From the IMG/VR virus record IMGVR_UViG_3300022752_000076, positions 1-59,716 of that record: a stretch of 59,716 nt of DNA; one strand, 5' to 3'. The stretch is from a virus (Duplodnaviria; Caudoviricetes). This document shows positions 1 through 59,716 of the stretch, piece by piece. The position numbers and the translations under genes were made by a program. The notes below the pieces were generated by a model that saw only the letters and a list, made by a program, of their open reading frames with translations, had not been told where the DNA came from and did not search any database. How positions within the stretch are numbered: the first letter of the stretch is position 1; the number at the start of each line of letters is the position of its first letter.

Positions 1-52
1 CTCCGACTAAAGGCTTGCAAAGCCCCTGTGCTACCATTATCACTACCAGCCC
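1..52 (-). tRNA. tRNA-Ala(UGC), 3' end runs off the window
   Basis: Reverse complement GGGCTGG-TA-GTG...CAC-A-GGGGC TTTGCAA GCCTT; anticodon TGC. Confidence 0.85.
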
Positions 53-58
53 ATTGTT

Positions 59-132
59 TGGCTCCGAGGGAGGGAATCGAACCCCCACTAACGGTTTTGG
101 AGACCGCCGCACTGCCATTATACTACACCGGA
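59..132 (-). tRNA. tRNA-Trp(CCA)
   Basis: Cloverleaf; anticodon arm GCGGT-CTCCAAA-ACCGT, T-loop TTCGATT, encoded CCA. Confidence 0.93.
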
Positions 133-138
133 GTTGTT

Positions 139-215
139 TGGCACACCGTACGGGATTCGAACCCGTGATCTACGCCGTGAAAGGGCGTTGTCCTAGACCG
201 CTAGACGAACGGTGC
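139..215 (-). tRNA. tRNA-Glu(UUC)
   Basis: Cloverleaf; ACGCC-CTTTCAC-GGCGT, GGTTCGAATCC, encoded CCA. Confidence 0.95.
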
Positions 216-247
216 GTTGTGTTTTGTTTAATCAATCAATATATAAT

Positions 248-276
248 ATTATAGAGAAGTTTGGCATGTGTGTCAA
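248..276 (-). promoter_or_regulatory. sigma70 promoter for the tRNA cluster
   Basis: TTGACA-17 bp-TATAAT on the minus strand. Confidence 0.88.
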
Positions 277-278
277 TA

Positions 279-401
279 CTATAATCTTCGACGTTTCCAC
301 CTATAGTACTCATAACCCCAAGCACCTGTTGCTACAACTATAGTTGTTATGGCAAACAACCATAGTTTTAAGGACATGATTTCCAAAAGCCCCTCAATCA
401 T
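279..401 (-). CDS. small membrane protein (40 aa)
   Basis: Hand-translated MIEGLLEIMSLKLWLFAITTIVVATGAWGYEYYRWKRRRL; one TM plus basic tail; ATGA overlap with upstream gene. Confidence 0.6.
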   Translation of the reverse strand: MIEGLLEIMSLKLWLFAITTIVVATGAWGYEYYRWKRRRL

Positions 402-556
402 TTGTCACTTTTTGGCCATGGCCAGGACTCGCTGTACTGTCGTTCAGTATGTGCGGCCCAAATGCGGCGCTCTTCCAATTCTTGGCTGACCCTAAGCCGC
501 CAAACTACTAAACCTACTATTAAAAAGAATATGCCGATTCCAAGTAGTATTTCCAT
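398..556 (-). CDS. small membrane protein (52 aa)
   Basis: Hand-translated MEILLGIGIFFLIVGLVVWRLR...; N-terminal TM; packed between neighbours. Confidence 0.6.
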   Translation of the reverse strand: MEILLGIGIFFLIVGLVVWRLRVSQELEERRIWAAHTERQYSESWPWPKSDK

Positions 557-558
557 AG

Positions 559-1209
559 TTAGTCCCACAGTGCTTCATAGTATTTACCAAATAGTCTATA
601 GCCATTGCTTTTGCGAGCTTGCCAGGCGTCTAAGCCTTCATGATCAACCTTAATCAGCTCAATTTGTTCCTGAAAGCTCTTGCCAACCTTCTCCGCCTCA
701 GTAGGATGAGTATAAAACTGGTCGTCACCATTATTATCTAGTTTTTGTTCAAAGGCCCAAATCATCTCACCTAGTGCCCAGTCCCAGCGTTTAAAGTGAT
801 TGTCATCAACATCATAATCATGTTCTTTTGGAGGTGCACTAGTACTACGCAAGTGCTCTGGCACATCCTCATCATCTACCAGTGGGGCACCATGCTTAGT
901 TGCTTGCAATTGTTTAAGCATGGGTACAACTATGTGACTTAGGGTATGATCCATTGACCAAGTATCCCAAGGGTCAATCTTTACATACACTTGTCGTTCA
1001 CGCTTGCTATCTACCCATAACAAGAACTTATGTAGTAGAGTAGGGCTACCGTCCTTCTTCTCAGCAAGCCATTCGCCAAAGTTATGTACCCATTGTGGCT
1101 TGTCTAAGTTACCATCTTTGTCTTTAACTTCCTTGACCCACGAGCAAAGCAGGTCAGCTAGCTGATACGGGCCAAACCAGTCTCTATATGGGCCAATAAT
1201 TACTTTCAC
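559..1209 (-). CDS. conserved hypothetical phage protein
   Basis: 216 aa; KIDPWDTWSMDHTL...HGAP motif recalled from large aquatic phages; SD AGGAA. Confidence 0.8.
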   Translation of the reverse strand: MKVIIGPYRDWFGPYQLADLLCSWVKEVKDKDGNLDKPQWVHNFGEWLAEKKDGSPTLLHKFLLWVDSKRERQVYVKIDPWDTWSMDHTLSHIVVPMLKQLQATKHGAPLVDDEDVPEHLRSTSAPPKEHDYDVDDNHFKRWDWALGEMIWAFEQKLDNNGDDQFYTHPTEAEKVGKSFQEQIELIKVDHEGLDAWQARKSNGYRLFGKYYEALWD

Positions 1210-1219
1210 GTTAGTTCCT

Positions 1220-1525
1220 TTATGCTTGTTCTCTGCTTAAGTCTAGGTATGAGGCTGGTTGTACACTAGTAGAGGTTGCACGAGTGGGACAGCCAAAGTG
1301 TGGACATACGTAACCCATACTACGCTCAGTAGTCATGCCACATACTTGACAACCTCTGTAAGTTGCAGGTCGCACCGGCTGCACTGGTGGTATTAGTTTG
1401 TATACTAATTGCCTTAATTCCATGATCTCTTGCTCCAACTTGTATAGTTTAGTTTCTAGATCTTGCTGAGCACGAGTTTCCGGTGGTGGCATACCGCCCC
1501 ACATTTGTCCAAGATTACTTTTCAC
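1220..1525 (-). CDS. hypothetical protein (coiled coil plus CxxC/CxxxxC Zn-finger-like)
   Basis: ORF with GGAG SD, operon packing. Confidence 0.7.
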   Translation of the reverse strand: MKSNLGQMWGGMPPPETRAQQDLETKLYKLEQEIMELRQLVYKLIPPVQPVRPATYRGCQVCGMTTERSMGYVCPHFGCPTRATSTSVQPASYLDLSREQA

Positions 1526-1724
1526 TGTCTAGCTCCTGCTGTGCTTTAGCACCTTGATGAAATGCTTCTTGTACCCAGTATTGTAGACTATCATGACTAA
1601 CATTACCACAATCTAACATTTCTTCTAAAAAGCCATTACGGTTTCGCTTACTATCATAGCTGGGAAAAGGTTTGTTGTAAAACCAGTCAATAAATTTCTT
1701 TTGTACAGGTATATCCACTACCAA
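1515..1724 (-). CDS. hypothetical protein
   Basis: ORF overlapping neighbours in operon fashion. Confidence 0.65.
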   Translation of the reverse strand: MVVDIPVQKKFIDWFYNKPFPSYDSKRNRNGFLEEMLDCGNVSHDSLQYWVQEAFHQGAKAQQELDSEK

Positions 1725-1903
1725 CTCTCCACATCAGTTATATCTACGCTAGTATCACTGGTCTTGCCAAAAAGTGAAAATTTTACTTTTACAACTGGGC
1801 CAATGCCACTACTATGTTCTTCATACAGCTCATATAGTTCAACTTCCTGGAAGTGATCTACAATATCCGCTAATTGTTCAATTTGTTTTCTTGTTAACCG
1901 CAT
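1718..1903 (-). CDS. hypothetical protein (start MRLTRKQ)
   Basis: GGAGG SD before ATG at 1903. Confidence 0.7.
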   Translation of the reverse strand: MRLTRKQIEQLADIVDHFQEVELYELYEEHSSGIGPVVKVKFSLFGKTSDTSVDITDVESW

Positions 1904-1904
1904 A

Positions 1905-2132
1905 TTACCTCCGCATTGCACTAATGTCACGGGCCTCTTGTTGGCTAAAGATAGGCACAGCATTTGATTTGTGTAGTGTACCAATACCAATAATATTGCC
2001 GCCGGTATAAACCGGACTTGCACGCTTAGCACCCACACCTACACCGCTATCGCGACTAGGAATGTGGTCATTCATAGTGCGACCTGGGGGCGGCACAAGT
2101 TTAGGAATCTTATTGGTGCGGTATTTTTTCAT
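1905..2132 (-). CDS. conserved hypothetical phage protein
   Basis: YTG..IGIGTLHKSNAVPIF...ISAMRR motif recalled from aquatic phages; directly downstream of a promoter. Confidence 0.75.
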   Translation of the reverse strand: MKKYRTNKIPKLVPPPGRTMNDHIPSRDSGVGVGAKRASPVYTGGNIIGIGTLHKSNAVPIFSQQEARDISAMRR

Positions 2133-2158
2133 GGCTATACTCGATCAAATAAAAATAT

Positions 2159-2187
2159 ATTATACATGGCCTAGGCATTGCCGTCAA
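2159..2187 (-). promoter_or_regulatory. sigma70 promoter
   Basis: TTGACG-17-TATAAT. Confidence 0.75.
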
Positions 2188-2554
2188 GATTATATTTTTT
2201 CACTAATATCTTTAGTTGTTTACTAAGCCAATTAATCGCCGCAGTATAATTTTGTACTTGCAATACCTGACCTGGCAGCCACTCAGGTTTTAGTGTTAAT
2301 GCTAACACATCATCCTTAGTAACATATATCAGTTTTGTGTCACCATCGCTCCAACGCAAACGTTTTGCTTCAATAGTAACTGTTTCAGGACCCTCAACCG
2401 AGCCAACTGCCACCTTAGATATAAAATCAGGTGTAATAGGGCGTTTTACAGCAACCTTAATAGTGCCCTCTCGCTCTAGTGCTTCCAATAACCACATTGG
2501 TAGGTCTATAACTGTAATAGGCTCAAAATCATACGTGTACAGAACGATATTCAT
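2171..2554 (-). CDS. hypothetical protein
   Basis: 127-aa ORF in operon. Confidence 0.75.
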   Translation of the reverse strand: MNIVLYTYDFEPITVIDLPMWLLEALEREGTIKVAVKRPITPDFISKVAVGSVEGPETVTIEAKRLRWSDGDTKLIYVTKDDVLALTLKPEWLPGQVLQVQNYTAAINWLSKQLKILVKKYNLDGNA

Positions 2555-2708
2555 TATTTTCGTTTAACTTTGCAAATCCCAGCAGTTTGTCTGTGCCGTA
2601 TTTTGCTTCAGCTAATAATTTAAGTTGATAATCACTATCTGCAAACATATCAGTTTCTAAAACTCCGGTTTCTTCTAATTTTAACCAAATTTTATACTTG
2701 TACATCAT
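2529..2708 (-). CDS. hypothetical protein
   Basis: GGAG SD before ATG ATG TAC. Confidence 0.6.
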   Translation of the reverse strand: MMYKYKIWLKLEETGVLETDMFADSDYQLKLLAEAKYGTDKLLGFAKLNENNEYRSVHV

Positions 2709-3363
2709 CTTCTCCAAAAAATGCACTCATTGTTACAGGCGCAATATAGCATAGTTCATTATACGCACATTTAGCTATTAATCTATGCTCTTTTTGAGTA
2801 CTAGGATCTAGCCGCTGCTTTAGGTAGAATATCCAGCTGCGTAGTGTACCATTCATGTACATGCGACTAGGTGTTAATCCTTCTGGAAGTATTGCACGTG
2901 CTTGTTCCTTGGCAATGCCTGCACTAATAGCCCAATCGTAATGCCGTTGAACATCTTCTGCAATAGTCTTCAACCTATACTCCCACTGTGACCCTAATAT
3001 GCGATCTGCATCAACTAAGTAGTCTAGTGGTATACTATTCTGACGGTTCTTTTTATCTTGACGTCTAGGCTCGCGCGTTGTGTCTAACTGACCCAATTTT
3101 TCAACCGTTTGATAACGCTGCGAAAACTCCTGAAAACTAAACGACCTATGGCGTAGTATCTGACGAGCAATATCACGTGTTGTATTAATTTCCATGCAAA
3201 CATTAACCATTTCAAATGGACTAACATGGCCTTCCTTAATCATATACTTTAGTAATCCGCGATATTCACTATTCATTTGATTTTGTGGATTACTTACGCG
3301 CGCAATTTGCGCTATATTTTTATCTATTTCTGGTGTTGCCCACCAAATGTGTGCTGTATTCAT
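2692..3363 (-). CDS. thyX: FAD-dependent thymidylate synthase
   Basis: GHVSPFE, RQILRHRSFSFQEFSQRY (RHRx7S), EQARAILP, TQKEHR motifs. Confidence 0.96.
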   Translation of the reverse strand: MNTAHIWWATPEIDKNIAQIARVSNPQNQMNSEYRGLLKYMIKEGHVSPFEMVNVCMEINTTRDIARQILRHRSFSFQEFSQRYQTVEKLGQLDTTREPRRQDKKNRQNSIPLDYLVDADRILGSQWEYRLKTIAEDVQRHYDWAISAGIAKEQARAILPEGLTPSRMYMNGTLRSWIFYLKQRLDPSTQKEHRLIAKCAYNELCYIAPVTMSAFFGEDDVQV

Positions 3364-3390
3364 AGTAGTTTTAAATTTTTAAGATTATAT

Positions 3391-3419
3391 ATTATACCAT
3401 CAATGCAAAGGGGTAGCAA
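3391..3419 (-). promoter_or_regulatory. sigma70 promoter for thyX operon; -35 lies in an 11-bp inverted repeat (3410-3443)
   Basis: TTGCTA-17-TATAAT; GGGGTAGCAAG/CTTGCTACCCC. Confidence 0.65.
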
Positions 3420-3447
3420 GCTAATATTTTAACTTGCTACCCCACCA

Positions 3448-3930
3448 TTAAACATAAAATATGTGTTTGCCTATTGTACGTATATGCTTTTTATTAGTTC
3501 TCCAATACGGTTTAACATGCTGTGCATGAAAATATAGTGCATTAAAGTTTTCTAGGAAAATTCTTCCGCTAAGAACTCCTTGGGCAATATGTAAAGACGT
3601 CTCCCATTGTTTTGTGTCTAGAATAGCCTGTTTAGGCAACTTAGTCCAGCTAAACTGGTCAGGTTGGTAGACTACACCGCATATAGTCTTGCTAAAATCC
3701 TCTGGATGTTTAACACGGTTTAGGGTTACTTGGGCTACTGCTATTTTTCCTTTATAGCTTTCTCCACGCGCTTCAAAGTAAATGTTTTTTGCTAGGCAGT
3801 TTAGGTCTTGTTTTGTATGTGCTAAGGCATAATAATAGTTTATAGGTGTTTCACCAAATTTTATTGATACTTGTGGGAAAGACAGTAATAGGACAATAAC
3901 ACTAGCTATAAATAGCTGTGCTATGCTCAC
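3448..3930 (-). CDS. SleB-like cell wall hydrolase (Hydrolase_2)
   Basis: CLAKNIYFEARGE, AVAQVTLNRV, QFSW, IGKHIFY; N-terminal signal/TM. Confidence 0.93.
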   Translation of the reverse strand: MSIAQLFIASVIVLLLSFPQVSIKFGETPINYYYALAHTKQDLNCLAKNIYFEARGESYKGKIAVAQVTLNRVKHPEDFSKTICGVVYQPDQFSWTKLPKQAILDTKQWETSLHIAQGVLSGRIFLENFNALYFHAQHVKPYWRTNKKHIRTIGKHIFYV

Positions 3931-3968
3931 TTGTGGTTCCTTTCTGTAATAAAAGTTGCGATAATTCT

Positions 3969-3997
3969 ATTATAGTTGATTGGCAAAAAAACTTCAA
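3969..3997 (-). promoter_or_regulatory. sigma70 promoter, leftward member of divergent pair
   Basis: TTGAAG-17-TATAAT. Confidence 0.7.
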
Positions 3998-4041
3998 GTA
4001 CAAATATCTTGTGGCCGGCGCCAACATGCAAAAAATTGTGC

Positions 4042-4070
4042 TAGACAAATGTTTGCCAGGCTGCTATAAT
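4042..4070 (+). promoter_or_regulatory. sigma70 promoter, rightward member of divergent pair
   Basis: TAGACA-17-TATAAT with TG extension. Confidence 0.75.
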
Positions 4071-4090
4071 ATAGTGAATGGAGGAAACAA

Positions 4091-4285
4091 ATGTCTAAAA
4101 TTGTCAATTACACGGCAGAGCTAGAACATCTTATAGTAAGCACCTTATTACCTGCATATGAAGATTACTGCAGGCGTTATCCATTTAGTCCACTAGCCAA
4201 AGAGATTAACTACGACATTGTTAGAGAAATTAAGCATACACGAGATTGTGGGGCGCTGCTCAAGCCTAGAAAAAATCTCACTTGA
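4091..4285 (+). CDS. hypothetical protein
   Basis: GGAGG SD; downstream of promoter. Confidence 0.7.
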   Translation: MSKIVNYTAELEHLIVSTLLPAYEDYCRRYPFSPLAKEINYDIVREIKHTRDCGALLKPRKNLT

Positions 4286-4310
4286 AAAGTTTTATGATAA
4301 AAGGTATAAT
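4282..4310 (+). promoter_or_regulatory. sigma70 promoter
   Basis: TTGAAA-17-TATAAT. Confidence 0.75.
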
Positions 4311-4338
4311 AGTAGTTCGGTTTAATTTTTAAGGTAAA

Positions 4339-4878
4339 TTGATGAAGAAAACAATTTTAAGTATTGCTATGGCTCTGGGATTTGGTACTGCACAAGCAGC
4401 GTGGATCAGTTATGATCTAGATAATGTAAAAGCAGATGCTAAAGGCGGCAGGGACAGTCAAGCACATTATATTCGTGCTGGCGGCGAAGTTATTGGACTA
4501 AATACAATGATGCAGGCTCGAACAGCTAGTTTTAGTGGCGGCGGCATGGTACACAGTGTAGAATTAACCGCAGGCAAGCCATTGGGTTTAGTTAGTCCAT
4601 TTGTTGGCATTGGTCACGATCTTGGATATAATGGAGCTAAAAGTTTTCAATACGGATTGTTAGGGGTTAGCGGTGGCATGCCTATTGGCAAATTATTTGC
4701 CTATGCTGGTGCTAAAACTCGCGTTAACTGGGACGATAACAACCCCAAGCAAACAGTAACTTTTATTGGTGTTAGCACGCCTATTACCAAACAGCTAAGT
4801 GCTAATTTTGGCATTAGCAAAAGTACGCAAGATATTAAGGAAACTGCTATTGGAGCAGGAGTACGCGTAAGTTTTTAA
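4339..4878 (+). CDS. outer-membrane beta-barrel protein
   Basis: Signal peptide ending AQA; alternating amphipathic strands; C-terminal GVRVSF with terminal Phe. Confidence 0.75.
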   Translation: MMKKTILSIAMALGFGTAQAAWISYDLDNVKADAKGGRDSQAHYIRAGGEVIGLNTMMQARTASFSGGGMVHSVELTAGKPLGLVSPFVGIGHDLGYNGAKSFQYGLLGVSGGMPIGKLFAYAGAKTRVNWDDNNPKQTVTFIGVSTPITKQLSANFGISKSTQDIKETAIGAGVRVSF

Positions 4879-4880
4879 AC

Positions 4881-5050
4881 GTAGTGTTAGGCTGTTGACT
4901 ACGTACATATTAAACAACTCAACAAGCTATAATCTAGTATCGAAGGCTGCTACAGTAATAGAGTCCGGGACAACTAGATGCCGAGATTAAAAATCCCTTT
5001 ACTGAGGGTTGCTCACTATAAAGTCAGAGGCTAGCTGGAAGGTAAGCTAG
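4881..5050 (+). ncRNA. candidate structured RNA in the hsp20 leader
   Basis: Nested helices GTAGTG/CACTAT, GCTGTTGA/TCAACAAGC, ATCTAGT/ACTAGAT, CTAGCT/AGCTAG in a 210-nt intergenic gap. Confidence 0.4.
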
Positions 5051-5065
5051 GAAAACCCCTTCATA

Positions 5066-5093
5066 CTCGCTTAGTAAACAAGGAGAAATTATG
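5066..5093 (+). promoter_or_regulatory. ROSE-like RNA thermometer hairpin
   Basis: CTCGCTT (5066-5072) pairs with SD AAGGAG (5080-5085), leaving the G bulged, upstream of a small heat-shock gene. Confidence 0.7.
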
Positions 5094-5492
5094 ACACAAT
5101 TAGATTTAGTAAACCATGCTTTAATCGGATTCGACAGAATCTTTAATCAACTGGATAATGTTCGTGCTAGTACAAAAACTTATCCACCACACAATGTAGT
5201 AAAAATTGATGATGATAATTGGCTTGTAGAGTTAGCAGCTGCTGGATTTTCACGGGACGAGCTAACTGTAGAACTTCACGAGAACACATTGACAATCCGC
5301 GGTCGTAAAGTGGAGCAAGCAGGTAGACAATACTTGTATAGAGGATTGGCAATGCGTAGTTTTGAGAAGAGCTTGTATATACAAGACCATATTAAAATTA
5401 AACATGCAGAATATAAAGACGGTATGCTTAACATCTATCTAGAACAAATAGTTCCTGATAGTAAAAAACCTAAATTAATTACAATTAACTAA
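5091..5492 (+). CDS. small heat shock protein Hsp20/IbpA family
   Basis: IGFD, YPPHN, ELAAAGF, YLYRGLAMRSF, DGML, KPKLITI motifs. Confidence 0.95.
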   Translation: MTQLDLVNHALIGFDRIFNQLDNVRASTKTYPPHNVVKIDDDNWLVELAAAGFSRDELTVELHENTLTIRGRKVEQAGRQYLYRGLAMRSFEKSLYIQDHIKIKHAEYKDGMLNIYLEQIVPDSKKPKLITIN

Positions 5493-5495
5493 CCT

Positions 5496-5517
5496 AGGGG
5501 GCGCTAGCCCCCTTTTT
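5496..5517 (+). terminator. rho-independent terminator
   Basis: AGGGGGC-GCTA-GCCCCCT followed by T run. Confidence 0.85.
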
Positions 5518-5523
5518 ACTATT

Positions 5524-6189
5524 ATGCCTAAACACGAACAATTTTCAGAAGATCAGCAGCTAAATTTATTTTTTAATACTACTGTACCACCAGCTAATAG
5601 CGCAACGGCTAAAAAATTAGTTGAAGAAGCCCCATACCATCCTGGATATGAAGGAGCAGTATTTACTACTAGTATATATAATGATATTACTCCTAGTACA
5701 TTAAGCTATTCAAGCTATGGAGCAGAAGATATTATTAGTATTAGCGGCTGGGCTGCGCAACCTACAATTAACGTAAACACAGACCCTAGTCCACAAAATA
5801 TTTCCTTTGACTGGAATAAGATGACCACTTCTAACAAGACAGTTGCAGGTGGTGGCAGTGCAATGAAGTTTGATAGCGGTAAGCTGCCTGTTAACTTATT
5901 GAGTAGTGAAGCGCTCCTACAAACAGCAGCAGTATTAAAATTTGGTGCTGATAAATATCATGCACACAACTGGCGTGATGGTTTTGCCTGGAGCAGACCA
6001 CTAGCCGCAGCAATGCGACATATTATGGCCTACAATGACGGCGAAGACAAAGACCCTGAGTCGGGGCTTAGTCATCTAGCACATGCAGCCTGTTGCATTA
6101 TGTTCCTACTAGAATTTGAGAAAACACATCCTGAGCTGGATGACCGTTATAAAGTAGATGTACACAAAACTAAAGAACAATCTAAATAA
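5524..6189 (+). CDS. dATP/dGTP diphosphohydrolase-domain (DUF5664) protein with N-terminal extension
   Basis: KFDSGK, VLKFGADKY..HNWR, AAMRH, DPESGLSHLAHAACC motif. Confidence 0.85.
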   Translation: MPKHEQFSEDQQLNLFFNTTVPPANSATAKKLVEEAPYHPGYEGAVFTTSIYNDITPSTLSYSSYGAEDIISISGWAAQPTINVNTDPSPQNISFDWNKMTTSNKTVAGGGSAMKFDSGKLPVNLLSSEALLQTAAVLKFGADKYHAHNWRDGFAWSRPLAAAMRHIMAYNDGEDKDPESGLSHLAHAACCIMFLLEFEKTHPELDDRYKVDVHKTKEQSK

Positions 6190-6373
6190 AACCTACAAAC
6201 CTCTATACCAGGTTTGTAAAGATCTTGGTATAGACATGGATACCATAGATGTTCACGAGTTAACCAAACACATAGATCAGTGCACACACTGTGGTGTTTG
6301 GTCAACCAAACTAATACCAGACTTAGACGATAATCCTATATGTGGCTATTGCGCTAAGTTAATTGGCCTATAA
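6158..6373 (+). CDS. hypothetical Zn-finger protein
   Basis: CTHC...CGYC. Confidence 0.7.
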   Translation: MYTKLKNNLNKTYKPLYQVCKDLGIDMDTIDVHELTKHIDQCTHCGVWSTKLIPDLDDNPICGYCAKLIGL

Positions 6374-6422
6374 AATTTGTCCGAAATTTGTATACAAACT
6401 TCAAACAATTAGATTTTTTAAC

Positions 6423-6451
6423 TTGACCCTAAACCTCCGCCATGATATAAT
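6423..6451 (+). promoter_or_regulatory. sigma70 promoter
   Basis: TTGACC-17-TATAAT with TG extension. Confidence 0.8.
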
Positions 6452-6475
6452 TGTTATTCATTCTAGGAGTTTAAC

Positions 6476-6679
6476 ATGGCAGGTTATACACGAGAATTTT
6501 TAATTGATGCCTACTTATGGCGTTTTACTAAAGTGCCATCAATAGATATTGAGGGGTTATTACGTCTTGAACAAATTGCCAACAAGACCTATGATACATA
6601 TGGCAAAGATAAGTTTCGTGATTATGCATCTCTAGATGCAGAGTATATTCGTAACTATAAGGCAAACCTTAAACGATGA
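6476..6679 (+). CDS. hypothetical protein
   Basis: AGGAG SD. Confidence 0.75.
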   Translation: MAGYTREFLIDAYLWRFTKVPSIDIEGLLRLEQIANKTYDTYGKDKFRDYASLDAEYIRNYKANLKR

Positions 6680-6867
6680 GTAAAATAGTATTATTACACG
6701 ATGTATATGCTATTAAAGAACAAAAAGAAAAGGAGCTAGCCTACTACCGCGAGCAGCTTGAGATAATTACTGAAAAGTTAATATGGATTGAGCGCGAGTA
6801 TAAGCTAACTAAGGATATTATAAAAATGATTGAACAAGAAAGTGTTGTTGCAATCAAACCAAACTAA
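6676..6867 (+). CDS. hypothetical coiled-coil protein
   Basis: ATGA overlap with upstream gene. Confidence 0.7.
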   Translation: MSKIVLLHDVYAIKEQKEKELAYYREQLEIITEKLIWIEREYKLTKDIIKMIEQESVVAIKPN

Positions 6868-6872
6868 TAATT

Positions 6873-6950
6873 GCCCATGTAACCCAATTGGTATGAGGTA
6901 CTTCGCTTAGAACGAAGGTCGTGTCAGTTCGAATCTGACCATGGGTACCA
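6873..6950 (+). tRNA. tRNA-Leu(UAG), short variable loop
   Basis: GCCCATG/CATGGGT acceptor; CTTCG-CTTAGAA-CGAAG; TTCGAAT; ACCA. Confidence 0.9.
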
Positions 6951-6961
6951 AAAATTTTAAA

Positions 6962-6990
6962 TTGAAAATTTGATATACACGTAGTATAAT
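6962..6990 (+). promoter_or_regulatory. sigma70 promoter of the HNH gene, embedded in a hairpin
   Basis: TTGAAA-17-TATAAT; CGTAGTAT/ATATTACG inverted repeat. Confidence 0.7.
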
Positions 6991-7015
6991 ATAAATATTA
7001 CGAAGGAATTTTAAA

Positions 7016-7678
7016 ATGTATGTATATCAAATATTAGATAAATTAAATTTGTTTTACGACGATGTAGCTAAGCAAAAACACGGAAATTGTCTAGAGATTA
7101 CCTATGGGCAATTAATAGAAAGAATTATAGAAAGTAATGGTAAAATACCGGCATTTAAATGCTTTCCAGAAATTGGTGAACAAACTTTTCATAGAGTTAT
7201 GAAAAGAAACTTTCCAGAAGTTAAATTAAACGGCGGCGAAGAAACTTGGTTTTACTATTTTTTGTCAATTATAGAGTACAAATTATGTGGTAAATGTAAT
7301 CAAATAAAGCCATACTCTGAATACTATAAAGATGTTAATAATATTTCTGGTATAACTAGTCACTGCAAAATTTGCAGAGCAGCTCAAGCCGAAGGAAGTT
7401 ATTCCAAATATTATGCCAGTCATCAAAAATCATACACTAAAAATGCTGGCAAAATTAAAGCTAGAAATGCTGTAGCTAAATTTAAAAGAAAACAACGAGC
7501 TGTTTCCTGGACAGAAACTGACGAAATTAATCAATTTTATGCAAATTGTCCACAAGGTTATCATGTTGACCATATCATACCTCTAATAGGTAAAACTGTT
7601 AGTGGTTTACATGTATTAGCAAATTTACAGTATTTACCTGCAAAAGAAAATTTTATTAAAGGAAACAGGTACGGTTAA
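7016..7678 (+). CDS. free-standing HNH homing endonuclease
   Basis: CGKC...CKIC Zn motif; YHVDHIIPL..VSGLHVLANLQYL..ENF; more AT-rich than flanks. Confidence 0.9.
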   Translation: MYVYQILDKLNLFYDDVAKQKHGNCLEITYGQLIERIIESNGKIPAFKCFPEIGEQTFHRVMKRNFPEVKLNGGEETWFYYFLSIIEYKLCGKCNQIKPYSEYYKDVNNISGITSHCKICRAAQAEGSYSKYYASHQKSYTKNAGKIKARNAVAKFKRKQRAVSWTETDEINQFYANCPQGYHVDHIIPLIGKTVSGLHVLANLQYLPAKENFIKGNRYG

Positions 7679-7712
7679 CGGCGTGGGAGTTCGAGTCTCG
7701 CCTGGGGCACCA
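7672..7712 (+). pseudogene. 3' half of a tRNA (probably Leu type: variable arm, T arm, acceptor strand, ACCA)
   Basis: ...TTAACGGCGT-GGGAG TTCGAGT CTCGC-CTGGGGC-ACCA with no matching 5' half upstream. Confidence 0.7.
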
Positions 7713-7718
7713 ATAACT

Positions 7719-7880
7719 ATGGAACAACAACAAACACTCTATGCAGTGCGAACAAAAATCTGTAATACTTGTAGTAGCTATAACAAGATTATGGATACCT
7801 GTCAGCAAACCGAAAAAATAGTTTCAATCTATAACAAACGAATAACTAATGGTTGCCCACTTAATCGTTGGCCACAATAA
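7719..7880 (+). CDS. small Cys-rich protein (DUF6171-like)
   Basis: R.KIC.TC......C...........K......CP..RW pattern. Confidence 0.6.
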   Translation: MEQQQTLYAVRTKICNTCSSYNKIMDTCQQTEKIVSIYNKRITNGCPLNRWPQ

Positions 7881-7882
7881 TA

Positions 7883-8899
7883 ATGCACACATTTGATATA
7901 CAACAACCACGCGTAGGTTTTGCTTGCAAGATTCAAACCGAGCATGACAAAGCCGATAAAAAATTAAATACAACTACTACAACACTAACATATCTTAACA
8001 AGCAAACTAAGGATAAAGCAGCAGAAAAAATCTGGACAATTATACACCACAACTGCGAAACACTGAAGCGACAGGTAGAGTGGGTTGGTAACCTGCCTAG
8101 GGATCAGCGTCAGTTTCGCATTAGCAGCGACCTATTTCCAGCTTATACACACGAAGACTGGATGTGGTTTTACTTTCAAAGTGATGTAGTTGCCTACCTA
8201 GAAAAACACCTAGGCAAAGTAGGCGATATTGCACGAGGCAAAGACGTACGCCTCAGTTTCCACCCTGGACAATTTTGTGTATTGGCAAGTGAAAATGATG
8301 GAATTGTTGATAACAGCATTGTTGAGTTTGAGTATCATACTGACATCGCCCGTTACATGGGCTATGGCCGTAAGTTTCAGGACTTTAAGTGTAATGTTCA
8401 TATTGGCGGCAAACGCGGGCCAGCTGGAATTATACAAGCGTGTAGTAAACTAAGTCCAGAAGCACGTAATATTATCACAATTGAAAATGCAGAATATACC
8501 TGGGGTCTAGAGCATAGTCTAGAACTCGTAGATCACTGTGCCCTAGTCCTAGACATACACCACCACTGGATATACAGCAAAGGAGAATACATTGAGCCTG
8601 ACGACAAGCGAATTAGACTGGTTAAAGATTCGTGGCGAGGTATTAGACCTGTTGTACACTATTCAGTATCCAGAGAAGATGTGCTTGTCGACCACACAGC
8701 AGACGAACTGCCCGACTACAAACTACTTACAAGCATGGGTTTTACGTCAGCTAAATTGCGAGCACATAGTGATTACTACTGGAACCACAGGGTAAATGAG
8801 TGGGCTGCTAGCCATAGTAGTTGGGCAGACATTATGTGCGAGAGTAAGCAGAAAAATCTTGCATCACGGGCATTTGTAAAATGGACGCAAAAATCCTAG
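7883..8899 (+). CDS. uvsE: UV damage endonuclease
   Basis: RVGFAC, FRISSDLFP, RLSFHPGQF, ITIEN, LVLDIHHH, HYS, RAHSD, MCESK.K motifs. Confidence 0.95.
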   Translation: MHTFDIQQPRVGFACKIQTEHDKADKKLNTTTTTLTYLNKQTKDKAAEKIWTIIHHNCETLKRQVEWVGNLPRDQRQFRISSDLFPAYTHEDWMWFYFQSDVVAYLEKHLGKVGDIARGKDVRLSFHPGQFCVLASENDGIVDNSIVEFEYHTDIARYMGYGRKFQDFKCNVHIGGKRGPAGIIQACSKLSPEARNIITIENAEYTWGLEHSLELVDHCALVLDIHHHWIYSKGEYIEPDDKRIRLVKDSWRGIRPVVHYSVSREDVLVDHTADELPDYKLLTSMGFTSAKLRAHSDYYWNHRVNEWAASHSSWADIMCESKQKNLASRAFVKWTQKS

Positions 8900-9039
8900 A
8901 AAGAATTTGTTACTATCTTGCCGAGAATATGTTATTACGACAAGATAGATTATACGAATTAGTTGAAAATGACATTGGTTGTACTAAAGAAGAATTTGAT
9001 TTAGTATTTCAACAAGTAGTACAGGCCTACACTAAGTAG
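8881..9039 (+). CDS. hypothetical protein (52 aa)
   Basis: Hand-translated MDAKILERICYYLAENMLL...; fills gap after uvsE. Confidence 0.55.
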   Translation: MDAKILERICYYLAENMLLRQDRLYELVENDIGCTKEEFDLVFQQVVQAYTK

Positions 9040-9040
9040 G

Positions 9041-9229
9041 CCGTATTGTGGTGCTCTTTGCTCGTAGCCGGATGAACCGGAACATTGCAGAGTCTGTTGT
9101 TAGCGAAGACCGGAATAGTAGCTAGTAATCGTGTCTGACCCTAAAGTATAGCAAACCGTCATGAAGTTATGTAAGTTTAGGGCACGGGCTTAGCGGCCTA
9201 GGTAGTAAACAGAGGGTACCACAATATGG
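9041..9229 (+). ncRNA. unassigned ~190-nt structured RNA
   Basis: 20-bp terminal helix (9041-9060/9210-9229) whose four non-WC positions are all G-U on the + strand; internal hairpins and a long interrupted stem 9121-9194. Confidence 0.75.
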
Positions 9230-9238
9230 AGGATTGAT

Positions 9239-9550
9239 ATGGACAGAATCTATGAACTAGAATTTTACAATACAATGATTAATGCTGTGCAAAAAGCCAA
9301 ACCTGGCACTGTAAAACGTGGAGATAGTGTTAGTTGGTCGTCAAGCGGTGGTACAGCTCGTGGTAAAATTACTAGAATAATTACCAGTGGTGAAGCAGAC
9401 ATACCTGGTAGTAGCTTTAAAATTACTGGCACACCTGAAGATCCTGGTGCGCTTATACGCGTCTATCAAAAGGATGGTGATGGCTATAAACCTAGCGATA
9501 CTATTGTTGGACATAAGGTTAAAACACTAACAAAAATAGATCCACTATAA
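9239..9550 (+). CDS. DUF2945/Hva1 Tudor-like protein
   Basis: KRGDSVSWSSSGGTARGKI...VGHK..TL. Confidence 0.7.
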   Translation: MDRIYELEFYNTMINAVQKAKPGTVKRGDSVSWSSSGGTARGKITRIITSGEADIPGSSFKITGTPEDPGALIRVYQKDGDGYKPSDTIVGHKVKTLTKIDPL

Positions 9551-9756
9551 TGCCTTGTTATAAATGTAGTAATGGTAAATATAAGTATGGCAAAGCAGGT
9601 AATTGCCAGTTTGATACACTAGGTGCTTGCAAAGAAGCTGAGCAAGCTATTCATGCTAGAGAAAATGCAAAAGGAACTGATATGGCTAAAAAACCTTATG
9701 ATAAAGAACCAATGAAGCCTGAAAAGAAACCAGACAAAAAGAAACCAAAGATGTAA
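9550..9756 (+). CDS. small basic hypothetical protein
   Basis: TAATG overlap; MPCYKC..GKYKYG..GNC; Lys-rich tail. Confidence 0.65.
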   Translation: MPCYKCSNGKYKYGKAGNCQFDTLGACKEAEQAIHARENAKGTDMAKKPYDKEPMKPEKKPDKKKPKM

Positions 9757-9805
9757 AAACTAGTAGCTAGTCTAGTTAAAACTAGCAACACACACGGAGG
9801 TAAAT

Positions 9806-9910
9806 ATGCCTAAACAAATATGCTATTGGTGCAAAAAGATATTTCATGCACTAGAGCAAAGTGGACAAGCCAGAGCACGCCGCTACATGAACTATAGGGG
9901 TTGGCAATGA
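9806..9910 (+). CDS. microprotein (34 aa)
   Basis: GGAGG SD; MPKQICYWCKKIFHALEQSGQARARRYMNYRGWQ. Confidence 0.6.
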   Translation: MPKQICYWCKKIFHALEQSGQARARRYMNYRGWQ

Positions 9911-10020
9911 ACTGGTGGGCAACATTTTGCCAAGCACTATGGGCAACCCAACTAACACGTAGCGGTCAGTGGCGTAAAGCTCAACGTTTAATGAACACAC
10001 AACACAAGGACAACCTATGA
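9907..10020 (+). CDS. microprotein (37 aa)
   Basis: ATGA overlaps at both ends; MNWWATFCQALWATQLTRSGQWRKAQRLMNTQHKDNL. Confidence 0.55.
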   Translation: MNWWATFCQALWATQLTRSGQWRKAQRLMNTQHKDNL

Positions 10021-10241
10021 ATCCATTTGAAATTCGCGCTCAATTGCTGGACATGAGCAAGCAGTACCTAGACAAGCAGTTTGAAATCAATACAGAATTT
10101 GCTCGCAAAGCATTTGACGAAGCACTAAAAAATGGCATTGCCGTACAGCAAAAGTACGAAGAATTTATGCCAAAAATGTATAGCTTTGAAGATGTTATTG
10201 AGCAGGCTAAAAAGCTGTATGGTTTCGTTAATAGTAAGTGA
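10017..10241 (+). CDS. conserved hypothetical protein (NPFEIR family)
   Basis: AAGGA SD; motif recalled from aquatic phages. Confidence 0.8.
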   Translation: MNPFEIRAQLLDMSKQYLDKQFEINTEFARKAFDEALKNGIAVQQKYEEFMPKMYSFEDVIEQAKKLYGFVNSK

Positions 10242-10383
10242 GCTTTGGCAGCGAGTACAGGAATATTTCAGCCAGCCTTATTCGCTACAAAAATTTATAG
10301 AAGATAACAACCCAAAGTCAATGGCTGACATAGAATACCTAGAGCGTGTTTGGTATCACCATACTGATCCACGCAGCTGGTAA
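10219..10383 (+). CDS. small protein, DUF3563-like (start uncertain)
   Basis: LQKFIEDNNPKSMADIEYLERVW resembles betaproteobacterial DUF3563. Confidence 0.5.
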   Translation: MVSLIVSELWQRVQEYFSQPYSLQKFIEDNNPKSMADIEYLERVWYHHTDPRSW

Positions 10384-10419
10384 GTGCCGTGCCGATAATA
10401 AAAATAAAAAGGGGCTACA

Positions 10420-10653
10420 ATGGCAGATATACATGAATTACGTGAAGAACTACTAGAGGAAGCAATGGAATACTTAGATTGCAAGTTTCGTACTCAAAAG
10501 AAATTTGCAATGCTTTACTTTGAGTATAAACTTAAACAAGGTATTCCTATAGACAACTATACAACTTTTATGCCAACAATATATACTCCGCAAGAAGCTA
10601 TAGACTTAGCTAAAGCTATGGAAACATATGTAGTTGGTGGTAACAGTAAGTAG
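10420..10653 (+). CDS. paralogue of 10017-10241
   Basis: ELREELLE.A.EYLD.KF...FMP.IY...E.I..AK....V aligns by eye with 10017-10241. Confidence 0.75.
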   Translation: MADIHELREELLEEAMEYLDCKFRTQKKFAMLYFEYKLKQGIPIDNYTTFMPTIYTPQEAIDLAKAMETYVVGGNSK

Positions 10654-10654
10654 C

Positions 10655-10690
10655 TGTTGCGGAGGCCTTAACCTCCGCAACAAAATTTTT
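10655..10690 (+). terminator. stem-loop, probable terminator
   Basis: TGTTGCGGAGG/CCTCCGCAACA followed by AAATTTTT. Confidence 0.65.
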
Positions 10691-10694
10691 ACAG

Positions 10695-10723
10695 TTGATT
10701 TATTTTCCTTTAGGGTGTATAAT
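10695..10723 (+). promoter_or_regulatory. sigma70 promoter
   Basis: TTGATT-17-TATAAT. Confidence 0.75.
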
Positions 10724-10750
10724 ATTATTTTACACAGTAAAGGAAAGCAA

Positions 10751-10966
10751 ATGGCTGTACAGCAACTACTTGACAACCTATACTTAACGCCAGCTCCCTG
10801 GCGAAAATGGATGCAAACCCGTGAAGAGATTATCGAAGATTGGAAGGCGGGTAAAGACTTTCGTATTCAATCTGGACCATATTGTAGTATTCGTGATATT
10901 GAATATTTACGTAGCAGCTATAATCGCGTATACATTATACACAGTCGTGGCAGTATTGAAGTCTAG
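10751..10966 (+). CDS. hypothetical protein (start MAVQQ)
   Basis: AAGGA SD; DWKAGKDF...GPYCSIRD motif. Confidence 0.75.
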   Translation: MAVQQLLDNLYLTPAPWRKWMQTREEIIEDWKAGKDFRIQSGPYCSIRDIEYLRSSYNRVYIIHSRGSIEV

Positions 10967-10969
10967 TTT

Positions 10970-11054
10970 GGGGATGTGGTGAAACAGGTAGACACAATTG
11001 ACTTAAAATCAATCGCTGAAAGGCGTACCGGTTCGACTCCGGTCTTCCCTACCA
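10970..11054 (+). tRNA. tRNA-Leu(UAA)
   Basis: ATTGA-CTTAAAA-TCAAT, long variable arm, TTCGACT, ACCA. Confidence 0.95.
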
Positions 11055-11063
11055 AGGAAAACT

Positions 11064-11255
11064 ATGAGAACTATTGAAGAAAAAGCAAATAGCATTTTAC
11101 GAGCACTATTAGGTAGTGATGAGCTAGTAGCACGTTGGTGGGCTAGTCCTAATCGTGCTTTTGATATGGAAACGCCAGACGATTTATGGCATACTAGCAG
11201 TGGGCGAACCAAGGTATATAATTACTTATTAGATCAAATGGAAGCTCCACACTAA
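11064..11255 (+). CDS. orphan Xre/MbcA/ParS antitoxin toxin-binding domain (DUF2384-like)
   Basis: LLGSDELVARWWASPNRAF.METP.DL..T..G..KV.NYL pattern. Confidence 0.75.
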   Translation: MRTIEEKANSILRALLGSDELVARWWASPNRAFDMETPDDLWHTSSGRTKVYNYLLDQMEAPH

Positions 11256-11292
11256 ATAAATATGGTTTATAATAAAAATAATAAGGAAAACC

Positions 11293-11514
11293 ATGAAGGA
11301 AAAATTTACACAAGAAATGGAGTGCTGTAGACTAAGCGTTCCACTGTTATTGCGACTGTTTGAGTTTATTAGAGAAGAAAAAACTAGTGATGAAGATCTA
11401 CACTTTATGGCTGAACGCATAAGCGAAATGGCAGAAGGTGGAGTGCGATTAACAATGAATCACTATGAAAGTATAATTCCTAAACAAAAAATGTTTGAAG
11501 CTACTATACAGTAG
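11293..11514 (+). CDS. hypothetical protein
   Basis: AAGGA SD; VPLLLRLFEF.RE....D.DLH motif. Confidence 0.75.
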   Translation: MKEKFTQEMECCRLSVPLLLRLFEFIREEKTSDEDLHFMAERISEMAEGGVRLTMNHYESIIPKQKMFEATIQ

Positions 11515-11589
11515 CTTTTACTGGCATGAGTTACCTGCCAGTAACACATGCCAAATCTCCATTATAATTATAAAAACAAGGAGTTTAAA

Positions 11590-12348
11590 ATGGCAGAAAG
11601 TATTACACCAGCTGGTATGATGATGAGTGGCGGCGACGGCCTATTTGGCGGTGGTGGCCTTATTGGTGGTCTTATCCTAGGATCACTACTGCGTAACAAC
11701 GGTAACCTATTTGGTAGTGATGGTGCTGGAGGTGGTGCAGTTCTGCGCAATCCACCCGAGCAAGATCAAGCCAACATGAGCCTAATGCAAAGTATTGGTC
11801 AAGTTGACAAAGCCGTTGCTGTTGGTACAGCCGCTATGGAAGCTAGCCAAGCAGCACAAAGCGCAGCTATTACAGCACAACTTAATAGTGTCACTAGTAG
11901 CCTAGCTGCTCGTACAGATAGTGTTAAAGAGGCTGTTAATGCCGGTACAATGGTACTCGCACAACAGTTAAATGGTCTACAGCAGCAAGTAATGGAAAAC
12001 CGCTATGAACTTAGCAAAGACATTACTAATGATGGCGACAAGACTCGTGCTCTTATCACACAACAGTATGAGGCGACCCTAAACCGTCAACTTACAGACG
12101 CTAACGCAGCTATTATTGCTCTGCAAGCTAAGCTAGACACAGGTGCAGCTACCCGTGGCGTTGAAGTTACCACAACCAATAACATCAACCAGATGCAACA
12201 ACAGCAACAGCAACAAGCACAGTGGGGACAGCTCTACAATGTGCTTTGGGGTCTTGCACAAAACATTCAAAGCACTAATAGTGCCATTAATGTTGGTAGT
12301 GGAACACAAACCGCTAACCCAGCAAACACAAACACAAATATTCGATAA
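11590..12348 (+). CDS. Gly-rich membrane-anchored, Gln-rich coiled-coil protein
   Basis: AAGGAG SD; GGLIGGLILGSLL hydrophobic segment, DGDKTRALI, poly-Q. Confidence 0.8.
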   Translation: MAESITPAGMMMSGGDGLFGGGGLIGGLILGSLLRNNGNLFGSDGAGGGAVLRNPPEQDQANMSLMQSIGQVDKAVAVGTAAMEASQAAQSAAITAQLNSVTSSLAARTDSVKEAVNAGTMVLAQQLNGLQQQVMENRYELSKDITNDGDKTRALITQQYEATLNRQLTDANAAIIALQAKLDTGAATRGVEVTTTNNINQMQQQQQQQAQWGQLYNVLWGLAQNIQSTNSAINVGSGTQTANPANTNTNIR

Positions 12349-12364
12349 CCTTTAATATTTGATT

Positions 12365-12391
12365 GCCTCCATAACCAAAAGTTATGGAGGC
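12365..12391 (+). terminator. intergenic stem-loop (terminator or stabiliser)
   Basis: GCCTCCATAAC/GTTATGGAGGC. Confidence 0.55.
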
Positions 12392-12408
12392 GCTTTATTG
12401 GAGGTTAT

Positions 12409-13047
12409 ATGTATCAGAATCAAATGTTTTTTCCACCGCCATGGTTCTTCAGTGCACCTCCACCAGTATTTGTACCGCAAGGTCAAACTGCAAACGATAA
12501 TGATGTTATAATTAATACAGGTGGTAGTGGGGAATCAGGGCCGCAGGGACCACAAGGTTCGCAGGGTAATATGGGCTTGCAGGGGCCACAAGGTAATAGT
12601 GGTACTCAAGGCGCACAAGGCAGCAGCGGTCAACAAGGGCCGCAGGGTACGCAAGGGCCGCAGGGCCAACAAGGACAAACAATTGTTGGTACACAAGGAC
12701 CACAAGGTGCGCAAGGTGCGCAAGGCAGTAATGGCTCTAGTACAGCTAGTTGTATACTACCTACTCGTATAATAAAAGAAACTTACTATGTTCAACCAGA
12801 TGATTGTTACATTGGAGTATTAAACGAAAAAAGCATAGAAATATATTTACCAGAAAATCCGCCTATAGGCAAAATGCTTATAATCAAAGCACAGCAAAAG
12901 CAGATTGGAAATAAGAAAATCTATATAGTAACACAAAATGGAGATAAGATTGACGACGGTGATGAGATCGTATTACAATCTCCATATGAATCTATAACAT
13001 TAATCTTCAACGACAGTTGGCATATAACAGGGCAGGCACAGGTGTAA
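12409..13047 (+). CDS. collagen-like (G-x-Q) repeat protein with fibre-type C-terminal domain
   Basis: GGAGG SD; GPQGPQGSQ... repeats; Pro-rich N-terminus. Confidence 0.8.
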
Positions 13048-13048
13048 A

Positions 13049-13270
13049 ATGAGCAGTATAAAAGTATATCCACAAAATTGTAAGCAACATACCCAAGATT
13101 TTAACATTATAATGAGTGGGATAGATGATGTAGGAGCATCAGCCCTAGCACTAGCAAGTAATGGTGCTCAAGCTTATACTCAATTTATAGAATCTAGAGA
13201 AAACTTTATATTAATGGTTAAAGAAATATCTAGAAATTATAGATATGTAAAAGTTGAGGCCGACGAATAG
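13049..13270 (+). CDS. hypothetical protein
   Basis: ORF 1 nt after upstream stop. Confidence 0.7.
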   Translation: MSSIKVYPQNCKQHTQDFNIIMSGIDDVGASALALASNGAQAYTQFIESRENFILMVKEISRNYRYVKVEADE

Positions 13271-13328
13271 AGTTTTACTATAGCCACCTTAAATTAAGAT
13301 GGCTATACTAAAAAGCTATGAGAATAAA

Positions 13329-13799
13329 ATGAAACAGTTCAATATTAACGAAGTAAAAGAGTACATTAGACAAAGTAGTTATGAAAGCAAAATCTACTTG
13401 GGTGCAGACAGTGAGCGTACCCGTCATGAAAAAGTTTGGTGGGCTGACTACACAGTTGCCATTGTAGTGCATATTGATGGTAAACACGGTTGTAAGATAT
13501 TTGGTTATCATGTTCGTGAACGTGATTACGATCAAAAACGCAATAGGCCTAGTATTAGATTGATGACTGAAGTTTATAAAGTTAGTGAAATCTTTTTAGA
13601 GCTTAAAGATGTAATTGAGGATCGTCATGTAGAAATACACCTAGATCTTAATCCGCAAGAATGTTTTGCTAGTAATCAAGTAGTGCAACAAGCTATAGGA
13701 TATATTCGTGGTACTTGTAGCGTTGATGCAATGATTAAACCAGATGCTTTTGCTGCAAGCTATGCAGCTGACAGACTAAAATTTATACTAAACAGATGA
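13329..13799 (+). CDS. RNase H-like YkuK/DUF458 family protein
   Basis: KIYLGADSE, RLMTEV, EIHLDLN, IKPDAFAASYAAD. Confidence 0.85.
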   Translation: MKQFNINEVKEYIRQSSYESKIYLGADSERTRHEKVWWADYTVAIVVHIDGKHGCKIFGYHVRERDYDQKRNRPSIRLMTEVYKVSEIFLELKDVIEDRHVEIHLDLNPQECFASNQVVQQAIGYIRGTCSVDAMIKPDAFAASYAADRLKFILNR

Positions 13800-14011
13800 A
13801 ATACGACCGATTTGACCTAGAACAATTAATACTTAAAAACTGGGAAGTAGTTACGGAGATTAAACACTTACGTGAACACATGGAAACTAATCCAACCCAA
13901 GATCAGATTGAAAATTATTTACTTGGCCTAGAAACTATTTATGAAGTAAAATTTAATAAATTGTGGGATTGTTTTGAAGAACTTTGCCAACATCAAAAGA
14001 TCATTACTTAA
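13796..14011 (+). CDS. hypothetical protein
   Basis: DRFDLEQ.I...W...LLGL...YEVKF.KLW..FE motif. Confidence 0.75.
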   Translation: MKYDRFDLEQLILKNWEVVTEIKHLREHMETNPTQDQIENYLLGLETIYEVKFNKLWDCFEELCQHQKIIT

Positions 14012-14093
14012 TTTTTATAATCATCAACCATTTACTGTATTAGAAGCCGTTAGCCTAATATTCGTACTAGGCTATACAGGCTATTACATTATT

Positions 14094-14168
14094 GCTGAAT
14101 TAGCTCAGTGGTAGAGCAACCGCCTTGTAAGCGGTAGGTCATCAGTTCAAATCCGATATTCAGCACCA
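14094..14168 (+). tRNA. tRNA-Thr(UGU)
   Basis: GCTGAAT/ATTCAGC acceptor; ACCGC-CTTGTAA-GCGGT; ACCA. Confidence 0.95.
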
Positions 14169-14169
14169 A

Positions 14170-14496
14170 GTTATAGTTGTATGAAGCTAATAGAAAAGTA
14201 CTGCGGACGCGGGTTCGACTCCCGCCTGGTCCACCAGAAGTATATTGCACTTCACTGATAAGGAAGACTGGTCGGCTGTATTCAACTGGCTAGTGCAGTA
14301 TACTTCTGATGGGCCAGACATGGTTTCGACGGGGTAAAGAGTATTGTAGCAGACAACTCGGCAATGCAGAAGCTGTAGGGTTAGCACTAGCTAGCCGTAG
14401 ACGCAAACAAAATAAATGCCAACGATGAGGTATTTGCCTTAGCAGCATAAGCTAGGCTGGGGTTTAGGCGGTTGACCTTATTAGCCAACAACCGCC
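14170..14496 (+). ncRNA. ssrA: circularly permuted two-piece tmRNA; tag ANDEVFALAA
   Basis: Acceptor piece ends GGACGCGGGTTCGACTCCCGCCTGGTCCACCA (14236); spacer 14237-14310; coding piece starts GGGCCAG...TTCGAC (14311) giving G3-U70; tag ORF 14418-14450; 5' boundary approximate. Confidence 0.93.
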
Positions 14497-14520
14497 ACAC
14501 AACACAACCAAAGGATAAAT

Positions 14521-14730
14521 ATGGAACTAGAGTTTAAACATGCAGGTATGAGTGTTAGTTTTGAGTGTGATGGAGACGATCACTATGATCACGTTGATCT
14601 CCTACACAAGATCGCAGCTCTAGTTGAAGAGCTTGCCAGTCATACAGGCGTTAGTCTTGTAGTAATGAGCGACTATAAAGAATCAGATGAAGATGATAGT
14701 GAACAAGACGACAACAACTGGGAAGATTGA
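14521..14730 (+). CDS. small acidic hypothetical protein
   Basis: AAGGA SD; D/E-rich tail. Confidence 0.7.
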   Translation: MELEFKHAGMSVSFECDGDDHYDHVDLLHKIAALVEELASHTGVSLVVMSDYKESDEDDSEQDDNNWED

Positions 14731-14824
14731 TAAAATAGAGTTTATTAAATTAACCGACCCTAAACTGCTACTGCGTTGGTACTTGGATAAGTATAACTTT
14801 GTTAAAGTAGATTTAGTAAAAATC

Positions 14825-14899
14825 GCAGATGTAACTCAACGGTAGAGTGTCAGCCTTCCAAGCTGTTCGTTGCAGGTTCGAGTCCTGTCATCTGCTCCA
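14825..14899 (+). tRNA. tRNA-Gly(UCC)
   Basis: GCAGATG/CATCTGC acceptor; CAGC-CTTCCAA-GCTG; TCCA end. Confidence 0.93.
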
Positions 14900-14917
14900 C
14901 ACACCACAAGGACAACT

Positions 14918-15370
14918 ATGAGTGTAACAATTAAAAATTTAGAGAGTGCGCTAGCTGGTGAAAGCATGGCACACATCAAGTACCGATACTTTGCTAAAAT
15001 ATGTCGTGAAGCTGGTATGGAAGACGTTGCCCAACATTTTGAGCACACAGCAGACCAAGAAATCTTACATGCTTGGGGTCATCTTAAACTAATATATGGC
15101 GATTTAAATCCAATAACTTGCCTAGAGATGGCTATTGCAGGTGAAACCTACGAGTATACAGAAATGTATCCGCAGTTTGAGGCAATTGCTAGAGCCGAAA
15201 GGGATACCATTGCTCTTAACGAGTTTAGAAATCAAATACTAGAAAGCAGCCAACATGCTGAAGAATTTAAGCAACGATTAGCTAAAGCTGAAAAAGTATT
15301 TGCTGCACTTAAGCAAGTAGAAGAAAAGCATGCCAATCAATATAAGCAAGTACTAGCAAAGGTGGCATAA
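14918..15370 (+). CDS. rbr: rubrerythrin (ferritin-like di-iron domain)
   Basis: NLESALAGESMA..KY.YFA, QEILHA, GETYEYTEMYP, ESSQHA, VEEKHA. Confidence 0.93.
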   Translation: MSVTIKNLESALAGESMAHIKYRYFAKICREAGMEDVAQHFEHTADQEILHAWGHLKLIYGDLNPITCLEMAIAGETYEYTEMYPQFEAIARAERDTIALNEFRNQILESSQHAEEFKQRLAKAEKVFAALKQVEEKHANQYKQVLAKVA

Positions 15371-15519
15371 TGAGTAATGAAATTCACGTTTGTCCAGTAT
15401 GTGACTATGTTTATGAGAATGATCCTGACCGTACCGTACCCTTTGCAGAACTACCAGAAGATTACTTATGTCCGGCTTGTAGTGTAGAAAAAAGCTGGTT
15501 TGAAACACAATACACTTAA
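15370..15519 (+). CDS. rub: rubredoxin (49 aa; absent from the ORF track)
   Basis: HVCPVCDYVY...FAELPEDYLCPACSVEKSWF; TAATG overlap with rubrerythrin. Confidence 0.92.
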   Translation: MSNEIHVCPVCDYVYENDPDRTVPFAELPEDYLCPACSVEKSWFETQYT

Positions 15520-15598
<79 letters not shown>

Positions 15599-15604
15599 AA
15601 CACC

Positions 15605-15629
15605 AAACCCAGCTTAAGCTGGGTTTTTT
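15605..15629 (+). terminator. rho-independent terminator
   Basis: AAACCCAGC-TTAA-GCTGGGTTTTTT. Confidence 0.88.
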
Positions 15630-15646
15630 GTTGTAAAAAAATTATA

Positions 15647-15675
15647 TTGACATGTTGTCCACAGTTTGCTATAAT
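15647..15675 (+). promoter_or_regulatory. consensus sigma70 promoter
   Basis: TTGACA-17-TATAAT, TG extension, A-tract upstream. Confidence 0.9.
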
Positions 15676-15702
15676 ATTTATTCGATATTCAAGGAAAGGA
15701 CT

Positions 15703-15912
15703 ATGAAACAAGATAAACAATATGTGGTAGCTTTTCAACATCCTCAAGATATGGGCATTGATCTAGAGATCGTCTTTGGTACAGATCCACTAGATGCAAT
15801 GTTAAACTTCTTAGACTATGATCACGTACCAGAAGGTATTGACAGCGCTATTGACCTACAGGACTGGTTGTGGGACACTGAGGAATCATTAATTAATTGT
15901 ATTGAGGTGTAA
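15703..15912 (+). CDS. hypothetical acidic protein
   Basis: AAGGA SD before MKQDK. Confidence 0.7.
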   Translation: MKQDKQYVVAFQHPQDMGIDLEIVFGTDPLDAMLNFLDYDHVPEGIDSAIDLQDWLWDTEESLINCIEV

Positions 15913-16320
15913 ATGGCCAAGGGTAAAACGAGCAGTAAAAGTGACCAGAACTATTGGTCACGCTATAAAAGTAACAAAGTTTGGGAAACAAATCGCAAAC
16001 GCAAATTAACACGACACATAAAAAAGCATCCAAATGACACAATTGCTGTTAAAGCCACACAAAATATTAAATATAGGCGTGGCACTCCTAAAGATCCGCA
16101 GTGGACTCCTGGAAATATCCGTATTGCTAAACTGTTCAAGGAGTTTGCAGGATTTGTTAATCGTGATATGTTCAACAGCAATCATAAGATTCAGCTAGAT
16201 GCACTAAACACCTATAATAAATCTGCAAAATTTGTCAAGGTCAATCAAACTAGTAGAGTAGACTTCACACTTGGTGCCAGAGCGCACGATAGGTATGGCC
16301 GACAAGCATGGATGCGCTAA
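15913..16320 (+). CDS. hypothetical basic protein
   Basis: GAGG SD; NRKRKL.RH.KKHPND motif. Confidence 0.75.
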   Translation: MAKGKTSSKSDQNYWSRYKSNKVWETNRKRKLTRHIKKHPNDTIAVKATQNIKYRRGTPKDPQWTPGNIRIAKLFKEFAGFVNRDMFNSNHKIQLDALNTYNKSAKFVKVNQTSRVDFTLGARAHDRYGRQAWMR

Positions 16321-16568
16321 CACTATACCTAGTATTTGCAGTAACTACAGGTATATGTTGTTGGTTGTTCTTTTATGTACCCATAGTCGGTGAAGCTAGA
16401 CGTCTAGGTATAGACAATACATTTACTCGCAGCCCGATATTAAGCAGTGCTGTTTATATTTGTGTATCTATACTTGTAGCACCTAGCTTGTTTATACCAA
16501 TCTTTAGTGAGGAAAAAGGTAAACTATTCCGTCAAGCACTAAGAAGCGAGATCTTAAAACAAGAATAA
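16308..16568 (+). CDS. two-TM membrane protein
   Basis: Two hydrophobic segments. Confidence 0.7.
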   Translation: MDALTLYLVFAVTTGICCWLFFYVPIVGEARRLGIDNTFTRSPILSSAVYICVSILVAPSLFIPIFSEEKGKLFRQALRSEILKQE

Positions 16569-16579
16569 AAAATTTTTAT

Positions 16580-16608
16580 TTGATTTTGTCTACTGAACAC
16601 TGTATAAT
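16580..16608 (+). promoter_or_regulatory. sigma70 promoter
   Basis: TTGATT-17-TATAAT. Confidence 0.72.
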
Positions 16609-16638
16609 ATTATTTCTGTTGACGATAAAAGGCTATCA

Positions 16639-16911
16639 ATGAAACTCTTAGAATTTACTTATACTAAACAAGCAGGTGAAGTTAGTAAGCGTGCCGTTAT
16701 CGAGCTAGTAACGCCTACCAAATTTGTAGAAGGTTGGGACGTAACCAGCTTAGATAACAATGAATTTGCCAATTTTGCCCAAGCTATGGGCGAACTACGT
16801 CGTCGTCAACATGACGAAACTATGCAACTGTTACAGGACTTTGATCTCAAGCATAACTACAGGCGTTTCAAGCCTGAAAGTATGAGTGATATTCAAGTAG
16901 AATATGTCTAA
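16639..16911 (+). CDS. hypothetical protein
   Basis: F.YTK..GEVS.R...NYRRFKPE motif (WYL/Sm-like, tentative). Confidence 0.75.
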   Translation: MKLLEFTYTKQAGEVSKRAVIELVTPTKFVEGWDVTSLDNNEFANFAQAMGELRRRQHDETMQLLQDFDLKHNYRRFKPESMSDIQVEYV

Positions 16912-17161
16912 ACCATTTAGAATATGGGATAGTATAACACTTCAACAAAGTGCTGAATTGGCTATACAATTAAAATCTAAAATAGAAGAACTATGTAAGG
17001 CCAATCATTGTTTTCCACACGATCTACCGGACAGTCTAATATCTAGTAATGAGTTATACATACTTGTCACTAGCTATGAGGCAGCATATACCAAGCTATT
17101 AAACCTAGATTTAGTACAAACTGGTAGATTTCCTACAGATTATCCACAGAACTTACATTAA
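16904..17161 (+). CDS. hypothetical protein
   Basis: Overlapping operon ORF. Confidence 0.7.
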   Translation: MSKPFRIWDSITLQQSAELAIQLKSKIEELCKANHCFPHDLPDSLISSNELYILVTSYEAAYTKLLNLDLVQTGRFPTDYPQNLH

Positions 17162-17174
17162 TAAGGAAATAGCT

Positions 17175-17366
17175 ATGGCTATAAACACTAAACTATCAAA
17201 AGTTGTACCAGGATTTAGAGTTCAAGTTTATGATCAAGGTTTTTTATTTGAGTGCGACGGTTTTGCTATTACTGAAGGTAATATGGTTACCTACAGAGCA
17301 GTTGCAAGCAGCTTAACAGAACTACAAGCCAAAATCAACGAATTTTTAGAAATGCCCAAAATCTAA
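17175..17366 (+). CDS. hypothetical protein
   Basis: AAGGA SD. Confidence 0.7.
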   Translation: MAINTKLSKVVPGFRVQVYDQGFLFECDGFAITEGNMVTYRAVASSLTELQAKINEFLEMPKI

Positions 17367-17399
17367 ACTAAATAAACTAATTTATACAAGGACAAATAA

Positions 17400-17774
17400 A
17401 TGGCAACTCAATCACAGTGGACAGATGAACTCAAAGCTAAAGTTATTGAAATGTATGAACAGGCAGGTCCAACTCCTGAAAGTTCAACTGAAATCATCAA
17501 AGACATCGCAGAGGAAATTGAAATGTCACCGAACGGCGTACGCATGGTGCTCGTACAGGCTGGAGTATATGTTAAAAAAGACTCCAGTGCCGGTTCAGCT
17601 AAGACAACTAAAACTGCGTCAAGCGAAGGTAGTAAACGCGTCTCAAAAGAAGATTCAATCGCATCGCTCAGGGCAGCCATTGAAGCTAAGGGAGCTCCTA
17701 TTGACGACGACATCCTTGGTAAACTTACCGGCAAAGCTGCGGTTTATTTCGCTACTGTATTGAAAGCAGCATAA
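17400..17774 (+). CDS. T5 D3/A2-like DNA-binding protein
   Basis: QWTDEL, SPNGVRM.L..AGVY.KK, KLTGKAA match T5 D3 as recalled. Confidence 0.85.
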   Translation: MATQSQWTDELKAKVIEMYEQAGPTPESSTEIIKDIAEEIEMSPNGVRMVLVQAGVYVKKDSSAGSAKTTKTASSEGSKRVSKEDSIASLRAAIEAKGAPIDDDILGKLTGKAAVYFATVLKAA

Positions 17775-17778
17775 CTTT

Positions 17779-17800
17779 AGGCGGCCTTGTGCCGCCTTTT
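17779..17800 (+). terminator. rho-independent terminator
   Basis: AGGCGGC-CTTGT-GCCGCCT-TTT. Confidence 0.75.
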
Positions 17801-17816
17801 ACTTCTGGAGAGATAA

Positions 17817-18443
17817 ATGGCTAGAGTGCGTAAAAAGACTGAGCTTGAAGAAGAAAAAATGACGGACAGTAACCTTAGCCGCGTTATTAGATTGTTAGAG
17901 CCAGAAGAAGGTAAAAAACCTATTACTAAAAAAGATGCTTGCCAAATGCTTGGCATGACGTATAATACTACTAGGCTTGCTGCAATCATTGAGCAGTTTA
18001 AGGAACGTCAGCGTAGAAGCGCTGAACAGCGCGCTAAACTGCGTGGTAAGGCTGTTACCAAAGATGAAAAGATATTTATTATACAAGAATATCTTAGTGG
18101 TGCTACTATTGATAGTATTACTAAAAGTACTTATCGCGGAGTAACTATAGTTAAACAGGTACTAGAAGAATATAACGTGCCGCTTCGCATACCAGGTCAA
18201 ACGTATTTTAATCCACAGCTTGTACCAGATGGAGCTATGCGCGATCGGTTTGAGATTGGCGAAACAGTTTGGAGCACTCGCTACGTTAGTCTAGCTAAAG
18301 TGCATAGTGAAAAGCTTGACCCTAAACATGGGCATATTTATCATCTTTGGCTAATGGATGATAAGCAGCGTCAATACTGTTGGCAACCACACTATGAATT
18401 GGCCAGCCTACAACAAGTTCGTGAACTTGGAGTGCAAGTATAG
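17817..18443 (+). CDS. T5 D2-like protein
   Basis: TKKDACQMLG, EYLSG, PDGAM...FEIGE.VW, YELASL match T5 D2 as recalled. Confidence 0.85.
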   Translation: MARVRKKTELEEEKMTDSNLSRVIRLLEPEEGKKPITKKDACQMLGMTYNTTRLAAIIEQFKERQRRSAEQRAKLRGKAVTKDEKIFIIQEYLSGATIDSITKSTYRGVTIVKQVLEEYNVPLRIPGQTYFNPQLVPDGAMRDRFEIGETVWSTRYVSLAKVHSEKLDPKHGHIYHLWLMDDKQRQYCWQPHYELASLQQVRELGVQV

Positions 18444-18727
18444 TGGACAGTAATATACTCTACGAACGCTTAATCGAAGAAAACTTAGAAAAAGGTTTTC
18501 AGGTTAAGCTAGTAGTAAATGATTTTAGAGAAGTTACCTATATACAACTACGCAAGTATTTTCTTAGTTATAGTGGAGAGTGGCATGCTTCCAGAGAAGG
18601 CGTTAGTATACCAGCTAGTATAGAAAATATATATAATTTATTAGATGGCTTATTAGACATTTGTAGTAAAGCTGAGGGTGAACAAATTATATTGGCATAT
18701 TATAAAAAAATTATTGAGAGGGAATAA
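18443..18727 (+). CDS. PC4-like ssDNA-binding protein
   Basis: QVKLVVNDFRE..YI.LRKY......W....GVS.P; T5 synteny. Confidence 0.8.
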   Translation: MDSNILYERLIEENLEKGFQVKLVVNDFREVTYIQLRKYFLSYSGEWHASREGVSIPASIENIYNLLDGLLDICSKAEGEQIILAYYKKIIERE

Positions 18728-18736
18728 AAATTCCTC

Positions 18737-18782
18737 TTGATAAAGATATGTACCTATGTTAAAATATAAGTAAACATAGGAG
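18737..18782 (+). promoter_or_regulatory. promoter plus SD-sequestering hairpin of the GIY-YIG gene
   Basis: TTGATA-17-TAAAAT; CCTATGTT/AACATAGG hairpin overlaps AGGAG. Confidence 0.65.
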
Positions 18783-18791
18783 AGTATAAAT

Positions 18792-19484
18792 ATGACAATA
18801 GGAATTTACTGTTTATCGTTTAATAATACTGATAAAGTATATATAGGAAAATCAATTACACTAGAAACTAGACTATATGTTCATTTATGGAATATGAGAA
18901 GGAATCAATCAGCAAAGAAACTACAAGAAGCCTATAATACATATGGCGAGCCAACTTTTAATATTCTTGTAGAATGTGCGGAACACGAAATATATAAATT
19001 AGAAAAATTTTATATTCAGGAGTTTGATTCTTATAATAATGGATTTAATACATCCCCAGGAGGAGAAGCAGGAAATATTTCACCTGGAGAATTAAATGCT
19101 AGAGCTACAAGTAGTAATAAGAATTACTTAGAAGCATTAAAATTATTAGTAACAACTAATTTAACTGGCGCGCAAATTGCAGAAATGACTAATTTATCTA
19201 AATCTATTATATCACATATTTCATCTGGCGAAGGACATAAATGGATGAAAGAAGCGGCTCCAGAATTGTATAATAAATTAATAGAAAATAAGAAAAATAG
19301 ACGAATTCGTACAAATAGTACAAAACGACCCTTTAATAAATTAAGAGCACCTGATGGCACAATTTATGATCTTACAGACGTAGGAGTTAATAACTTTTGT
19401 GAAAAGTACAATTTAAGCCCCTCTAAGGTATCATTAGTGCTTAATGGACGGGCTGATTCTACTAAAGGTTGGACACCAGTATAA
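18792..19484 (+). CDS. GIY-YIG homing endonuclease
   Basis: GIY...YIGKS, R...H, E, NGFN; C-terminal HTH and KGW DNA-binding module. Confidence 0.92.
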   Translation: MTIGIYCLSFNNTDKVYIGKSITLETRLYVHLWNMRRNQSAKKLQEAYNTYGEPTFNILVECAEHEIYKLEKFYIQEFDSYNNGFNTSPGGEAGNISPGELNARATSSNKNYLEALKLLVTTNLTGAQIAEMTNLSKSIISHISSGEGHKWMKEAAPELYNKLIENKKNRRIRTNSTKRPFNKLRAPDGTIYDLTDVGVNNFCEKYNLSPSKVSLVLNGRADSTKGWTPV

Positions 19485-19492
19485 AAAGTAAC

Positions 19493-19521
19493 TTGAAACA
19501 CAGACCCTAAACTGCTATAAT
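19493..19521 (+). promoter_or_regulatory. sigma70 promoter, probably giving leaderless ligase mRNA
   Basis: TTGAAA-17-TATAAT with TG extension; ATG 7 nt downstream, no SD. Confidence 0.75.
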
Positions 19522-19528
19522 ATTATTT

Positions 19529-20485
19529 ATGAATAAATTACATAAACTATTAGACAAAGCAAGTGAGGCCTACTATGCCGGTACGCCCACTATTCCAGAT
19601 TACATGTTTGATATGCTAGCAGAGGGTTGCGGCTATAACAAGGTTGGTGCAGCAGTACACGGCAACAAAGCCAAGCATACGCATCGCATGTATAGTCTGC
19701 AAAAGTTTTATGAAGATGAAGGTAAGGCCGACCCACTAGCAGGCCTAGACGTTACTACCAGCATTAAACTAGACGGTGCAGCTATTAGCCTATTATACGT
19801 AGACGGCGTACTAGTACAAGCGCTTACTCGTGGTGACGGCATTGAAGGTCAAGTTATCACAGATAAAATGTATGAGCACGGTAGCCTAGTACCACTAAGA
19901 ATTAATCTTGGTAATGTAACGGTGCAAATCACTGGCGAGATTGTAGCCCCACTGCACGTAGAAAATAGTCGTAACTATGCAGCAGGCAGCTTAAATCTCA
20001 AAGACTTGCAGGAGTTCAAAACCAGAGCAATTGAGTTCTTTGCCTATCAAATAACACCAAACCTAGACCCAACCTGGTCTGGTGATATGCGTGTGCTTAA
20101 ACAACTAGGATTTAACACTGTACTAGAACCTGAACTTGCCAAGATTTATCCTAGTGATGGCATTGTTGTTAGACTAAATAATAATCATCAGTTTGAACAA
20201 TTAGGCTATACTAGCAAGCATCCCCGTGGTGCATATGCACGCAAAGAACGTGCCGCCCATGTAGAAACTAAATTACTTGGCGTAGAATGGAATGTAGGCA
20301 AAACCGGCAAAGTAACACCAACAGCTATTCTAGAGCCAGTTAAAATTGGCGATGCTCTAGTAAGCCGAGCCACACTCAACAATCCTGGGTTTATCGAAGC
20401 ACTAGACCTACAGATTGGCGATACAGTGGCAGTTGTAAGAAGCGGAGAAATAATACCTTGCATACTACACAAGGTTGATGCCTAA
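19529..20485 (+). CDS. ligA: NAD-dependent DNA ligase subunit A (adenylation plus OB domain)
   Basis: KLDG, ALTRGDG, GEIV, SRNYAAG, DGIV, GKTGKVTP, RSGEIIP. Confidence 0.95.
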   Translation: MNKLHKLLDKASEAYYAGTPTIPDYMFDMLAEGCGYNKVGAAVHGNKAKHTHRMYSLQKFYEDEGKADPLAGLDVTTSIKLDGAAISLLYVDGVLVQALTRGDGIEGQVITDKMYEHGSLVPLRINLGNVTVQITGEIVAPLHVENSRNYAAGSLNLKDLQEFKTRAIEFFAYQITPNLDPTWSGDMRVLKQLGFNTVLEPELAKIYPSDGIVVRLNNNHQFEQLGYTSKHPRGAYARKERAAHVETKLLGVEWNVGKTGKVTPTAILEPVKIGDALVSRATLNNPGFIEALDLQIGDTVAVVRSGEIIPCILHKVDA

Positions 20486-20517
20486 ATTTCTGCTGCCAAG
20501 GCAACAAAAATTTTAGC

Positions 20518-20546
20518 TTGTAACGCACTACTCAATACTGTATAAT
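20518..20546 (+). promoter_or_regulatory. sigma70 promoter
   Basis: TTGTAA-17-TATAAT. Confidence 0.6.
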
Positions 20547-20570
20547 AATATCTTAGGTTAATTAATACAC

Positions 20571-21329
20571 ATGAAGATTGAAATACCCACACATTGTCCC
20601 TGTTGCAACTACAAACTAGAACTGGTTAACGATCAGTTGTTTTGTCGCAACCAGGCTTGTGATGCTCAACTTAGTAAGCGTGTAGAACACTTTTGCAAAA
20701 CTATGAACATCAAGGGTATGGGCGCAAAAACTATTGAAAAACTAGGATTAGCAGATATTACAGAGTTATACTACTTAGAATTAGATGAAGTCAGTGACTT
20801 ACTAGGTAGTATAAAAGTAGCAGAAAAACTCTTAGCAGAAATAGATAAAAGTCGCAGCGCTCCACTCAATCAAGTACTAGCAAGTTTTAGTATTCCACTA
20901 GTAGGTAATACGGCTAGCGCTAAGATTAGCGGTGTAGTTAGTCATATAGACGAAATTAACTTAGAAACTTGCAAACAAGCCGGACTAGGTGATAAAGTAA
21001 CACAAAATCTCCTAGGCTGGTTAGAACTGGATTTCAAAGAAATTAGAGAGTTTTTACCCTTTACATTTCGCAGTGAAACACCTGTGGCAAATACCACTGG
21101 ACCGGTGGTGTGTGTTACAGGTAAATTATCTTCTTATAAAACCAAAGCCGAAGCCTACAAGCAATTAACAGAACACGGATTTCGTATAAGCGAATCAGTA
21201 ACAAAAACTACGGATTATTTAGTTGACGAAGAAGATAAAAGTAGTACAAAACGTAAAAAAGCCGACACTCTCGGCATTAAAATTATCACAAACTTAAATA
21301 CTTTTTTAAGAGAACAAATCAATGACTGA
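20571..21329 (+). CDS. ligB: NAD-dependent DNA ligase subunit B (Zn finger, HhH, BRCT)
   Basis: PTHCPCC...FC.N..C, IKGMG, VCVTGKL, SVTKTTDYLV; split ligase as in T5. Confidence 0.93.
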   Translation: MKIEIPTHCPCCNYKLELVNDQLFCRNQACDAQLSKRVEHFCKTMNIKGMGAKTIEKLGLADITELYYLELDEVSDLLGSIKVAEKLLAEIDKSRSAPLNQVLASFSIPLVGNTASAKISGVVSHIDEINLETCKQAGLGDKVTQNLLGWLELDFKEIREFLPFTFRSETPVANTTGPVVCVTGKLSSYKTKAEAYKQLTEHGFRISESVTKTTDYLVDEEDKSSTKRKKADTLGIKIITNLNTFLREQIND

Positions 21330-22074
21330 AAAAGCCAAAAAATGGTCTGACGCTACTGTTGACCAACTTATGAAACTTGTTGGTAGCCAGCGTCCTGTTA
21401 GTGCTGCTACTGTTGAAAGTGCTGCTAATGCTCTTGGCGGGGACTTTACAGCACGTAGTGTTGCTAGCAAATTGCGTCAACTTGAAGTAGAAGTTGCTAG
21501 CATGGCCAAAGAAAAGACTAGTGCATTTACTGAAGATGAAGGTGCTGAGCTTGCAGAGTTTGTAGTTAGCAATACAGGCGAGCTTACCTACAAGCAAATT
21601 GCCGAACAATTTATGGACGGCAAGTTTACCGCAAAACAAATTCAAGGCAAATTACTAGCACTTGAGCTTACAGGCAGTGTTAAACCTGCTGAAAAAGTTG
21701 AAGTAGCTCGTAGCTATACCGACGCCGAAGAAGCAAAATTTATTGCTATGGCTGAAAAAGGTGCATTTATCGAGGACATTGCCGCAGCCCTTAACAAAAC
21801 TGTAGCAAGTGTTCGCGGCAAAGCTCTTAGCCTTACTCGCAAGGGTCAAATTGCTAAGATTCCTGCTCAAAAGAACAGCTATGCCAAAGAGAATTTAGAC
21901 CCAGTTAATCAGCTTGGGGCAAAAATTCATAGTATGACTGTTGCAGAAATTGCTGCCGCTATTGATAAAACAGAGCGCGGTCTTAAAACTCTACTTACAC
22001 GTCGTGGAATCAAAGTTGCTGACTATGACGGGGCTAGTAAAAAGGATAAAGCAGAAGCAAAACGCGCTGCCTAA
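21322..22074 (+). CDS. T5 D5-like DNA-binding transcription regulator
   Basis: TARSVASKLR, KQIQGKLLALELT.SVKP, RGKALSL, MTVAEIA, RRG....DYDGA. Confidence 0.92.
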   Translation: MTEKAKKWSDATVDQLMKLVGSQRPVSAATVESAANALGGDFTARSVASKLRQLEVEVASMAKEKTSAFTEDEGAELAEFVVSNTGELTYKQIAEQFMDGKFTAKQIQGKLLALELTGSVKPAEKVEVARSYTDAEEAKFIAMAEKGAFIEDIAAALNKTVASVRGKALSLTRKGQIAKIPAQKNSYAKENLDPVNQLGAKIHSMTVAEIAAAIDKTERGLKTLLTRRGIKVADYDGASKKDKAEAKRAA

Positions 22075-22090
22075 TTAAGCAATAAAACCC

Positions 22091-22123
22091 AGGCCGGGAG
22101 AGGTAAAATGCTCCCGGCCTTTT
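22091..22123 (+). terminator. rho-independent terminator
   Basis: AGGCCGGGAG/CTCCCGGCCT-TTT. Confidence 0.75.
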
Positions 22124-22140
22124 CTACTTTTAGGTCAAGT

Positions 22141-22440
22141 ATGAAAGTTACAATTACCTATCACGATAATCAAAGTTTTACTGTAGAAGAAGTAGTAAAG
22201 TTGGCTACAGATAATTATGGAAAAACTGCTCAAGTTGAGGTAATGCCTGAGTCAACAATGGCCTATGACCATATTTACTTTGGCCTACAGCAACTAATAA
22301 CACATGAACAACTTAGTCTCCTATTTGAACGAGACGCAAGCTATCAGCAAGATATTAAAAAATTACGACAAGAAGTACTTTATAAAGTAACGGAAATTAT
22401 AGATCAAGTAATTATAGACAATGAATCGAAAGTAGGTTAA
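22141..22440 (+). CDS. hypothetical protein
   Basis: ORF from MKVTITY. Confidence 0.7.
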   Translation: MKVTITYHDNQSFTVEEVVKLATDNYGKTAQVEVMPESTMAYDHIYFGLQQLITHEQLSLLFERDASYQQDIKKLRQEVLYKVTEIIDQVIIDNESKVG

Positions 22441-22441
22441 T

Positions 22442-23131
22442 ATGACTTCTGGTATATATGCGTTAGTATTTACTAATTGTGACCTAATATATATAGGCCA
22501 ATCTATTAATATTGAAAAAAGATTCAAAGAACATATATATTCGTTTAATAGAGGCGACGCTAATAAAAAATTATTAGAAGCATATAAAACATACAATACG
22601 CCAGAATTATTTATTTTGGAAGAAACCTGCCAAGATTTAGATTCTTTAGAGCTGCATTATATATCAAAATTTGATACTGTAAAAAATGGCTTAAATGAAT
22701 GGGCCGGGCCAATAAAAGTATTACGTGGGCAGGCACATCCAAATAGTAAATATACGAACAAACAAATAGAAGATATAATTATACTACTTTCGTCAGATGA
22801 AATATTGTCTTTCAAAGAAATAGCTAAGATAGTAAATGTGCCTATTTCTACAGTACAAAATGTATCCTCGGGAAAAGTTGGCTCACATTTAAAAAATTCT
22901 TTTCCTAAAGAATATACTATTTTAGAAAATAGACGGAATAATAGAATTTCGGAGGCTAGTTCCGCTAGAGGACGAGGTATATCTTACCCTATAATATTAT
23001 CACCTAATGGCGAAGAATATAACATAGAAAATATCACTAAATTTGCAGAAAAATGGGGACTAAATAGGAGTCACCTATGCGGAGTATTAAATGGTGTTAG
23101 AAAATCGCACAAAGGGTGGAGGCTTAAATAA
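22442..23131 (+). CDS. GIY-YIG homing endonuclease (paralogue of 18792-19484)
   Basis: SGIY...YIGQS, R...H, NGLN; SPNGEEY...KSHKGW C-terminus. Confidence 0.92.
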   Translation: MTSGIYALVFTNCDLIYIGQSINIEKRFKEHIYSFNRGDANKKLLEAYKTYNTPELFILEETCQDLDSLELHYISKFDTVKNGLNEWAGPIKVLRGQAHPNSKYTNKQIEDIIILLSSDEILSFKEIAKIVNVPISTVQNVSSGKVGSHLKNSFPKEYTILENRRNNRISEASSARGRGISYPIILSPNGEEYNIENITKFAEKWGLNRSHLCGVLNGVRKSHKGWRLK

Positions 23132-23143
23132 GGGAGATATACT

Positions 23144-24523
23144 ATAGACACCTCTGCCGTCGTACTAAATAAACTACTAGCAGAGCAAAACCTAGAATTA
23201 TGGGCACGGCTCAAACTAGTATTTTTAGACCCTGCGTATAGCTCTCTTTACAGTGCAATCAATAAGCATTACGAAAAGTACCATCAAGTACCAAGTTTTG
23301 ATGATCTAGCATTAACTATAAGGGAGGGTCCAGCGTCTAAAACGTTAGCAACTCTCCGCTTAACTGAGGTTCCTGACGTTAGTGCAGAAATAGCATTAGA
23401 TGCATTAATAGATCAATATACACAAAACGAAACAGTAAAATTACTAGATAAATTTGTAGATAAATTACCATTATACGACACAAATGAAATAAAAGAGAAC
23501 TTGTCTACTATAGCAATGACTATAGAAGAAAAGACACATACCAGTGAAAAAGTGTTTACTATGGCTGATATGATGTTATTTAGGCATCCCGATGATTTGG
23601 AGAAAGAACGTGTTTATTTGGGACTTAATAATACTTTTGATGCTGTACTTGGCGGTGTGGCTAGACAAGAACTCATACTCATCGGCGGTAAACGAGGCAG
23701 CGGCAAAAGTATTACTAGTAGTAATATTTTTATTAATCAGTATGAGAATGGGAATAGTTCTATATATTTCTCAATTGAGATGACCGCTTACGAGGTTATG
23801 GAACGAAATCTTAGTATACTAGCAAATGTAGATTTACAGCGATTAAAGCAAAATAAACTAACTGATGATGAAGTATTAAAAGTAGTAAAAGCTAGAGCAG
23901 GCATGTTTCAAGAAGCAGATCAAACTGTGTTAGACTTTTTACGTCATCGCGACAGATTCAAGTTTGAGGAACAACTAGTACGTAATCACCAATTAAAATC
24001 AGATAATCAAATGATTATTGTTGATGACCGAGATTTAACTATTAGTAGCATAGATTTACATATTGGCAAGGCTAAAGCTAAATTTGGTGATAAATTGCAA
24101 GTTGTAGTAGTAGACTACTTAAATCAAATTGTAATTGAAGGCGCTGATATGTACGACTGGAAGCCTCAGATTGAAGTATCGAAAAAACTAAAAAATCTAG
24201 CTAGAAAGTATGAAATTGTGCTAGTAAGTCCATATCAAATTGATGCAACTGGCGAAGCAAGATTTGCCAAAGGCATCTTAGATGCCGCAGATATTGCACT
24301 AGTAATGGAGGCACATGATAAAAGTAGTAATGCAATTAGTTTTGAAACTACTAAAATTCGTGGCGGAAAAGAGATGAAGTTTACCAGCCCAATAGATTGG
24401 GAAACTCTTAGAATTAGTCCGCAAAGTATAGATAAACCACAAGAAAAAGAAACTATTAAAAAAGCCGGAAAGAAAAATCTTAAACAAGACGACACAGCAG
24501 CAGACTTACCCTGGGACACCTAA
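23144..24523 (+). CDS. DnaB-like replicative helicase (T5 D6-like), probable ATA start
   Basis: GKRGSGKS Walker A, FSIEM, VVVDY, SPYQ, RFAKGILDAAD; frame open 119 codons upstream of the track start, back to ATA-GAC-ACC after SD GGGAG. Confidence 0.88.
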   Translation: MDTSAVVLNKLLAEQNLELWARLKLVFLDPAYSSLYSAINKHYEKYHQVPSFDDLALTIREGPASKTLATLRLTEVPDVSAEIALDALIDQYTQNETVKLLDKFVDKLPLYDTNEIKENLSTIAMTIEEKTHTSEKVFTMADMMLFRHPDDLEKERVYLGLNNTFDAVLGGVARQELILIGGKRGSGKSITSSNIFINQYENGNSSIYFSIEMTAYEVMERNLSILANVDLQRLKQNKLTDDEVLKVVKARAGMFQEADQTVLDFLRHRDRFKFEEQLVRNHQLKSDNQMIIVDDRDLTISSIDLHIGKAKAKFGDKLQVVVVDYLNQIVIEGADMYDWKPQIEVSKKLKNLARKYEIVLVSPYQIDATGEARFAKGILDAADIALVMEAHDKSSNAISFETTKIRGGKEMKFTSPIDWETLRISPQSIDKPQEKETIKKAGKKNLKQDDTAADLPWDT

Positions 24524-24525
24524 AT

Positions 24526-25374
24526 ATGAGCGATCCAATTCTAGAACTACTGCAAAAGAACGGCCTAGGCTATAGTGTAAGTGGCCGTGATTACTTAATT
24601 AAATGTTTAAATCCAGAGCATGAAGATAATAATCCTAGTTTTAGAATCGATCGTGTTAGTGGTGCTGCCCATTGTTTTAGTTGTGGGTTTAAAACTAACA
24701 TCTTTAAATATTTTGGGGTCTTTACTAATCCTGTGCCACTTAGGATTGCTAATCTCAAGAAGAAATTACAAGAACTCAGTACAACACAAGAATTAGCTAT
24801 TCCACTAGGGCACACTCCTTGGACTAAACCATTTCGTGGAATCAGTTCTAGTACACTAAAACATTTTAGCGCATTTTATACCAATCAAGTAGAAAAACTA
24901 CAAGATCGTATAGTGTTTCCTATACGAGATGTAACTAATCAAATAAAAGTATTTGTTGGCAGACATACACTAAGTAACGTAAATCCTAGATATATAAATT
25001 ATCCTAGCGGAGTGCAACTGCCACTATTTCCTAGTTATTTAGAATCACCTAGTCGTAGTATTGTGTTAGTAGAGGGCGTATTTGACATGCTTAATCTTTA
25101 CGACAAAGGAATTAAAAATGCAATCTGTTGTTTTGGCACAAATACATTGCAAAATACTGCAAAACAAAAACTCTTGCCATTTAAAGCACAAGGTGTTACA
25201 AATATATACATCTTATTTGACGGCGATGAAGCAGGCGAAAAAGCAGCAAAACAGCTAAAACCTGTACTAGAAGAAGATGATTTTATAGTAGAAATAATGA
25301 AACTGCCAGACGGTGTTGATCCTGGTGAATTAGACCAACAAGACGTACAAAGTATAAAAGAGTATATTCAATGA
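24526..25374 (+). CDS. DNA primase (Zn finger plus TOPRIM)
   Basis: CLNPEHED.NPS...CFSC, LVEGVFD, FDGDEAG, DPG. Confidence 0.95.
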   Translation: MSDPILELLQKNGLGYSVSGRDYLIKCLNPEHEDNNPSFRIDRVSGAAHCFSCGFKTNIFKYFGVFTNPVPLRIANLKKKLQELSTTQELAIPLGHTPWTKPFRGISSSTLKHFSAFYTNQVEKLQDRIVFPIRDVTNQIKVFVGRHTLSNVNPRYINYPSGVQLPLFPSYLESPSRSIVLVEGVFDMLNLYDKGIKNAICCFGTNTLQNTAKQKLLPFKAQGVTNIYILFDGDEAGEKAAKQLKPVLEEDDFIVEIMKLPDGVDPGELDQQDVQSIKEYIQ

Positions 25375-27650
25375 AAATTGCTGTAATTGATAAAGCCCCT
25401 AATAGAACCAGATATAAAGATTATTTTCAGTTTGACTTTGAGCATTTTCACATGAGTTCAAAGCCAATTACTAAATTGCTGAAAAAAGACGTTGATCTTG
25501 ATATAGATACTGATCTCTATGACCTAGTGATCTTGGTAGGCGCAGAAGCGGCTAAAGAATATGCCAAAATTACTAGCGTTACTAATTATGCTGGTCAATT
25601 GGTAAACGAAAAGTTTATACCTATTAGCAATCCTGCAATGCTGGCATTTAAGCCAGAGGGAAAGCCAGACTTTGAGCGTGCTCTAGATAAAATACATAAA
25701 CATATTAATGGTGAAGTTAAGGGCGTTAAGCAAGGCGATTTTGCTGGTATTGATGATGAAGAACAGGCACGTGAGTTTTTTCAAGAAGTATTAGAAAATG
25801 CACAAGGTGTAGTAGCTATAGACACAGAAACTACTGGCTTATACCCGCGTGACGGTTATGTGCTAGGCATTAGCATGAGTTACAAACCAAATCACGGCAG
25901 ATATATTAGTTGTGATTGTATTGGTGAGAGTACATTTGAATTACTAAAAGAAATTTGCAGCCGTTTTACAATCATATTTCATAATATGAAATTTGACTAT
26001 AAAATGCTGAAATATCATCTAGATCTAGACTTTGACCGTACACGAGTACATGACACAATGGTTATGCACTACGTCCTAGACGAAACTGATGGTCATGGTC
26101 TAAAAGATTTAGCACTAAAATATACCGATTATGGTGACTATGACGCTAAACTGGATGAATTTAAGAAAGAGTATTGTCGTCAACATGGTATGCTCAACGA
26201 GAACTTTACCTACGACCTAATTCCCTTTGATATTATCAGCGAATATGCTAGTATAGATACGGCTGTTACACTAGAACTATTCAACAAGTTCTGGCCAATC
26301 GTTCAAAAGAACGACAACTTACGCAAAGTATACACAGAAATACTAATTCCAGGTACTCTATTTTTAATGGACATGGAAGAAGTAGGCATACCTATTAGTC
26401 GTGAGCGTATGCAGCTTGCTGATACTTATCTAACTACCAAGATTGAAGAAGCTAAACAGCATATTTATACTTTTGACGAAGTTAAGTTGTTTGAGAGTAA
26501 TGAACAGAAAATGTTCAATCCTAATAGTGTTATGCAGCTGCGTAGTATACTATTTGACTATGTAGGCTTAACGCCAACTGGCAAGAAAACTAGTACAGGT
26601 GCTATTAGCACAGATGCAGAAGTCCTAGAGCAATTAAGTGAAGAACATGAGCTTCCTAAAGCGATCCTACAAGTACGTAAACTATCCAAAATCCAAAACA
26701 CATATATACATAAAATACTTCCTGAGCTTGATAGGGATGATAGGATTCGTACTAATTTTAATCTTATCTTTACCACTAGTGGCCGTCTTAGTAGTAGTGG
26801 AAAGTTTAATGCGCAACAAATACCGCGTGATGACCCTATTATCAAAGGTTGCATCAAAGCTCCGCAGGGCTATAAAATAGTTTCGCAAGACTTAAGAACT
26901 GCTGAAATGTACTATGCTGCCGTACTGTCGGGAGACAAGAATCTACAAAAAGTATTTACCGATGGCGGTGACTTTCACAGCAGTATCGCTAAAATGGTGT
27001 TTGATTTACCTTGCGATGTTGACCAGGTAAAGAAAATTTATCCAGATATGCGTCAAAGTGCTAAGGCTATTAGCTTTGGTATATTATACGGATCGGGTGC
27101 TGATAAAGTTAGCGTAACAGTTACTAAAGCAACAGGCCAACACTATCCTGTAGACCGTGCCCGTGATGATATTAAGCAGTACTTTACAACTTTCAAAAAA
27201 CTTAAACAGTGGTTAGACACGCGCAAGGAATTTATTCAACAAAATGGATATACTTACTCGTTTTTTGGCCGAAAAAGACGGCTTCCTAACGTATTCAGCA
27301 GTGACAAAGGAATCGCAGCCCACGAAGTACGAAGTGGAATTAATTCAGAAATCCAATCGCTGGCAAGTGACGTTAACTTACTCGGAGCTATTGGAACTGC
27401 TAGAGAAATTGAGCAGTGCGGACTTGACGCAAGAATCTTCATGCTTGTCCATGACTCAATCGTGGCACTTGTTAAGACCGAGCATGTAGAACAATATTGT
27501 GAAATATTACAAAAGAATACGCAGTACAACTGGGGCTGCAACATTAGCGGATTCCCTATTGGTGTAGATCAAGACATTGGAGATGACTATAGCTTTGGAC
27601 ACTTTGAGGAAACCTATAGAGTTGACGGCAATAGTCTGGCCCGTATTTAG
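25371..27650 (+). CDS. polA: family A DNA polymerase with 3'-5' exonuclease
   Basis: DTETTG, FHNMKFD, TSGRLSS, DFHS, RQSAKAISFGILYG (Phe at the 762-equivalent), VHDS. Confidence 0.97.
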   Translation: MKIAVIDKAPNRTRYKDYFQFDFEHFHMSSKPITKLLKKDVDLDIDTDLYDLVILVGAEAAKEYAKITSVTNYAGQLVNEKFIPISNPAMLAFKPEGKPDFERALDKIHKHINGEVKGVKQGDFAGIDDEEQAREFFQEVLENAQGVVAIDTETTGLYPRDGYVLGISMSYKPNHGRYISCDCIGESTFELLKEICSRFTIIFHNMKFDYKMLKYHLDLDFDRTRVHDTMVMHYVLDETDGHGLKDLALKYTDYGDYDAKLDEFKKEYCRQHGMLNENFTYDLIPFDIISEYASIDTAVTLELFNKFWPIVQKNDNLRKVYTEILIPGTLFLMDMEEVGIPISRERMQLADTYLTTKIEEAKQHIYTFDEVKLFESNEQKMFNPNSVMQLRSILFDYVGLTPTGKKTSTGAISTDAEVLEQLSEEHELPKAILQVRKLSKIQNTYIHKILPELDRDDRIRTNFNLIFTTSGRLSSSGKFNAQQIPRDDPIIKGCIKAPQGYKIVSQDLRTAEMYYAAVLSGDKNLQKVFTDGGDFHSSIAKMVFDLPCDVDQVKKIYPDMRQSAKAISFGILYGSGADKVSVTVTKATGQHYPVDRARDDIKQYFTTFKKLKQWLDTRKEFIQQNGYTYSFFGRKRRLPNVFSSDKGIAAHEVRSGINSEIQSLASDVNLLGAIGTAREIEQCGLDARIFMLVHDSIVALVKTEHVEQYCEILQKNTQYNWGCNISGFPIGVDQDIGDDYSFGHFEETYRVDGNSLARI

Positions 27651-28140
27651 ACTAGGAGAACGTGAGCCACAGCAGTTGGGTGGCCTAGTATTTTACCGCA
27701 AAGAATATGTAGATCAAGATACCGTTGTTTATAGTAACAACTATCGCGTAATAGATGATAAAAACATAGATAAACCTACGCTTGGTCTACGTAGACTACA
27801 AATAGGTGATAGCTTATACCCTATAGGCACGGCTATCTACTTTTTACAAGATGTAATAAAATTAGCAAAAAGTACTACGTGGTTTATAGACAGCCACGGA
27901 CAATTATTTCAACATAAAAAAACCAGGCGCGCCAAGCTGGCTACACATAGGCTAAAACAAGTTTTCCCTGCGCAGGGCATTGGGTGTATTTTAGAGGTTG
28001 AGGGTCTAGCTGAGCGATTTAAGAGTCTACAAGTACCACAAGATACCGAACTGTATGCCGGAATACTTAGCTATAGTGGTAAAAATTTATTATATGGATA
28101 TTATAGTGAGCCAATTAAACCAACCTGGAGGCTAGTGTGA
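27577..28140 (+). CDS. conserved T5-like hypothetical protein (start may be TTG 27604)
   Basis: Synteny between pol and D10; RVIDDKN...TLGLRRL, FIDS.G. Confidence 0.75.
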   Translation: MEMTIALDTLRKPIELTAIVWPVFRLGEREPQQLGGLVFYRKEYVDQDTVVYSNNYRVIDDKNIDKPTLGLRRLQIGDSLYPIGTAIYFLQDVIKLAKSTTWFIDSHGQLFQHKKTRRAKLATHRLKQVFPAQGIGCILEVEGLAERFKSLQVPQDTELYAGILSYSGKNLLYGYYSEPIKPTWRLV

Positions 28141-29429
28141 AAGCTATTATTAGCAATAGAATTTACATGGATAATCCAGGTACAGCAGCTAGTAAATTTA
28201 TTATGAATACGCTTACCTATAAAATTCATAAAAATACTGGATCGAAAAAGTTTGTTAGTGTAGAAACTATTAAAAATTATAAAAGCTATAGTGCAGGTAT
28301 ACTTAGTGTGCCTCAGGGTCGTACAGATCTAATTCCTGAAGGATATGCTATAGTAGACAAACGCATAGTTAATCCAGTGCCTTTTCCAGCAGCTAAATAT
28401 GATCTAAGACCAGATCAACAAGAAATATACGATCAGGTTACAGATACATGTTTTATCAATGCTCTAGTAGGATGGGGTAAAACCTTTACAGCCCTACACA
28501 TTGCTCGTAAATGGGGTCAAAAAACACTAGTAATTACACATACTACTGCACTACGAGATCAATGGTACGAAGAAATAGGTGCACTGTTTGGTATTAGCCC
28601 TGGTGTAATAGGCAGCGGCAGCTTTGACATAGAAGATCACTTTATTGTAGTTGGCAATGTACAAAGCATAGTTAAAAACTTAGATAAAATTAACAAAGAG
28701 TTTGGGACTATAATCCTAGATGAAGCACATCACTGTCCAGCTACAACATTTAGCCAAACTATAGATAGTTTTCATGCTAGATATAGATTGGCACTTAGTG
28801 GTACAATGCAACGAAAAGATGGCAAACATGTATTATTTCAGGATTATTTTGGTACAACCATATTTAAACCTGAACAAGCTAATACTATTAATCCAGTAGT
28901 ACATCTAGTAAAAAGTAACATTGCGCTAAAGCACAATGTACCTTGGGTAGAAAAAATCAATGAACTAACGCAAAGCGAATATTATAGACGATATATTAGT
29001 GCGCTTGCTACATATCATATACAACATGGTCATAGTGTACTTGTTGTAGCAGATCGTGTTGAATTTTTGGAGAAAGTAAAAGAATATGTTGGAGAAACGT
29101 GTTTGTTGGTTACTGGCGACACCAGCTTTGAAGAACGGCAATATGCAAAAGAACAAATCCTCAGCAAAGCAAAAATGTGCATTGCTGGTAGCCGTCAAAT
29201 CTTCAGTGAAGGAATCTCAATCAACATACTTAGCTGCGTTATCCTAGCAGTACCAATGAGTAATGATAGTTTACTAGAACAGATTGTAGGCCGTATTATG
29301 CGACCACATCCAGGTAAGTTAGACCCTATAGTAGTAGACATTCAATTTAGTGGATGGGCTGATAAAAAGCAAAATACTGATAGGCTAGGCCTTTACATGA
29401 AAAAAGGCTGGGAAACTATATCGGTATAG
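28137..29429 (+). CDS. SF2 helicase (T5 D10/UvsW-like)
   Basis: GWGKT, DEAHH, LSGT, FSEGIS, QIVGRIMR. Confidence 0.95.
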   Translation: MKAIISNRIYMDNPGTAASKFIMNTLTYKIHKNTGSKKFVSVETIKNYKSYSAGILSVPQGRTDLIPEGYAIVDKRIVNPVPFPAAKYDLRPDQQEIYDQVTDTCFINALVGWGKTFTALHIARKWGQKTLVITHTTALRDQWYEEIGALFGISPGVIGSGSFDIEDHFIVVGNVQSIVKNLDKINKEFGTIILDEAHHCPATTFSQTIDSFHARYRLALSGTMQRKDGKHVLFQDYFGTTIFKPEQANTINPVVHLVKSNIALKHNVPWVEKINELTQSEYYRRYISALATYHIQHGHSVLVVADRVEFLEKVKEYVGETCLLVTGDTSFEERQYAKEQILSKAKMCIAGSRQIFSEGISINILSCVILAVPMSNDSLLEQIVGRIMRPHPGKLDPIVVDIQFSGWADKKQNTDRLGLYMKKGWETISV

Positions 29430-29439
29430 AAATTTTAAC

Positions 29440-29468
29440 TTGTAGTAGTTAGTGTATTGTGTTATAAT
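29440..29468 (+). promoter_or_regulatory. sigma70 promoter, near-leaderless
   Basis: TTGTAG-17-TATAAT with TG extension; ATG 5 nt later. Confidence 0.6.
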
Positions 29469-29473
29469 ATATT

Positions 29474-29830
29474 ATGAATCAAAGAAAAAGTTTTCGTTTC
29501 AGCCTTGATAAATTGCTAAAATTAGCAAAAGGTGATGCAATAAAATTAGTTGAAATACTTGAAGCATATTACAAAGGATTTCAACATAACTTATCTGGTA
29601 GTAGTTATTTAACTAGTCCAGGACAACTATTCTTTGATCGTAACACAGATATACTATTTAAATCGCAGTATATACAACTAGCGGCACGTAGAAGTTATCA
29701 GCAATACATAGATTTAGGTTACAAACACTTAGACTTATCTTATTATCCAGACCTAAAAATAGACGCAATAAAATACAATCCGCTACTAACAATTGACAAC
29801 AATAAATTATATTTCAAATACGAGGAATAA
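29474..29830 (+). CDS. conserved T5-like hypothetical protein
   Basis: Synteny before D11; NPLL......FKYE C-terminus. Confidence 0.75.
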   Translation: MNQRKSFRFSLDKLLKLAKGDAIKLVEILEAYYKGFQHNLSGSSYLTSPGQLFFDRNTDILFKSQYIQLAARRSYQQYIDLGYKHLDLSYYPDLKIDAIKYNPLLTIDNNKLYFKYEE

Positions 29831-30469
29831 ATGGCACTTAGCTTTAAACAAACAAAAGGTAAAGCAGCTACAAACAAAGTAGAAACTTACGAATATAAAG
29901 ACGGTGAAAATACCGTTAGACTAGTTGGCGGAGTTTTGCCACGTTATATTTACTGGACTAAAGGCACTAATAACAAGGATATTCCTATCGAGTGCTTGGC
30001 CTTTAGCCGTGACAAAGAGAAGTTTGACAATCTAGAAAAAGATCATGTGCCCGATTATTTTCCAGATTTGAAATGCAGCTGGAGCTACTCAATTAATTGT
30101 ATCGATCCTAAAGATGGTCGTGTTAAGGCACTAAATCTTAAAAAGAAATTGTTTGAACAAATTCTTACAGCAGCAGAAGATTTAGGTGATCCTACAGACT
30201 ATGATACAGGTTGGGACGTAGTATTTAAGCGTAATAAAACTGGCCCACTTGCATTTAATGTTGAATATACACTACAAGTATTACGTTGCAAGCCTCGTGC
30301 CCTTAGTGACAGCGAAAGAGCAGCAGCTGATAGTGCACAAAACATTGATGAAAAGTTTCCAAGACCTACAGCAGATGAAGTCAAAGCTCTTCTAGAAAAG
30401 ATTACCACTGCTCAGGATGATGACGGTGGTGATGCATCAGAGCAAGAAGCTATCAAAGAGTTAGGTTAA
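29831..30469 (+). CDS. single-stranded DNA-binding protein (T5 D11-like)
   Basis: RLVGGVLPRYIYW, ECLAF.R.KE.F, KTGPLAFNVEYTLQ, acidic tail. Confidence 0.9.
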   Translation: MALSFKQTKGKAATNKVETYEYKDGENTVRLVGGVLPRYIYWTKGTNNKDIPIECLAFSRDKEKFDNLEKDHVPDYFPDLKCSWSYSINCIDPKDGRVKALNLKKKLFEQILTAAEDLGDPTDYDTGWDVVFKRNKTGPLAFNVEYTLQVLRCKPRALSDSERAAADSAQNIDEKFPRPTADEVKALLEKITTAQDDDGGDASEQEAIKELG

Positions 30470-30473
30470 CATG

Positions 30474-30501
30474 TGGCCCAGTAATTTCGGTTACTGGGCC
30501 A
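30474..30501 (+). terminator. intergenic stem-loop
   Basis: TGGCCCAGTAA-TTTCGG-TTACTGGGCCA. Confidence 0.65.
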
Positions 30502-30518
30502 TTCTATTTGGAACTACA

Positions 30519-31478
30519 ATGAAAGTACTATTTACAGCAGATATACATATAAAATTAGGACAGAAAAATGTGCCACAAGATTGGGCTAGAAATAGGTACA
30601 ATTTATTGTGGCAACAACTAGCAGTGCAACAAATTAAAGCCGACCTATTTGTTATAGGCGGCGATGTATTTGATAAATTGCCTAGTATGGAAGAACTGGA
30701 AATTTACTTTGACTTAATCAATCATTGTAATATTAATACAATTATTTATAGCGGTAACCATGAAGCCGTTAAAAAGTCTACAACTTTTATGACTAATTTG
30801 GCTAAAGCTACTAATAAAATGAACAGAAAAGTTATTGTAGTAGACGATTACTATAGTGACTACGGTATTGAATTTGTTCCCTACAATAAACTAAAAGACT
30901 TTGAACAGGCTAATCCGTGGCCAGAAGGTGGACAAATATTATGTACACATGTTCGTGGAGCTATTCCACCACATGTAACCCCCGAAGTAGATTTAAATAT
31001 TTTTAGCGGCTGGGATGTTGTCCTAGCCGGAGACTTACACAGTTATGAAAATTGTCAGCTCAATATTCTCTATCCCGGTAGTCCTGTTACTACTAGCTTT
31101 CATCGTCAACTTGTTGACACAGGTGTTATCTTACTAGATACAGATACACTAAAACATCAGTGGCTAAAACTAGAGCTGCCTCAGCTTATAAGAAAAACAG
31201 TTAGCGCTAGTGACCCTAAACCGCCAACACCGTATCATCATACAATTTATCAAGTTGAGGGTGATTTACAGGAGTTGGGGGAATTAGAGGACAGCGAACT
31301 AATTGATCGTAAGGTAATTAAACGTACCAGCGATGTACAACTTATGTTAGACAATAATATGAGTTTGCTAGAAGAAGTAAGAGAATACTTGCGCTATATA
31401 CTTGCCCTGCCTGAAGAAGTTGTAGAGCGTGCTGCAGTTGAGGTGCAAAATCAGTTGGATAAAATAGAACATGACTGA
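30519..31478 (+). CDS. SbcD/Mre11-like nuclease (T5 D12)
   Basis: ADIH, GGDVFD, GNHE, THVRG, AGDLH, YPGSP. Confidence 0.93.
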   Translation: MKVLFTADIHIKLGQKNVPQDWARNRYNLLWQQLAVQQIKADLFVIGGDVFDKLPSMEELEIYFDLINHCNINTIIYSGNHEAVKKSTTFMTNLAKATNKMNRKVIVVDDYYSDYGIEFVPYNKLKDFEQANPWPEGGQILCTHVRGAIPPHVTPEVDLNIFSGWDVVLAGDLHSYENCQLNILYPGSPVTTSFHRQLVDTGVILLDTDTLKHQWLKLELPQLIRKTVSASDPKPPTPYHHTIYQVEGDLQELGELEDSELIDRKVIKRTSDVQLMLDNNMSLLEEVREYLRYILALPEEVVERAAVEVQNQLDKIEHD

Positions 31479-31665
31479 GTTTTATCATCCTAATATGATT
31501 TATGTAGCTAAAATAATTGCTGAACGACACTGCGGTAAGCAAGAATGTTGGCCTGACTACTATGATGAAGCCACTAATATTATATTGCTTGTAGAACAAT
31601 TGGGCTTTTTAAATAAAAAGAAATTCTGGAAAAATGATAACAATCAAAGAACTACGTTGGAGTAA
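31471..31665 (+). CDS. hypothetical protein inserted between D12 and D13
   Basis: ORF overlapping both neighbours. Confidence 0.55.
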   Translation: MTEFYHPNMIYVAKIIAERHCGKQECWPDYYDEATNIILLVEQLGFLNKKKFWKNDNNQRTTLE

Positions 31666-33436
31666 TTGTTTTAGTTATGGAGCTAACAATGTTATCAACT
31701 TTGTAAAAGCTCCATTAACGCAATTAGTTGGAAAAAATGGGCACGGTAAAAGCAGTATTGCCCTAATACTAGAAGAAGTGCTGTTTAATAAAAACAGTAA
31801 GGGTATTAAAAAGTCCGACATACTTAACAGATATATCAAAGAAAAAACTTATAGTATTGAGCTTGACCTAGAACGGGATGGAAACGAGTATACTATTCGC
31901 TGTACTCGTGGCACGCAACAAACAGTTAAATTATTAAAAAATGGTCAAGATATTAGTGCACACACTGCTACACAAACCTATAAAATTGTAGAAGATATTA
32001 TAGGCATTGATCATAAAAGTTTTGCACAAATTGTTTACCAATCAAATGCTAGCAGCTTAGAGTTTTTAACTAGTGCTGATACGGCTCGCAAAAAGTTTTT
32101 AATTGAAATATTAAACTTAACTAAATATACTAAAGCCAGTGAAGTATTTAAAGATATTTCTCTAGAGCTAGGCAAAGAAATTAGTGAGTGTCAAGCCAAA
32201 ATTACTACTATTAATAATTGGTTAAACAAGTATGAAAACAGTGATTTAACTACTAAAAGTTTTCAACTAGTAGATACCGTAGACGATAAATTGCCCAGGC
32301 AAGTAACAGAGCTAGAATTAGAAATTGCTAATCTAGATAAAACAAATCGCAAGATTATACAAAATAATACCTATAAGCAGCAACTAGCTAATATAGATTT
32401 AGCTATTCCTGGGCCGGCTAAAGTAAGTTTACAGCGTATTAAAGAATTGCAACAAGCTCAGGCTGAGCACATGAAAACTGTGCGTGATGGTGAAGCGTTT
32501 ATTAAAAAGTTAAATAGCTTACACGGTGTTTGTCCAACTTGTTTTAGTAACATTGATGAAAATAAAGTTGCAGAACTAGTCAATGAAAAAACTAGTGAAG
32601 TAGAAAGTGCTAGAGCTAGTGCAGCCAATGCACTAATAATTAGCAATGAACTAGAACAGCAGGACAAAGCCTATCAACACTCTGTTAAACAACAAACAGA
32701 GTGGGAAAAATTACACTTATTAATAGACAATACTCTGCCGGAAAAGACTGTATTAAAAGACGAGCTACAAACAAAGTATAACCTATTAGCTAAAACGCTG
32801 CAAGAAACGCAACAGCGAATTAAGCAAGCTGAAGAACATAATTTAAAAGTTCAACAGCATAATAGCCGTGTAGACACTATTAAGCAACAGCTTAAAGAAA
32901 TGTCAGAAGAGCTAGAAGAGCACAGCTACCAGCTAAATATTATGAATGAGCGAATGAGTATACTACAAGTACTCACCAAGACTTTTTCAACTACTGGACT
33001 AGTAGCATATAAGATAGAGTGTTTAGTAAAAGACCTAGAAGATATAACTAATCGCTATTTAGTTGATCTTAGTGATGGCAGATTTCAAATTAGCTTTAAG
33101 GTAAATAGTAGTGATAAACTAAATGTTATTGTTACAGATAATGGTAAAGACATAGACATAAATGCACTTAGTGGTGGCGAAAAAGCCAGGGTAAATGTAG
33201 CAACATTACTAGCAATTAGAAAACTAATGCAAACACTCAGTAGCAGCCGTATCAACCTACTTATCTTAGATGAAACCGTAGAAGCGCTAGATGTGGACGG
33301 TAAAGAAAAACTAGTAGAAGTATTATTAGGTGAAGAACACCTAAATACGTTTTTAGTTAGTCACGGCTTCAGCCACCCATTGTTAGAGAAGATTAATGTT
33401 GTCAAGCGTAATAACCTATCTCGTATTGAAGGATAA
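31634..33436 (+). CDS. SbcC/Rad50-like ATPase (T5 D13)
   Basis: GKNGHGKS, CPTC hook, LSGGE, LDE, SH. Confidence 0.95.
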   Translation: MITIKELRWSNCFSYGANNVINFVKAPLTQLVGKNGHGKSSIALILEEVLFNKNSKGIKKSDILNRYIKEKTYSIELDLERDGNEYTIRCTRGTQQTVKLLKNGQDISAHTATQTYKIVEDIIGIDHKSFAQIVYQSNASSLEFLTSADTARKKFLIEILNLTKYTKASEVFKDISLELGKEISECQAKITTINNWLNKYENSDLTTKSFQLVDTVDDKLPRQVTELELEIANLDKTNRKIIQNNTYKQQLANIDLAIPGPAKVSLQRIKELQQAQAEHMKTVRDGEAFIKKLNSLHGVCPTCFSNIDENKVAELVNEKTSEVESARASAANALIISNELEQQDKAYQHSVKQQTEWEKLHLLIDNTLPEKTVLKDELQTKYNLLAKTLQETQQRIKQAEEHNLKVQQHNSRVDTIKQQLKEMSEELEEHSYQLNIMNERMSILQVLTKTFSTTGLVAYKIECLVKDLEDITNRYLVDLSDGRFQISFKVNSSDKLNVIVTDNGKDIDINALSGGEKARVNVATLLAIRKLMQTLSSSRINLLILDETVEALDVDGKEKLVEVLLGEEHLNTFLVSHGFSHPLLEKINVVKRNNLSRIEG

Positions 33437-33437
33437 T

Positions 33438-33623
33438 ATGAGCAAAAAGCATTATGAAAAGATTATGAGTCGTCGTGGTAAACGCGTAGAAAAAGTAGTA
33501 GAACTACTAGAGCAACAAGCACTAGATGATATTGAACCAAAAACACTTTATACAGATAGTAGTGGTAATATAGACTGGACTAGGCTAGCTAAACATGTTC
33601 GTGAGGCCACTAGTGGTAGATAG
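33438..33623 (+). CDS. hypothetical protein
   Basis: AAGGA SD before MSKKHY. Confidence 0.6.
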   Translation: MSKKHYEKIMSRRGKRVEKVVELLEQQALDDIEPKTLYTDSSGNIDWTRLAKHVREATSGR

Positions 33624-34074
33624 TCGTCAAAAGGGTGCACGCACAGAAACACTAGCACGTGACATGTTGCGTAAGCATACCGGCTTAAATTGGGAAAGAG
33701 TACCTGGGTCAGGTGCTCTTGACCCTAAACATCAGCTTAAAGGTGATCTTTACGTGCCAGGGCATACAAATAGGTTTTGTGTTGAGGTAAAAGGCTATGC
33801 TGACGATCATATTAACAGCGGGTTATTAACTCATAAAACTCCACAGTTAATCGAGTGGTGGCAGCAAACGCAGCGTCAAGCCCTACAAGTAGATAAACTA
33901 CCACTACTTATATTTAAGCATGACCGCAGCAAATTGTTTGTGGCTACCGTAGTATTTGACGATGATGCATTATTGGAGAAACGCTGGCTAATGTATAATG
34001 CAGAAGACTATGAGTTTTATATTTTCCTATTAGAAGATTGGCTTAACATAAGCACACTTAAATTTATATCTTGA
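33613..34074 (+). CDS. Holliday junction resolvase-like PD-(D/E)xK nuclease (T5 D14)
   Basis: DSRQKGAR.E, WERVPGSGA, KGDL, VEVK, WWQQ. Confidence 0.88.
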   Translation: MVDSRQKGARTETLARDMLRKHTGLNWERVPGSGALDPKHQLKGDLYVPGHTNRFCVEVKGYADDHINSGLLTHKTPQLIEWWQQTQRQALQVDKLPLLIFKHDRSKLFVATVVFDDDALLEKRWLMYNAEDYEFYIFLLEDWLNISTLKFIS

Positions 34075-34099
34075 TTTTATTTATCAACAGTGATATAAT
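34071..34099 (+). promoter_or_regulatory. sigma70 promoter
   Basis: TTGATT-17-TATAAT with TG extension. Confidence 0.7.
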
Positions 34100-34124
34100 A
34101 ATAGATTACACTCTAAAAAATGAT

Positions 34125-34961
34125 ATGAAACCTTTCAAACAATTTGAAACAACTGAAAACACATTGATGATAGTCGATGCACTTAATCTTGCGTTTCGTT
34201 ATAAACATAATAACGCTAGAGATTTTGCCGAGGACTACTTACGCACTGTTGAAAGCCTAAAAAAGAGCTATAAAGCCAAGTGGGTTATTATTGCCGCAGA
34301 TCAAGGATCTAGCAGCTACAGAAAAAATATTTATCCACTGTACAAACAAAATCGCAAAGATAAGTATGATAGTCAAACTGAGGCCGAACGCCTAGAGTTT
34401 GAATTGTTTTTTGAAGATTTTACTAGTACACTTGAACTATTAACTGAACACTATCCAGTATTAAGATTTCAAGGTGTTGAAGCAGATGACATTGCTGCTT
34501 ATATTGTCAGCAAAAAACGTAGATTAGCACTTGATGAAATTTGGTTAATGAGCAGTGATAAAGATTGGGATTTACTAATTAAACCAGGAGTTAACAGATT
34601 TAGTTATGTTACAAGAAAAGAAACTACTTGGGAAACTTGGAGCGATCAGTACCCATTTGAACCCGAACAATATATTTCTGTTAAGTGTCTTATGGGCGAT
34701 AGTGGCGATAATGTCCCTGGTATTGCTGGCGTTGGACCTAAACGTGCTCAGCAGCTTGTTGAAGAGTATGGTACTACCTGGGATATTATTAACAGTATTC
34801 CTCTACAAGGTCGCTATAAATATATCCAAGCAATCAATGAAAACAGAGAACAACTAGAACTCAACTACCAACTTATGGATCTTGTTACCTATTGTAAGGA
34901 TGCAATAGGTACTGAGAATTGTAAACAAATTGACGAAATCTTAGAGTTAGCTATAAAATGA
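34125..34961 (+). CDS. flap endonuclease / 5'-3' exonuclease (T5 D15)
   Basis: IVDALNLAFR, YKQNR, VEADD, SSDKDW, GDSGDNVPG..GVGPK. Confidence 0.95.
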   Translation: MKPFKQFETTENTLMIVDALNLAFRYKHNNARDFAEDYLRTVESLKKSYKAKWVIIAADQGSSSYRKNIYPLYKQNRKDKYDSQTEAERLEFELFFEDFTSTLELLTEHYPVLRFQGVEADDIAAYIVSKKRRLALDEIWLMSSDKDWDLLIKPGVNRFSYVTRKETTWETWSDQYPFEPEQYISVKCLMGDSGDNVPGIAGVGPKRAQQLVEEYGTTWDIINSIPLQGRYKYIQAINENREQLELNYQLMDLVTYCKDAIGTENCKQIDEILELAIK

Positions 34962-35443
34962 AACAAACTACAGAATTTTTTAATATTAATAAAAACTACG
35001 ATCATAACCGTGATGCAGTAATTACACAAGTTGTAGAGTGCAGAGTAGACAATGCTGCCTACTTGCCCAAACGTGCTAATGCTACAGATGCAGGAGCAGA
35101 CTTACGCAGCACCGAAAAGTGTGAAATTTATCCTGGAGAAACAAAACTCTTAGATACTGGTGTAGCGGTCAAAATTCCACAGGGCTACGGCGGGTTCATC
35201 TTTAATAGATCGGGACAAGGCCTCAAGGGAATTATTCTGCTTAATGGCGTAGGCGTTATTGACAGTGATTATCGTGGAAATATAAAAATCGCACTAAAAA
35301 ATATTAGTGAAAACAGATACCAAATAGAAGTTGGCGAGAGAATTGCACAATTGGTTATTATGCCAATTATTTTATGCGATTTTGTCGACAGCTGGAATGA
35401 TACAGAACGCGGTACTGGAGGATTTGGCAGTACCGGAAAATAG
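34958..35443 (+). CDS. dut: trimeric dUTPase
   Basis: AGADL, RSG, GVIDSDYRG, RIAQL, RGTGGFGSTG. Confidence 0.96.
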   Translation: MKQTTEFFNINKNYDHNRDAVITQVVECRVDNAAYLPKRANATDAGADLRSTEKCEIYPGETKLLDTGVAVKIPQGYGGFIFNRSGQGLKGIILLNGVGVIDSDYRGNIKIALKNISENRYQIEVGERIAQLVIMPIILCDFVDSWNDTERGTGGFGSTGK

Positions 35444-35451
35444 GAGATATT

Positions 35452-37416
35452 ATGCAGGTAAGCACACGCGCACAGGTAATTACTCGTCGAACCTATAACA
35501 GGCCCACTAGCGACGACGGTAAACAATTTGAAACATGGGCACAAACAATCAGACGAGTACGTGATCATCAACACTGGCTGTGGGAGCGCAGCGTAGGTCG
35601 TCAGCTATACTTTAATGAAGTAGCCGAACTAGAACAGCTAGAAGAACTAATGCTAGCTAGAAAAGTATTAATGAGTGGGCGCACATTATGGCTAGGTGGT
35701 ACAGCTGTAGCACAAACTCGTGAAGCATCGCAGTTTAATTGTAGCTTTACACAGGTAGAAACAGTATATGATGTAGTTGACGTATTATGGTTGTTGCTAC
35801 AAGGTTGTGGTGTAGGGTTCAAACCCATTGTAGGTACACTTAATGGATTCTCAAAGCCAATCAAAAATATTCAAGTTGTTAAAAGCCAACGAACAGCTAA
35901 GGGCGGACTTGAACACAATGTTGAAACCTGGGATAACAACACAAAAACTTGGACAATACAAGTTGGAGACAGTGCAGAAGCCTGGGCTAAATCTATCGGC
36001 AAGCTCCTTGCTGGCAAATGGCCTGCTGATACTCTTGTGCTTGATTTTAGTCAGCTCAGACCTGCTGGGGAAAGGTTAAAAGGATATGGATGGATTAGCA
36101 GTGGTGACAGTGCTATCTCAAAAGCTTATGTTGCAATTGCCAACATACTTAATGGTAGGGCTGATAGCCTTCTCACTAGGATGGATATTCTGGATATTGT
36201 TAACCATCTCGGAACGATCTTGTCCAGTCGTAGATCGGCTGAAATTGCTCTTTTCGACTATGGTCAACCGGAGTGGGAAGAATTTGCAATAGCTAAAAAA
36301 GATTTTTGGTTGTATGGTCGTGAGCATCGTCAGCAGTCAAATAATAGTCTTGTATTCAAAGAAAAGCCTACTAGAAGTGAATTAAAGCATATATTTAATC
36401 TTATGCAGGAGGCTGGCGGTAGTGAGCCAGGATTTATCAATGAACAAGAAGCTCTTAGACGTGCTCCGTGGTTTAAAGGAGCGAATCCCTGTGTCGAAAT
36501 CTTATTGGGAAACAAAAGCTTCTGTAACCTTACAGAAACGGACATCTCCAAGTTTAAAGGTGATACTGCCGGATTACATGATGCGATCAGACTCGCTGCC
36601 AGGGCAAATTATCGTCAGACCTGTGTTAATCTTAAAGACGGGATCTTACAAGAAGCGTGGCACCTTAACAACTATTTCCTACGTCTCTGCGGGGTTGGTT
36701 TAACAGGTATTGCAATGCGTCCAGATATGAATAGCTATGACTATGAATATCTTAAACGCACGGCAACTAGTGCAGCTATTAGCATGGCGGATGAATTAGG
36801 CCTACCACGTCCTAAAAATGTTACCTGCGTTAAGCCGTCTGGAACATTATCAAAGATCATGGACTGTACAGAAGGCGTGCACAAGCCACTAGGCAAATAC
36901 ATTTTCAATAATGTGCAATTTAGTACTTATGATCCTGTTATTCCACTAATGCGTGAAGCAGGCTATAAAGTAATGAATCATCCAACTGATCCTACTGGCG
37001 TTCTAGTAACATTCCCAGTAGAATGGAAAGATGTACCATTTCATAAGGAAAACGGCAAAGAAGTTAATCTTGAAAGTGCAGTGCATCAACTAGAGCGGTA
37101 CAAAATGTTACAAACTAGTTGGACGCAACAAAATACATCGGTAACTATTAGTTATGACACTAGTGAGGTTAATGATATTATAGATTGGTTGTTGAATAAC
37201 TGGGACTGTTATGTAGGTGTTAGTTTCATCTATAGAACTGATCCAACTAAAACAGCTAAAGATTTAGGGTATTTATACCTACCTCAAGAAGTTGTAGATG
37301 AGTACACGTTTAAACACTATGTACAAGACCTAAAACCTGTTAGTTTAGAAAACGCTAATAGTTTTGACGAATTGTTAGATGATGAGTGCGTTAGCGGAGT
37401 TTGTCCCGTTAAATAA
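35452..37416 (+). CDS. nrdJ: class II (adenosylcobalamin-dependent) ribonucleotide reductase
   Basis: FNCS, GCGVG, NPCVEI, FCNL, KPSGT, C-terminal CVSGVCP; no nrdB nearby. Confidence 0.88.
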   Translation: MQVSTRAQVITRRTYNRPTSDDGKQFETWAQTIRRVRDHQHWLWERSVGRQLYFNEVAELEQLEELMLARKVLMSGRTLWLGGTAVAQTREASQFNCSFTQVETVYDVVDVLWLLLQGCGVGFKPIVGTLNGFSKPIKNIQVVKSQRTAKGGLEHNVETWDNNTKTWTIQVGDSAEAWAKSIGKLLAGKWPADTLVLDFSQLRPAGERLKGYGWISSGDSAISKAYVAIANILNGRADSLLTRMDILDIVNHLGTILSSRRSAEIALFDYGQPEWEEFAIAKKDFWLYGREHRQQSNNSLVFKEKPTRSELKHIFNLMQEAGGSEPGFINEQEALRRAPWFKGANPCVEILLGNKSFCNLTETDISKFKGDTAGLHDAIRLAARANYRQTCVNLKDGILQEAWHLNNYFLRLCGVGLTGIAMRPDMNSYDYEYLKRTATSAAISMADELGLPRPKNVTCVKPSGTLSKIMDCTEGVHKPLGKYIFNNVQFSTYDPVIPLMREAGYKVMNHPTDPTGVLVTFPVEWKDVPFHKENGKEVNLESAVHQLERYKMLQTSWTQQNTSVTISYDTSEVNDIIDWLLNNWDCYVGVSFIYRTDPTKTAKDLGYLYLPQEVVDEYTFKHYVQDLKPVSLENANSFDELLDDECVSGVCPVK

Positions 37417-37451
37417 AAAAAGCCCAGTAGATTGCTCTACTGGGCTTTTTT
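37415..37451. terminator. bidirectional terminator between convergent blocks
   Basis: A run-GCCCAGTAGA-TTGC-TCTACTGGGC-T run. Confidence 0.9.
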
Positions 37452-37454
37452 CTT

Positions 37455-38090
37455 TTATAGTGGTGTATCTAAAGTACTATCTTCATTATCTACGTTATTA
37501 GGATCATGTATGTTGTCTAGTTCATGAAATATTGTAATTAGTATATCTCGATAAGGCTGCTCTACACGATGTAAGTCTAGTAGATAAATATCTAGGTGAT
37601 CATTGCGTAATAATTCTGCATGATACATGAATTGACCAAAAGCTTCTAGATCTTCGCTAATATTTTGATTAGCATAATCTTCTATTGTTTGAGCAGCCAT
37701 TAATCGTAATGGTTTGCTAAGCATGCCTTTTTCTGTAAGTTTTATTAGTTGTAACGCTTTACCCTCACGCTCTCGCATAATTTGATCGCGTTTAGCACTA
37801 CTCCAACTATATCCACCGTCGCCGCCCCAAAGATCCCATGCTACTCTACCTTTACTAGGGAAACCTTCTTCACCACTGTTAAATCCTGTAGCGCGTTTAT
37901 CTACTTCATGACGACTAAAAAAGCTGTACATGCGTAGTACTACACTTGCTGATAGTGGTTCGCGGTCTTTTAACTGATTGGCTCTGGCTAAGCCAACAAG
38001 TGTGCCCCCAGGTTTGCCTTCATCTTTCCACTTAAGTGCTCTGCGTGCGGCACTAGCCATGCCACTTGTTGGTTTGTATGTCTTAGCCAT
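37455..38090 (-). CDS. conserved phage protein (domain often linked to head genes)
   Basis: GGT.VG.ARANQL...RMYSFFSRH...GRVAW.LWGGD.G motif. Confidence 0.75.
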   Translation of the reverse strand: MAKTYKPTSGMASAARRALKWKDEGKPGGTLVGLARANQLKDREPLSASVVLRMYSFFSRHEVDKRATGFNSGEEGFPSKGRVAWDLWGGDGGYSWSSAKRDQIMREREGKALQLIKLTEKGMLSKPLRLMAAQTIEDYANQNISEDLEAFGQFMYHAELLRNDHLDIYLLDLHRVEQPYRDILITIFHELDNIHDPNNVDNEDSTLDTPL

Positions 38091-38098
38091 TACTATTC

Positions 38099-38782
38099 CT
38101 ATTTATATGCTAAAATTATTTGTTTACATAGTTTGCTACGTACAATATCTTCATCACGAAATCTAACAACTTCAATGCCTTCTATACGCTCAAGTCTAGT
38201 TGTTGCGTCTAGGAGTCCACTGTTGCTAATATCGCTTTGATCTTGGTCGCCACTAATTATTATTTTACAGTTTTTACCAATGCGTGACAAGATCATTTTC
38301 ATTTCATCCCTAGTAGCATTTTGTGCTTCGTCAAGTAAAACTATACAATCATCAAATGTAGTTCCACGCATAAATCCTAATGGTTTAGGTTCTATTTGTT
38401 TTTTATTTAGTGCATATTCATAAAACCCACGACCTAGGCTATTAGTAAAGATTTGGTCAAATGGTTCTAAATAAGGAGCATATTTTTCTTCTAGTGTGCC
38501 TGGTAGAAAACCGAGTCCGCGACCAGTTTCTACATTAGGTCTTGTTAGTATAATCTTTTTAACGCGGCGATGAAATAATTCACCTGCTGCGTATGTTGCT
38601 GCTATATAGGTTTTACCAGTGCCTGCGCTACCTATACCAAAGATTATACTGTTTTCATGTATGGCCCTTAAATATTCTTCTTGAATGTAATTTAGTGGTT
38701 TTACATTTTCAAAGCCTATTTCCAGGGGAACAACATTGTCACGTTGTACGCTGCGTAATTTTTTAGCACTGCTCTTGGCCAT
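38099..38782 (-). CDS. phoH: PhoH-family ATPase
   Basis: GSAGTGKT, LGFLPG.LEEK, FMRG.TF, DEAQN, GD..QSD, DIVRS. Confidence 0.96.
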   Translation of the reverse strand: MAKSSAKKLRSVQRDNVVPLEIGFENVKPLNYIQEEYLRAIHENSIIFGIGSAGTGKTYIAATYAAGELFHRRVKKIILTRPNVETGRGLGFLPGTLEEKYAPYLEPFDQIFTNSLGRGFYEYALNKKQIEPKPLGFMRGTTFDDCIVLLDEAQNATRDEMKMILSRIGKNCKIIISGDQDQSDISNSGLLDATTRLERIEGIEVVRFRDEDIVRSKLCKQIILAYK

Positions 38783-38804
38783 ATTATATTCCTAGTAGTT
38801 AAAG

Positions 38805-39053
38805 TTACTTCTTTTCCGGTACTTTGTGACCATCCAATTTTTCGTGTACTTTAACTTCCTTACAAACTTGCTCTGGCTTACCATCTTTGCCAATAACAGG
38901 CTTACCATCTTTTACTTTATCAATACAAGCTTTTTCCTTTTTAGCTGGAGCTTTTTCTTCTTTTTTAGCTGGTTCATCCTTTTTTGCATCTGCTGCATAT
39001 ACTGATCCTGCTAAAAATACTGAAGTTAAAAGTGCTAATAGAATTTTAGTCAT
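38805..39053 (-). CDS. small secreted protein
   Basis: Signal peptide ending VYA; Lys-rich; Cys pair. Confidence 0.75.
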   Translation of the reverse strand: MTKILLALLTSVFLAGSVYAADAKKDEPAKKEEKAPAKKEKACIDKVKDGKPVIGKDGKPEQVCKEVKVHEKLDGHKVPEKK

Positions 39054-39064
39054 ATAGGTTCCTA

Positions 39065-39511
39065 TTATAGTTCTGGAAATGGTTGTTGTGGAGGCGCTGC
39101 TTTGCCACCAAAACCAACAGTTACTTGATTACCACCAGTTGATGGACCTATACTAACACTGCCATTACTGCCTAAGGTAACTGTTGGCATAGGTGTTGGG
39201 CTTGGTGGTTTATCCCAACCTTTATTTGCAGCTTTAAGTGCTTCACGCTGCCCTTCTTTATCACCACTAGCTAACATAATACCACTAAGTGTGCCTGTTA
39301 AAAAAGTAGCAATAGGAATAATTAATTCAAAAAATTTATTATCTACAGGACTCATACCGTTCATAGGTTGAGTAACAAATATTAAGCTGTAGAGAACAAC
39401 AAATACAATACCAAACAGTGTTAGTGCTAATATCATACCAATAAAAAACTTAAGCCTAGCCATTAACTCATCTTCAGTATAGCGCGGGCCTTCCCATAGG
39501 TCTTTAATCAT
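39065..39511 (-). CDS. two-TM membrane protein (possible holin-like)
   Basis: Two TM helices (FIGMILALTLFGIVFVVLYSLIF; IIPIATFLTGTLSGIML) and Pro-rich tail. Confidence 0.7.
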   Translation of the reverse strand: MIKDLWEGPRYTEDELMARLKFFIGMILALTLFGIVFVVLYSLIFVTQPMNGMSPVDNKFFELIIPIATFLTGTLSGIMLASGDKEGQREALKAANKGWDKPPSPTPMPTVTLGSNGSVSIGPSTGGNQVTVGFGGKAAPPQQPFPEL

Positions 39512-39723
39512 CTACAATCCTTTTGAGTTTGAACTGGCAGGGACTTATTAGAGTTATTTACTCTGTCTTTTTCATATGGTGTTAAATCTTCGGGGCAAGT
39601 GCCATTTGCACTGCAATATGGTCGTTTACAAACTTTGTGATCCCAATTATCTGGATTCTGACAAGGATACCTATACATATCACTACAACCGGATAATAGT
39701 ATAGTTAGTAATAATATTCGCAT
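39508..39723 (-). CDS. lipoprotein
   Basis: Lipobox LSGC; RYPCQNP.NW....C..P.C...GTCP. Confidence 0.78.
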   Translation of the reverse strand: MRILLLTILLSGCSDMYRYPCQNPDNWDHKVCKRPYCSANGTCPEDLTPYEKDRVNNSNKSLPVQTQKDCR

Positions 39724-39730
39724 TAGTCAC

Positions 39731-40387
39731 CTACTTATTAGCTAGCGGATTATCAAGTGCCCGTTTAAGATCTTCTGCTAATTTCTTGTCCAAGGCTTTT
39801 AATTTACTATCTACTTCTCTATCTTGAGCACGAAGTTGTTGCTCAGTATTTCTAATTGCTGCACTAACGTCTTTATTTAGTTGTGTACTGGCACTGTCAA
39901 CTTGTTTTTGTGCTGCACGTATTTCAGTTTTAGCCTCTGCTACAGCCTTATCTACATCACGACTAATTTGTTTATTACTGCGCTCTACTTCTTCTACTAC
40001 TTTTTCTAGCCTGCGTATATCACCTTTAAGATCATTTTTAATATCACGAGTATATTCAGCAGTTTTATCACTACCTTCTTGAACAGCTTGAGCAGTTTTT
40101 GTAGCATTTTCTTCAATAACTGCTAGCCGCTTATCAAATTCACTAAAGTCTGGGCTTACATATTCGGCAATTTTTTTCTTCATGCCCATATAATCTTTGT
40201 AAACTTCAAATACACCATATAATCCGCCTAAAGTACTACTAACTATTGTAGCAGCGACCATTAGTTTAGCAGGAGTAAAATCATAGCCGCCTATACTAAT
40301 AACAGTATCTTTGCTAGCATATTTTTTAGCAGCAGCTTCTAGGTCATCAACCTTTTTGTCTAAGTTTACCTTTTCATCACTCATCAT
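39731..40387 (-). CDS. membrane-anchored coiled-coil protein
   Basis: One TM near N-terminus; amphipathic helices; ALDNPL C-terminus. Confidence 0.78.
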   Translation of the reverse strand: MMSDEKVNLDKKVDDLEAAAKKYASKDTVISIGGYDFTPAKLMVAATIVSSTLGGLYGVFEVYKDYMGMKKKIAEYVSPDFSEFDKRLAVIEENATKTAQAVQEGSDKTAEYTRDIKNDLKGDIRRLEKVVEEVERSNKQISRDVDKAVAEAKTEIRAAQKQVDSASTQLNKDVSAAIRNTEQQLRAQDREVDSKLKALDKKLAEDLKRALDNPLANK

Positions 40388-40481
40388 CTTTTTCCTTAAA
40401 TGAAGTTGCTAGTATCCATAAACCAAATATAAATAAAATTACATGTAATAATGCTGTATAGTTTGTATTAACTATTTCCAT
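40377..40481 (-). CDS. single-TM microprotein (34 aa)
   Basis: GAGG SD; MEIVNTNYTALLHVILFIFGLWILATSFKEKDDE. Confidence 0.55.
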   Translation of the reverse strand: MEIVNTNYTALLHVILFIFGLWILATSFKEKDDE

Positions 40482-40482
40482 A

Positions 40483-42210
40483 TTACCTCTTATATTGTTG
40501 ATCAATCATTTGTTGATGCACGCTATCACTACTAAGTTGTCTCAGTACTCTGGAGTTATCAACTATTCGTTGATTTCTGTAAACCTCTTTAACGGGGTAA
40601 AATGAAGCATCTTGTAATACAAAATTTAAGTATTGGTTATATCCAGTAGGAGCAGTAGCCAGTTGAGTTAATGGTATACCTGTTGCTAATTCATTATCAG
40701 TAGTATTAGATTTTATTTGTTGTGTTGTTTGTTTAGTTTCGGTTTCATTAAGTTGAGGTTTTGAGTCAACAATTTGGTTAATTGGGTCTGCCTTATTAGT
40801 TAAAAAATTTTGTTGTTGTGTGGGTACTTCTGTAGTTTGATTAGCAAGTGGATTTATTAGTGCTAATTGATTACCTGGACTAGTATTTTGAGTACTAGTT
40901 TGCTGAATTTGTTGAAAATTAGGTATTATAGTATTTATTGTTTGCTGTACACTTGTAACTTGTTGTAAGCTATTTGTACTAGTACTAGAACTATTAGTTT
41001 TTGGTAGTTCAATTAGTTGAACAGAGTTTATTTGAGTAGATTCTACTACGCCAGGTAGTTGTAGTAGATTAATTTGTTGGTTAGTATTTAATTGAAATAA
41101 ATTTTGTTGATTAATGCTACTACTTTGAAATAATGATAAAGATTGTTCAGTTTTATTTTCTTTTTGTTTAACTTCTGCTTGTAACTGCTGTTGTTGAACT
41201 ATATTCAAATCAAAACTTTGTCTAATACTTCTATTAGCAATTTGCTCGGCTTGACGTAATACTTGCTGACTAACTTTATCAGTCTCATTAATAGCCGTAT
41301 TTGCTACATCTGTTGCTATTGATTGCTCTCGCTGTTGGTTGTCTTGTATTTTAAATAATGTATCAAGTAATCTATCAATGCCATCAAAAGCATATTGCTC
41401 CTCTAACTCTGTATTTCTACCTTCTTGCAAATTTTCTTCAATATATTTTATTGGTTTATTTCCACCACTACTTTGATCACTAGTATAGTCTATATTAGTT
41501 GGCTTAATAGTTGAATTGTCTACTGTATAACTTTCAGAATTTTTTGCTAGCGTTTCCTGAAATTTAGGGCATTCAGGGCTGTACAGTGGATTATTAACAC
41601 AAGGATCTGGTTTATATCGTAGTCTAAAATTAACATTTGTTATTTCTGGACCATAAGGTCCCGTCCAATAGTTATTATCTTTACCACTAAATCCAAATAA
41701 TACATTAGCTAAATCATCCGGTCTACGTCCTTTACTCCAATCTTGCGACCAAGTAAAATCAGTCCAATCGTGTAAAAAATTAAGATTATAACCAAAGTTT
41801 TCTATCCACTTACCGCTTTTAGTATACCCTTGTACATATGCACTTAATTGATCTAAGCTGCCGTTATCCCAACCATTTCCATTTTTACTACGCCAACTAA
41901 ATGTAAATCCAGTAGTAATAAGGCCGCTACCATTATTGGGTAGAGCCTTACTTACATTTACTATCTGATACAATTCAGTATAATTATAGCTAAAATTTAT
42001 ATTACCATCAGGTCGTAGATACGGAGTGCCAGGACTACAATTTGGATCTCCACCTTTCCAACACTCTAAACTGTTAACAAATTTGGCATTTTGCCAAGTA
42101 GATGTTATAGTTGTTGCAGTTGTAGTATTATTTACTAAGTTACCCGTAATGTCTATAGTTTGGGCTGTAGCGGTATTAAATAACAATAGTAGTATAGCCA
42201 GCCATTTCAT
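40483..42210 (-). CDS. secreted protein: aromatic beta-rich N-domain plus Gln/Asn-rich C-region
   Basis: Signal peptide ending ATA; W/Y-rich domain, DPC..NPLYSP.CP; HQQMIDQQY end. Confidence 0.8.
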   Translation of the reverse strand: MKWLAILLLLFNTATAQTIDITGNLVNNTTTATTITSTWQNAKFVNSLECWKGGDPNCSPGTPYLRPDGNINFSYNYTELYQIVNVSKALPNNGSGLITTGFTFSWRSKNGNGWDNGSLDQLSAYVQGYTKSGKWIENFGYNLNFLHDWTDFTWSQDWSKGRRPDDLANVLFGFSGKDNNYWTGPYGPEITNVNFRLRYKPDPCVNNPLYSPECPKFQETLAKNSESYTVDNSTIKPTNIDYTSDQSSGGNKPIKYIEENLQEGRNTELEEQYAFDGIDRLLDTLFKIQDNQQREQSIATDVANTAINETDKVSQQVLRQAEQIANRSIRQSFDLNIVQQQQLQAEVKQKENKTEQSLSLFQSSSINQQNLFQLNTNQQINLLQLPGVVESTQINSVQLIELPKTNSSSTSTNSLQQVTSVQQTINTIIPNFQQIQQTSTQNTSPGNQLALINPLANQTTEVPTQQQNFLTNKADPINQIVDSKPQLNETETKQTTQQIKSNTTDNELATGIPLTQLATAPTGYNQYLNFVLQDASFYPVKEVYRNQRIVDNSRVLRQLSSDSVHQQMIDQQYKR

Positions 42211-43433
42211 CTAAACCAACCTACTGGTTTAACTGTAGTAGGAACTTCGGCTATAGTCTTGTAATCATATTGAGGTATTTTTTGCGGATTAGACGCCCAC
42301 AATTCTTTAGCCTGTTCGCCTATTTTACCTTCATATGGGCAAGGCGTACCAGCAGCTAGCATAGCTTCAAAAATTCTGCGATCCTGACACATAGTAGCTA
42401 CAGCAGCTACCTTCATTCCCATGTCATAAAGAGTTTTACTTAGTTTTAGTCGTTCGCAGTTTAGATCACGCTGTGTTCCACCAAGTGCCATACCTAAAAA
42501 TTGTGTTTGAACGGCCCCACTACTACCAGTTGTACAAAGATCTGCTCCTCCGCCACTCATCATTGCTGGCGCTATTGCTGTAGGAGGTGGCTGTATAACT
42601 CGCTGAGTAATACTAGTTTCGTTAATATTACGATTAGTCATGTCGCCGGTTTGTACATTTTGATTTACGCTGGTACTAGTATTAACATTATTATTTTGAT
42701 TATTACTAGCAGTTATATTAGTATTAATATTACGATTAGTCATGTCGCCAGTTTGTACATTGTTTACTGTGCTATTACTAGTTGTATTATTATTATTGTT
42801 ATATGTCATAGTGCCAGTATTAATATTATTATTTGTATTTACGCTGTTGGTATTATTATTAAATGTTTGTGTACCACTATTAATATTTTCATTTCTAGTA
42901 GTTGTAGTATTAACATTATTATTATTGTATGTCATAGTGCCACTATTAACATTATTATTATTATATGTCATAGTACCACTATTAATATTATTATTGGTAT
43001 TAACGCTAGTAGTATTATTGTTATTATTGTAGGTAACGCTACCACTCATATTGTTGTTATTGTTATAAGTAACGGCTCCACTCATGTTATTGTTGTTATT
43101 ATACGTAACACTGCCACTCATACGATTATCATTAATATTAGTAGCTGTACCACTTTGTATATTGTTATTTGTATTAACATTAGTGCTGGTACTAACATTA
43201 TTATTAGTATTAATGTTATTGCTATTTACAGTACTAGTACTGGTAGCTGTGCTTGTGCTTGTGCTTGTATTATTTGTTGTCACAGTACTGGTGCTAGCAC
43301 TAGTACTATTAGTATCTACTAAGCTACGACCACCATCATAATTGCCTTGGTCAATTAATGGAGGATTTGTTTGAGCTATAGTTGCCGATACTAAGCTGAT
43401 TAAAGTTATTATAAAGGCTAATACTCTTTTCAT
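42207..43433 (-). CDS. secreted Asn-rich repeat protein with Cys-containing C-domain
   Basis: Signal peptide; 12-aa SG(S/T/A)(V/M)TYNNNN repeats; PPPTAIAP..DLC...NCERLKL...MCQD...GTPCP. Confidence 0.85.
   Translation of the reverse strand: MKRVLAFIITLISLVSATIAQTNPPLIDQGNYDGGRSLVDTNSTSASTSTVTTNNTSTSTSTATSTSTVNSNNINTNNNVSTSTNVNTNNNIQSGTATNINDNRMSGSVTYNNNNNMSGAVTYNNNNNMSGSVTYNNNNNTTSVNTNNNINSGTMTYNNNNVNSGTMTYNNNNVNTTTTRNENINSGTQTFNNNTNSVNTNNNINTGTMTYNNNNNTTSNSTVNNVQTGDMTNRNINTNITASNNQNNNVNTSTSVNQNVQTGDMTNRNINETSITQRVIQPPPTAIAPAMMSGGGADLCTTGSSGAVQTQFLGMALGGTQRDLNCERLKLSKTLYDMGMKVAAVATMCQDRRIFEAMLAAGTPCPYEGKIGEQAKELWASNPQKIPQYDYKTIAEVPTTVKPVGWFR
42620..43200 (-). repeat. degenerate ~36-nt coding repeats (Asn-rich)
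   Basis: Recurring (G/C)TCATAGT(G/A)CCACTATTAA and TTATTATTG tracts. Confidence 0.75.
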
Positions 43434-43453
43434 ATTAGTCTCCTTAGACTATT

Positions 43454-44068
43454 TTAGTGGCCTAGTATATGTAAGCAATGCTCGTAGTGCTTTTTCCTAT
43501 CTTCTAAGCCGATTGTTCCGCCATTAATGCGTTTTGTAAGTGTGAGTATGTCACGCTTGTCTGCCCATTGATTTAAATTGTTACTTTCCCAAAACCAGCA
43601 GGCGCTTTGTGCAGCACCTTCAAAGGTTTCCATATATTCTGATGCTTCTTCAGGACTAATCTGCAAACTAGCAGCAAACCAGCTATAGTTTTCTCGACCA
43701 GTTACTTGTATAAGTCCACGCCCGCAAAATCGCCAACCATCGCCCGACTCTTCAGGCCCATTGCCCATGCGGTTAGCATAAACACGATTAGCAATTTTTT
43801 GTGGTTGTTTTTCATATTGCTGCGCCAATGCATCCGTGGGAAAATACTTGGGAAAAACTTTACGCAAGCTTGCCCACTTGTAGTTTAAATTTTCTTTAAT
43901 AAAAACAAAACCACCTGACTCATGTGCACATTGTGCTAAAAACGCTGCTATACGTTCCGCAGTATTAATTTCATATTGAGGTAGTAGTTGCGCTAGTGCA
44001 TCGTGCCAATAGCTAACATATTGATTTTTTGGTATAACTTGTTTTAATTGATCTAGTGTTAATTCCAC
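43454..44068 (-). CDS. endolysin, glycoside hydrolase family 19
   Basis: AAFLAQCAHES, ENLNY, GRGLIQVTGR.NY, SACWFW, TKRINGG. Confidence 0.93.
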   Translation of the reverse strand: MELTLDQLKQVIPKNQYVSYWHDALAQLLPQYEINTAERIAAFLAQCAHESGGFVFIKENLNYKWASLRKVFPKYFPTDALAQQYEKQPQKIANRVYANRMGNGPEESGDGWRFCGRGLIQVTGRENYSWFAASLQISPEEASEYMETFEGAAQSACWFWESNNLNQWADKRDILTLTKRINGGTIGLEDRKKHYEHCLHILGH

Positions 44069-44070
44069 TA

Positions 44071-44328
44071 CTACTCCTTATTAAAAATTCGTTGCTGTGT
44101 TGTATACCACTCTATCCAAGCACTATTATTTCCACTACATATATAATACTCTATGTAGTTTTCTACAACTATTTTAGTTAATTCGCTTAGCTGTACACCA
44201 CTGGGAGCAGTTTTTAATGGCTTGCAATGTTCAAGCAGTGGCTTAGGTGCTTGTGGAAATTGTTGCTTAACAGGCACAGTAGTAGAACAACTTGATAATA
44301 ATAAAACTAATATTAAAAAGTATTTCAT
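44071..44328 (-). CDS. o-spanin (Rz1-like lipoprotein)
   Basis: Lipobox LSSC, Pro-rich, follows i-spanin. Confidence 0.8.
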   Translation of the reverse strand: MKYFLILVLLLSSCSTTVPVKQQFPQAPKPLLEHCKPLKTAPSGVQLSELTKIVVENYIEYYICSGNNSAWIEWYTTQQRIFNKE

Positions 44329-44735
44329 TGTTTTGCTGCCTTATTATGTGCTTCTACTACTGGTTCTGGTATTTTGCAATTTTCATCGTACTTGACAACT
44401 TCGCGATCTACATATTTAATTACTTCACTTCCTTGCAGTCTAACAAGCTCACGCTTAGTAACCACTTTTTCCACGATTTTAGTATTTTCTTTAGCACTTT
44501 CTGCTTGTGCCACTGCTAGTTGCTGTTCAACTTCTTTAACTTTTGCTAACCAATAATTATTATTCCAGTTTGCTCCTGTTAAAAATAAACTAATTACAAG
44601 TAGCACAACGCTAGCATAGTGCAGTAGTTGTACTTGTGGTAAGTTACGAATAAATTTAGTAGCAATAAATACTATAAGACTTAATGCCGCTAAACTAGGA
44701 AATAGCCAATCGGGTAAGAATTGAAGTAAAAACAT
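44325..44735 (-). CDS. i-spanin (Rz-like)
   Basis: N-terminal TMs, coiled coil, C-terminal C.IP....AHN. Confidence 0.78.
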   Translation of the reverse strand: MFLLQFLPDWLFPSLAALSLIVFIATKFIRNLPQVQLLHYASVVLLVISLFLTGANWNNNYWLAKVKEVEQQLAVAQAESAKENTKIVEKVVTKRELVRLQGSEVIKYVDREVVKYDENCKIPEPVVEAHNKAAKQ

Positions 44736-44739
44736 AATA

Positions 44740-45999
44740 TTATATCTTTAACAATGAGGGTAATCTAACTCCATCTGGTTTAACAGCAGCTAACCAAGCA
44801 GTTACAATTGGTACATTAATACTGCGTAACCATTCATTGGGAAACCAAGTTTGCATCCTATAAGATTGAAATCGTATGGTTGTATTACGAATATACCTTG
44901 CTAAATTAGCATCAGTATAGTATAAGAAGCTATTTTCATTCCAATAACTAACGTGCGTAGGATCTTGAAATGCTCCACGACCATCAGTGCTAGGCACATC
45001 AATAAATGCCCAACCACCATGTGCAAGTACTCTATGTATCTCACTCATAGTTTTAGTTTTATCATATAAGTGCTCTATAACGTGACTAGCGTTAACAATA
45101 CCTACGCTATTATCATTAAGTGGAATACCCTTATTAAGATCACAGTTAATATGTGCACCTTCTTGATCTATAGTTATATATCCAGGTAATCCATTAATTC
45201 CGCCGCCTATGTCAACTTTTAACAATCCACGTAGCTCGCAATCTCGTTCAGCTAATTGTCTAGCATATTGATAGAATAGCTCAACGGTTTTTGATTGTAT
45301 TAGCGCATTTCGTTCTAGCCAAGTATTGTCACCAGTAATTCTATATACATATAATACTTTATCTATTTTCTTAAACTTAGTTACTAAGTACGTTCTAATC
45401 ATTAGCTCGTGATCATCGCATACAGATAGTTCAGGGTTATGACCACCAATTTCTCGATATACACTTGCACGCCAAGCACGAACATGATCAGGTGAATACC
45501 ATATAAAACCTACGCTGTGACTAGTAGCCGTAAATGGATTCATACTAAACAGTTCCATATCTCGAAACTTAACTGTTTTATGTGTCCAGCCAAATGCTTC
45601 ACTGTATGGCAAAAATTTATTTTCCATGTGATAGATAGCATCGTGGCTGTGTACAAAACCAATAGTATCATCAGCTAATAGTTCGCTGCAAATACTCTCT
45701 AGGCAATCTGGTGTTATAATATCATCATGATCTACTTCTACTAAGACGTCGCCACTGGCTAAATTAAAAGCACAATTTTTTAAGTAACCTACATTTGTAT
45801 TAGCACTAGTATCTCTGTGAATTTTAACCCTAGCATCAGCTTTAATCGTTTCAGGTAAATCTTGTGCTGTAATTAAACCATTTAAATATACTACCCACTC
45901 CCAATTAGTATACGTTTGATCTAAAATACTTTCATATAATTCTAATAAGTATGGTATGTTTTTAACACTATGAGTTGGAGTTATAATACTAGCTAACAT
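44740..45999 (-). CDS. GT2 glycosyltransferase fused to SAM-dependent methyltransferase domain
   Basis: SIITPT, EVDHDD, CDDHEL; DIGGG, SHVIEH, EIHRVL..GG, DPTH. Confidence 0.87.
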   Translation of the reverse strand: MLASIITPTHSVKNIPYLLELYESILDQTYTNWEWVVYLNGLITAQDLPETIKADARVKIHRDTSANTNVGYLKNCAFNLASGDVLVEVDHDDIITPDCLESICSELLADDTIGFVHSHDAIYHMENKFLPYSEAFGWTHKTVKFRDMELFSMNPFTATSHSVGFIWYSPDHVRAWRASVYREIGGHNPELSVCDDHELMIRTYLVTKFKKIDKVLYVYRITGDNTWLERNALIQSKTVELFYQYARQLAERDCELRGLLKVDIGGGINGLPGYITIDQEGAHINCDLNKGIPLNDNSVGIVNASHVIEHLYDKTKTMSEIHRVLAHGGWAFIDVPSTDGRGAFQDPTHVSYWNENSFLYYTDANLARYIRNTTIRFQSYRMQTWFPNEWLRSINVPIVTAWLAAVKPDGVRLPSLLKI

Positions 46000-46898
46000 T
46001 AGGTTGTACTTTTAATATGTTTGGTTATGTTGGTAGTAATCTCATCTAACTGCTGTTTAGTAAAGTTTAATAGATTACCGTTTTCTAATTCTGCAAGATG
46101 CCACTCAAATTCAGCAAATCTAAATGGCATATATTTTTTATCTTTTATGTCATTGATAATGTTATAATGATCTGGATAACTGGCATTTATAACATTAGTT
46201 CCGCCAAATATTACGCTGCCGGGCTTATTAAAGCATCTGGCAATATGTTGTGCGCTGCTATCTATACCCAATAAATAGTCACAATTAGCTAGTATAGCTG
46301 CCAGAGCACGAACATCACTAGGCGCTACTGGTATAAAGTCGTCTTGAGATAAAAACCCAATTTGTTGATCAGTAACTAAAAATAGTGCATAGTCTCGTTT
46401 AAGCCTACTAACTAAGTATTTTATAGTTTCTGTATTTAATGACCTAACACTAGTATCTACTACTGTTTCGCCCTCTATTTTAGCAGTACTGCCCAGCGGC
46501 TGAAATGCTATTACTTTGCGACCATTAGCATATTTTCTTAGCTGTGCTGCATTGGCTAGTTCTGTGCTGCTTAAATATAGCTTGGGTATTCCCACAGGTT
46601 CTTTATCTAGATTAATTTCTTGATTAAACGCAGCTATAAGATGCGCACGCTCATTAATATAATCTATGTTATAGTAAGGCTCAGGTTTAATAATCTGTGT
46701 ATTGCGTATGCGCTGAAATAACCCTTTAGTAGTATTATCAAAAACTTTATCGGTTAATAGTTTATTACCCCACAATAGCTGCGTCCAGCCATAGGTTACT
46801 ATAGTAGTTTCCGGATGTTTTTGTACAAATCGTTCAAGAGCTGGTATAGCGCAAACTACTCTGCCCATGCCACCGTCTATTAGTAGTGTTTTATTCAT
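45999..46898 (-). CDS. GT9/heptosyltransferase-like glycosyltransferase
   Basis: GGMGR, FQP.G, GIDSSAQHIA....KP..VIFG. Confidence 0.8.
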   Translation of the reverse strand: MNKTLLIDGGMGRVVCAIPALERFVQKHPETTIVTYGWTQLLWGNKLLTDKVFDNTTKGLFQRIRNTQIIKPEPYYNIDYINERAHLIAAFNQEINLDKEPVGIPKLYLSSTELANAAQLRKYANGRKVIAFQPLGSTAKIEGETVVDTSVRSLNTETIKYLVSRLKRDYALFLVTDQQIGFLSQDDFIPVAPSDVRALAAILANCDYLLGIDSSAQHIARCFNKPGSVIFGGTNVINASYPDHYNIINDIKDKKYMPFRFAEFEWHLAELENGNLLNFTKQQLDEITTNITKHIKSTT

Positions 46899-47508
46899 GT
46901 CCCACGTTTCTTACAACAAGTTCAGTTAAATTTTTTGTATTGCCTAGTACGCCTACTGGAAAAGTATTGCAACTAATACTAATTCTAGTAGTTTCTGTCT
47001 CTACTCTATCTACAAAATGTGTTAGGCTAGAAGGAAAAATATATAAGGTATTTTCAGCTGCTTCTAACCACCAACTAGGAGAATTAAATTCGTTATAGTT
47101 TTTACTTTCAACTAATATTTGAGTATACTCATCTTTAACAAAATATATTCTATCCTTGCTGCTATCAGTTTGTACAAAAAATACACAGCTAATATAGCTA
47201 TTTGGATGTTTGTGCTGATGGTGACCCTGACCAGGCTGTGTGTAATTTGCCCAGCTTTGAGTAATAGCTATGTTAACATTACTAGCTGGGCAAATTATTT
47301 TATCAACATATTCATCTATACTGTCTACAAAAAATTGCTGTAATCTACTCAACTGTTTAGAGTTGAGTAGATAGTTATTCTCGCTAGTAATATTATACAT
47401 ATTCTGGCAAGAAGGTTGAGTTGTGATAAAGGTGATTTCTTCCTCAGTTAGCCCGTCTGCTAATTCAAATTGAGCTATTGCCTGAGGAAAAAGTGGGATC
47501 ATTTTCAT
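46891..47508 (-). CDS. 2OG-Fe(II) oxygenase (TIGR02466-like)
   Basis: LFP, QSWAN, H.H.HPNS.ISCV, IFPS.L.H.V, RISIS.N. Confidence 0.88.
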   Translation of the reverse strand: MKMIPLFPQAIAQFELADGLTEEEITFITTQPSCQNMYNITSENNYLLNSKQLSRLQQFFVDSIDEYVDKIICPASNVNIAITQSWANYTQPGQGHHQHKHPNSYISCVFFVQTDSSKDRIYFVKDEYTQILVESKNYNEFNSPSWWLEAAENTLYIFPSSLTHFVDRVETETTRISISCNTFPVGVLGNTKNLTELVVRNVGHE

Positions 47509-47528
47509 AAAAAATTATTAAACCTTAA

Positions 47529-47930
47529 TTATTCGACTACTTCTGTTATTGGTTGTTCAACGTGAGAAAACTCCCAGTTTAAAGTTTGCTCATTCCACAT
47601 CCAGACTTCGCCGTTAGGCGAATCTGGATACGGTTTAGGTGCTTTCCAAGCTAGATTAGGTAAGTCTAAAACCCAACTCGGATACAGTTTAGCTCCTATA
47701 AACACATCGGCTTCTGGTAGGTATACATCACCAGTTGCTGCATACTTATTCCTAAAACTGTTATTATAGCTAGTTTGTACCCACTTTCTATTTGTATTGT
47801 AAACAGTGTTTAAAAAATCGATACCTAGTTGTTCTTGTTCTATACCGTTGCTATCTAATAATACGGCATTATCAACAACTTCTACTCTAATAACTACATT
47901 ATTGTCATCTAATTTTGCAAAGTGTGCCAC
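47529..47930 (-). CDS. tail-fibre-associated small protein (MAHFA type)
   Basis: MAHFAKLD.NN.V, W.QTSYN..FR..YA, P.W.L....W.AP.P.P, W.WNE. Confidence 0.75.
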   Translation of the reverse strand: MAHFAKLDDNNVVIRVEVVDNAVLLDSNGIEQEQLGIDFLNTVYNTNRKWVQTSYNNSFRNKYAATGDVYLPEADVFIGAKLYPSWVLDLPNLAWKAPKPYPDSPNGEVWMWNEQTLNWEFSHVEQPITEVVE

Positions 47931-47946
47931 TAAACATAACTCCTAT

Positions 47947-50900
47947 TTAAAATACTAAATTTCCAGTTGCAATAAATTTGTGGTAAACATAACCATTTTG
48001 ACAGTATATTGTACCACCTGTTGCAGCAGAAACATTTGCACAATATCGGACTATAACTATTCCACTACCACCATTTTTACTAACTGCCGGTATTGCTGTG
48101 CCACCTGTAAGTCTGCCACCAGTATGGCTACTAGCACTACCGCCACCTCCAGTATTTGCCATACCATCAAAACCAGTGGTTACATTATTTACGAAATTAT
48201 AGCAGCCACCGCCACCATAATTTGGATACCCAAAGCTTTTAGAAATTCCGCCACTTTTAGCACCAGCACCGCCAGCTCCAAAGTATCCTCTATCACCACT
48301 ATTAGTATCTATAGCCCATTGCAAGAATAAACAGCCAATACCGCCTGGGTGAGTTGCATCTCCATTTGTAGCATTAAATTGTTGAGCAATATAATTGTTG
48401 CCTGGCCCATTAGCTCCGCCACCAGCCCCGGTATATGTGCTATAATTTGAAAAAGTACTACTACCTTCGTTAAGAGCACTAAGAAAAGTTGTTCCGCCGT
48501 TTCCTGCAGCGGTGCAAACAACCTTTCTAGCGGCAGCAGTACCACCTATACCAGCTTGTCCACCACCACCACCACCAAGTGTAGTTGCAGCATGTGCTAC
48601 AGCAGTACTTACTGTAGCGGAGGTATAAGTACAACCAGCACCTATGCCACCACCTACAGCGGTTATACCAAACACTGAACTAGGCTGTCCATTGCCAGGA
48701 TTTGCTCCTGTAGCGCTAGGCACACTAGCGCCACCACCACCAACAGTTACTGGACACGTTGTGCCAACTGTAACTGCTATAACACCGGAACATACTTGAC
48801 CACCTCCGCCGCCGCCGCTAGAGACTGCGGCATCATTACCGCCGGCTCCGCCACCACCAACAATTAAATATTCTACTTGATTATTTCCTGCTATGGTAAT
48901 AGACGAAAGCGAAGTTAACAGTGTATTAGATAGGTCTAATAAGTTAAATATAAATGTTTTGGTTGTTGTAGTAAATTTACGAAGTGTAGTAAATGTTAGT
49001 GAAGCAAAATTATCTGTAATTGTTACCGTACCACTGTTCACAGCCTCGGCAAAATCACTAGTACTACTGGTGCCCGTTTGAGTCCAGTTTAGTTGAGTGC
49101 CATTAGCTAATCCTTTGGTTATTATGTGAACAATTATTTTTTCGCCTTCAACATAGCTAGATTTATCTGTAGATAGATTATAGTTATCTGGAAACTCACT
49201 AGCAGCTATATTAAATGTTCCAGTACCTGTAAATCTATAGTATCTATGTGTTAAATCAGTACAATATGTTGGAGAACCAGTAACCGTAGCTGCTGGATAT
49301 TTTGCACTATATTTTATAAAAACAGCACCGCCGGTACCTTGACCGCTTAAACCTAACTGTGCTGCAGGAGAATTACTTATTTGAGTATTGCGCTTCCAGA
49401 CTCCTAGCCCACCACCACCGCTGCCCCAAGAGCAAGGATGTGCATTTTGTGGTCTAAGCATTGCAGGCGAATAAGTAGTATTAAATGATACACTGCCTGA
49501 TCCACCTAAACCGCAGCGATTATAGCTAAGATTAGTATTTCCGCCATAACTATAAAATGTTGTTTGGTCTTGGCTAGCTGTAGGAATATAAATAGCACCA
49601 CCGCCACCTGCTGCATAAGCATTTATATTTGTAAACGGCCAAATTGTAGCATTTACACAGCCATTACCACCAGTGCTAGTTAGTGTTGTTAATGCTCCTG
49701 CTGTGCTTGCACCGCCACCGCCGCCGGCTGCATATTGTATGCCCGTTCCACCACTATTACCACATAAACCAGTAATAAGCATACAATTACCAATACCAGC
49801 AGTAGTAAATGCAGTGCCGTAAGCAACACTAGTATCTGATGAACTAGCCATAAGCATTCCGGCTCCACCACCACCACTGCCGCCGTGACATCCACCGCTA
49901 TTAGTGGTATTTTCTAGGCTAGTTACATTAACTGATCTACTGCCGCCACCGCCACCACCATTGGCCATTATTTGACCAAAACATGTGCTTTGTCCGTTGT
50001 TGCCTACACGCCTAGCGGTTACATCAGCTGTTGCAGTCGTTCCAGCTGCAGCACCACCTGCACCAATAGAAATAGATATAGGAATATTTGGCAATAAATT
50101 AGTACTACTGCTTAAATACCCTCCAGCACCTCCACCACCGCCTAGATAAGAAGCATAAGCTCCTGTTGAGCTCATATTAGTATAATTAGGCTGTTCTACT
50201 ACGCTTGCTCCGCTGCCACCACCACCAACTACGACATATTCAATTGGTATAGTAGTAACGGCTTGGCCAAAGCATATTTGTCCAGTACCAGTAAAACATA
50301 GCACAGTATCACCGCCAACTGTTGAAACTGTAGGATTACCTGTACAAGTAACCGGCAATGCACCAGTTTTATATCTAAGTATAACTATGCCGCTGCCGCC
50401 ATGTCCGCCACGATGTAGGGCATCAAGTATCCACCGACCAGTTTTAGTAGAATATGATAGACAATTAGAACCGCTGCCACCACCGCCACCTCCACGATTA
50501 GCAGTACCATCAGTGGCTCCTGTAACGTTTCTACTACCACCATTGCCTCCACCACCTAAACCGCCTGGCCACAGTGTGCAATATCCGGGCCAGTTAGTAC
50601 ATAAAGTGGCTGTGCCTGAATAGGTAACACTGCCACCGCCACCACCGCCATAGTAGGTATTAGTTCCTGTTATACAAGAAGGTGTACCGTCCCCGCCTTT
50701 AGCACTAGCAATAGCGTGATAAACAAAGGTAGCAGCCGTAGCACATGCGGTGTTGTTTGTAGCGGCTTGTACAGTAATTGAAGTACTGCTATTAATGCAA
50801 GTTATTTTAGCAAAGTCACCAACACTGCCACCACCTGAGCCAGTTTTATATACACCTTGGCCTATAGCCATGCCCGCAGTACTAGATATAGTATTAATTA

Positions 50901-51699
50901 GAGTAGTTAAACCGGTTGTTACAACCTTGCCAGTAAACGTAGTTGTACCACTAGTATTACCATATAAAAATGGTCCGGTTGCTTCAGAAGTATTATTATA
51001 ACTACTACCACCAGCTGTACCAAGCGGTCCGCCGCCACCGCCTCCACCACCATATTGAAAATTTCCCATAGCGCCTAGAAAGGTGGGCCCGCTGCCACGT
51101 CCGCCACTAGCACCTTGTAGTGGGCTTGCCGCAGGAGTATTACCAGCACCACCATCAAGTATACCGCTAACCTCAACGGCACCCGTAGTGTTGGATATTT
51201 TTCTACTTGCACCACCTCCACCACTAGCGCCGGCTATGGCTAGGCGCTGCATAGAAGGAATAACACATACTCCCGAAACATCTGGATAACTAACGCCACC
51301 ACCGCCGCCAGCTACAACAAAACAATTATTGTCAGCATTTAAACTGCATAAAAAACTACAACCACCATTAGTACCTAAATTGCTAATTAATTTGGCAAAG
51401 CTATTAACAGTTAGAGCAGTAAGACTAGTTGAAAAAGTCTGGGATTCAAATATATATTCTCGGCAAGTAGTAGTATTATTAACTATGCTACCAGTACCAG
51501 CACCAGTACCACCGGCTCCAACACCTATTATAAATGCACAGCCAGCTTGTAGCGGTATTTGACCTTGCTTAACTCCACCGCCACCTCCACCACCGCCAGT
51601 TTCAGCACCTCCACCTCCACCTCCACCAACTATTAAGTAGTCTAGTGTTAGTGCCCCTTGTGGTGCTACCATTAAAGGACCTGCTAATACGCCTGCCAT
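47947..51699 (-). CDS. large glycine-rich tail/receptor-binding protein with three Gly-rich modules
   Basis: Three YL(I/V)VGGGG...GGSG.V..RY units; TAATG overlap sets start at MAGVLAG. Confidence 0.82.
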   Translation of the reverse strand: MAGVLAGPLMVAPQGALTLDYLIVGGGGGGGAETGGGGGGGGVKQGQIPLQAGCAFIIGVGAGGTGAGTGSIVNNTTTCREYIFESQTFSTSLTALTVNSFAKLISNLGTNGGCSFLCSLNADNNCFVVAGGGGGVSYPDVSGVCVIPSMQRLAIAGASGGGGASRKISNTTGAVEVSGILDGGAGNTPAASPLQGASGGRGSGPTFLGAMGNFQYGGGGGGGGPLGTAGGSSYNNTSEATGPFLYGNTSGTTTFTGKVVTTGLTTLINTISSTAGMAIGQGVYKTGSGGGSVGDFAKITCINSSTSITVQAATNNTACATAATFVYHAIASAKGGDGTPSCITGTNTYYGGGGGGSVTYSGTATLCTNWPGYCTLWPGGLGGGGNGGSRNVTGATDGTANRGGGGGGSGSNCLSYSTKTGRWILDALHRGGHGGSGIVILRYKTGALPVTCTGNPTVSTVGGDTVLCFTGTGQICFGQAVTTIPIEYVVVGGGGSGASVVEQPNYTNMSSTGAYASYLGGGGGAGGYLSSSTNLLPNIPISISIGAGGAAAGTTATADVTARRVGNNGQSTCFGQIMANGGGGGGSRSVNVTSLENTTNSGGCHGGSGGGGAGMLMASSSDTSVAYGTAFTTAGIGNCMLITGLCGNSGGTGIQYAAGGGGGASTAGALTTLTSTGGNGCVNATIWPFTNINAYAAGGGGAIYIPTASQDQTTFYSYGGNTNLSYNRCGLGGSGSVSFNTTYSPAMLRPQNAHPCSWGSGGGGLGVWKRNTQISNSPAAQLGLSGQGTGGAVFIKYSAKYPAATVTGSPTYCTDLTHRYYRFTGTGTFNIAASEFPDNYNLSTDKSSYVEGEKIIVHIITKGLANGTQLNWTQTGTSSTSDFAEAVNSGTVTITDNFASLTFTTLRKFTTTTKTFIFNLLDLSNTLLTSLSSITIAGNNQVEYLIVGGGGAGGNDAAVSSGGGGGGQVCSGVIAVTVGTTCPVTVGGGGASVPSATGANPGNGQPSSVFGITAVGGGIGAGCTYTSATVSTAVAHAATTLGGGGGGQAGIGGTAAARKVVCTAAGNGGTTFLSALNEGSSTFSNYSTYTGAGGGANGPGNNYIAQQFNATNGDATHPGGIGCLFLQWAIDTNSGDRGYFGAGGAGAKSGGISKSFGYPNYGGGGCYNFVNNVTTGFDGMANTGGGGSASSHTGGRLTGGTAIPAVSKNGGSGIVIVRYCANVSAATGGTIYCQNGYVYHKFIATGNLVF

Positions 51700-53099
51700 T
51701 AACTTACTCCTATACCGGTAACGTACCAAGTAGTATTATTTACTCGTAGTAAAACTGCTTGGCCATAAGACACTATGGTTTTATTACCTAGACTACCTGC
51801 TGCTAGCCTTAAGTTTACTCCTGCAGCGGATTCTAAGATTAGTGTAGCAGTACTATCGTTGATAATTATTATAGTAGTACCCAATGGAAATACTGTAGCT
51901 GTTGAATCTACTGGTACGGTTATTGTTGCAGCACTGGTAAAATATAAGTGTTTACCACTGTCTGCCCCGACTAGTGTATATGTAGTTCCAGCCCCCATAG
52001 ACTTTTGAACTATTTCTCTAAATCCTAGTCTGTGCGCTGTACCTGTGTCGGCTACATCGTCATATAATTTTGAGTCAACACTAATGTACTTGCTGTAAAA
52101 TGAGTTTTTTGCTGGGTCAAAACTAATATCCGCATCATCTACTAGTTGACCATTAGCACCAGCTAGTACAACTCTGCCTATTGTAGCTAATGAACCTACA
52201 TTTACTTTTCCAGCACCTAGTGTATCTGTAGCGCTATCATAAGTTAGTGTACTATCATCAACTAGCTTTCCGCCAGTGGTTGCTACAACTACTCTGCCTG
52301 CGGTTAAGTTACCGGCAGCTATGTTAGCACTTAATAACGTGCTTGTACCAGTGTTAAAAGTAACGTCGCTGCTTGAAGCTAATTTTCCGCCAGCACCAAC
52401 AAATATTACTCCATTAGTAGTATTTGCAGCAGTTATAGCTACATTAGCAGCAGTTAATGTGTTATTAGCAAATGTAAGCCCTGAATCGTGACTAAAATTA
52501 TTGCTGTCATTTATTTGTACACTGCCTGTACTGCCAGATGCTGTAGCGTTTGAACCTTGTGGACCTGGTGCACCTTGATCGCCTTGGCTGCCTTGACTAC
52601 CCGTAGGGCCTTGAGCACCAGTAGCACCTTGAGCACCAGTAGCACCTTGAGCACCAGTAGTACCTTGAGCTCCAGTAGCACCTTGAGCTCCAGTATCACC
52701 TTGACTACCTTGTGGTCCCGTAACGCCTGCAAAACCTTGAGGACCTATAGGGCCTGCTGCACCTTGTGGTCCTGCTGCAGCTAATAAATCCCAAAACACA
52801 GTCCAGTTGTTTCCAAAATTTGGCTTATTTGTACTTGTTGCGCTGGTATGTTGTAGCTTACACATATAGCTACTACCATCTAATTGTACCATATCACCTT
52901 GGTTATAGCTAGTAAAATCAGTCCAAGTTCCGCGAGCAGATACAGTAGCATATGGTAAACTAGCCCAAGTAGTAATACCATTACCTACTTTAAATTTTGT
53001 AGTATCTAATTCAACGCCTAATTCACCTTCGGCTAAAACTGGATTACTACTAAGCCATTGTGAGGCTGTTCCTCTTCTAAGTTGTATTCGTTGTGGCAT
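51699..53099 (-). CDS. tail fibre protein: Mtd-N-like domain, CBM5/12-like module, collagen repeats
   Basis: IQLRRGTA.QW...NPVLAEGE.G.E.DT.KFKVG.G...W..LPY; W....Y..GD.V; (GAQ/GAT)n. Confidence 0.85.
   Translation of the reverse strand: MPQRIQLRRGTASQWLSSNPVLAEGELGVELDTTKFKVGNGITTWASLPYATVSARGTWTDFTSYNQGDMVQLDGSSYMCKLQHTSATSTNKPNFGNNWTVFWDLLAAAGPQGAAGPIGPQGFAGVTGPQGSQGDTGAQGATGAQGTTGAQGATGAQGATGAQGPTGSQGSQGDQGAPGPQGSNATASGSTGSVQINDSNNFSHDSGLTFANNTLTAANVAITAANTTNGVIFVGAGGKLASSSDVTFNTGTSTLLSANIAAGNLTAGRVVVATTGGKLVDDSTLTYDSATDTLGAGKVNVGSLATIGRVVLAGANGQLVDDADISFDPAKNSFYSKYISVDSKLYDDVADTGTAHRLGFREIVQKSMGAGTTYTLVGADSGKHLYFTSAATITVPVDSTATVFPLGTTIIIINDSTATLILESAAGVNLRLAAGSLGNKTIVSYGQAVLLRVNNTTWYVTGIGVS
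52555..52770 (-). repeat. collagen-coding 9/18-bp tandem repeats
   Basis: (CCTTGAGCACCAGTAGCA)n. Confidence 0.85.
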
Positions 53100-53284
53100 T
53101 ATACGCCTCCTCCATCTAGGGCTGATAATCCAGAGTAACTAGAACCTGGGCCTCCGCCATCAACAACAACAGTAATAATAGAACCAGGAGCTCCTGGAAC
53201 ACCTTGGGGACCTTGTACGCCTTGAAAACCTTGGGGGCCTTGTGGCATAGTTGCTTGTAATAATGCGCTTGCTAGTTGTGGCAT
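53099..53284 (-). CDS. small collagen-repeat protein
   Basis: GPQGFQGVQGPQGVPGAPG; DGG motifs. Confidence 0.7.
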   Translation of the reverse strand: MPQLASALLQATMPQGPQGFQGVQGPQGVPGAPGSIITVVVDGGGPGSSYSGLSALDGGGV

Positions 53285-53310
53285 AGTAGTTACCCTGCTG
53301 TTATATTAAA

Positions 53311-53724
53311 TTAAGGTGCCGGTTCTGGCTCTGGTGTTGGCTCTGGTGGTGGAACTATTTCAGTCCAATTTAGCACTGTTTCGTTCCACTCGTAGTATTT
53401 ATCAGGTTCTACTGGCGGTGCTGGTACTGGAGCTTTCCATGTGCAACTTGCGTCATCTAATACCCAGCTTGGATATGGTTTTGGCGGTATAAAACAATCT
53501 CTAGCAGGATCATAGCTATATCCTATAGCAGCGTAGTTTTTTCTGTAGGGTGTTCCGCCAGCAATGTGTACTCCAGCATAGGTATTATAACTAGTGCGTT
53601 TACAAGTTTGGCCTCTAAAACTACCATACCACTGTTCCCAGTCAATACCATCTTCGCCTTCATCTTTGCCAACAATTACTTCTGTGACAATATTGTTATT
53701 ATCTAAAAATGCATAATGTGCCAT
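53311..53724 (-). CDS. tail-fibre-associated small protein (MAHYA type; paralogue of 47529-47930)
   Basis: MAHYAFLD.NNIV.EVIVG, KRTSYN, RKNYA..GYSYD, PKPYPSW.L. Confidence 0.8.
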   Translation of the reverse strand: MAHYAFLDNNNIVTEVIVGKDEGEDGIDWEQWYGSFRGQTCKRTSYNTYAGVHIAGGTPYRKNYAAIGYSYDPARDCFIPPKPYPSWVLDDASCTWKAPVPAPPVEPDKYYEWNETVLNWTEIVPPPEPTPEPEPAP

Positions 53725-53739
53725 GTAAAAACCTTTTAC

Positions 53740-56700
53740 TTATGCGAATACTAATTTAAAAGTTCCTGTACCTGCTGTAATAGTACTAATTCTTGTACCT
53801 CCTGATACTGTACTTGAAATAGTTAAACCACTGCTAGTAATATTATAGGCGTTTGAATAACTAAGTATTAATACTCCGCTAGCACCGCTACCACCAGTTG
53901 CACCACTACCTGCAGGACTAGTTCCACCACCACCGCCGCCGCTACCAGTATTTATTGTACCTGCTGCTCCAGAAACACTATCACTATTACTACCTGCTCC
54001 ACCTATACCACTACTTCCTCCAGCACCAGCAGTACCAGCATTACTTCCACCGCCACCACCAGCAGCATATACTACACTACTACCGGTTATTGTGCTAGTT
54101 ATACCTGCTCCACCTGTGCCAGCAGTAGTACCACTAGCCGCTGTTCCAGCACTAAAAGTTCCGCCACCACCACCGCCACTACCAGTACCACCATTGCCAC
54201 CAGGCGTGCCAATAAAAATATTAGTACTAGTTACCAGTGCTCCTGTACCTACGGCATTAGGTGCTGTTGCACCTGCACCACCGCCACCACTACTACCCTG
54301 CTTAGCAATAACAACAGTAGTATTATTACTACCGCCACCGCCACCGCCTATTACTGGATATTGTAGTGCGCTAAAAGTAGTGTCATTGCCACTAGATCCT
54401 GAAAATGTTCTAGTGCTACTGCCGCTACCCCCTGCACCTATAGTAACACTGTAAGGATATTCAAGGCGTAAATTTAGTGTTCCAAATGTATAAGCACCGG
54501 CACCACCTCCACCACCTCGCTCACGACCGCCACCACCGCCACCACCTACAGCAACATAATTAGTAGCAACTGTAGCAAGTGTATTAAATTTAAGTGTACC
54601 AGTTCCACCAGTAAATTTATATATTTTATAACCACTATAAGTACTAGCATCTATGGTATATGTTAAACCAGAATCTATTTCACTAAAATAGCTGCTTTGT
54701 GGTACTTTAAACATAATTAAGCCGCTGCCGCCAGCTCCGCTACCTTTGGGTCCTATAGCCGTGGCCCCACTTCTGCCACCTGCTCCGCCACCGCTGCCAG
54801 TATTAGTAGCACCATCACCAAATCCAGTATAACCATAAGCACTACCATATGGTGCGTTCATATCTCCGCCACCTTTACCACCTATATTAGTGCCATTACC
54901 ACCACCACCAAAACCGCCGTTACCACTATCAGGATTTCCTGTAAAATAACTGCCTGAACCGCCACCGCCGCCACCAGCAAGCTCAACACCAAATAGTGTA
55001 ATACTGTTTCCACCACGTCCATTTGGCAGCTTAGTATCACCATTTTGATATATTCTATATGCACCTGTTCCGCTCATTGCTGGTGCACCTGCTCCGCCGG
55101 CTCCGCCGCCGCCACCACTATCTCCATAAGTTTGATGGTCTCCGCCTCTATGACCTTGATAGGCTGCTGCAGCTCCACTACCAATCTGATAACCGTTTCC
55201 ACCAGTACTACCGCCCCAGCTACCAGGACCATATTGTCCAGTACTATAACTATAACCATCTGGTGCAGTTTTGTTTGCAAATCCAGCGCTCATACCGTAT
55301 CCGCCACCAAATGCACGTATTGGTTGTTGTGTACCAACGGTTATGCTTGAGGTAACTCCATTGTTTCCATCTTGAGTATCACTAGCGTATACAGTAGAGG
55401 CTCCGCCTGCACCAACTGTAACTGTTAGTTGCTGGTTGGCTTCTAGGTCTAAATAACCTGTAACTACTCCACCGGCTCCTCCACCACCAACTCCACGAAA
55501 ACTATTGGTGTGCGCTCCACTAGCGCCGCCACCTACTGCTACATATTCTACTACGCTACTTACTGCTATTTGTGGTAGTTTTGTAGTTGCTGGCGTAAAG
55601 TTCTGTAGGTATCTGGCAATTTTACTGGCTCTAAACTCGTGTAAATATCCCCTATAAAATTCTGTGGTTAGTGCGGGACTAACACCTATAACACAAGCAC
55701 CATCAGTAAATGTTTGTGTGGTCAAATTCCATGTATTAGTACTTGCAGTGCCATTTATGTATATAGTTACTACATTTTCAAATCTAACTACCGCTACGTG
55801 GTTCCAAGCGTTTAACGTTAAACTGTTATTACTAGTTACTTGAAACGCGCTAGCACTATAAATAAATATCTGACCACTAACATTTAATCCTATATGAAAT
55901 CCGGTAGCGTTTGCTGCCGAATTACTTTGACAGTATACACTAATGTAATTAGCAAAAGTTTCTGGATATAACCACATTTCAACTGTAAAATCACCTAAAC
56001 CATAGCTGTGTAAGTTAGGATTATGAGATCTGGCACGAATATATGTACTAGTACCGTTGAAATATAGTGCTGTTTGACCTACGCGTTTTTGTTTGGTCGT
56101 TATTAGCGGATTACCTACTAATTCCAAAGTATTTTGTTCGGTTACATCATATGCACCTAATTGTAAACCATTAAGTAAAAGTACTGTTCTAGCAATTTTA
56201 GATGTTGAATAAAATGGAAGTAAGTTAGTAGTTGGCCTAGCAGGAGGTGAGTCGCTATAAGCTTGATTAGCTCCTTCAATAATCTGTAGGTTAGCTATAT
56301 ATCCATTCATAGGATTAGTAGAGCCGCCACGAGCACCCAAATATACAGCTTTAGTAGTAGTGCCAAATGCAGCTGCTGTACCATATGAACCAGTAGTATT
56401 AAATCCTGTGCCGTTAATATATCCGAAAATACTATTAGCACCAGCGGCAAGAGTTTGTCTAAAAATAGTTACATGATACCATTTTTTAGCTTGAATACCA
56501 GTATGACTTAATCTTAGTGTACTTCCATCTAAAAATACTTGTAGTGTTCCTGCAGTAGTTACTTCTATTACCCAATCAGTAGTAGCTGCTGCGGTATAAT
56601 TTCCTATCAAATGTTGTTGTGTGGCTAGTGTATTTAAATAAAACCAAAAACTAATACTAAAATCAGCTGGTGCAAATAAATTGCGAGTAGCTTGAGTTCT

Positions 56701-59070
56701 AAGTGTATCTCCAGTACCGTCAAAGTATATACTACCGCCCTGCAAATTAGTATCTCTAGCTCGATTAACACTGTTTAATGGTGTAAACGGCGTAGTAAAA
56801 ATATTAGTACCTGTTGGCGTAATATTCTTAGGTGTAGTAGCTATATTTAAATCGGTAATATCATGTCTGTATATAATACGTCTGGCACCTGTAGTACCCT
56901 GTCTATATCCACCTAGTAGCAGTGTTTGATTTGTGGTATTTTCACCTATAGGCAGCAAACTTGGTGTAAAAGTACTGGTATACTTTGCAGTGCCTGAAAG
57001 TATACTAACATTTGTAGCATATCCGGTAAATACGTTACTGCTATTCCATTGACCCATAGCTACAGTATTAGTTGTACCTCCTCTATTAGTAAGAGTAGTA
57101 GTTCCGGTTAAAGTTTGTTGTATTCCGTTGACATATAGTTGAATAGCATTGGCATTAACGCTAGCGGCAATATGTGTCCACTTATTTAGTGGAATAAATG
57201 TATTACCTGTGGCATTTTTAGCTACACTATCATACCAGTAGAGCTGCAAAAGATTACTATTATTGGGTCCGAAAGTTAACCAACTACTAGTAGAGGCAGG
57301 AGTCATATCTCCTATTAATCCTGGAATAGCAGTTGTAGGTGTTGCTGTTGGATAAATCCATGCTTCAATAGTAAATGTGCTAGTAGAGCTTGTTAATACT
57401 GCAGCATTACTAACTAAGTAATTACCAGCTCCTCCAAAGTACAGTGATAATTCACTGTCTACGCTGTTATAGGGACTGAAGGAACTTAGTGTAGTATTTC
57501 CTGTTTTAATTAGTCCCTGTGTATTTGATACATCAACTGGTAAATTAACTGGACTAACATTATTTTCGCAAGTTAATAACTGTGTGCCGCTAGTTGCTGT
57601 AACTGGCTGAGTTGGCACAGTAATAGTTGATCCAGTATATATGGCACTACCACCCACAAATTTTGCATTTGCTATATGCCCATTCCAATTTGGATTGGTG
57701 CCTGCATTAGCTCCACCTATACGAATAAATGTAGCAGTTTGACGTAATTGAGTAGATGTATATGTACTATTATTTAAAACTCGTGTGCCATTTATCCAAA
57801 GATTTAATGTGCCACTTTCTCTAGTAAATACTACGTGACACCATTCAAATAATCTAATAGTTGCGGATGTACTAGTACCACTGCCACCAAAAGCTGCACC
57901 ATTGACGCTATCAATACCATATACATTTAATGTAGTAGTAACACTAGCACTAGGATTTGCGCGTAACATTAAATCATCGTTACTACCAATACCAAATATA
58001 GCACAGCTATATTGTGGCCCACTAAAAGACAGTGGATATACCCATGCTTCAAAAGTAAAATCACCTAAGTCAGTAAAGAAACTAGAAATATTACCAATAG
58101 TTGCTTGTAGATAGTCACCGGTACCGTCAAAATAAGCACTACCAACAGTACTAGTTGACTCAACAAACGGCGCATAGTTTTCTATTCGCACTTCGCCAAA
58201 TACAGATATAGTGGCTGCTATGCTACTACCATCAACAAATCTATTTGTATGTAGTGCTAATAAATTAACGCTACCGGTGATGCTATTAGCTACACTAGCA
58301 CCTGTCCAACTTACACTACTAGTATTAACTGGTTGTTGTGGTGCAGTAAATCTAGTTGTACTTGCGTTTAGTGCTTGACCTTTTATATATCTAACGTTAC
58401 TTATATTGCCAATAAATAAATTAGTAATTGTGCTGCCTGGTGTTGCTGATTGTAGGTATCCGCCACCTAGTATAAATCCACTAGTAGATAAATAATTTCC
58501 AGTATCAGTATAATTTACTCCGCCTTGTACACCATCTACAAATAATCTAGTAACACCACTATTTCTAATAAGTGCTACGTGATACCAATCATTATAATTA
58601 AGTACTACTCCATGATTTATTCTATCAGCACCATTAGACCAAAATCTTACAGTTCTATTACTAGCCAAGTATAAATTTATGTATATGCCATTAGTACTTG
58701 CTGGACGCATGTCTAACAAATTATACCCGTTGGCACCAGGAACTCCTTGTATACTAATCCAAAATTCTATAGTAAAATCGCCTGTGCCAGGAGCATAATT
58801 TGTATTATTGGGTAGTGTTATATAGTCACCAGTTCCATCAAAGTAAGCGCTCCAATTCGTTTTATAGGGACTAAAACTAGTGCCTATTACATCTCCTACA
58901 GGAGTTAATACGAAACCATTAGTACTACTATCACTAAAAGTGTTAGTAGTACTTTGATTAGTTTCTAGTAGTAGAGTATTTCTGCTAAAATAAGGATCAG
59001 TTATAACGTAACTTTCCGCTGCAGATGCGGCCCTACCCAAACCTTGATTGACCTTAGTATGACTAAACAT
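53740..59070 (-). CDS. very large tail protein with repeated LamG/ConA-like domains plus two glycine-rich modules
   Basis: Repeated S.YFDGTGDY...DFT.E.W...W.HVA..R....G.I.N units; YVAVGGG Gly-rich C-terminus. Confidence 0.87.
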   Translation of the reverse strand: MFSHTKVNQGLGRAASAAESYVITDPYFSRNTLLLETNQSTTNTFSDSSTNGFVLTPVGDVIGTSFSPYKTNWSAYFDGTGDYITLPNNTNYAPGTGDFTIEFWISIQGVPGANGYNLLDMRPASTNGIYINLYLASNRTVRFWSNGADRINHGVVLNYNDWYHVALIRNSGVTRLFVDGVQGGVNYTDTGNYLSTSGFILGGGYLQSATPGSTITNLFIGNISNVRYIKGQALNASTTRFTAPQQPVNTSSVSWTGASVANSITGSVNLLALHTNRFVDGSSIAATISVFGEVRIENYAPFVESTSTVGSAYFDGTGDYLQATIGNISSFFTDLGDFTFEAWVYPLSFSGPQYSCAIFGIGSNDDLMLRANPSASVTTTLNVYGIDSVNGAAFGGSGTSTSATIRLFEWCHVVFTRESGTLNLWINGTRVLNNSTYTSTQLRQTATFIRIGGANAGTNPNWNGHIANAKFVGGSAIYTGSTITVPTQPVTATSGTQLLTCENNVSPVNLPVDVSNTQGLIKTGNTTLSSFSPYNSVDSELSLYFGGAGNYLVSNAAVLTSSTSTFTIEAWIYPTATPTTAIPGLIGDMTPASTSSWLTFGPNNSNLLQLYWYDSVAKNATGNTFIPLNKWTHIAASVNANAIQLYVNGIQQTLTGTTTLTNRGGTTNTVAMGQWNSSNVFTGYATNVSILSGTAKYTSTFTPSLLPIGENTTNQTLLLGGYRQGTTGARRIIYRHDITDLNIATTPKNITPTGTNIFTTPFTPLNSVNRARDTNLQGGSIYFDGTGDTLRTQATRNLFAPADFSISFWFYLNTLATQQHLIGNYTAAATTDWVIEVTTAGTLQVFLDGSTLRLSHTGIQAKKWYHVTIFRQTLAAGANSIFGYINGTGFNTTGSYGTAAAFGTTTKAVYLGARGGSTNPMNGYIANLQIIEGANQAYSDSPPARPTTNLLPFYSTSKIARTVLLLNGLQLGAYDVTEQNTLELVGNPLITTKQKRVGQTALYFNGTSTYIRARSHNPNLHSYGLGDFTVEMWLYPETFANYISVYCQSNSAANATGFHIGLNVSGQIFIYSASAFQVTSNNSLTLNAWNHVAVVRFENVVTIYINGTASTNTWNLTTQTFTDGACVIGVSPALTTEFYRGYLHEFRASKIARYLQNFTPATTKLPQIAVSSVVEYVAVGGGASGAHTNSFRGVGGGGAGGVVTGYLDLEANQQLTVTVGAGGASTVYASDTQDGNNGVTSSITVGTQQPIRAFGGGYGMSAGFANKTAPDGYSYSTGQYGPGSWGGSTGGNGYQIGSGAAAAYQGHRGGDHQTYGDSGGGGGAGGAGAPAMSGTGAYRIYQNGDTKLPNGRGGNSITLFGVELAGGGGGGSGSYFTGNPDSGNGGFGGGGNGTNIGGKGGGDMNAPYGSAYGYTGFGDGATNTGSGGGAGGRSGATAIGPKGSGAGGSGLIMFKVPQSSYFSEIDSGLTYTIDASTYSGYKIYKFTGGTGTLKFNTLATVATNYVAVGGGGGGGRERGGGGGAGAYTFGTLNLRLEYPYSVTIGAGGSGSSTRTFSGSSGNDTTFSALQYPVIGGGGGGSNNTTVVIAKQGSSGGGGAGATAPNAVGTGALVTSTNIFIGTPGGNGGTGSGGGGGGTFSAGTAASGTTAGTGGAGITSTITGSSVVYAAGGGGGSNAGTAGAGGSSGIGGAGSNSDSVSGAAGTINTGSGGGGGGTSPAGSGATGGSGASGVLILSYSNAYNITSSGLTISSTVSGGTRISTITAGTGTFKLVFA

Positions 59071-59716
59071 TATGGCGTATATCCTTGACTAGGTGTTCCG
59101 TACCAATTTGTACCGTCGCTAATAAATGTAAAAATATCCATTGTACCAGCTGTACTAGTTACTACTGGCACTCCACTCCAAATAGGCCATTTAACACCAG
59201 TAAATGTAGCCGTACCATTACCAGTACTTGCAGCTTGTTTCAACATAACTACAAATGACTTACTGCTAGCAACTGCTGGCATTGTAAAAGTACAAGCCGT
59301 ACTAGCTGTTAGTGTAACTATTTGTACTGTTCCACTACTAATATTAAATGTATGTGAGCTTGTTACTGTGCCTACGTTTACTACTTGTTCTGTGTAATTT
59401 TGAACTATAGGATCTACAAGTGTTTTGTTGCTTAGAGTTTGTGCACTGCTTAAGTCTACACCACCACCGCCACCACCACCTGGTATATTTACAATTACAG
59501 CATTACTAGACTGTGTAGCTGTAACGCCTGCACCAATAAAATTAATACTAACTGGAGTAGCCGTTAGTGAAACGTCTTCGTCTAGTATTTGTATAGCACC
59601 ACCAGCACCAGTAGCTCCTTGAGCACCAGTAGCTCCTTGAGCACCAGTAGCTCCTTGAGCACCAGTAGCTCCTTGAGCACCAGTAGCTCCTTGAGCACCA
59701 GTAGCTCCTTGAGCAC
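59070..59716 (-). CDS. collagen-repeat tail protein, 5' end outside the window
   Basis: Frame open from the window end: (GAQGAT)n-GGAIQILDED...QTLSNKTL...VKWP...DIFTFISDGTNWYG. Confidence 0.85.
   Translation of the reverse strand, partial: AQGATGAQGATGAQGATGAQGATGAQGATGAQGATGAGGAIQILDEDVSLTATPVSINFIGAGVTATQSSNAVIVNIPGGGGGGGVDLSSAQTLSNKTLVDPIVQNYTEQVVNVGTVTSSHTFNISSGTVQIVTLTASTACTFTMPAVASSKSFVVMLKQAASTGNGTATFTGVKWPIWSGVPVVTSTAGTMDIFTFISDGTNWYGTPSQGYTP
59605..59716 (-). repeat. perfect 18-bp tandem repeat encoding GAQGAT
   Basis: (GAGCACCAGTAGCTCCTT)n to the window end. Confidence 0.92.

Follow-up and report, generated by a model that had tools for sequence, protein, structure and literature searches.

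What is the highly structured segment of about 190 nt that lies at 9041-9229 of this viral DNA, and what might such a segment do? An earlier note on the sequence had taken it for a stable RNA of the phage and had named three candidates for its role: a 6S-sized decoy for RNA polymerase, a retron-like decoy and the partner of the adjacent Tudor-like protein. Our analysis of the window (the whole stretch of DNA examined, 59,716 nt long) and of its relatives makes it nearly certain that the segment is a member of a real, conserved and complex-folded family of phage RNAs. As to function, we consider it probable that this is a stable, trans-acting non-coding RNA, of a new family outside Rfam, that would associate with further copies of itself through two apical loops, L3 and L4. 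The case is built here from the family and its fold, the genomic neighbourhood, the behaviour of the two loops, and known RNAs of comparable design.

A conserved family of structured RNAs

The record that holds the window, an IMG/VR virus, has an estimated completeness of 56%. Relatives of the two flanking proteins led to 153 viral loci, in which blastn found nine full-length copies of the segment, at 83-93% identity, plus some partial matches. Alignment of the ten closest copies with MAFFT, folded with RNAalifold, gives a consensus of 57 pairs, of which 13 have compensatory changes. A covariance model built from this consensus (R1) returned full-length matches, at 55-101 bits, in far more distant contigs; the RNA in the window scores 230.3 bits with R1 and 187.3 bits with a second model, R2. 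Scores on the plus strand range from 55 to 240 bits, and those on the minus strand never exceed 36 bits.

The viral collection, assembled by two pattern scans followed by the model, with the TGCTMG motif of junction J1/2 as the anchor of one of the search patterns, holds 47 matches (42 distinct sequences). A scan of metagenomes gave 113 stretches, and among the 80 loci listed 72 pass R2 at E <=1e-10; these 72 represent at least 61 distinct sequences, 54 of them new. The family thus totals at least 93 distinct sequences from viral and metagenome contigs, with the rearranged L100 group left out. A further 130 loci with UvdE or Tudor genes contributed nothing beyond L081, the cut-off L175 and the L100 group. 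All members of the family come from viral or metagenome contigs.

Support for the fold comes from both collections. Among 33 distinct viral sequences, 94.2% of the alignment cells are paired, as against 36.7-41.4% when the alignment is slid, and 47 of the 57 pairs are compensatory; among 61 distinct metagenome sequences the corresponding values are 94.8%, 34.0-42.6% and 46 of 57, and in neither set does any of 500 shuffles equal the observation. The alignments of viral and metagenome sequences (A4-A6) were fitted to the model and are hence biased toward its structure; we argue that the covariation signal is real because of the MAFFT-based result for the ten copies and because of the slid controls. 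Dimensions are held tightly as well: in the 88 full-length sequences, total length is 189-199 nt, and the P3, P4 and P5 arms measure 47-51, 39-42 and 21-22 nt, respectively. The lengths of P3 and P4 tend to rise together: 38 sequences have a P3 arm of 50 nt with a P4 arm of 42 nt, and 36 have one of 47 nt with one of 39-40 nt. This tendency is confounded by descent.

The RNA was also searched against known families. Rfam 15 (4227 models) gives eight matches above the gathering score in the window, all of them tRNAs or tmRNA elsewhere, and between 8850 and 9400 there is no match at E up to 10. In five loci with divergent members, the only matches near the RNA at E up to 5 are flanking tRNAs. 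ARAGORN predicts eight genes in the window, none at 9041-9229, so that neither program sees a tRNA or tmRNA here, as had been judged from the sequence by eye. The Rfam models of ROOL, GOLLD, the manA motif (RF01745) and 6S give no match at the RNA, permissive thresholds included; nor does Rfam match YrlA, the bacterial Y RNA, and the P2 loop of the window family is not conserved. With three members as queries, blastn has no match among GenBank phage records, and a pattern scan of prokaryote genomes, one per species, gave five hits, none of which passes the model. R2 hits in T5, KKP_3711 and pVp-1 were examined as possible copies and rejected, being one hairpin-like hit of 50 nt (21.7 bits) and one of 12 bits that overlaps an annotated coding sequence. 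A full-text search of the literature found no description of the family; it may be among the 8,495 unnamed candidate RNAs from IMG/VR that are catalogued in PMC10690425. Of the checks that the earlier note had suggested, covariation among homologues is thus present and the Rfam search is without a matching family, and its view of a stable structured phage RNA outside Rfam gains support from the covariation, the strand asymmetry of the model scores, the position in tRNA arrays described below and the lack of an Rfam match.

Architecture of the RNA

The covariation-supported fold is a five-way junction of the helices P1 to P5 (Table 1), and it differs from the minimum free energy (MFE) fold of the single sequence. 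P1, the 20-bp pairing that had been noticed at the outset, can be read directly from the sequence. Its four non-Watson-Crick pairs are indeed all G-U on the plus strand, and the plus strand of 9036-9234 folds far better than the minus strand: −65.7 kcal/mol (z −2.81; equalled by 0 of 200 shuffles) against −46.4 kcal/mol (z −1.28; equalled by 22 of 200). In the family, both sides have changed in 15 of the 19 modelled P1 pairs. At its 3′ end the helix reaches into the ribosome-binding site of the Tudor-like gene, as had been seen earlier, with G9228 and G9229 running into the GGAGG ahead of the ATG at 9239.

Table 1. Features of the RNA and of its surroundings (positions in the window)
Feature	Position	Strand	Remarks
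UvdE gene	7868-8899		Upstream of the RNA
52-aa ORF	8881-9039	+	No Pfam match; missing in a relative
P0, accessory 7-bp hairpin	9024-9042	+	Just 5′ of P1; only in the window's subgroup
RNA gene	9041-9229	+	Covariance-model match 9038-9231; five-way junction P1-P5; covariation
P1, 5′ strand	9041-9060	+	20-bp closing helix with 9210-9229; four G-U pairs
J1/2 junction	9059-9067	+	Conserved TGCTMG motif (alignment listings)
P2, short hairpin CCGG/CCGG	9068-9080 (9068-9071/9077-9080)	+	3 of 4 pairs compensatory
P3 arm	9088-9137: 9088-9091/9134-9137, 9094/9131, 9096-9104/9121-9129	+	Covariation
L3, apical loop of P3	9105-9120	+	
L3 self-complementary core CCGG	9110-9113	+	Within ACCGGA; site of a perfect 6-nt palindrome in other members
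P4 arm	9140-9181: 9140-9145/9176-9181, 9147/9174, 9151-9153/9170-9172, 9154-9156/9166-9168	+	Covariation
L4, apical 9-nt loop of P4	9157-9165	+	
L4 palindrome TCATGA	9159-9164	+	Layout 2 + 6 + 1 nt
P5 hairpin	9182-9183/9202-9203, 9186-9190/9195-9199	+	Invariant CTTAGCGG; TAGC loop, closing U-G and C-G pairs
J5/1 junction	9201-9210	+	Conserved GGYAGTAAAC motif (alignment listings)
P1, 3′ strand	9210-9229	+	Final two G (G9228, G9229) reach into the ribosome-binding site of the gene that follows
Tudor-like gene	9239-9550	+	Pfam Hva1_TUDOR, E 7.2e-8; neighbour in the window's subgroup only

Inside P1, the elements first proposed from the single sequence survive in part. The hairpin at 9068-9080 is retained by covariation and is our P2. 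A second hairpin, at 9092-9110, can form in the single sequence and is present in its MFE fold, but the family supports P3 instead, all 14 modelled pairs of which are compensatory in the metagenome set. The long interrupted stem that had been drawn further downstream keeps its CCCTAAA/TTTAGGG segment, which covaries, and loses GCTAG/TTAGC and TCGTG/CACGG, which appear only in the single-sequence MFE fold and where the family supports other helices. In P5, both closing pairs are invariant and four further pairs are compensatory.

The nearly invariant parts of the RNA are the junction strands TGCTMG, YTTGCA and GGYAGTAAAC together with CTTAGCGG of P5. A pseudoknot between J1/2 (GCTA/GCTC) and the P5 loop (TAGC) is possible; both of its sides are invariant, and L032 is a member that lacks the J1/2 motif. 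A column-covariation search for additional tertiary pairs was swamped by the subgroup structure of the family and gave no usable pairs. Pairing between the P2 loop and L4 was considered and is unsupported, the P2 loop varying among close relatives without change elsewhere.

Genomic context and release of the RNA

Outside the window's subgroup, the RNA is embedded in arrays that comprise a tmRNA gene and as many as 25 tRNA genes. An upstream tRNA ends no more than 6 nt from the start of P1 in 20 of the 42 distinct viral sequences, namely tRNA-Pro(UGG) in 17 and tRNA-Leu(UAG) in three; in 15 of 42 the start of a downstream tRNA (Leu-UAG, Ala-UGC or Tyr) lies at most 6 nt from where P1 ends, and a tRNA abuts on one side or the other in 22 of 42. 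In the tRNA-Pro lineages, P1 usually opens with the CCA of the tRNA as its first three nucleotides; on the other side, the next tRNA starts at the end of P1 or within a few nucleotides of it. Each of the five genomes that are 94-100% complete carries exactly one copy. This exact fit beside tRNA genes (22 of 42) argues for a stable RNA that is cut out with the tRNAs rather than for a leader of the Tudor-like gene, and processing together with the tRNAs is likely. The RNA would thus be co-transcribed with the tRNAs and, in most lineages, freed by the enzymes that mature its flanking tRNAs. Small stable RNAs that are co-located and co-processed with tRNAs are familiar from the tRNA cluster of phage T4.

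On the 3′ side the neighbour varies: it may be a tRNA, an ORF of 55-62 aa with its ATG in the 3′ strand of P1, a basic ORF of 42 aa or the Tudor-like gene. Eighteen loci (4.6-15 kb each) were found by the RNA pattern alone; the Tudor-like gene occurs in none of them, and UvdE lies 0.4-3 kb upstream in 15, with other genes between. No conserved protein neighbour was found at these 18 loci. The variable 3′ neighbour and the lack of the Tudor-like gene at the 18 loci argue against both a role as leader or riboswitch and a partnership with the Tudor-like protein. We accordingly set aside a riboswitch or cis-regulatory leader, for the position is not constant before one kind of gene (tRNA-Leu, tRNA-Ala, tRNA-Tyr, the Tudor-like gene and two unrelated small ORFs).

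The same neighbourhood bears on a broader reading, by which the tRNA operon contains the segment as a structured spacer or cis element, one that organises tRNA processing or occludes the start of the next ORF and has no function in trans. The overlap of P1 with the CCA of tRNA-Pro on one side and with the initial bases of the following tRNA on the other fits such an element, and so do the three lineages in which an ORF (the Tudor-like gene, the 55-62-aa ORF or the 42-aa ORF) starts at −5 to +8 of the P1 end. The copy in the window, which lies between two ORFs and has no flanking tRNA, promoter or terminator of its own, is likewise in keeping with it and counts against the stable trans-acting RNA that we prefer. 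We nevertheless regard a spacer or cis element as unlikely: the downstream partner differs by lineage (tRNA-Leu, tRNA-Ala, tRNA-Tyr or one of three unrelated ORFs), and five helices with fixed arm lengths, invariant junctions and two covarying palindromic loops are more than a spacer needs.

The subgroup to which the window belongs has an accessory feature on its 5′ side, the hairpin P0, which extends across the stop codon of the 52-aa ORF and has C9041-C9042 in common with P1. P0 folds in all eight subgroup members that were tried, with compensating changes in L003 and L011 (single folds); RNAalifold returned no structure from an ungapped P0 alignment, owing to a 2-nt shift in register. In a metatranscriptome contig of a relative (run X15), the equivalent of 8862 is joined directly to that of 9037. 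This junction indicates that the 52-aa ORF is dispensable, and the left edge that it gives to the module agrees with the placement by the model.

Two self-complementary loops

The observation that most directly suggests a mechanism is the self-complementarity of L3 and L4. In L3, a perfect palindrome of at least 4 nt is present in all 93 distinct sequences and one of at least 6 nt in 53. Its kind changes with lineage and its place does not: CCCGGG, CCTAGG (sometimes as TCCTAGGA), TCTAGA, TCCGGA, CACGTG, CTCGAG, ACTAGT (as TTACTAGTAA), TGTACA and CCGG are found. The window's subgroup (40 of the 93) has an L3 that is self-complementary only at the 4-nt CCGG, flanked by A and A (ACCGGA); one L3 of the window type carries the perfect hexamer TGTACA at the ACCGGA site. 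L4 is more uniform, being 9 nt long in all 93 sequences, 86 of which carry a perfect palindrome of 6 nt at offset 2. The kinds are TCATGA, as in the window, TAATTA and TCGCGA, and the seven loops without a perfect hexamer have TCATAA (one), TAATTG (three plus one) or TCGAGA (two). TAATTG is self-complementary only if wobble pairs are allowed.

Counted over distinct loops and compared with 3000 shuffles, 6-nt palindromes occur in 19 of 23 L3 loops (shuffled mean 4.1, maximum 11) and in 8 of 10 L4 loops (mean 1.2, maximum 6); in L2, the loop of P2, which served as the control and is variable in sequence, they occur in 0 of 15 (mean 0.11, maximum 2). On a tree of 43 rows from which the loop columns were excluded (L100, L102, L104 and the truncated L204 being left out), the kind of palindrome changes at least eight times in L3 and at least four times in L4. 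Every switch from one perfect palindrome to another requires paired substitutions.

Partners for these loops within the same molecule were considered in turn. Pairing of L3 with the CTAG of J1/2 was rejected, as CTAG and CTCG each occur with six of the nine L3 kinds (ACTAGT, CACGTG, CCCGGG, CCTAGG, TCCGGA and TCTAGA); the remaining kinds, CCGG, CTCGAG and TGTACA, are found with CTCG only. Pairing of L3 with L4 was also dismissed, the two loops not being complementary, and in none of the 93 distinct sequences does the L3 hexamer occur a second time within its own RNA. Neighbouring nucleotides of one loop are unable to pair among themselves, and in the simplest reading each loop finds its partner in the corresponding loop of another copy. 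The same argument from palindromes was made for L9.3 of OLE and L21a of GOLLD, and in the text of PMC12286853 it is matched by cryo-EM.

The loop palindromes thus make self-association through L3 and L4 the best-supported mechanism for this RNA. Each of the two loops would kiss the same loop of another copy, forming a symmetric kissing-loop contact, and two such orthogonal two-fold contacts would produce either a head-to-head homodimer, if both loops engage the same partner, or a closed dihedral homo-oligomer. It is speculative that the assembled particle rather than the base sequence might be the working unit, perhaps serving some factor of the host or phage as scaffold or sponge, a role that has been proposed for ROOL, GOLLD and manA. 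More tentatively, and on balance we think it doubtful, the RNA could be the protomer of a closed ring or cage made of RNA only, with L3-L3′ and L4-L4′ contacts to different neighbours and dihedral symmetry.

A monomeric RNA that binds protein, as a decoy or cofactor, with the palindromic loops as sites for a dimeric phage or host protein, would equally begin from self-complementary loops. The conserved single-stranded junction motifs could serve as sites for a protein or ligand, and the oligomer is here deduced from sequence, not observed. Against this, the nine L3 sequences and the three to four L4 sequences are alike only in their self-complementarity, which a specific protein would not accept, and the RNA has no conserved protein neighbour (UvdE is present at 15 of 18 loci but separated by genes, and the Tudor-like gene at 0 of 18), so that we judge such a role quite unlikely. 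The invariance of the junction and of the P5 loop could also be that of an active site, with the RNA acting as a ribozyme that, for example, excises itself from the transcript; the window's subgroup, which has no flanking tRNAs, does need another route of release. No self-cleaving family in Rfam matches, even at E up to 10, and where tRNAs flank the RNA their processing already sets both ends, which leaves a ribozyme very unlikely. The three roles proposed in the earlier note, to which the size of about 190 nt and the Tudor-like gene directly 3′ of the RNA in the window and its nine closest relatives lend some colour, are highly improbable: the fold is a five-way junction rather than a rod with a central bubble and matches no 6S model, a Pfam scan of 25 ORFs shows no reverse transcriptase and the supposed terminal repeats of a retron are the two strands of P1, and the adjacency to the Tudor-like gene is confined to one subgroup, with the gene at 0 of the 18 loci found by pattern.

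Comparison with known RNAs

Several known RNAs share design features with the self-associating RNA that we favour. First of all, ROOL and GOLLD are likewise encoded by phages or prophages, often beside tRNA islands, and are described in the text of PMC12286853 as having no known protein partner; there, too, loop covariation from palindrome to palindrome is taken as evidence of contacts between chains (PMC12286853). The trait of being phage-encoded beside tRNA genes is found in the window family as well (22 of 42 distinct viral members). Kissing-loop homo-oligomers have been seen for these RNAs, a D4 8-mer and a D7 14-mer (PMC12286853), whereas assembly of the window RNA is deduced. ROOL and GOLLD are also some three to four times longer (roughly 600-800 nt or more) and have no similarity to the window RNA in sequence or model.

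Second, the manA motif RNA (RF01745) forms cages of 8, 10 and 60 copies via kissing loops, as stated in the text of bioRxiv 10.64898/2026.07.01.735769. Like the window RNA it is shorter than 200 nt, associated with phages and built of several helices, with apical loops in intermolecular kissing (10.64898/2026.07.01.735769). In manA, however, the kissing is between different loops (L5-L7′ and L8-L9′) and builds pentamers (10.64898/2026.07.01.735769), whereas in the window family both loops are self-complementary, which implies two-fold contacts. The same text describes manA as a putative 5′-UTR element of cyanophages and Photobacterium (10.64898/2026.07.01.735769).

Third, OLE RNA forms a symmetric homodimer with a palindromic kissing loop that covaries between palindromes (PMC12286853); unlike the window RNA, it is bacterial, about 600 nt long, provided with protein partners and not of phage origin (PMC12286853). 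ROOL, GOLLD and manA are analogues of the window RNA, not relatives, and none of their models matches it.

Two viral systems offer further points of reference. In the hairpin that initiates dimerisation of HIV-1 RNA, the 9-nt loop consists of 2 nt, a central palindrome of 6 nt and 1 nt. The layout of L4 is identical, but the HIV-1 hairpin is part of a viral genome, not a separate RNA gene, and the likeness is one of motif only. The packaging RNA of phi29, of about 170 nt and from small podoviruses, multimerises by loop-loop pairing, with loop pairs that are non-palindromic; its Rfam model does not match the window RNA.

Significance

The family is new, and there are precedents for its likely working principle, that of a phage RNA which self-assembles and is tied to tRNA arrays. 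Work of 2025-2026 on ROOL, GOLLD and manA showed that phage RNAs can form symmetric assemblies of RNA only; few such families are available. The present RNA is short and easily synthesised, its 93 distinct natural sequences double as variants, and for two separate symmetric interfaces the evidence from sequence is unusually clean. The link to tRNAs is precise, with tRNA-Pro directly before the RNA in 17 of 42 distinct viral sequences, and the family provides a second angle on why phages put such RNAs among their tRNAs. Should the ring or cage be true, phage RNAs that self-assemble would gain a further, independent family, the smallest built purely on two-fold kissing contacts; its place in tRNA arrays would then suggest that the particles act on tRNA biology during infection, perhaps by protecting phage tRNAs or by capturing a host factor that attacks these. 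A monomeric RNA would still represent a well-supported new family of phage RNA with a complex fold.

Carriers, habitat and expression

The RNA is carried by freshwater phages of about 100 kb that are uncultivated and distantly T5-like; to date, no source of the family other than uncultivated phages is known. The window encodes a family-A DNA polymerase, with 48% identity to polymerases of Demerecviridae (T5-like phages), a DnaB-like helicase, SbcCD-like proteins and a class II ribonucleotide reductase, as well as an NAD-dependent ligase in two ORFs and several ORFs that resemble homing endonucleases. The DNA runs in which the region occurs bear the labels lake, freshwater, reservoir, aquaculture, drinking water or wastewater.

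There is a weak indication that the RNA is expressed. Contigs from metatranscriptomes cover it in four of four runs, and in two of those four its bin has the highest summed depth of 30 bins, at least equal to that of the tmRNA bin; these are contigs and may include DNA, and they therefore give a hint of expression and no ranking. Elsewhere in the window, ARAGORN and Rfam detect tRNAs and a permuted tmRNA, and the permuted form of the latter weakly hints at a betaproteobacterial host.

Divergent members and the flanks of the RNA

A distant variant of the RNA family, present in the relatives L100, L102 and L104, sits between tRNA-Leu(UAG) and tRNA-Tyr. It carries a CTTAGCGG hairpin nested within the P4 arm, an 8-nt palindrome, CCGGCCGG, in the L3 apical loop of the P3 arm, and a GTAA loop on its last hairpin. 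In a shortened member in L081, the point of fusion is marked by a 10-nt palindrome, TTACTAGTAA; this member may be a minimal version that occurs naturally, or else a copy in decay.

On the 5' side of the closing helix P1, the window's subgroup has an additional hairpin, P0, which is restricted to this subgroup and folds in all eight members tried. P0 extends across the stop codon that ends the 52-aa ORF, has two C in common with P1, and occupies the position that the 3' end of tRNA-Pro takes in other lineages. On the other side, the 3' end of P1 is the start region of two conserved small ORFs, one of 55–62 aa, with its ATG within the P1 3' strand, and one of 42 aa, very basic, which begins 3 nt past the RNA. 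These are found in L186, L110, L191, L171, L163, L169 and L164, and also in L033 and L025, with the ORF start of the latter two recurring in L088, L024 and L028. P1 may limit translation of the two small ORFs.

Metatranscriptome contigs of relatives skip two stretches of the window, 8863-9036, with loss of the 52-aa ORF, and 6868-7680, with loss of both tRNA-Leu(UAG) and an HNH-like ORF (7016-7678). Both skips have the look of mobile modules that were inserted or deleted.

Features elsewhere in the window and in related phages

The window also encodes a two-piece tmRNA, which scores 117.7 bits as tmRNA_permuted and 103.1 bits as beta_tmRNA in Rfam and has the tag peptide ANDEVFALAA. Because this match is of the beta type, it weakly hints at a betaproteobacterial host. 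A tRNA-Thr called by ARAGORN (14094-14168) overlaps the start of the tmRNA and is absent from the Rfam tRNA matches in the window; in L191, L171 and L025, a tRNA-Thr directly precedes the tmRNA.

The NAD-dependent DNA ligase of the window (region 18792-23131) appears to be split over two ORFs. In addition, many of the tRNA arrays in these phages include an unusually long tRNA-Ile(UAU) gene of 92 nt (ARAGORN; for example, L160 9229-9320).

Coordinates of the features in the window and in loci of relatives (L-numbers)
Feature	Location	Support
Distant RNA variant	L100 4201-4397; also L102, L104	about 40 bits with R2, the family's second covariance model
148-nt RNA member lacking P3 arm and part of P4	L081 1635-1782	104 bits despite the loss
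P0, 7-bp hairpin just 5' of P1	window 9024-9042	single folds
Permuted (two-piece) tmRNA	window 14094-14541	Rfam matches
Ligase adenylation and OB domains	window 19529-20485	
Ligase BRCT domain, next ORF	window 20571-21329	
GIY-YIG endonuclease-like ORFs around ligase pieces	window 18792-19484, 22442-23131	
tRNA with four-base anticodon (tacc), 101 nt	L015 2775-2875	ARAGORN

Follow-up and report, generated by a model that had tools for sequence, protein, structure and literature searches.

The window analysed here is a 59,716-nucleotide stretch of a caudovirus (IMG/VR record IMGVR_UViG_3300022752_000076). It carries seven tightly packed open reading frames, g1 to g7, on the minus strand between positions 38805 and 43433. 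The initial annotation had described seven coupled genes for exported or membrane proteins next to the spanin and endolysin genes. An ORF check bore this out, with coordinates and export features in agreement: every product has a signal peptide, a lipobox or a transmembrane (TM) segment. The genes and the features beyond them are:

42207-43433, minus strand: g1, 408 aa; N-terminal hydrophobic signal; Cys 300, 326, 349 and 365
40483-42210, minus strand: g2, 575 aa; short signal peptide; Cys 50, 58, 204 and 214; Q/N-rich tail
40377-40481, minus strand: g3, 34 aa from ATG, or 42 aa from an upstream TTG at 40505; one TM segment
39731-40387, minus strand: g4, 218 aa; TM segment at about 42-60, then a K/A/E/D-rich helical region
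39508-39723, minus strand: g5, 71 aa; lipobox LSGC; six Cys
39065-39511, minus strand: g6, 148 aa; two TM segments
38805-39053, minus strand: g7, 82 aa; signal peptide; Cys 43 and 64
38099-38782, minus strand: putative PhoH-like gene, next downstream of g7; 227 aa; Walker A motif
37416-37451, bidirectional: terminator-like hairpin; 16-bp stem with 6 GC pairs; T runs on both sides

Spacing at the g1-g7 junctions runs from -11 to +22 nt, with 4-nt overlaps at g1/g2 and g5/g6. The 227-aa product is read as PhoH-like by its Walker A motif, and the hairpin marks the junction of the minus-strand block with a plus-strand replication block. Because no terminator-like site stronger than chance is found between the endolysin gene and the PhoH-like gene, it is plausible that this whole interval forms one transcription unit. 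The seven genes come after tail-fibre genes that share their strand. Directly upstream of them lie a spanin pair and a GH19 endolysin:

44325-44735, minus strand: Rz-like inner-membrane spanin candidate; 136 aa; phrog_2536, 1.7e-5; phrog_4952, 1.5e-10
44071-44328, minus strand: outer-membrane spanin candidate; 85-aa lipoprotein, lipobox LSSC; phrog_456 Rz-like spanin, 6.9e-5
43454-44068, minus strand: GH19-type endolysin; 204 aa; phrog_181 endolysin, 3.2e-76; Glyco_hydro_19, 0.0024

In the Rz-like candidate, two TM-like segments (6-30 and 32-56) precede a helical region. Matches of the 85-aa lipoprotein to Rz1/LysC and spanin families are weak to moderate, that to Pfam LysC (1.2e-5, 25.5 bits) falling just below the cut-off of 27. 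No signal, SAR or TM-like segment was seen in the endolysin.

Are the seven genes one system? Not as a fixed set. The comparison drew on 74 distinct viral loci, retrieved through g1 or g2 together with 8 kb on either side. Clusters containing g1, g2 and g4 are present in 74, 73 and 69 of these loci, respectively, with order and strand constant wherever the genes occur, on contigs of 5 kb to 354 kb. This trio is a very widespread three-gene set in aquatic phages, and its distribution is confined to phage-like sequence: in 185,579 species genomes the g1 domain gave 23 matches, every one on a MAG or bin contig with incoherent taxonomy. The co-occurrence expected by the initial annotation thus holds for the core genes, in many other aquatic phages, but all seven are together only in close relatives, and g5-g6 also occur without g1, beside an endolysin. 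The seven genes are therefore separate units: the trio g1-g2-g4, the pair g5-g6, and the lineage-specific g3 and g7. Searches of g1-g7 against Pfam, NCBIfam and PDB sequences gave nothing or noise, and PHROGs gave only function-unknown families for g1 and g6, so that the absence of a named system, as originally supposed, stands.

The g1 protein divides as follows:

43374-43433, minus strand: signal peptide, aa 1-20; hydrophobic N-terminus
42609-43316, minus strand: repeat stalk, about aa 40-275; Asn/Ser/Thr-rich; 12-aa units SGxVTYNNNNNx plus 34-aa units with TGDMTNRNIN
42207-42608, minus strand: conserved C-domain, aa 276-408; PPPTAxAP segment, then a four-Cys, mostly helical domain

The four-Cys C-domain is the hallmark of the family. 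It has 50 invariant columns in an alignment of 35 sequences, matches phrog_20531 at 5.3e-12, and is 52-57% identical in six Pelagibacter phages; its helices at 333-381 are modelled by AlphaFold2 with pLDDT of about 85. The family numbers 1670 library representatives, most of the best 150 being 100-340 aa long, and neither a name nor a Pfam family appears among the matches listed.

The repeats were confirmed at the DNA level by Tandem Repeats Finder, with period 36 (2.4 copies, 94% matches, at 42908-42995; 3.7 copies at 43013-43143) and period 102 (42622-42833 and 42851-43046). They had been taken as the leading element: g1 would be the subunit of an Asn-ladder amyloid or fibre, and a dedicated apparatus made up of the other six gene products would secrete and assemble it, on the model of curli or Fap. 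In favour of such a role, the 12-aa units keep their sequence, and not composition alone, across the freshwater lineage (consensus ...SGxVTYNNNNVNSGTxTYNNNN..., 25-34% Asn), AlphaFold2 draws the repeats as short, weak beta strands, and curli (T8SS) modules occur in pelagiphages (Wittmers et al. 2022, PMC9599517). However, confidence in the repeat model is low (pLDDT 50-63), and Foldseek finds no structural neighbour for it (best E 2.7). Curlin_rpt, CsgG and CsgF have no match at E<=1 in the window, none of g1-g7 matches a Pfam amyloid family, and there is no outer-membrane pore candidate among the seven. The gene set of the published phage T8SS (HK, CsgF, CsgG, CsgA/B, FecR and AC) differs from g1-g7; the same paper also places T8SS among the most notable AMGs carried by its newly recovered genomes and absent from cultivated HTVC023P-type phages (PMC9599517), whereas HTVC023P has g1-g2-g4. 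The repeat is also dispensable. Stalk length among g1 homologues ranges from 0 to about 550 aa and Asn content from 0 to 34%, with the gene context unchanged; five relatives, 154-157 aa long, contain no Asn (0%) ahead of the C-domain and still lie in a g1-g2-g4(-g5-g6) context, and marine relatives have short S/T linkers instead. The Asn repeat is a spacer of drifting length, an optional stalk and not the functional core, and we consider an amyloid machine very unlikely.

The surroundings of the trio point to lysis. In 10 of the 74 loci g1 is immediately preceded by an Rz-like gene, a lipoprotein gene and a GH19 endolysin gene. A GH19 endolysin is found anywhere within 8 kb on either side in 20 of 74 only, in a search that covered relatives of this window's lysis genes, which other endolysin types would escape. 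Most relatives with large genomes have no recognised lysis gene beside the trio, and in about 17 of the 74 loci a large conserved gene (about 830 aa) on the other strand takes the place of the lysis genes. In two divergent lineages, holin, spanin or lysozyme genes come directly after the trio. The P0136 lineage runs from g1 through g2b, a TM coiled-coil protein of 131 aa ending NPLNN and a holin-like protein with three TM segments (phrog_6637; GTA_holin_3TM, 0.011; Mosig relative, 1.6e-5) to Phage_lysozyme. Here the holin-like and lysozyme genes both follow within 5 kb, on the strand of the trio, in 33/33 evaluable loci (47 of 80 being too short to judge), although loci inside one lineage share kinship, so that these are not 33 independent events and independent support amounts to about six lineages. 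The P0147 lineage has g1, g2c, g4, a 2-TM protein, then a holin (GTA_holin_3TM, 8.4e-19) or alternatively an Rz-like pair (phrog_739, 2.8e-13; phrog_812, 1.8e-11), and Phage_lysozyme (2.6e-5); a lysis gene is within 5 kb in 18 of 24 evaluable loci, 11 of 35 being too short to judge.

Such adjacency recurs in several pelagiphages. HTVC023P has gp45 (g1), gp46, gp47, gp48 (a TM coiled coil ending DNPLAQ) and the endolysin gp49 (phrog_894, 4.8e-42), and in HTVC033P an amidase gene (phrog_822, 8.8e-55) lies three genes upstream of g1. Of the further public records, Mosig has a GTA_holin_3TM gene immediately before its g1, MW202481 has g1, g2, one gene, a holin-like gene and an endolysin gene (phrog_7, 1.2e-46), and MW202675 has g1 followed, further on, by a g4-like gene, g5, g6, a nuclease gene and a GH19 endolysin gene. 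The public records of HTVC115P, HTVC202P, uvMED-S28-C10, CRP-810 and RSP15 show no verified lysis gene beside the trio.

The second member of the trio appears to be a head on a rod:

41506-42159, minus strand: g2 predicted beta-sandwich, aa 18-235; lectin/CBM-like jelly roll, four Cys
40483-41505, minus strand: g2 remainder; linker, long helix at aa 278-346, disordered Q/N-rich region, C-terminal motif

The AlphaFold2 model, from which the long helix and disordered region are also taken, gives the head block pLDDT of 72-97, and Foldseek against the PDB gives hits to the Fbs1/Fbs2 sugar-binding domains (E 5e-7 to 3e-6) and to CBM4/6/11/15/22/35. The head is thus predicted with high confidence to be a beta-sandwich closest in fold to sugar-binding domains. 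The C-terminal motif (aa ~520-575) reads ...FYPxKExYRNQ..VDN.R.LRQL.SD..HQ.M..QQY. Invariant or nearly invariant columns of the alignment lie at 506-573, and in the most distant relatives the C-terminal 53 aa by themselves show 48% identity. The fold of the head is also seen in tail fibres and tailspikes of phages.

Could g1-g7 then be ordinary virion or ejection proteins whose hydrophobic N-termini have been misread as export signals? Their position behind the tail-fibre genes and the occurrence of the g2 head fold in tail proteins would fit. But a hydrophobic h-region, as in cleavable-type signal peptides, is present in 62 of 66 distinct g1 homologues starting with M, signal peptides are visible in g2 homologues among the matches listed, and the set includes a lipobox protein and polytopic and bitopic membrane proteins. 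PHROG structural families gave no match save coiled-coil noise for g4. A virion role is extremely improbable, which supports the earlier view of phage-encoded envelope proteins.

A secreted lectin-like g2, held by g1 and g4, might instead bind a host surface or periplasmic glycan and so mask receptors or exclude superinfecting phages, blocking their entry or keeping progeny off the debris of lysed cells; location in the lysis cassette would then reflect late co-expression only. The glycan-binding type of the fold, shared with tail fibres and tailspikes, suits this, as does the exchange of heads between lineages while the tail is kept, which is expected of a host-specific binder. In small-genome lineages the trio also sits between tail-fibre-like and lysis genes, and known exclusion proteins, such as T4 Sp and Imm, T5 Llp, and Cor, are frequently lone exported proteins or lipoproteins whose genes lie near those for lysis or tails. 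On the other hand, BLAST and profile searches of the head against the same phage's tail-fibre proteins gave nothing below E 0.1 except g2 itself, conservation is greatest in the g1 C-domain and g4 and not in the binder, and we know of no three-gene exclusion system of this make-up. Several lineages, moreover, show tight translational coupling of the trio to a holin or endolysin gene, as at HTVC023P gp48/gp49. Exclusion is in our view unlikely.

The g4 protein consists of a 41-aa charged conserved N-tail, one TM segment, a juxtamembrane FEVYKDYMGMKKKI..Y..PD, a coiled-coil-like region and a C-terminal DNPLAN(K). Mean column identity is 62% in an alignment of 38 sequences, with D212, N213, P214, L215 and N217 invariant, and HTVC115P gp49 matches it at 2.7e-42. 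Since the charged N-tail lacks a signal sequence, the N-terminus is probably inside the cell. An N-terminal TM segment followed by a periplasmic coiled coil is also how an i-spanin is built, and g4 has a weak match (0.0067) to the Rz-like spanin family phrog_7686. The trio might accordingly be a spanin analogue, g4 forming the inner-membrane part and g1/g2 the outer part, and perform the last lysis step where recognisable spanins are missing; in the P0136-type lineage and HTVC023P no spanin-like lipoprotein was seen beside the holin and endolysin genes. However, g1 and g2 are not lipoproteins, and some P0136-type loci lack the short g4-like gene, the holin-like gene there coming straight after g2b. 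The trio also shares its cassette with an Rz-like pair in the window and in the P0147-type lineage; with ordinary spanins alongside it here and in one marine lineage, it is therefore not simply a replacement spanin, and an analogue of this kind is quite unlikely.

The trio is conserved, its products are exported, and in several unrelated phage lineages its genes are linked to those for holins, endolysins and spanins. We propose, with a probability of roughly one half, that the region is an extended lysis-cassette neighbourhood of separate units in which the trio is an undescribed accessory unit. The proposal draws on gene context and architecture, not on homology to any protein of known lysis function, and cassettes with the trio already hold holin, endolysin and spanin candidates, so that no essential step is visibly missing. 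Accessory 'moron' genes such as lambda bor can lodge by lysis cassettes, and adjacency is for this reason no proof of function. The trio is a portable envelope module. The g4 protein would sit in the inner membrane, N-terminus inside, its coiled coil reaching into the periplasm, and its most conserved parts, the juxtamembrane segment and the DNPLAN tip, may dock two secreted partners. One would be g1, a disulfide-stabilised helical domain with a stalk freely variable in length and, in about one third of relatives, probably a C-terminal membrane anchor of its own. The other would be g2, in which a long, flexible rod joins a lineage-swapped lectin-like head to a conserved C-terminal motif for docking. 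This putative glycan-binding periplasmic complex might act at the end of infection and time or aid envelope breakdown, for example by engaging peptidoglycan or outer-envelope glycans once the holin fires. Of the initial interpretation, the envelope proteins, the lack of a named system and the co-occurring core are retained, and the amyloid lead and the single seven-gene system are not; among the purposes it offered, gene context favours lysis control.

The g5-g6 pair travels next to GH19 endolysins, which lie just downstream of it in MW202462 (where g1 is lacking) and MW202675. The g5 protein, always encoded just upstream of g6, is a Cys-rich small lipoprotein with the motif YRYPCQNPDNW...C..PYC; a strict lipobox is present in 18 of the 26 distinct homologues and LFGC in a further three, and the Cys at this position is absent from three. 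The g6 protein (phrog_25359, function unknown, 1.7e-18) is an inner-membrane protein with two TM segments and a tail that is charged or Pro-rich. It is a holin-like candidate and the best one in this cassette, no other having been found there (56% of the genome covered).

Small lineage-specific envelope proteins account for g3 and g7. BLAST relatives of g3 occur in 5 of 102 loci, and elsewhere its place is taken by other small TM peptides (clusters c65 and c77), making it a variable filler between g2 and g4. The g7 product is a K/E/P/A-rich small secreted protein with a Cys pair. The 19 loci of 102 in which it was found all belong to close relatives sharing the adjacent PhoH-like gene, which is itself syntenic in 18 of 102.

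The window is a single linear viral record of 59,716 bases with an estimated completeness of 56%, and its right arm is read on the minus strand. The seven genes under study (g1 to g7) are set in this arm as follows.

Layout of the minus-strand arm, in reading order
47.5-59.7 kb, minus strand: tail-fibre-type genes, upstream end of the right arm
Minus-strand arm, between the tail-fibre-type genes and the lysis genes: a 2OG-Fe oxygenase gene and two sugar-modification-type genes
Minus strand, directly before the seven genes: Rz-like inner-membrane protein, small lipoprotein with Rz1/LysC-type matches, GH19-type endolysin
38805-43433, minus strand, g1 to g7:
g1, 408 aa: signal peptide, Asn/Ser/Thr-rich repeat region, four-Cys C-domain
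g2, 575 aa: signal peptide, four-Cys aromatic N-domain, Q/N-rich tail
g3, 34 aa: one TM segment
g4, 218 aa: one TM segment at about 42-60, then a charged helical region
g5, 71 aa: lipobox LSGC, six Cys
g6, 148 aa: two TM segments
g7, 82 aa: signal peptide, Cys pair
Minus strand, downstream of g7: candidate PhoH-like gene, so read from its Walker motif
Minus strand, after the PhoH-like candidate: one further gene, end of the arm
37416-37451: strong bidirectional hairpin, boundary between the minus-strand arm and the plus-strand replication block

The initial annotation had described all seven ORFs as exported or membrane proteins, and every one of them has the features claimed for it. The junctions between them range from -11 to +22 nt, and the g1 repeats form tandem arrays in the DNA itself (periods 36 and 102 nt). 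No holin family match was recognised in the window's lysis cassette. Its Rz-like candidate i-spanin (44325-44735, minus strand) has two TM-like segments (6-30 and 32-56), one being usual.

Do the seven genes form one system, as had been proposed? Searching with the g1 C-domain gave 204 viral contigs (the best 80 were taken further), and searching with g2 gave 17. BLAST over 102 loci (a set that takes in six loci from public phages and some contigs represented more than once by overlapping stretches) found g1 in 101, g2 in 95, g4 in 92, g5 and g6 in 45 each, the endolysin in 34, each spanin-like gene in 20, g7 in 19 and g3 in 5. When all ORFs of the 74 distinct loci were clustered, many of these loci stopping at a contig edge, g1 was present in 74, g2 in 73 and g4 in 69, always in that order and on one strand. 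The pair g5-g6 (30 and 32 of the 74 loci) is always adjacent, and in the phage record MW202462 it occurs without g1, just upstream of a GH19 endolysin. Because g5-g6 occur without g1 and the gene frequencies differ, the seven genes are not one fixed system, and the proposal has to be given up in that form: g7 was found in only 19 and g3 in only 5 of the 102 loci. What the neighbourhood survey does uphold is a core of g1, g2 and g4 (the trio), which co-occurs in other viral loci (69 to 74 of 74) and is kept together across podovirus-sized, T4-like and jumbo-sized contigs.

Several other genes recur in this neighbourhood. In 38 of the 74 loci g5-g6 are immediately preceded by the gene of a DUF4337 membrane protein (Pfam, 2.7e-30; for example at 14715-15245, plus strand, in the related locus L013). 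In the closest relatives of the window it sits between g4 and g5; it is absent from the window, which has lost it. The marine lineage has a shorter 2-TM protein (phrog_27150) in the same position after g4. A tail-anchored protein and a small partner were found in 17 and 14 of the 74 loci, respectively. In Pelagibacter phage Mosig, a tail-anchored coiled-coil protein that matches a Pfam family of unknown function (Mosig_00199, L004:4318-4746; DUF7201, 1.9e-17) follows the g4-like gene; a similar tail-anchored protein (ORF cluster c9, phrog_32327) occurs together with the trio in 17 freshwater loci, and in MW202462 one of the c9 type comes before g5-g6 and the endolysin. A cyclase gene of class III (adenylate/guanylate type; Guanylate_cyc, 4.9e-10) is found a few genes from the trio in 13 related loci, for example at L018:10930-12159, minus strand, beside a 57-62-aa TM gene (ORF clusters c13/c14), and is absent from the window.

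Our main reading, to which we give a probability of about 50%, is that the trio is a lysis accessory unit. In the arrangement of the window, the lysis cassette lies directly upstream of g1 in 10 of the 74 distinct loci. Two divergent viral lineages, the P0136 and P0147 types, have other arrangements. In the small genomes of the P0136 type, 33 loci could be evaluated, and all 33 have genes for a 3-TM holin-like protein and a Phage_lysozyme no more than 5 kb downstream; the other 47 of 80 loci were too short for judgement. In the P0147 type, g1 is followed by g2c, g4 and a 2-TM protein; next comes an Rz-like pair (2.8e-13 and 1.8e-11) or else a holin matching GTA_holin_3TM (8.4e-19), and after that a lysozyme. 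Of the 24 loci of this type that could be evaluated, 18 have a lysis gene within 5 kb. Among public phages, the g4-like gene of HTVC023P abuts an M15 endolysin, the gene directly upstream of g1 in Mosig matches GTA_holin_3TM (1.6e-5, above the cut-off), and verified endolysins are two to three genes away from the trio in MW202481, MW202675 and HTVC033P. (The gene in the g2 position of MW202481 is labelled 'tonB', a putative assignment.) About six separate lineages have the trio within a lysis cassette. Among T4-like and jumbo relatives, most have no recognised lysis gene beside the trio, lysis genes in T4-like genomes being scattered, and five public records have no verified lysis-gene neighbour. 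Superinfection exclusion or receptor masking by the trio is fairly unlikely. In Roseobacter phage CRP-810 (locus L104), gp53 (4824-5579) is a g1 homolog and gp51 (6210-6632) matches the g4 profile at 8.6e-5, but neither Pfam nor PHROGs bears out the labels 'OmpA family' (gp53) and 'lysozyme' (gp51), and because they are unconfirmed this phage was not counted as lysis-linked.

The conserved part of g1 is only the last ~130 residues, a PPPTAxAP segment followed by the four-Cys domain, in which 50 columns are invariant in an alignment of 35 sequences. In the AlphaFold2 model the helices at 333-381 have a pLDDT of about 85 and the remainder falls below 65. The model has no neighbor in the PDB (Foldseek, best E 2.7), the C-domain profile has no match among PDB sequences at E<=1, an NCBIfam search gave nothing beyond noise, and the sole Pfam-A match by hmmscan is New_glue (0.0031), below its cut-off. 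In 22 of 62 full-length homologs there is a hydrophobic C-terminal tail, by which these proteins are probably membrane-anchored.

The initial annotation had taken the Asn-rich repeats to mark a functional amyloid. Among 73 distinct homologs, however, the span between signal peptide and C-domain runs from almost 0 to about 550 aa, and five forms of 154-157 aa have no repeat and 0% Asn before the C-domain in an identical gene context, which rules out the repeat as an indispensable amyloid core. Composition varies too: the stalk region has 25-34% Asn in freshwater forms, and 3-12% Asn with 14-38% Ser+Thr in six forms from public phages. Since length and composition vary and some forms lack the repeat altogether, we take it to be a variable-length stalk and not the core of g1. 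AlphaFold2 gives the repeat region weak beta strands (pLDDT 50-63), without a significant structural neighbor. The sequence of the repeat unit is itself conserved within the freshwater lineage, so that it may still have some structural role. Metagenome reads were also inspected. The window sequence is carried by 20 sequencing runs from 12 studies, all DNA-type lake, freshwater or aquatic metagenomes, with no RNA dataset among them. In the four runs used for the repeat region, contigs of runs X1 and X2, which may come from the source sample, match 41900-43541 without difference; contigs from all four runs show skips or back-steps within the repeats, and one replacement (43031 to 43171) is found in three. 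The joints have 90% likeness and short sides and may stem from relatives or from the repeats themselves, so these data are only a weak hint that repeat length varies.

The nearest comparison for an amyloid is the type VIII secretion (T8SS, curli) module of pelagiphages, to our knowledge the only published phage 'amyloid' system. In the accessible text of Wittmers et al. (2022, PMC9599517) it comprises HK, CsgF, CsgG, CsgA/B, FecR and adenylate cyclase, derives from Alphaproteobacteria, and is among the most notable of the AMGs that newly recovered genomes carry and cultivated HTVC023P-type phages lack. As described there, the module is, like g1-g7, a multigene exported set found in podo- and myovirus-type SAR11 phages and passed between phage families, and its adenylate cyclase has a counterpart in cyclase cluster c14, near the trio in some relatives. 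The gene set given in that text nevertheless differs from g1-g7: a six-frame search of the window with the Curlin repeats (PF07012) gave no match at E<=1, nor did CsgG (PF03783) or CsgF (PF10614), in a record estimated to be 56% complete. Unlike the alphaproteobacterial source of the curli module, the g1 family is found in no isolate genome. Moreover, HTVC023P does have g1-g2-g4; as this phage has the trio while cultivated phages of its type lack the T8SS, and the Csg families are absent from the window, the curli module and the trio are different. None of g1-g7 matched a Pfam amyloid family. With an optional stalk and no curli or amyloid family match, an amyloid function for g1 has become very improbable, and annotations of such Asn-rich repeats should not read amyloid or curli.

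The AlphaFold2 model of g2, built with 40 homologs, has four parts: a confident beta-sandwich (20-225), a long helix (278-346), ~200 disordered Q/N-rich residues and a short conserved C-terminal part. The sandwich, or head, has 70 PDB matches at E<=0.001 by Foldseek (E 5e-7 to 5e-4, target-normalised TM 0.4-0.55), headed by the sugar-binding domains of Fbs1/Fbs2 and by CBMs; the fold of residues about 20-225 is that of the Fbs1/Fbs2 F-box-associated domain and of CBM 4, 6, 11, 15, 22 and 35. A protein atlas lead, DUF642/FBA, agrees with this. Among the 49 PDB matches listed for g2, there is no pilus chaperone. Sequence identity to these sugar-binding sandwiches is only 9-18%, and the head has no Pfam match. 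It also differs from known sugar-binding domains in its setting, a phage lysis cassette, and in its attachments, a signal peptide and a long rod that is disordered and Q/N-rich. On the strength of the modelled fold, the g2 head is a putative glycan binder of the carbohydrate-binding jelly-roll type. Heads in the g2 position differ by lineage (HTVC202P has a weak match to CBM_4_9, the P0136 type a Cys-rich repeat head), and several of these proteins retain a related tail, ...H..(M/L)(V/I)(D/E).Q(Y/W)(K/R). A tblastn search of 50,697 phage records with g2 gave no match; the positional equivalents in these records are too divergent, and the g2 HMM missed them too. In a viral library the sandwich matched uncharacterised homologs and tail-fibre-type domains. 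The head has no similarity to the tail-fibre proteins of the window phage. That the products of g1-g7 are virion components is hardly credible.

The best conserved protein of the set is g4 (mean column identity 62%, 38 sequences). Conservation is found in a 41-aa N-tail, the TM segment, a juxtamembrane FEVYKDYMGMKKKI..Y..PD segment and, at the C-terminus, a DNPLAN that is invariant. Short versions (113-142 aa), with TM, coiled coil and (D/K)NPL, come after g2 in HTVC023P, HTVC202P, Mosig and the P0136-type lineage. Given the long charged N-tail and the lack of a signal sequence, the N-terminus would be inside and the coiled coil periplasmic. This is i-spanin architecture (N-terminal TM plus periplasmic coiled coil): like the two-component spanins of the lambda Rz/Rz1 type, g4 spans the inner membrane once and has a long helical part in the periplasm, and in the window it directly precedes a small Cys- and Pro-containing lipoprotein, g5, within a lysis cassette. 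Against this, its best spanin family match is phrog_7686 at 0.0067, which is not significant; g4 has, unlike Rz, a 41-aa cytoplasmic tail that is conserved and a DNPLAN end that is invariant; and it keeps company with g1 and g2 and not with g5, from which intervening genes often separate it. Nor does g5 behave as the o-spanin of g4: relatives pair it with g6, g4 is found in 69 distinct loci and g5 in 30, and the lipid-anchor Cys is absent in 3 of 26 distinct g5 homologs. Finally, a separate Rz-like pair is already present in the window. Since the trio has spanin candidates beside it both there and in loci of the P0147 type, it is no mere substitute for a spanin. A spanin analog, a reading that overlaps with that of a lysis accessory unit, is quite unlikely.

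Two other lysis proteins resemble g4 in part. In T4 lysis inhibition, holin T (a single TM with a large periplasmic domain) acts with the periplasmic antiholin RI. The likeness is in topology, a single-TM protein with a large periplasmic part plus small secreted partner(s), and by analogy the trio may share the idea of lysis timing controlled from the periplasm. Unlike holin T, g4 has a coiled coil and not a globular domain in the periplasm, and shows no similarity to Phage_holin_T or any other holin family in Pfam; the trio moreover has two partners, one of them lectin-like, and several cassettes have separate holin candidates. The second is the Mu releasin gp25 (DUF2730), which the accessible text of Chamblee et al. 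(2022, PMC9239132) describes as a single-TM, N-out/C-in protein with a cytoplasmic domain and almost no periplasmic part, and which is a precedent for lysis proteins of a fourth class. Like g4, it is a small single-TM accessory protein encoded a few genes from the endolysin and outside the holin, endolysin and spanin classes. The long charged N-tail of g4, however, argues for an N-in/C-out protein and against releasin topology; DUF2730 (PF10805) matched neither g4, nor the short g4-like proteins, nor a uvMED gene annotated DUF2730; and, unlike the Mu case, the endolysin of the window has no SAR segment.

The g6 protein has two TM segments, and its homologs have K/D/A-rich tails. Its gene lies directly upstream of GH19 endolysins in MW202462 and MW202675 and 4 kb from the endolysin in the window. 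It has no holin family match, and phrog_25359 has no known function; together with g5 it is a putative holin-type unit of the window's cassette.

A mechanism for the trio can be built on what was observed of its export signals, its conservation, its synteny and its setting in cassettes, and on the lectin-like fold. In such a mechanism g4 would be the inner-membrane anchor, its juxtamembrane segment and DNPLAN tip docking g1 and g2, and the trio would form a complex in the periplasm that binds glycans and either times the breakdown of the envelope or helps it along. A complex prediction for the g1 C-domain, the g4 periplasmic part and the C-terminal 76 aa of g2, run without controls, gave a score of 0.00 and a mark of 0.32, values that speak neither for binding nor against it. 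Gram-negative lysis is taught as three steps, holin, endolysin and spanin, with antiholins, releasin and disruptin as add-ons, and the exported trio is a candidate for a further step. We suggest, tentatively, that it may be a fourth functional class of phage lysis proteins, an inner-membrane-anchored, periplasmic, glycan-reading complex. Were this so, the trio would sense or engage the cell wall or outer envelope and set when or where the envelope yields, and would stand in for unfound spanins in some abundant ocean and lake phages, including SAR11 phages. The candidate set is defined: g1, g2 and g4, plus g5-g6 as a holin-like unit.

The hallmark domain of g1 is very common in aquatic metagenomes. 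Among 1.84 billion proteins its profile matches 1670 representatives (50% identity level) at E<=0.001, 642 at <=1e-10 and 113 at <=1e-30; most of the best 150 of the 1670 are 100-340 aa long. In a 90%-identity library, 7998 of the 8000 candidates scored (73-237 aa only) match the family, and among the matches listed 120 of 120 are unnamed or 'hypothetical' and have no Pfam domain. The 50,697 phage records contain 13 matches: six Pelagibacter phages, two roseophages, Ralstonia phage RSP15 (filed twice) and three uncultured phages. Prokaryotes, at one genome per species (185,579), give 23 matches, all on MAG or bin contigs labelled from Actinomycetota to Methanobacteriota, which look like mis-binned phage contigs. 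Because isolate genomes have no matches and the taxonomy is incoherent, we place the g1 family in phage-like sequence only. The trio has no named family, only PHROGs of unknown function, and no published description of it was found in the full-text literature, supplementary tables lying outside that search; it would be new to the literature within a known kind of system, the multigene lysis cassette. SAR11 are the most abundant bacteria of the surface ocean, and as the carriers include cultured SAR11 phages, how and when the host is opened bears on carbon release in lakes and oceans.

Elsewhere the window has the following features.

14112-14541, plus strand: tmRNA (Rfam beta_tmRNA 103 bits, tmRNA_permuted 118 bits), tag peptide ANDEVFALAA by ARAGORN
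59-215, minus strand, and 6873-6950, 10970-11054, 14094-14168, 14825-14899 and 15520-15598, plus strand: seven tRNA genes
3448-3930, minus strand: 160-aa protein with an N-terminal hydrophobic signal and the motif ...NIYFEARGES...

The tmRNA, being of betaproteobacterial type, hints at a betaproteobacterial host. The motif of the 160-aa protein resembles, we presume, those of SleB-type cell-wall hydrolases, and the protein could be a second wall-active enzyme of this phage.
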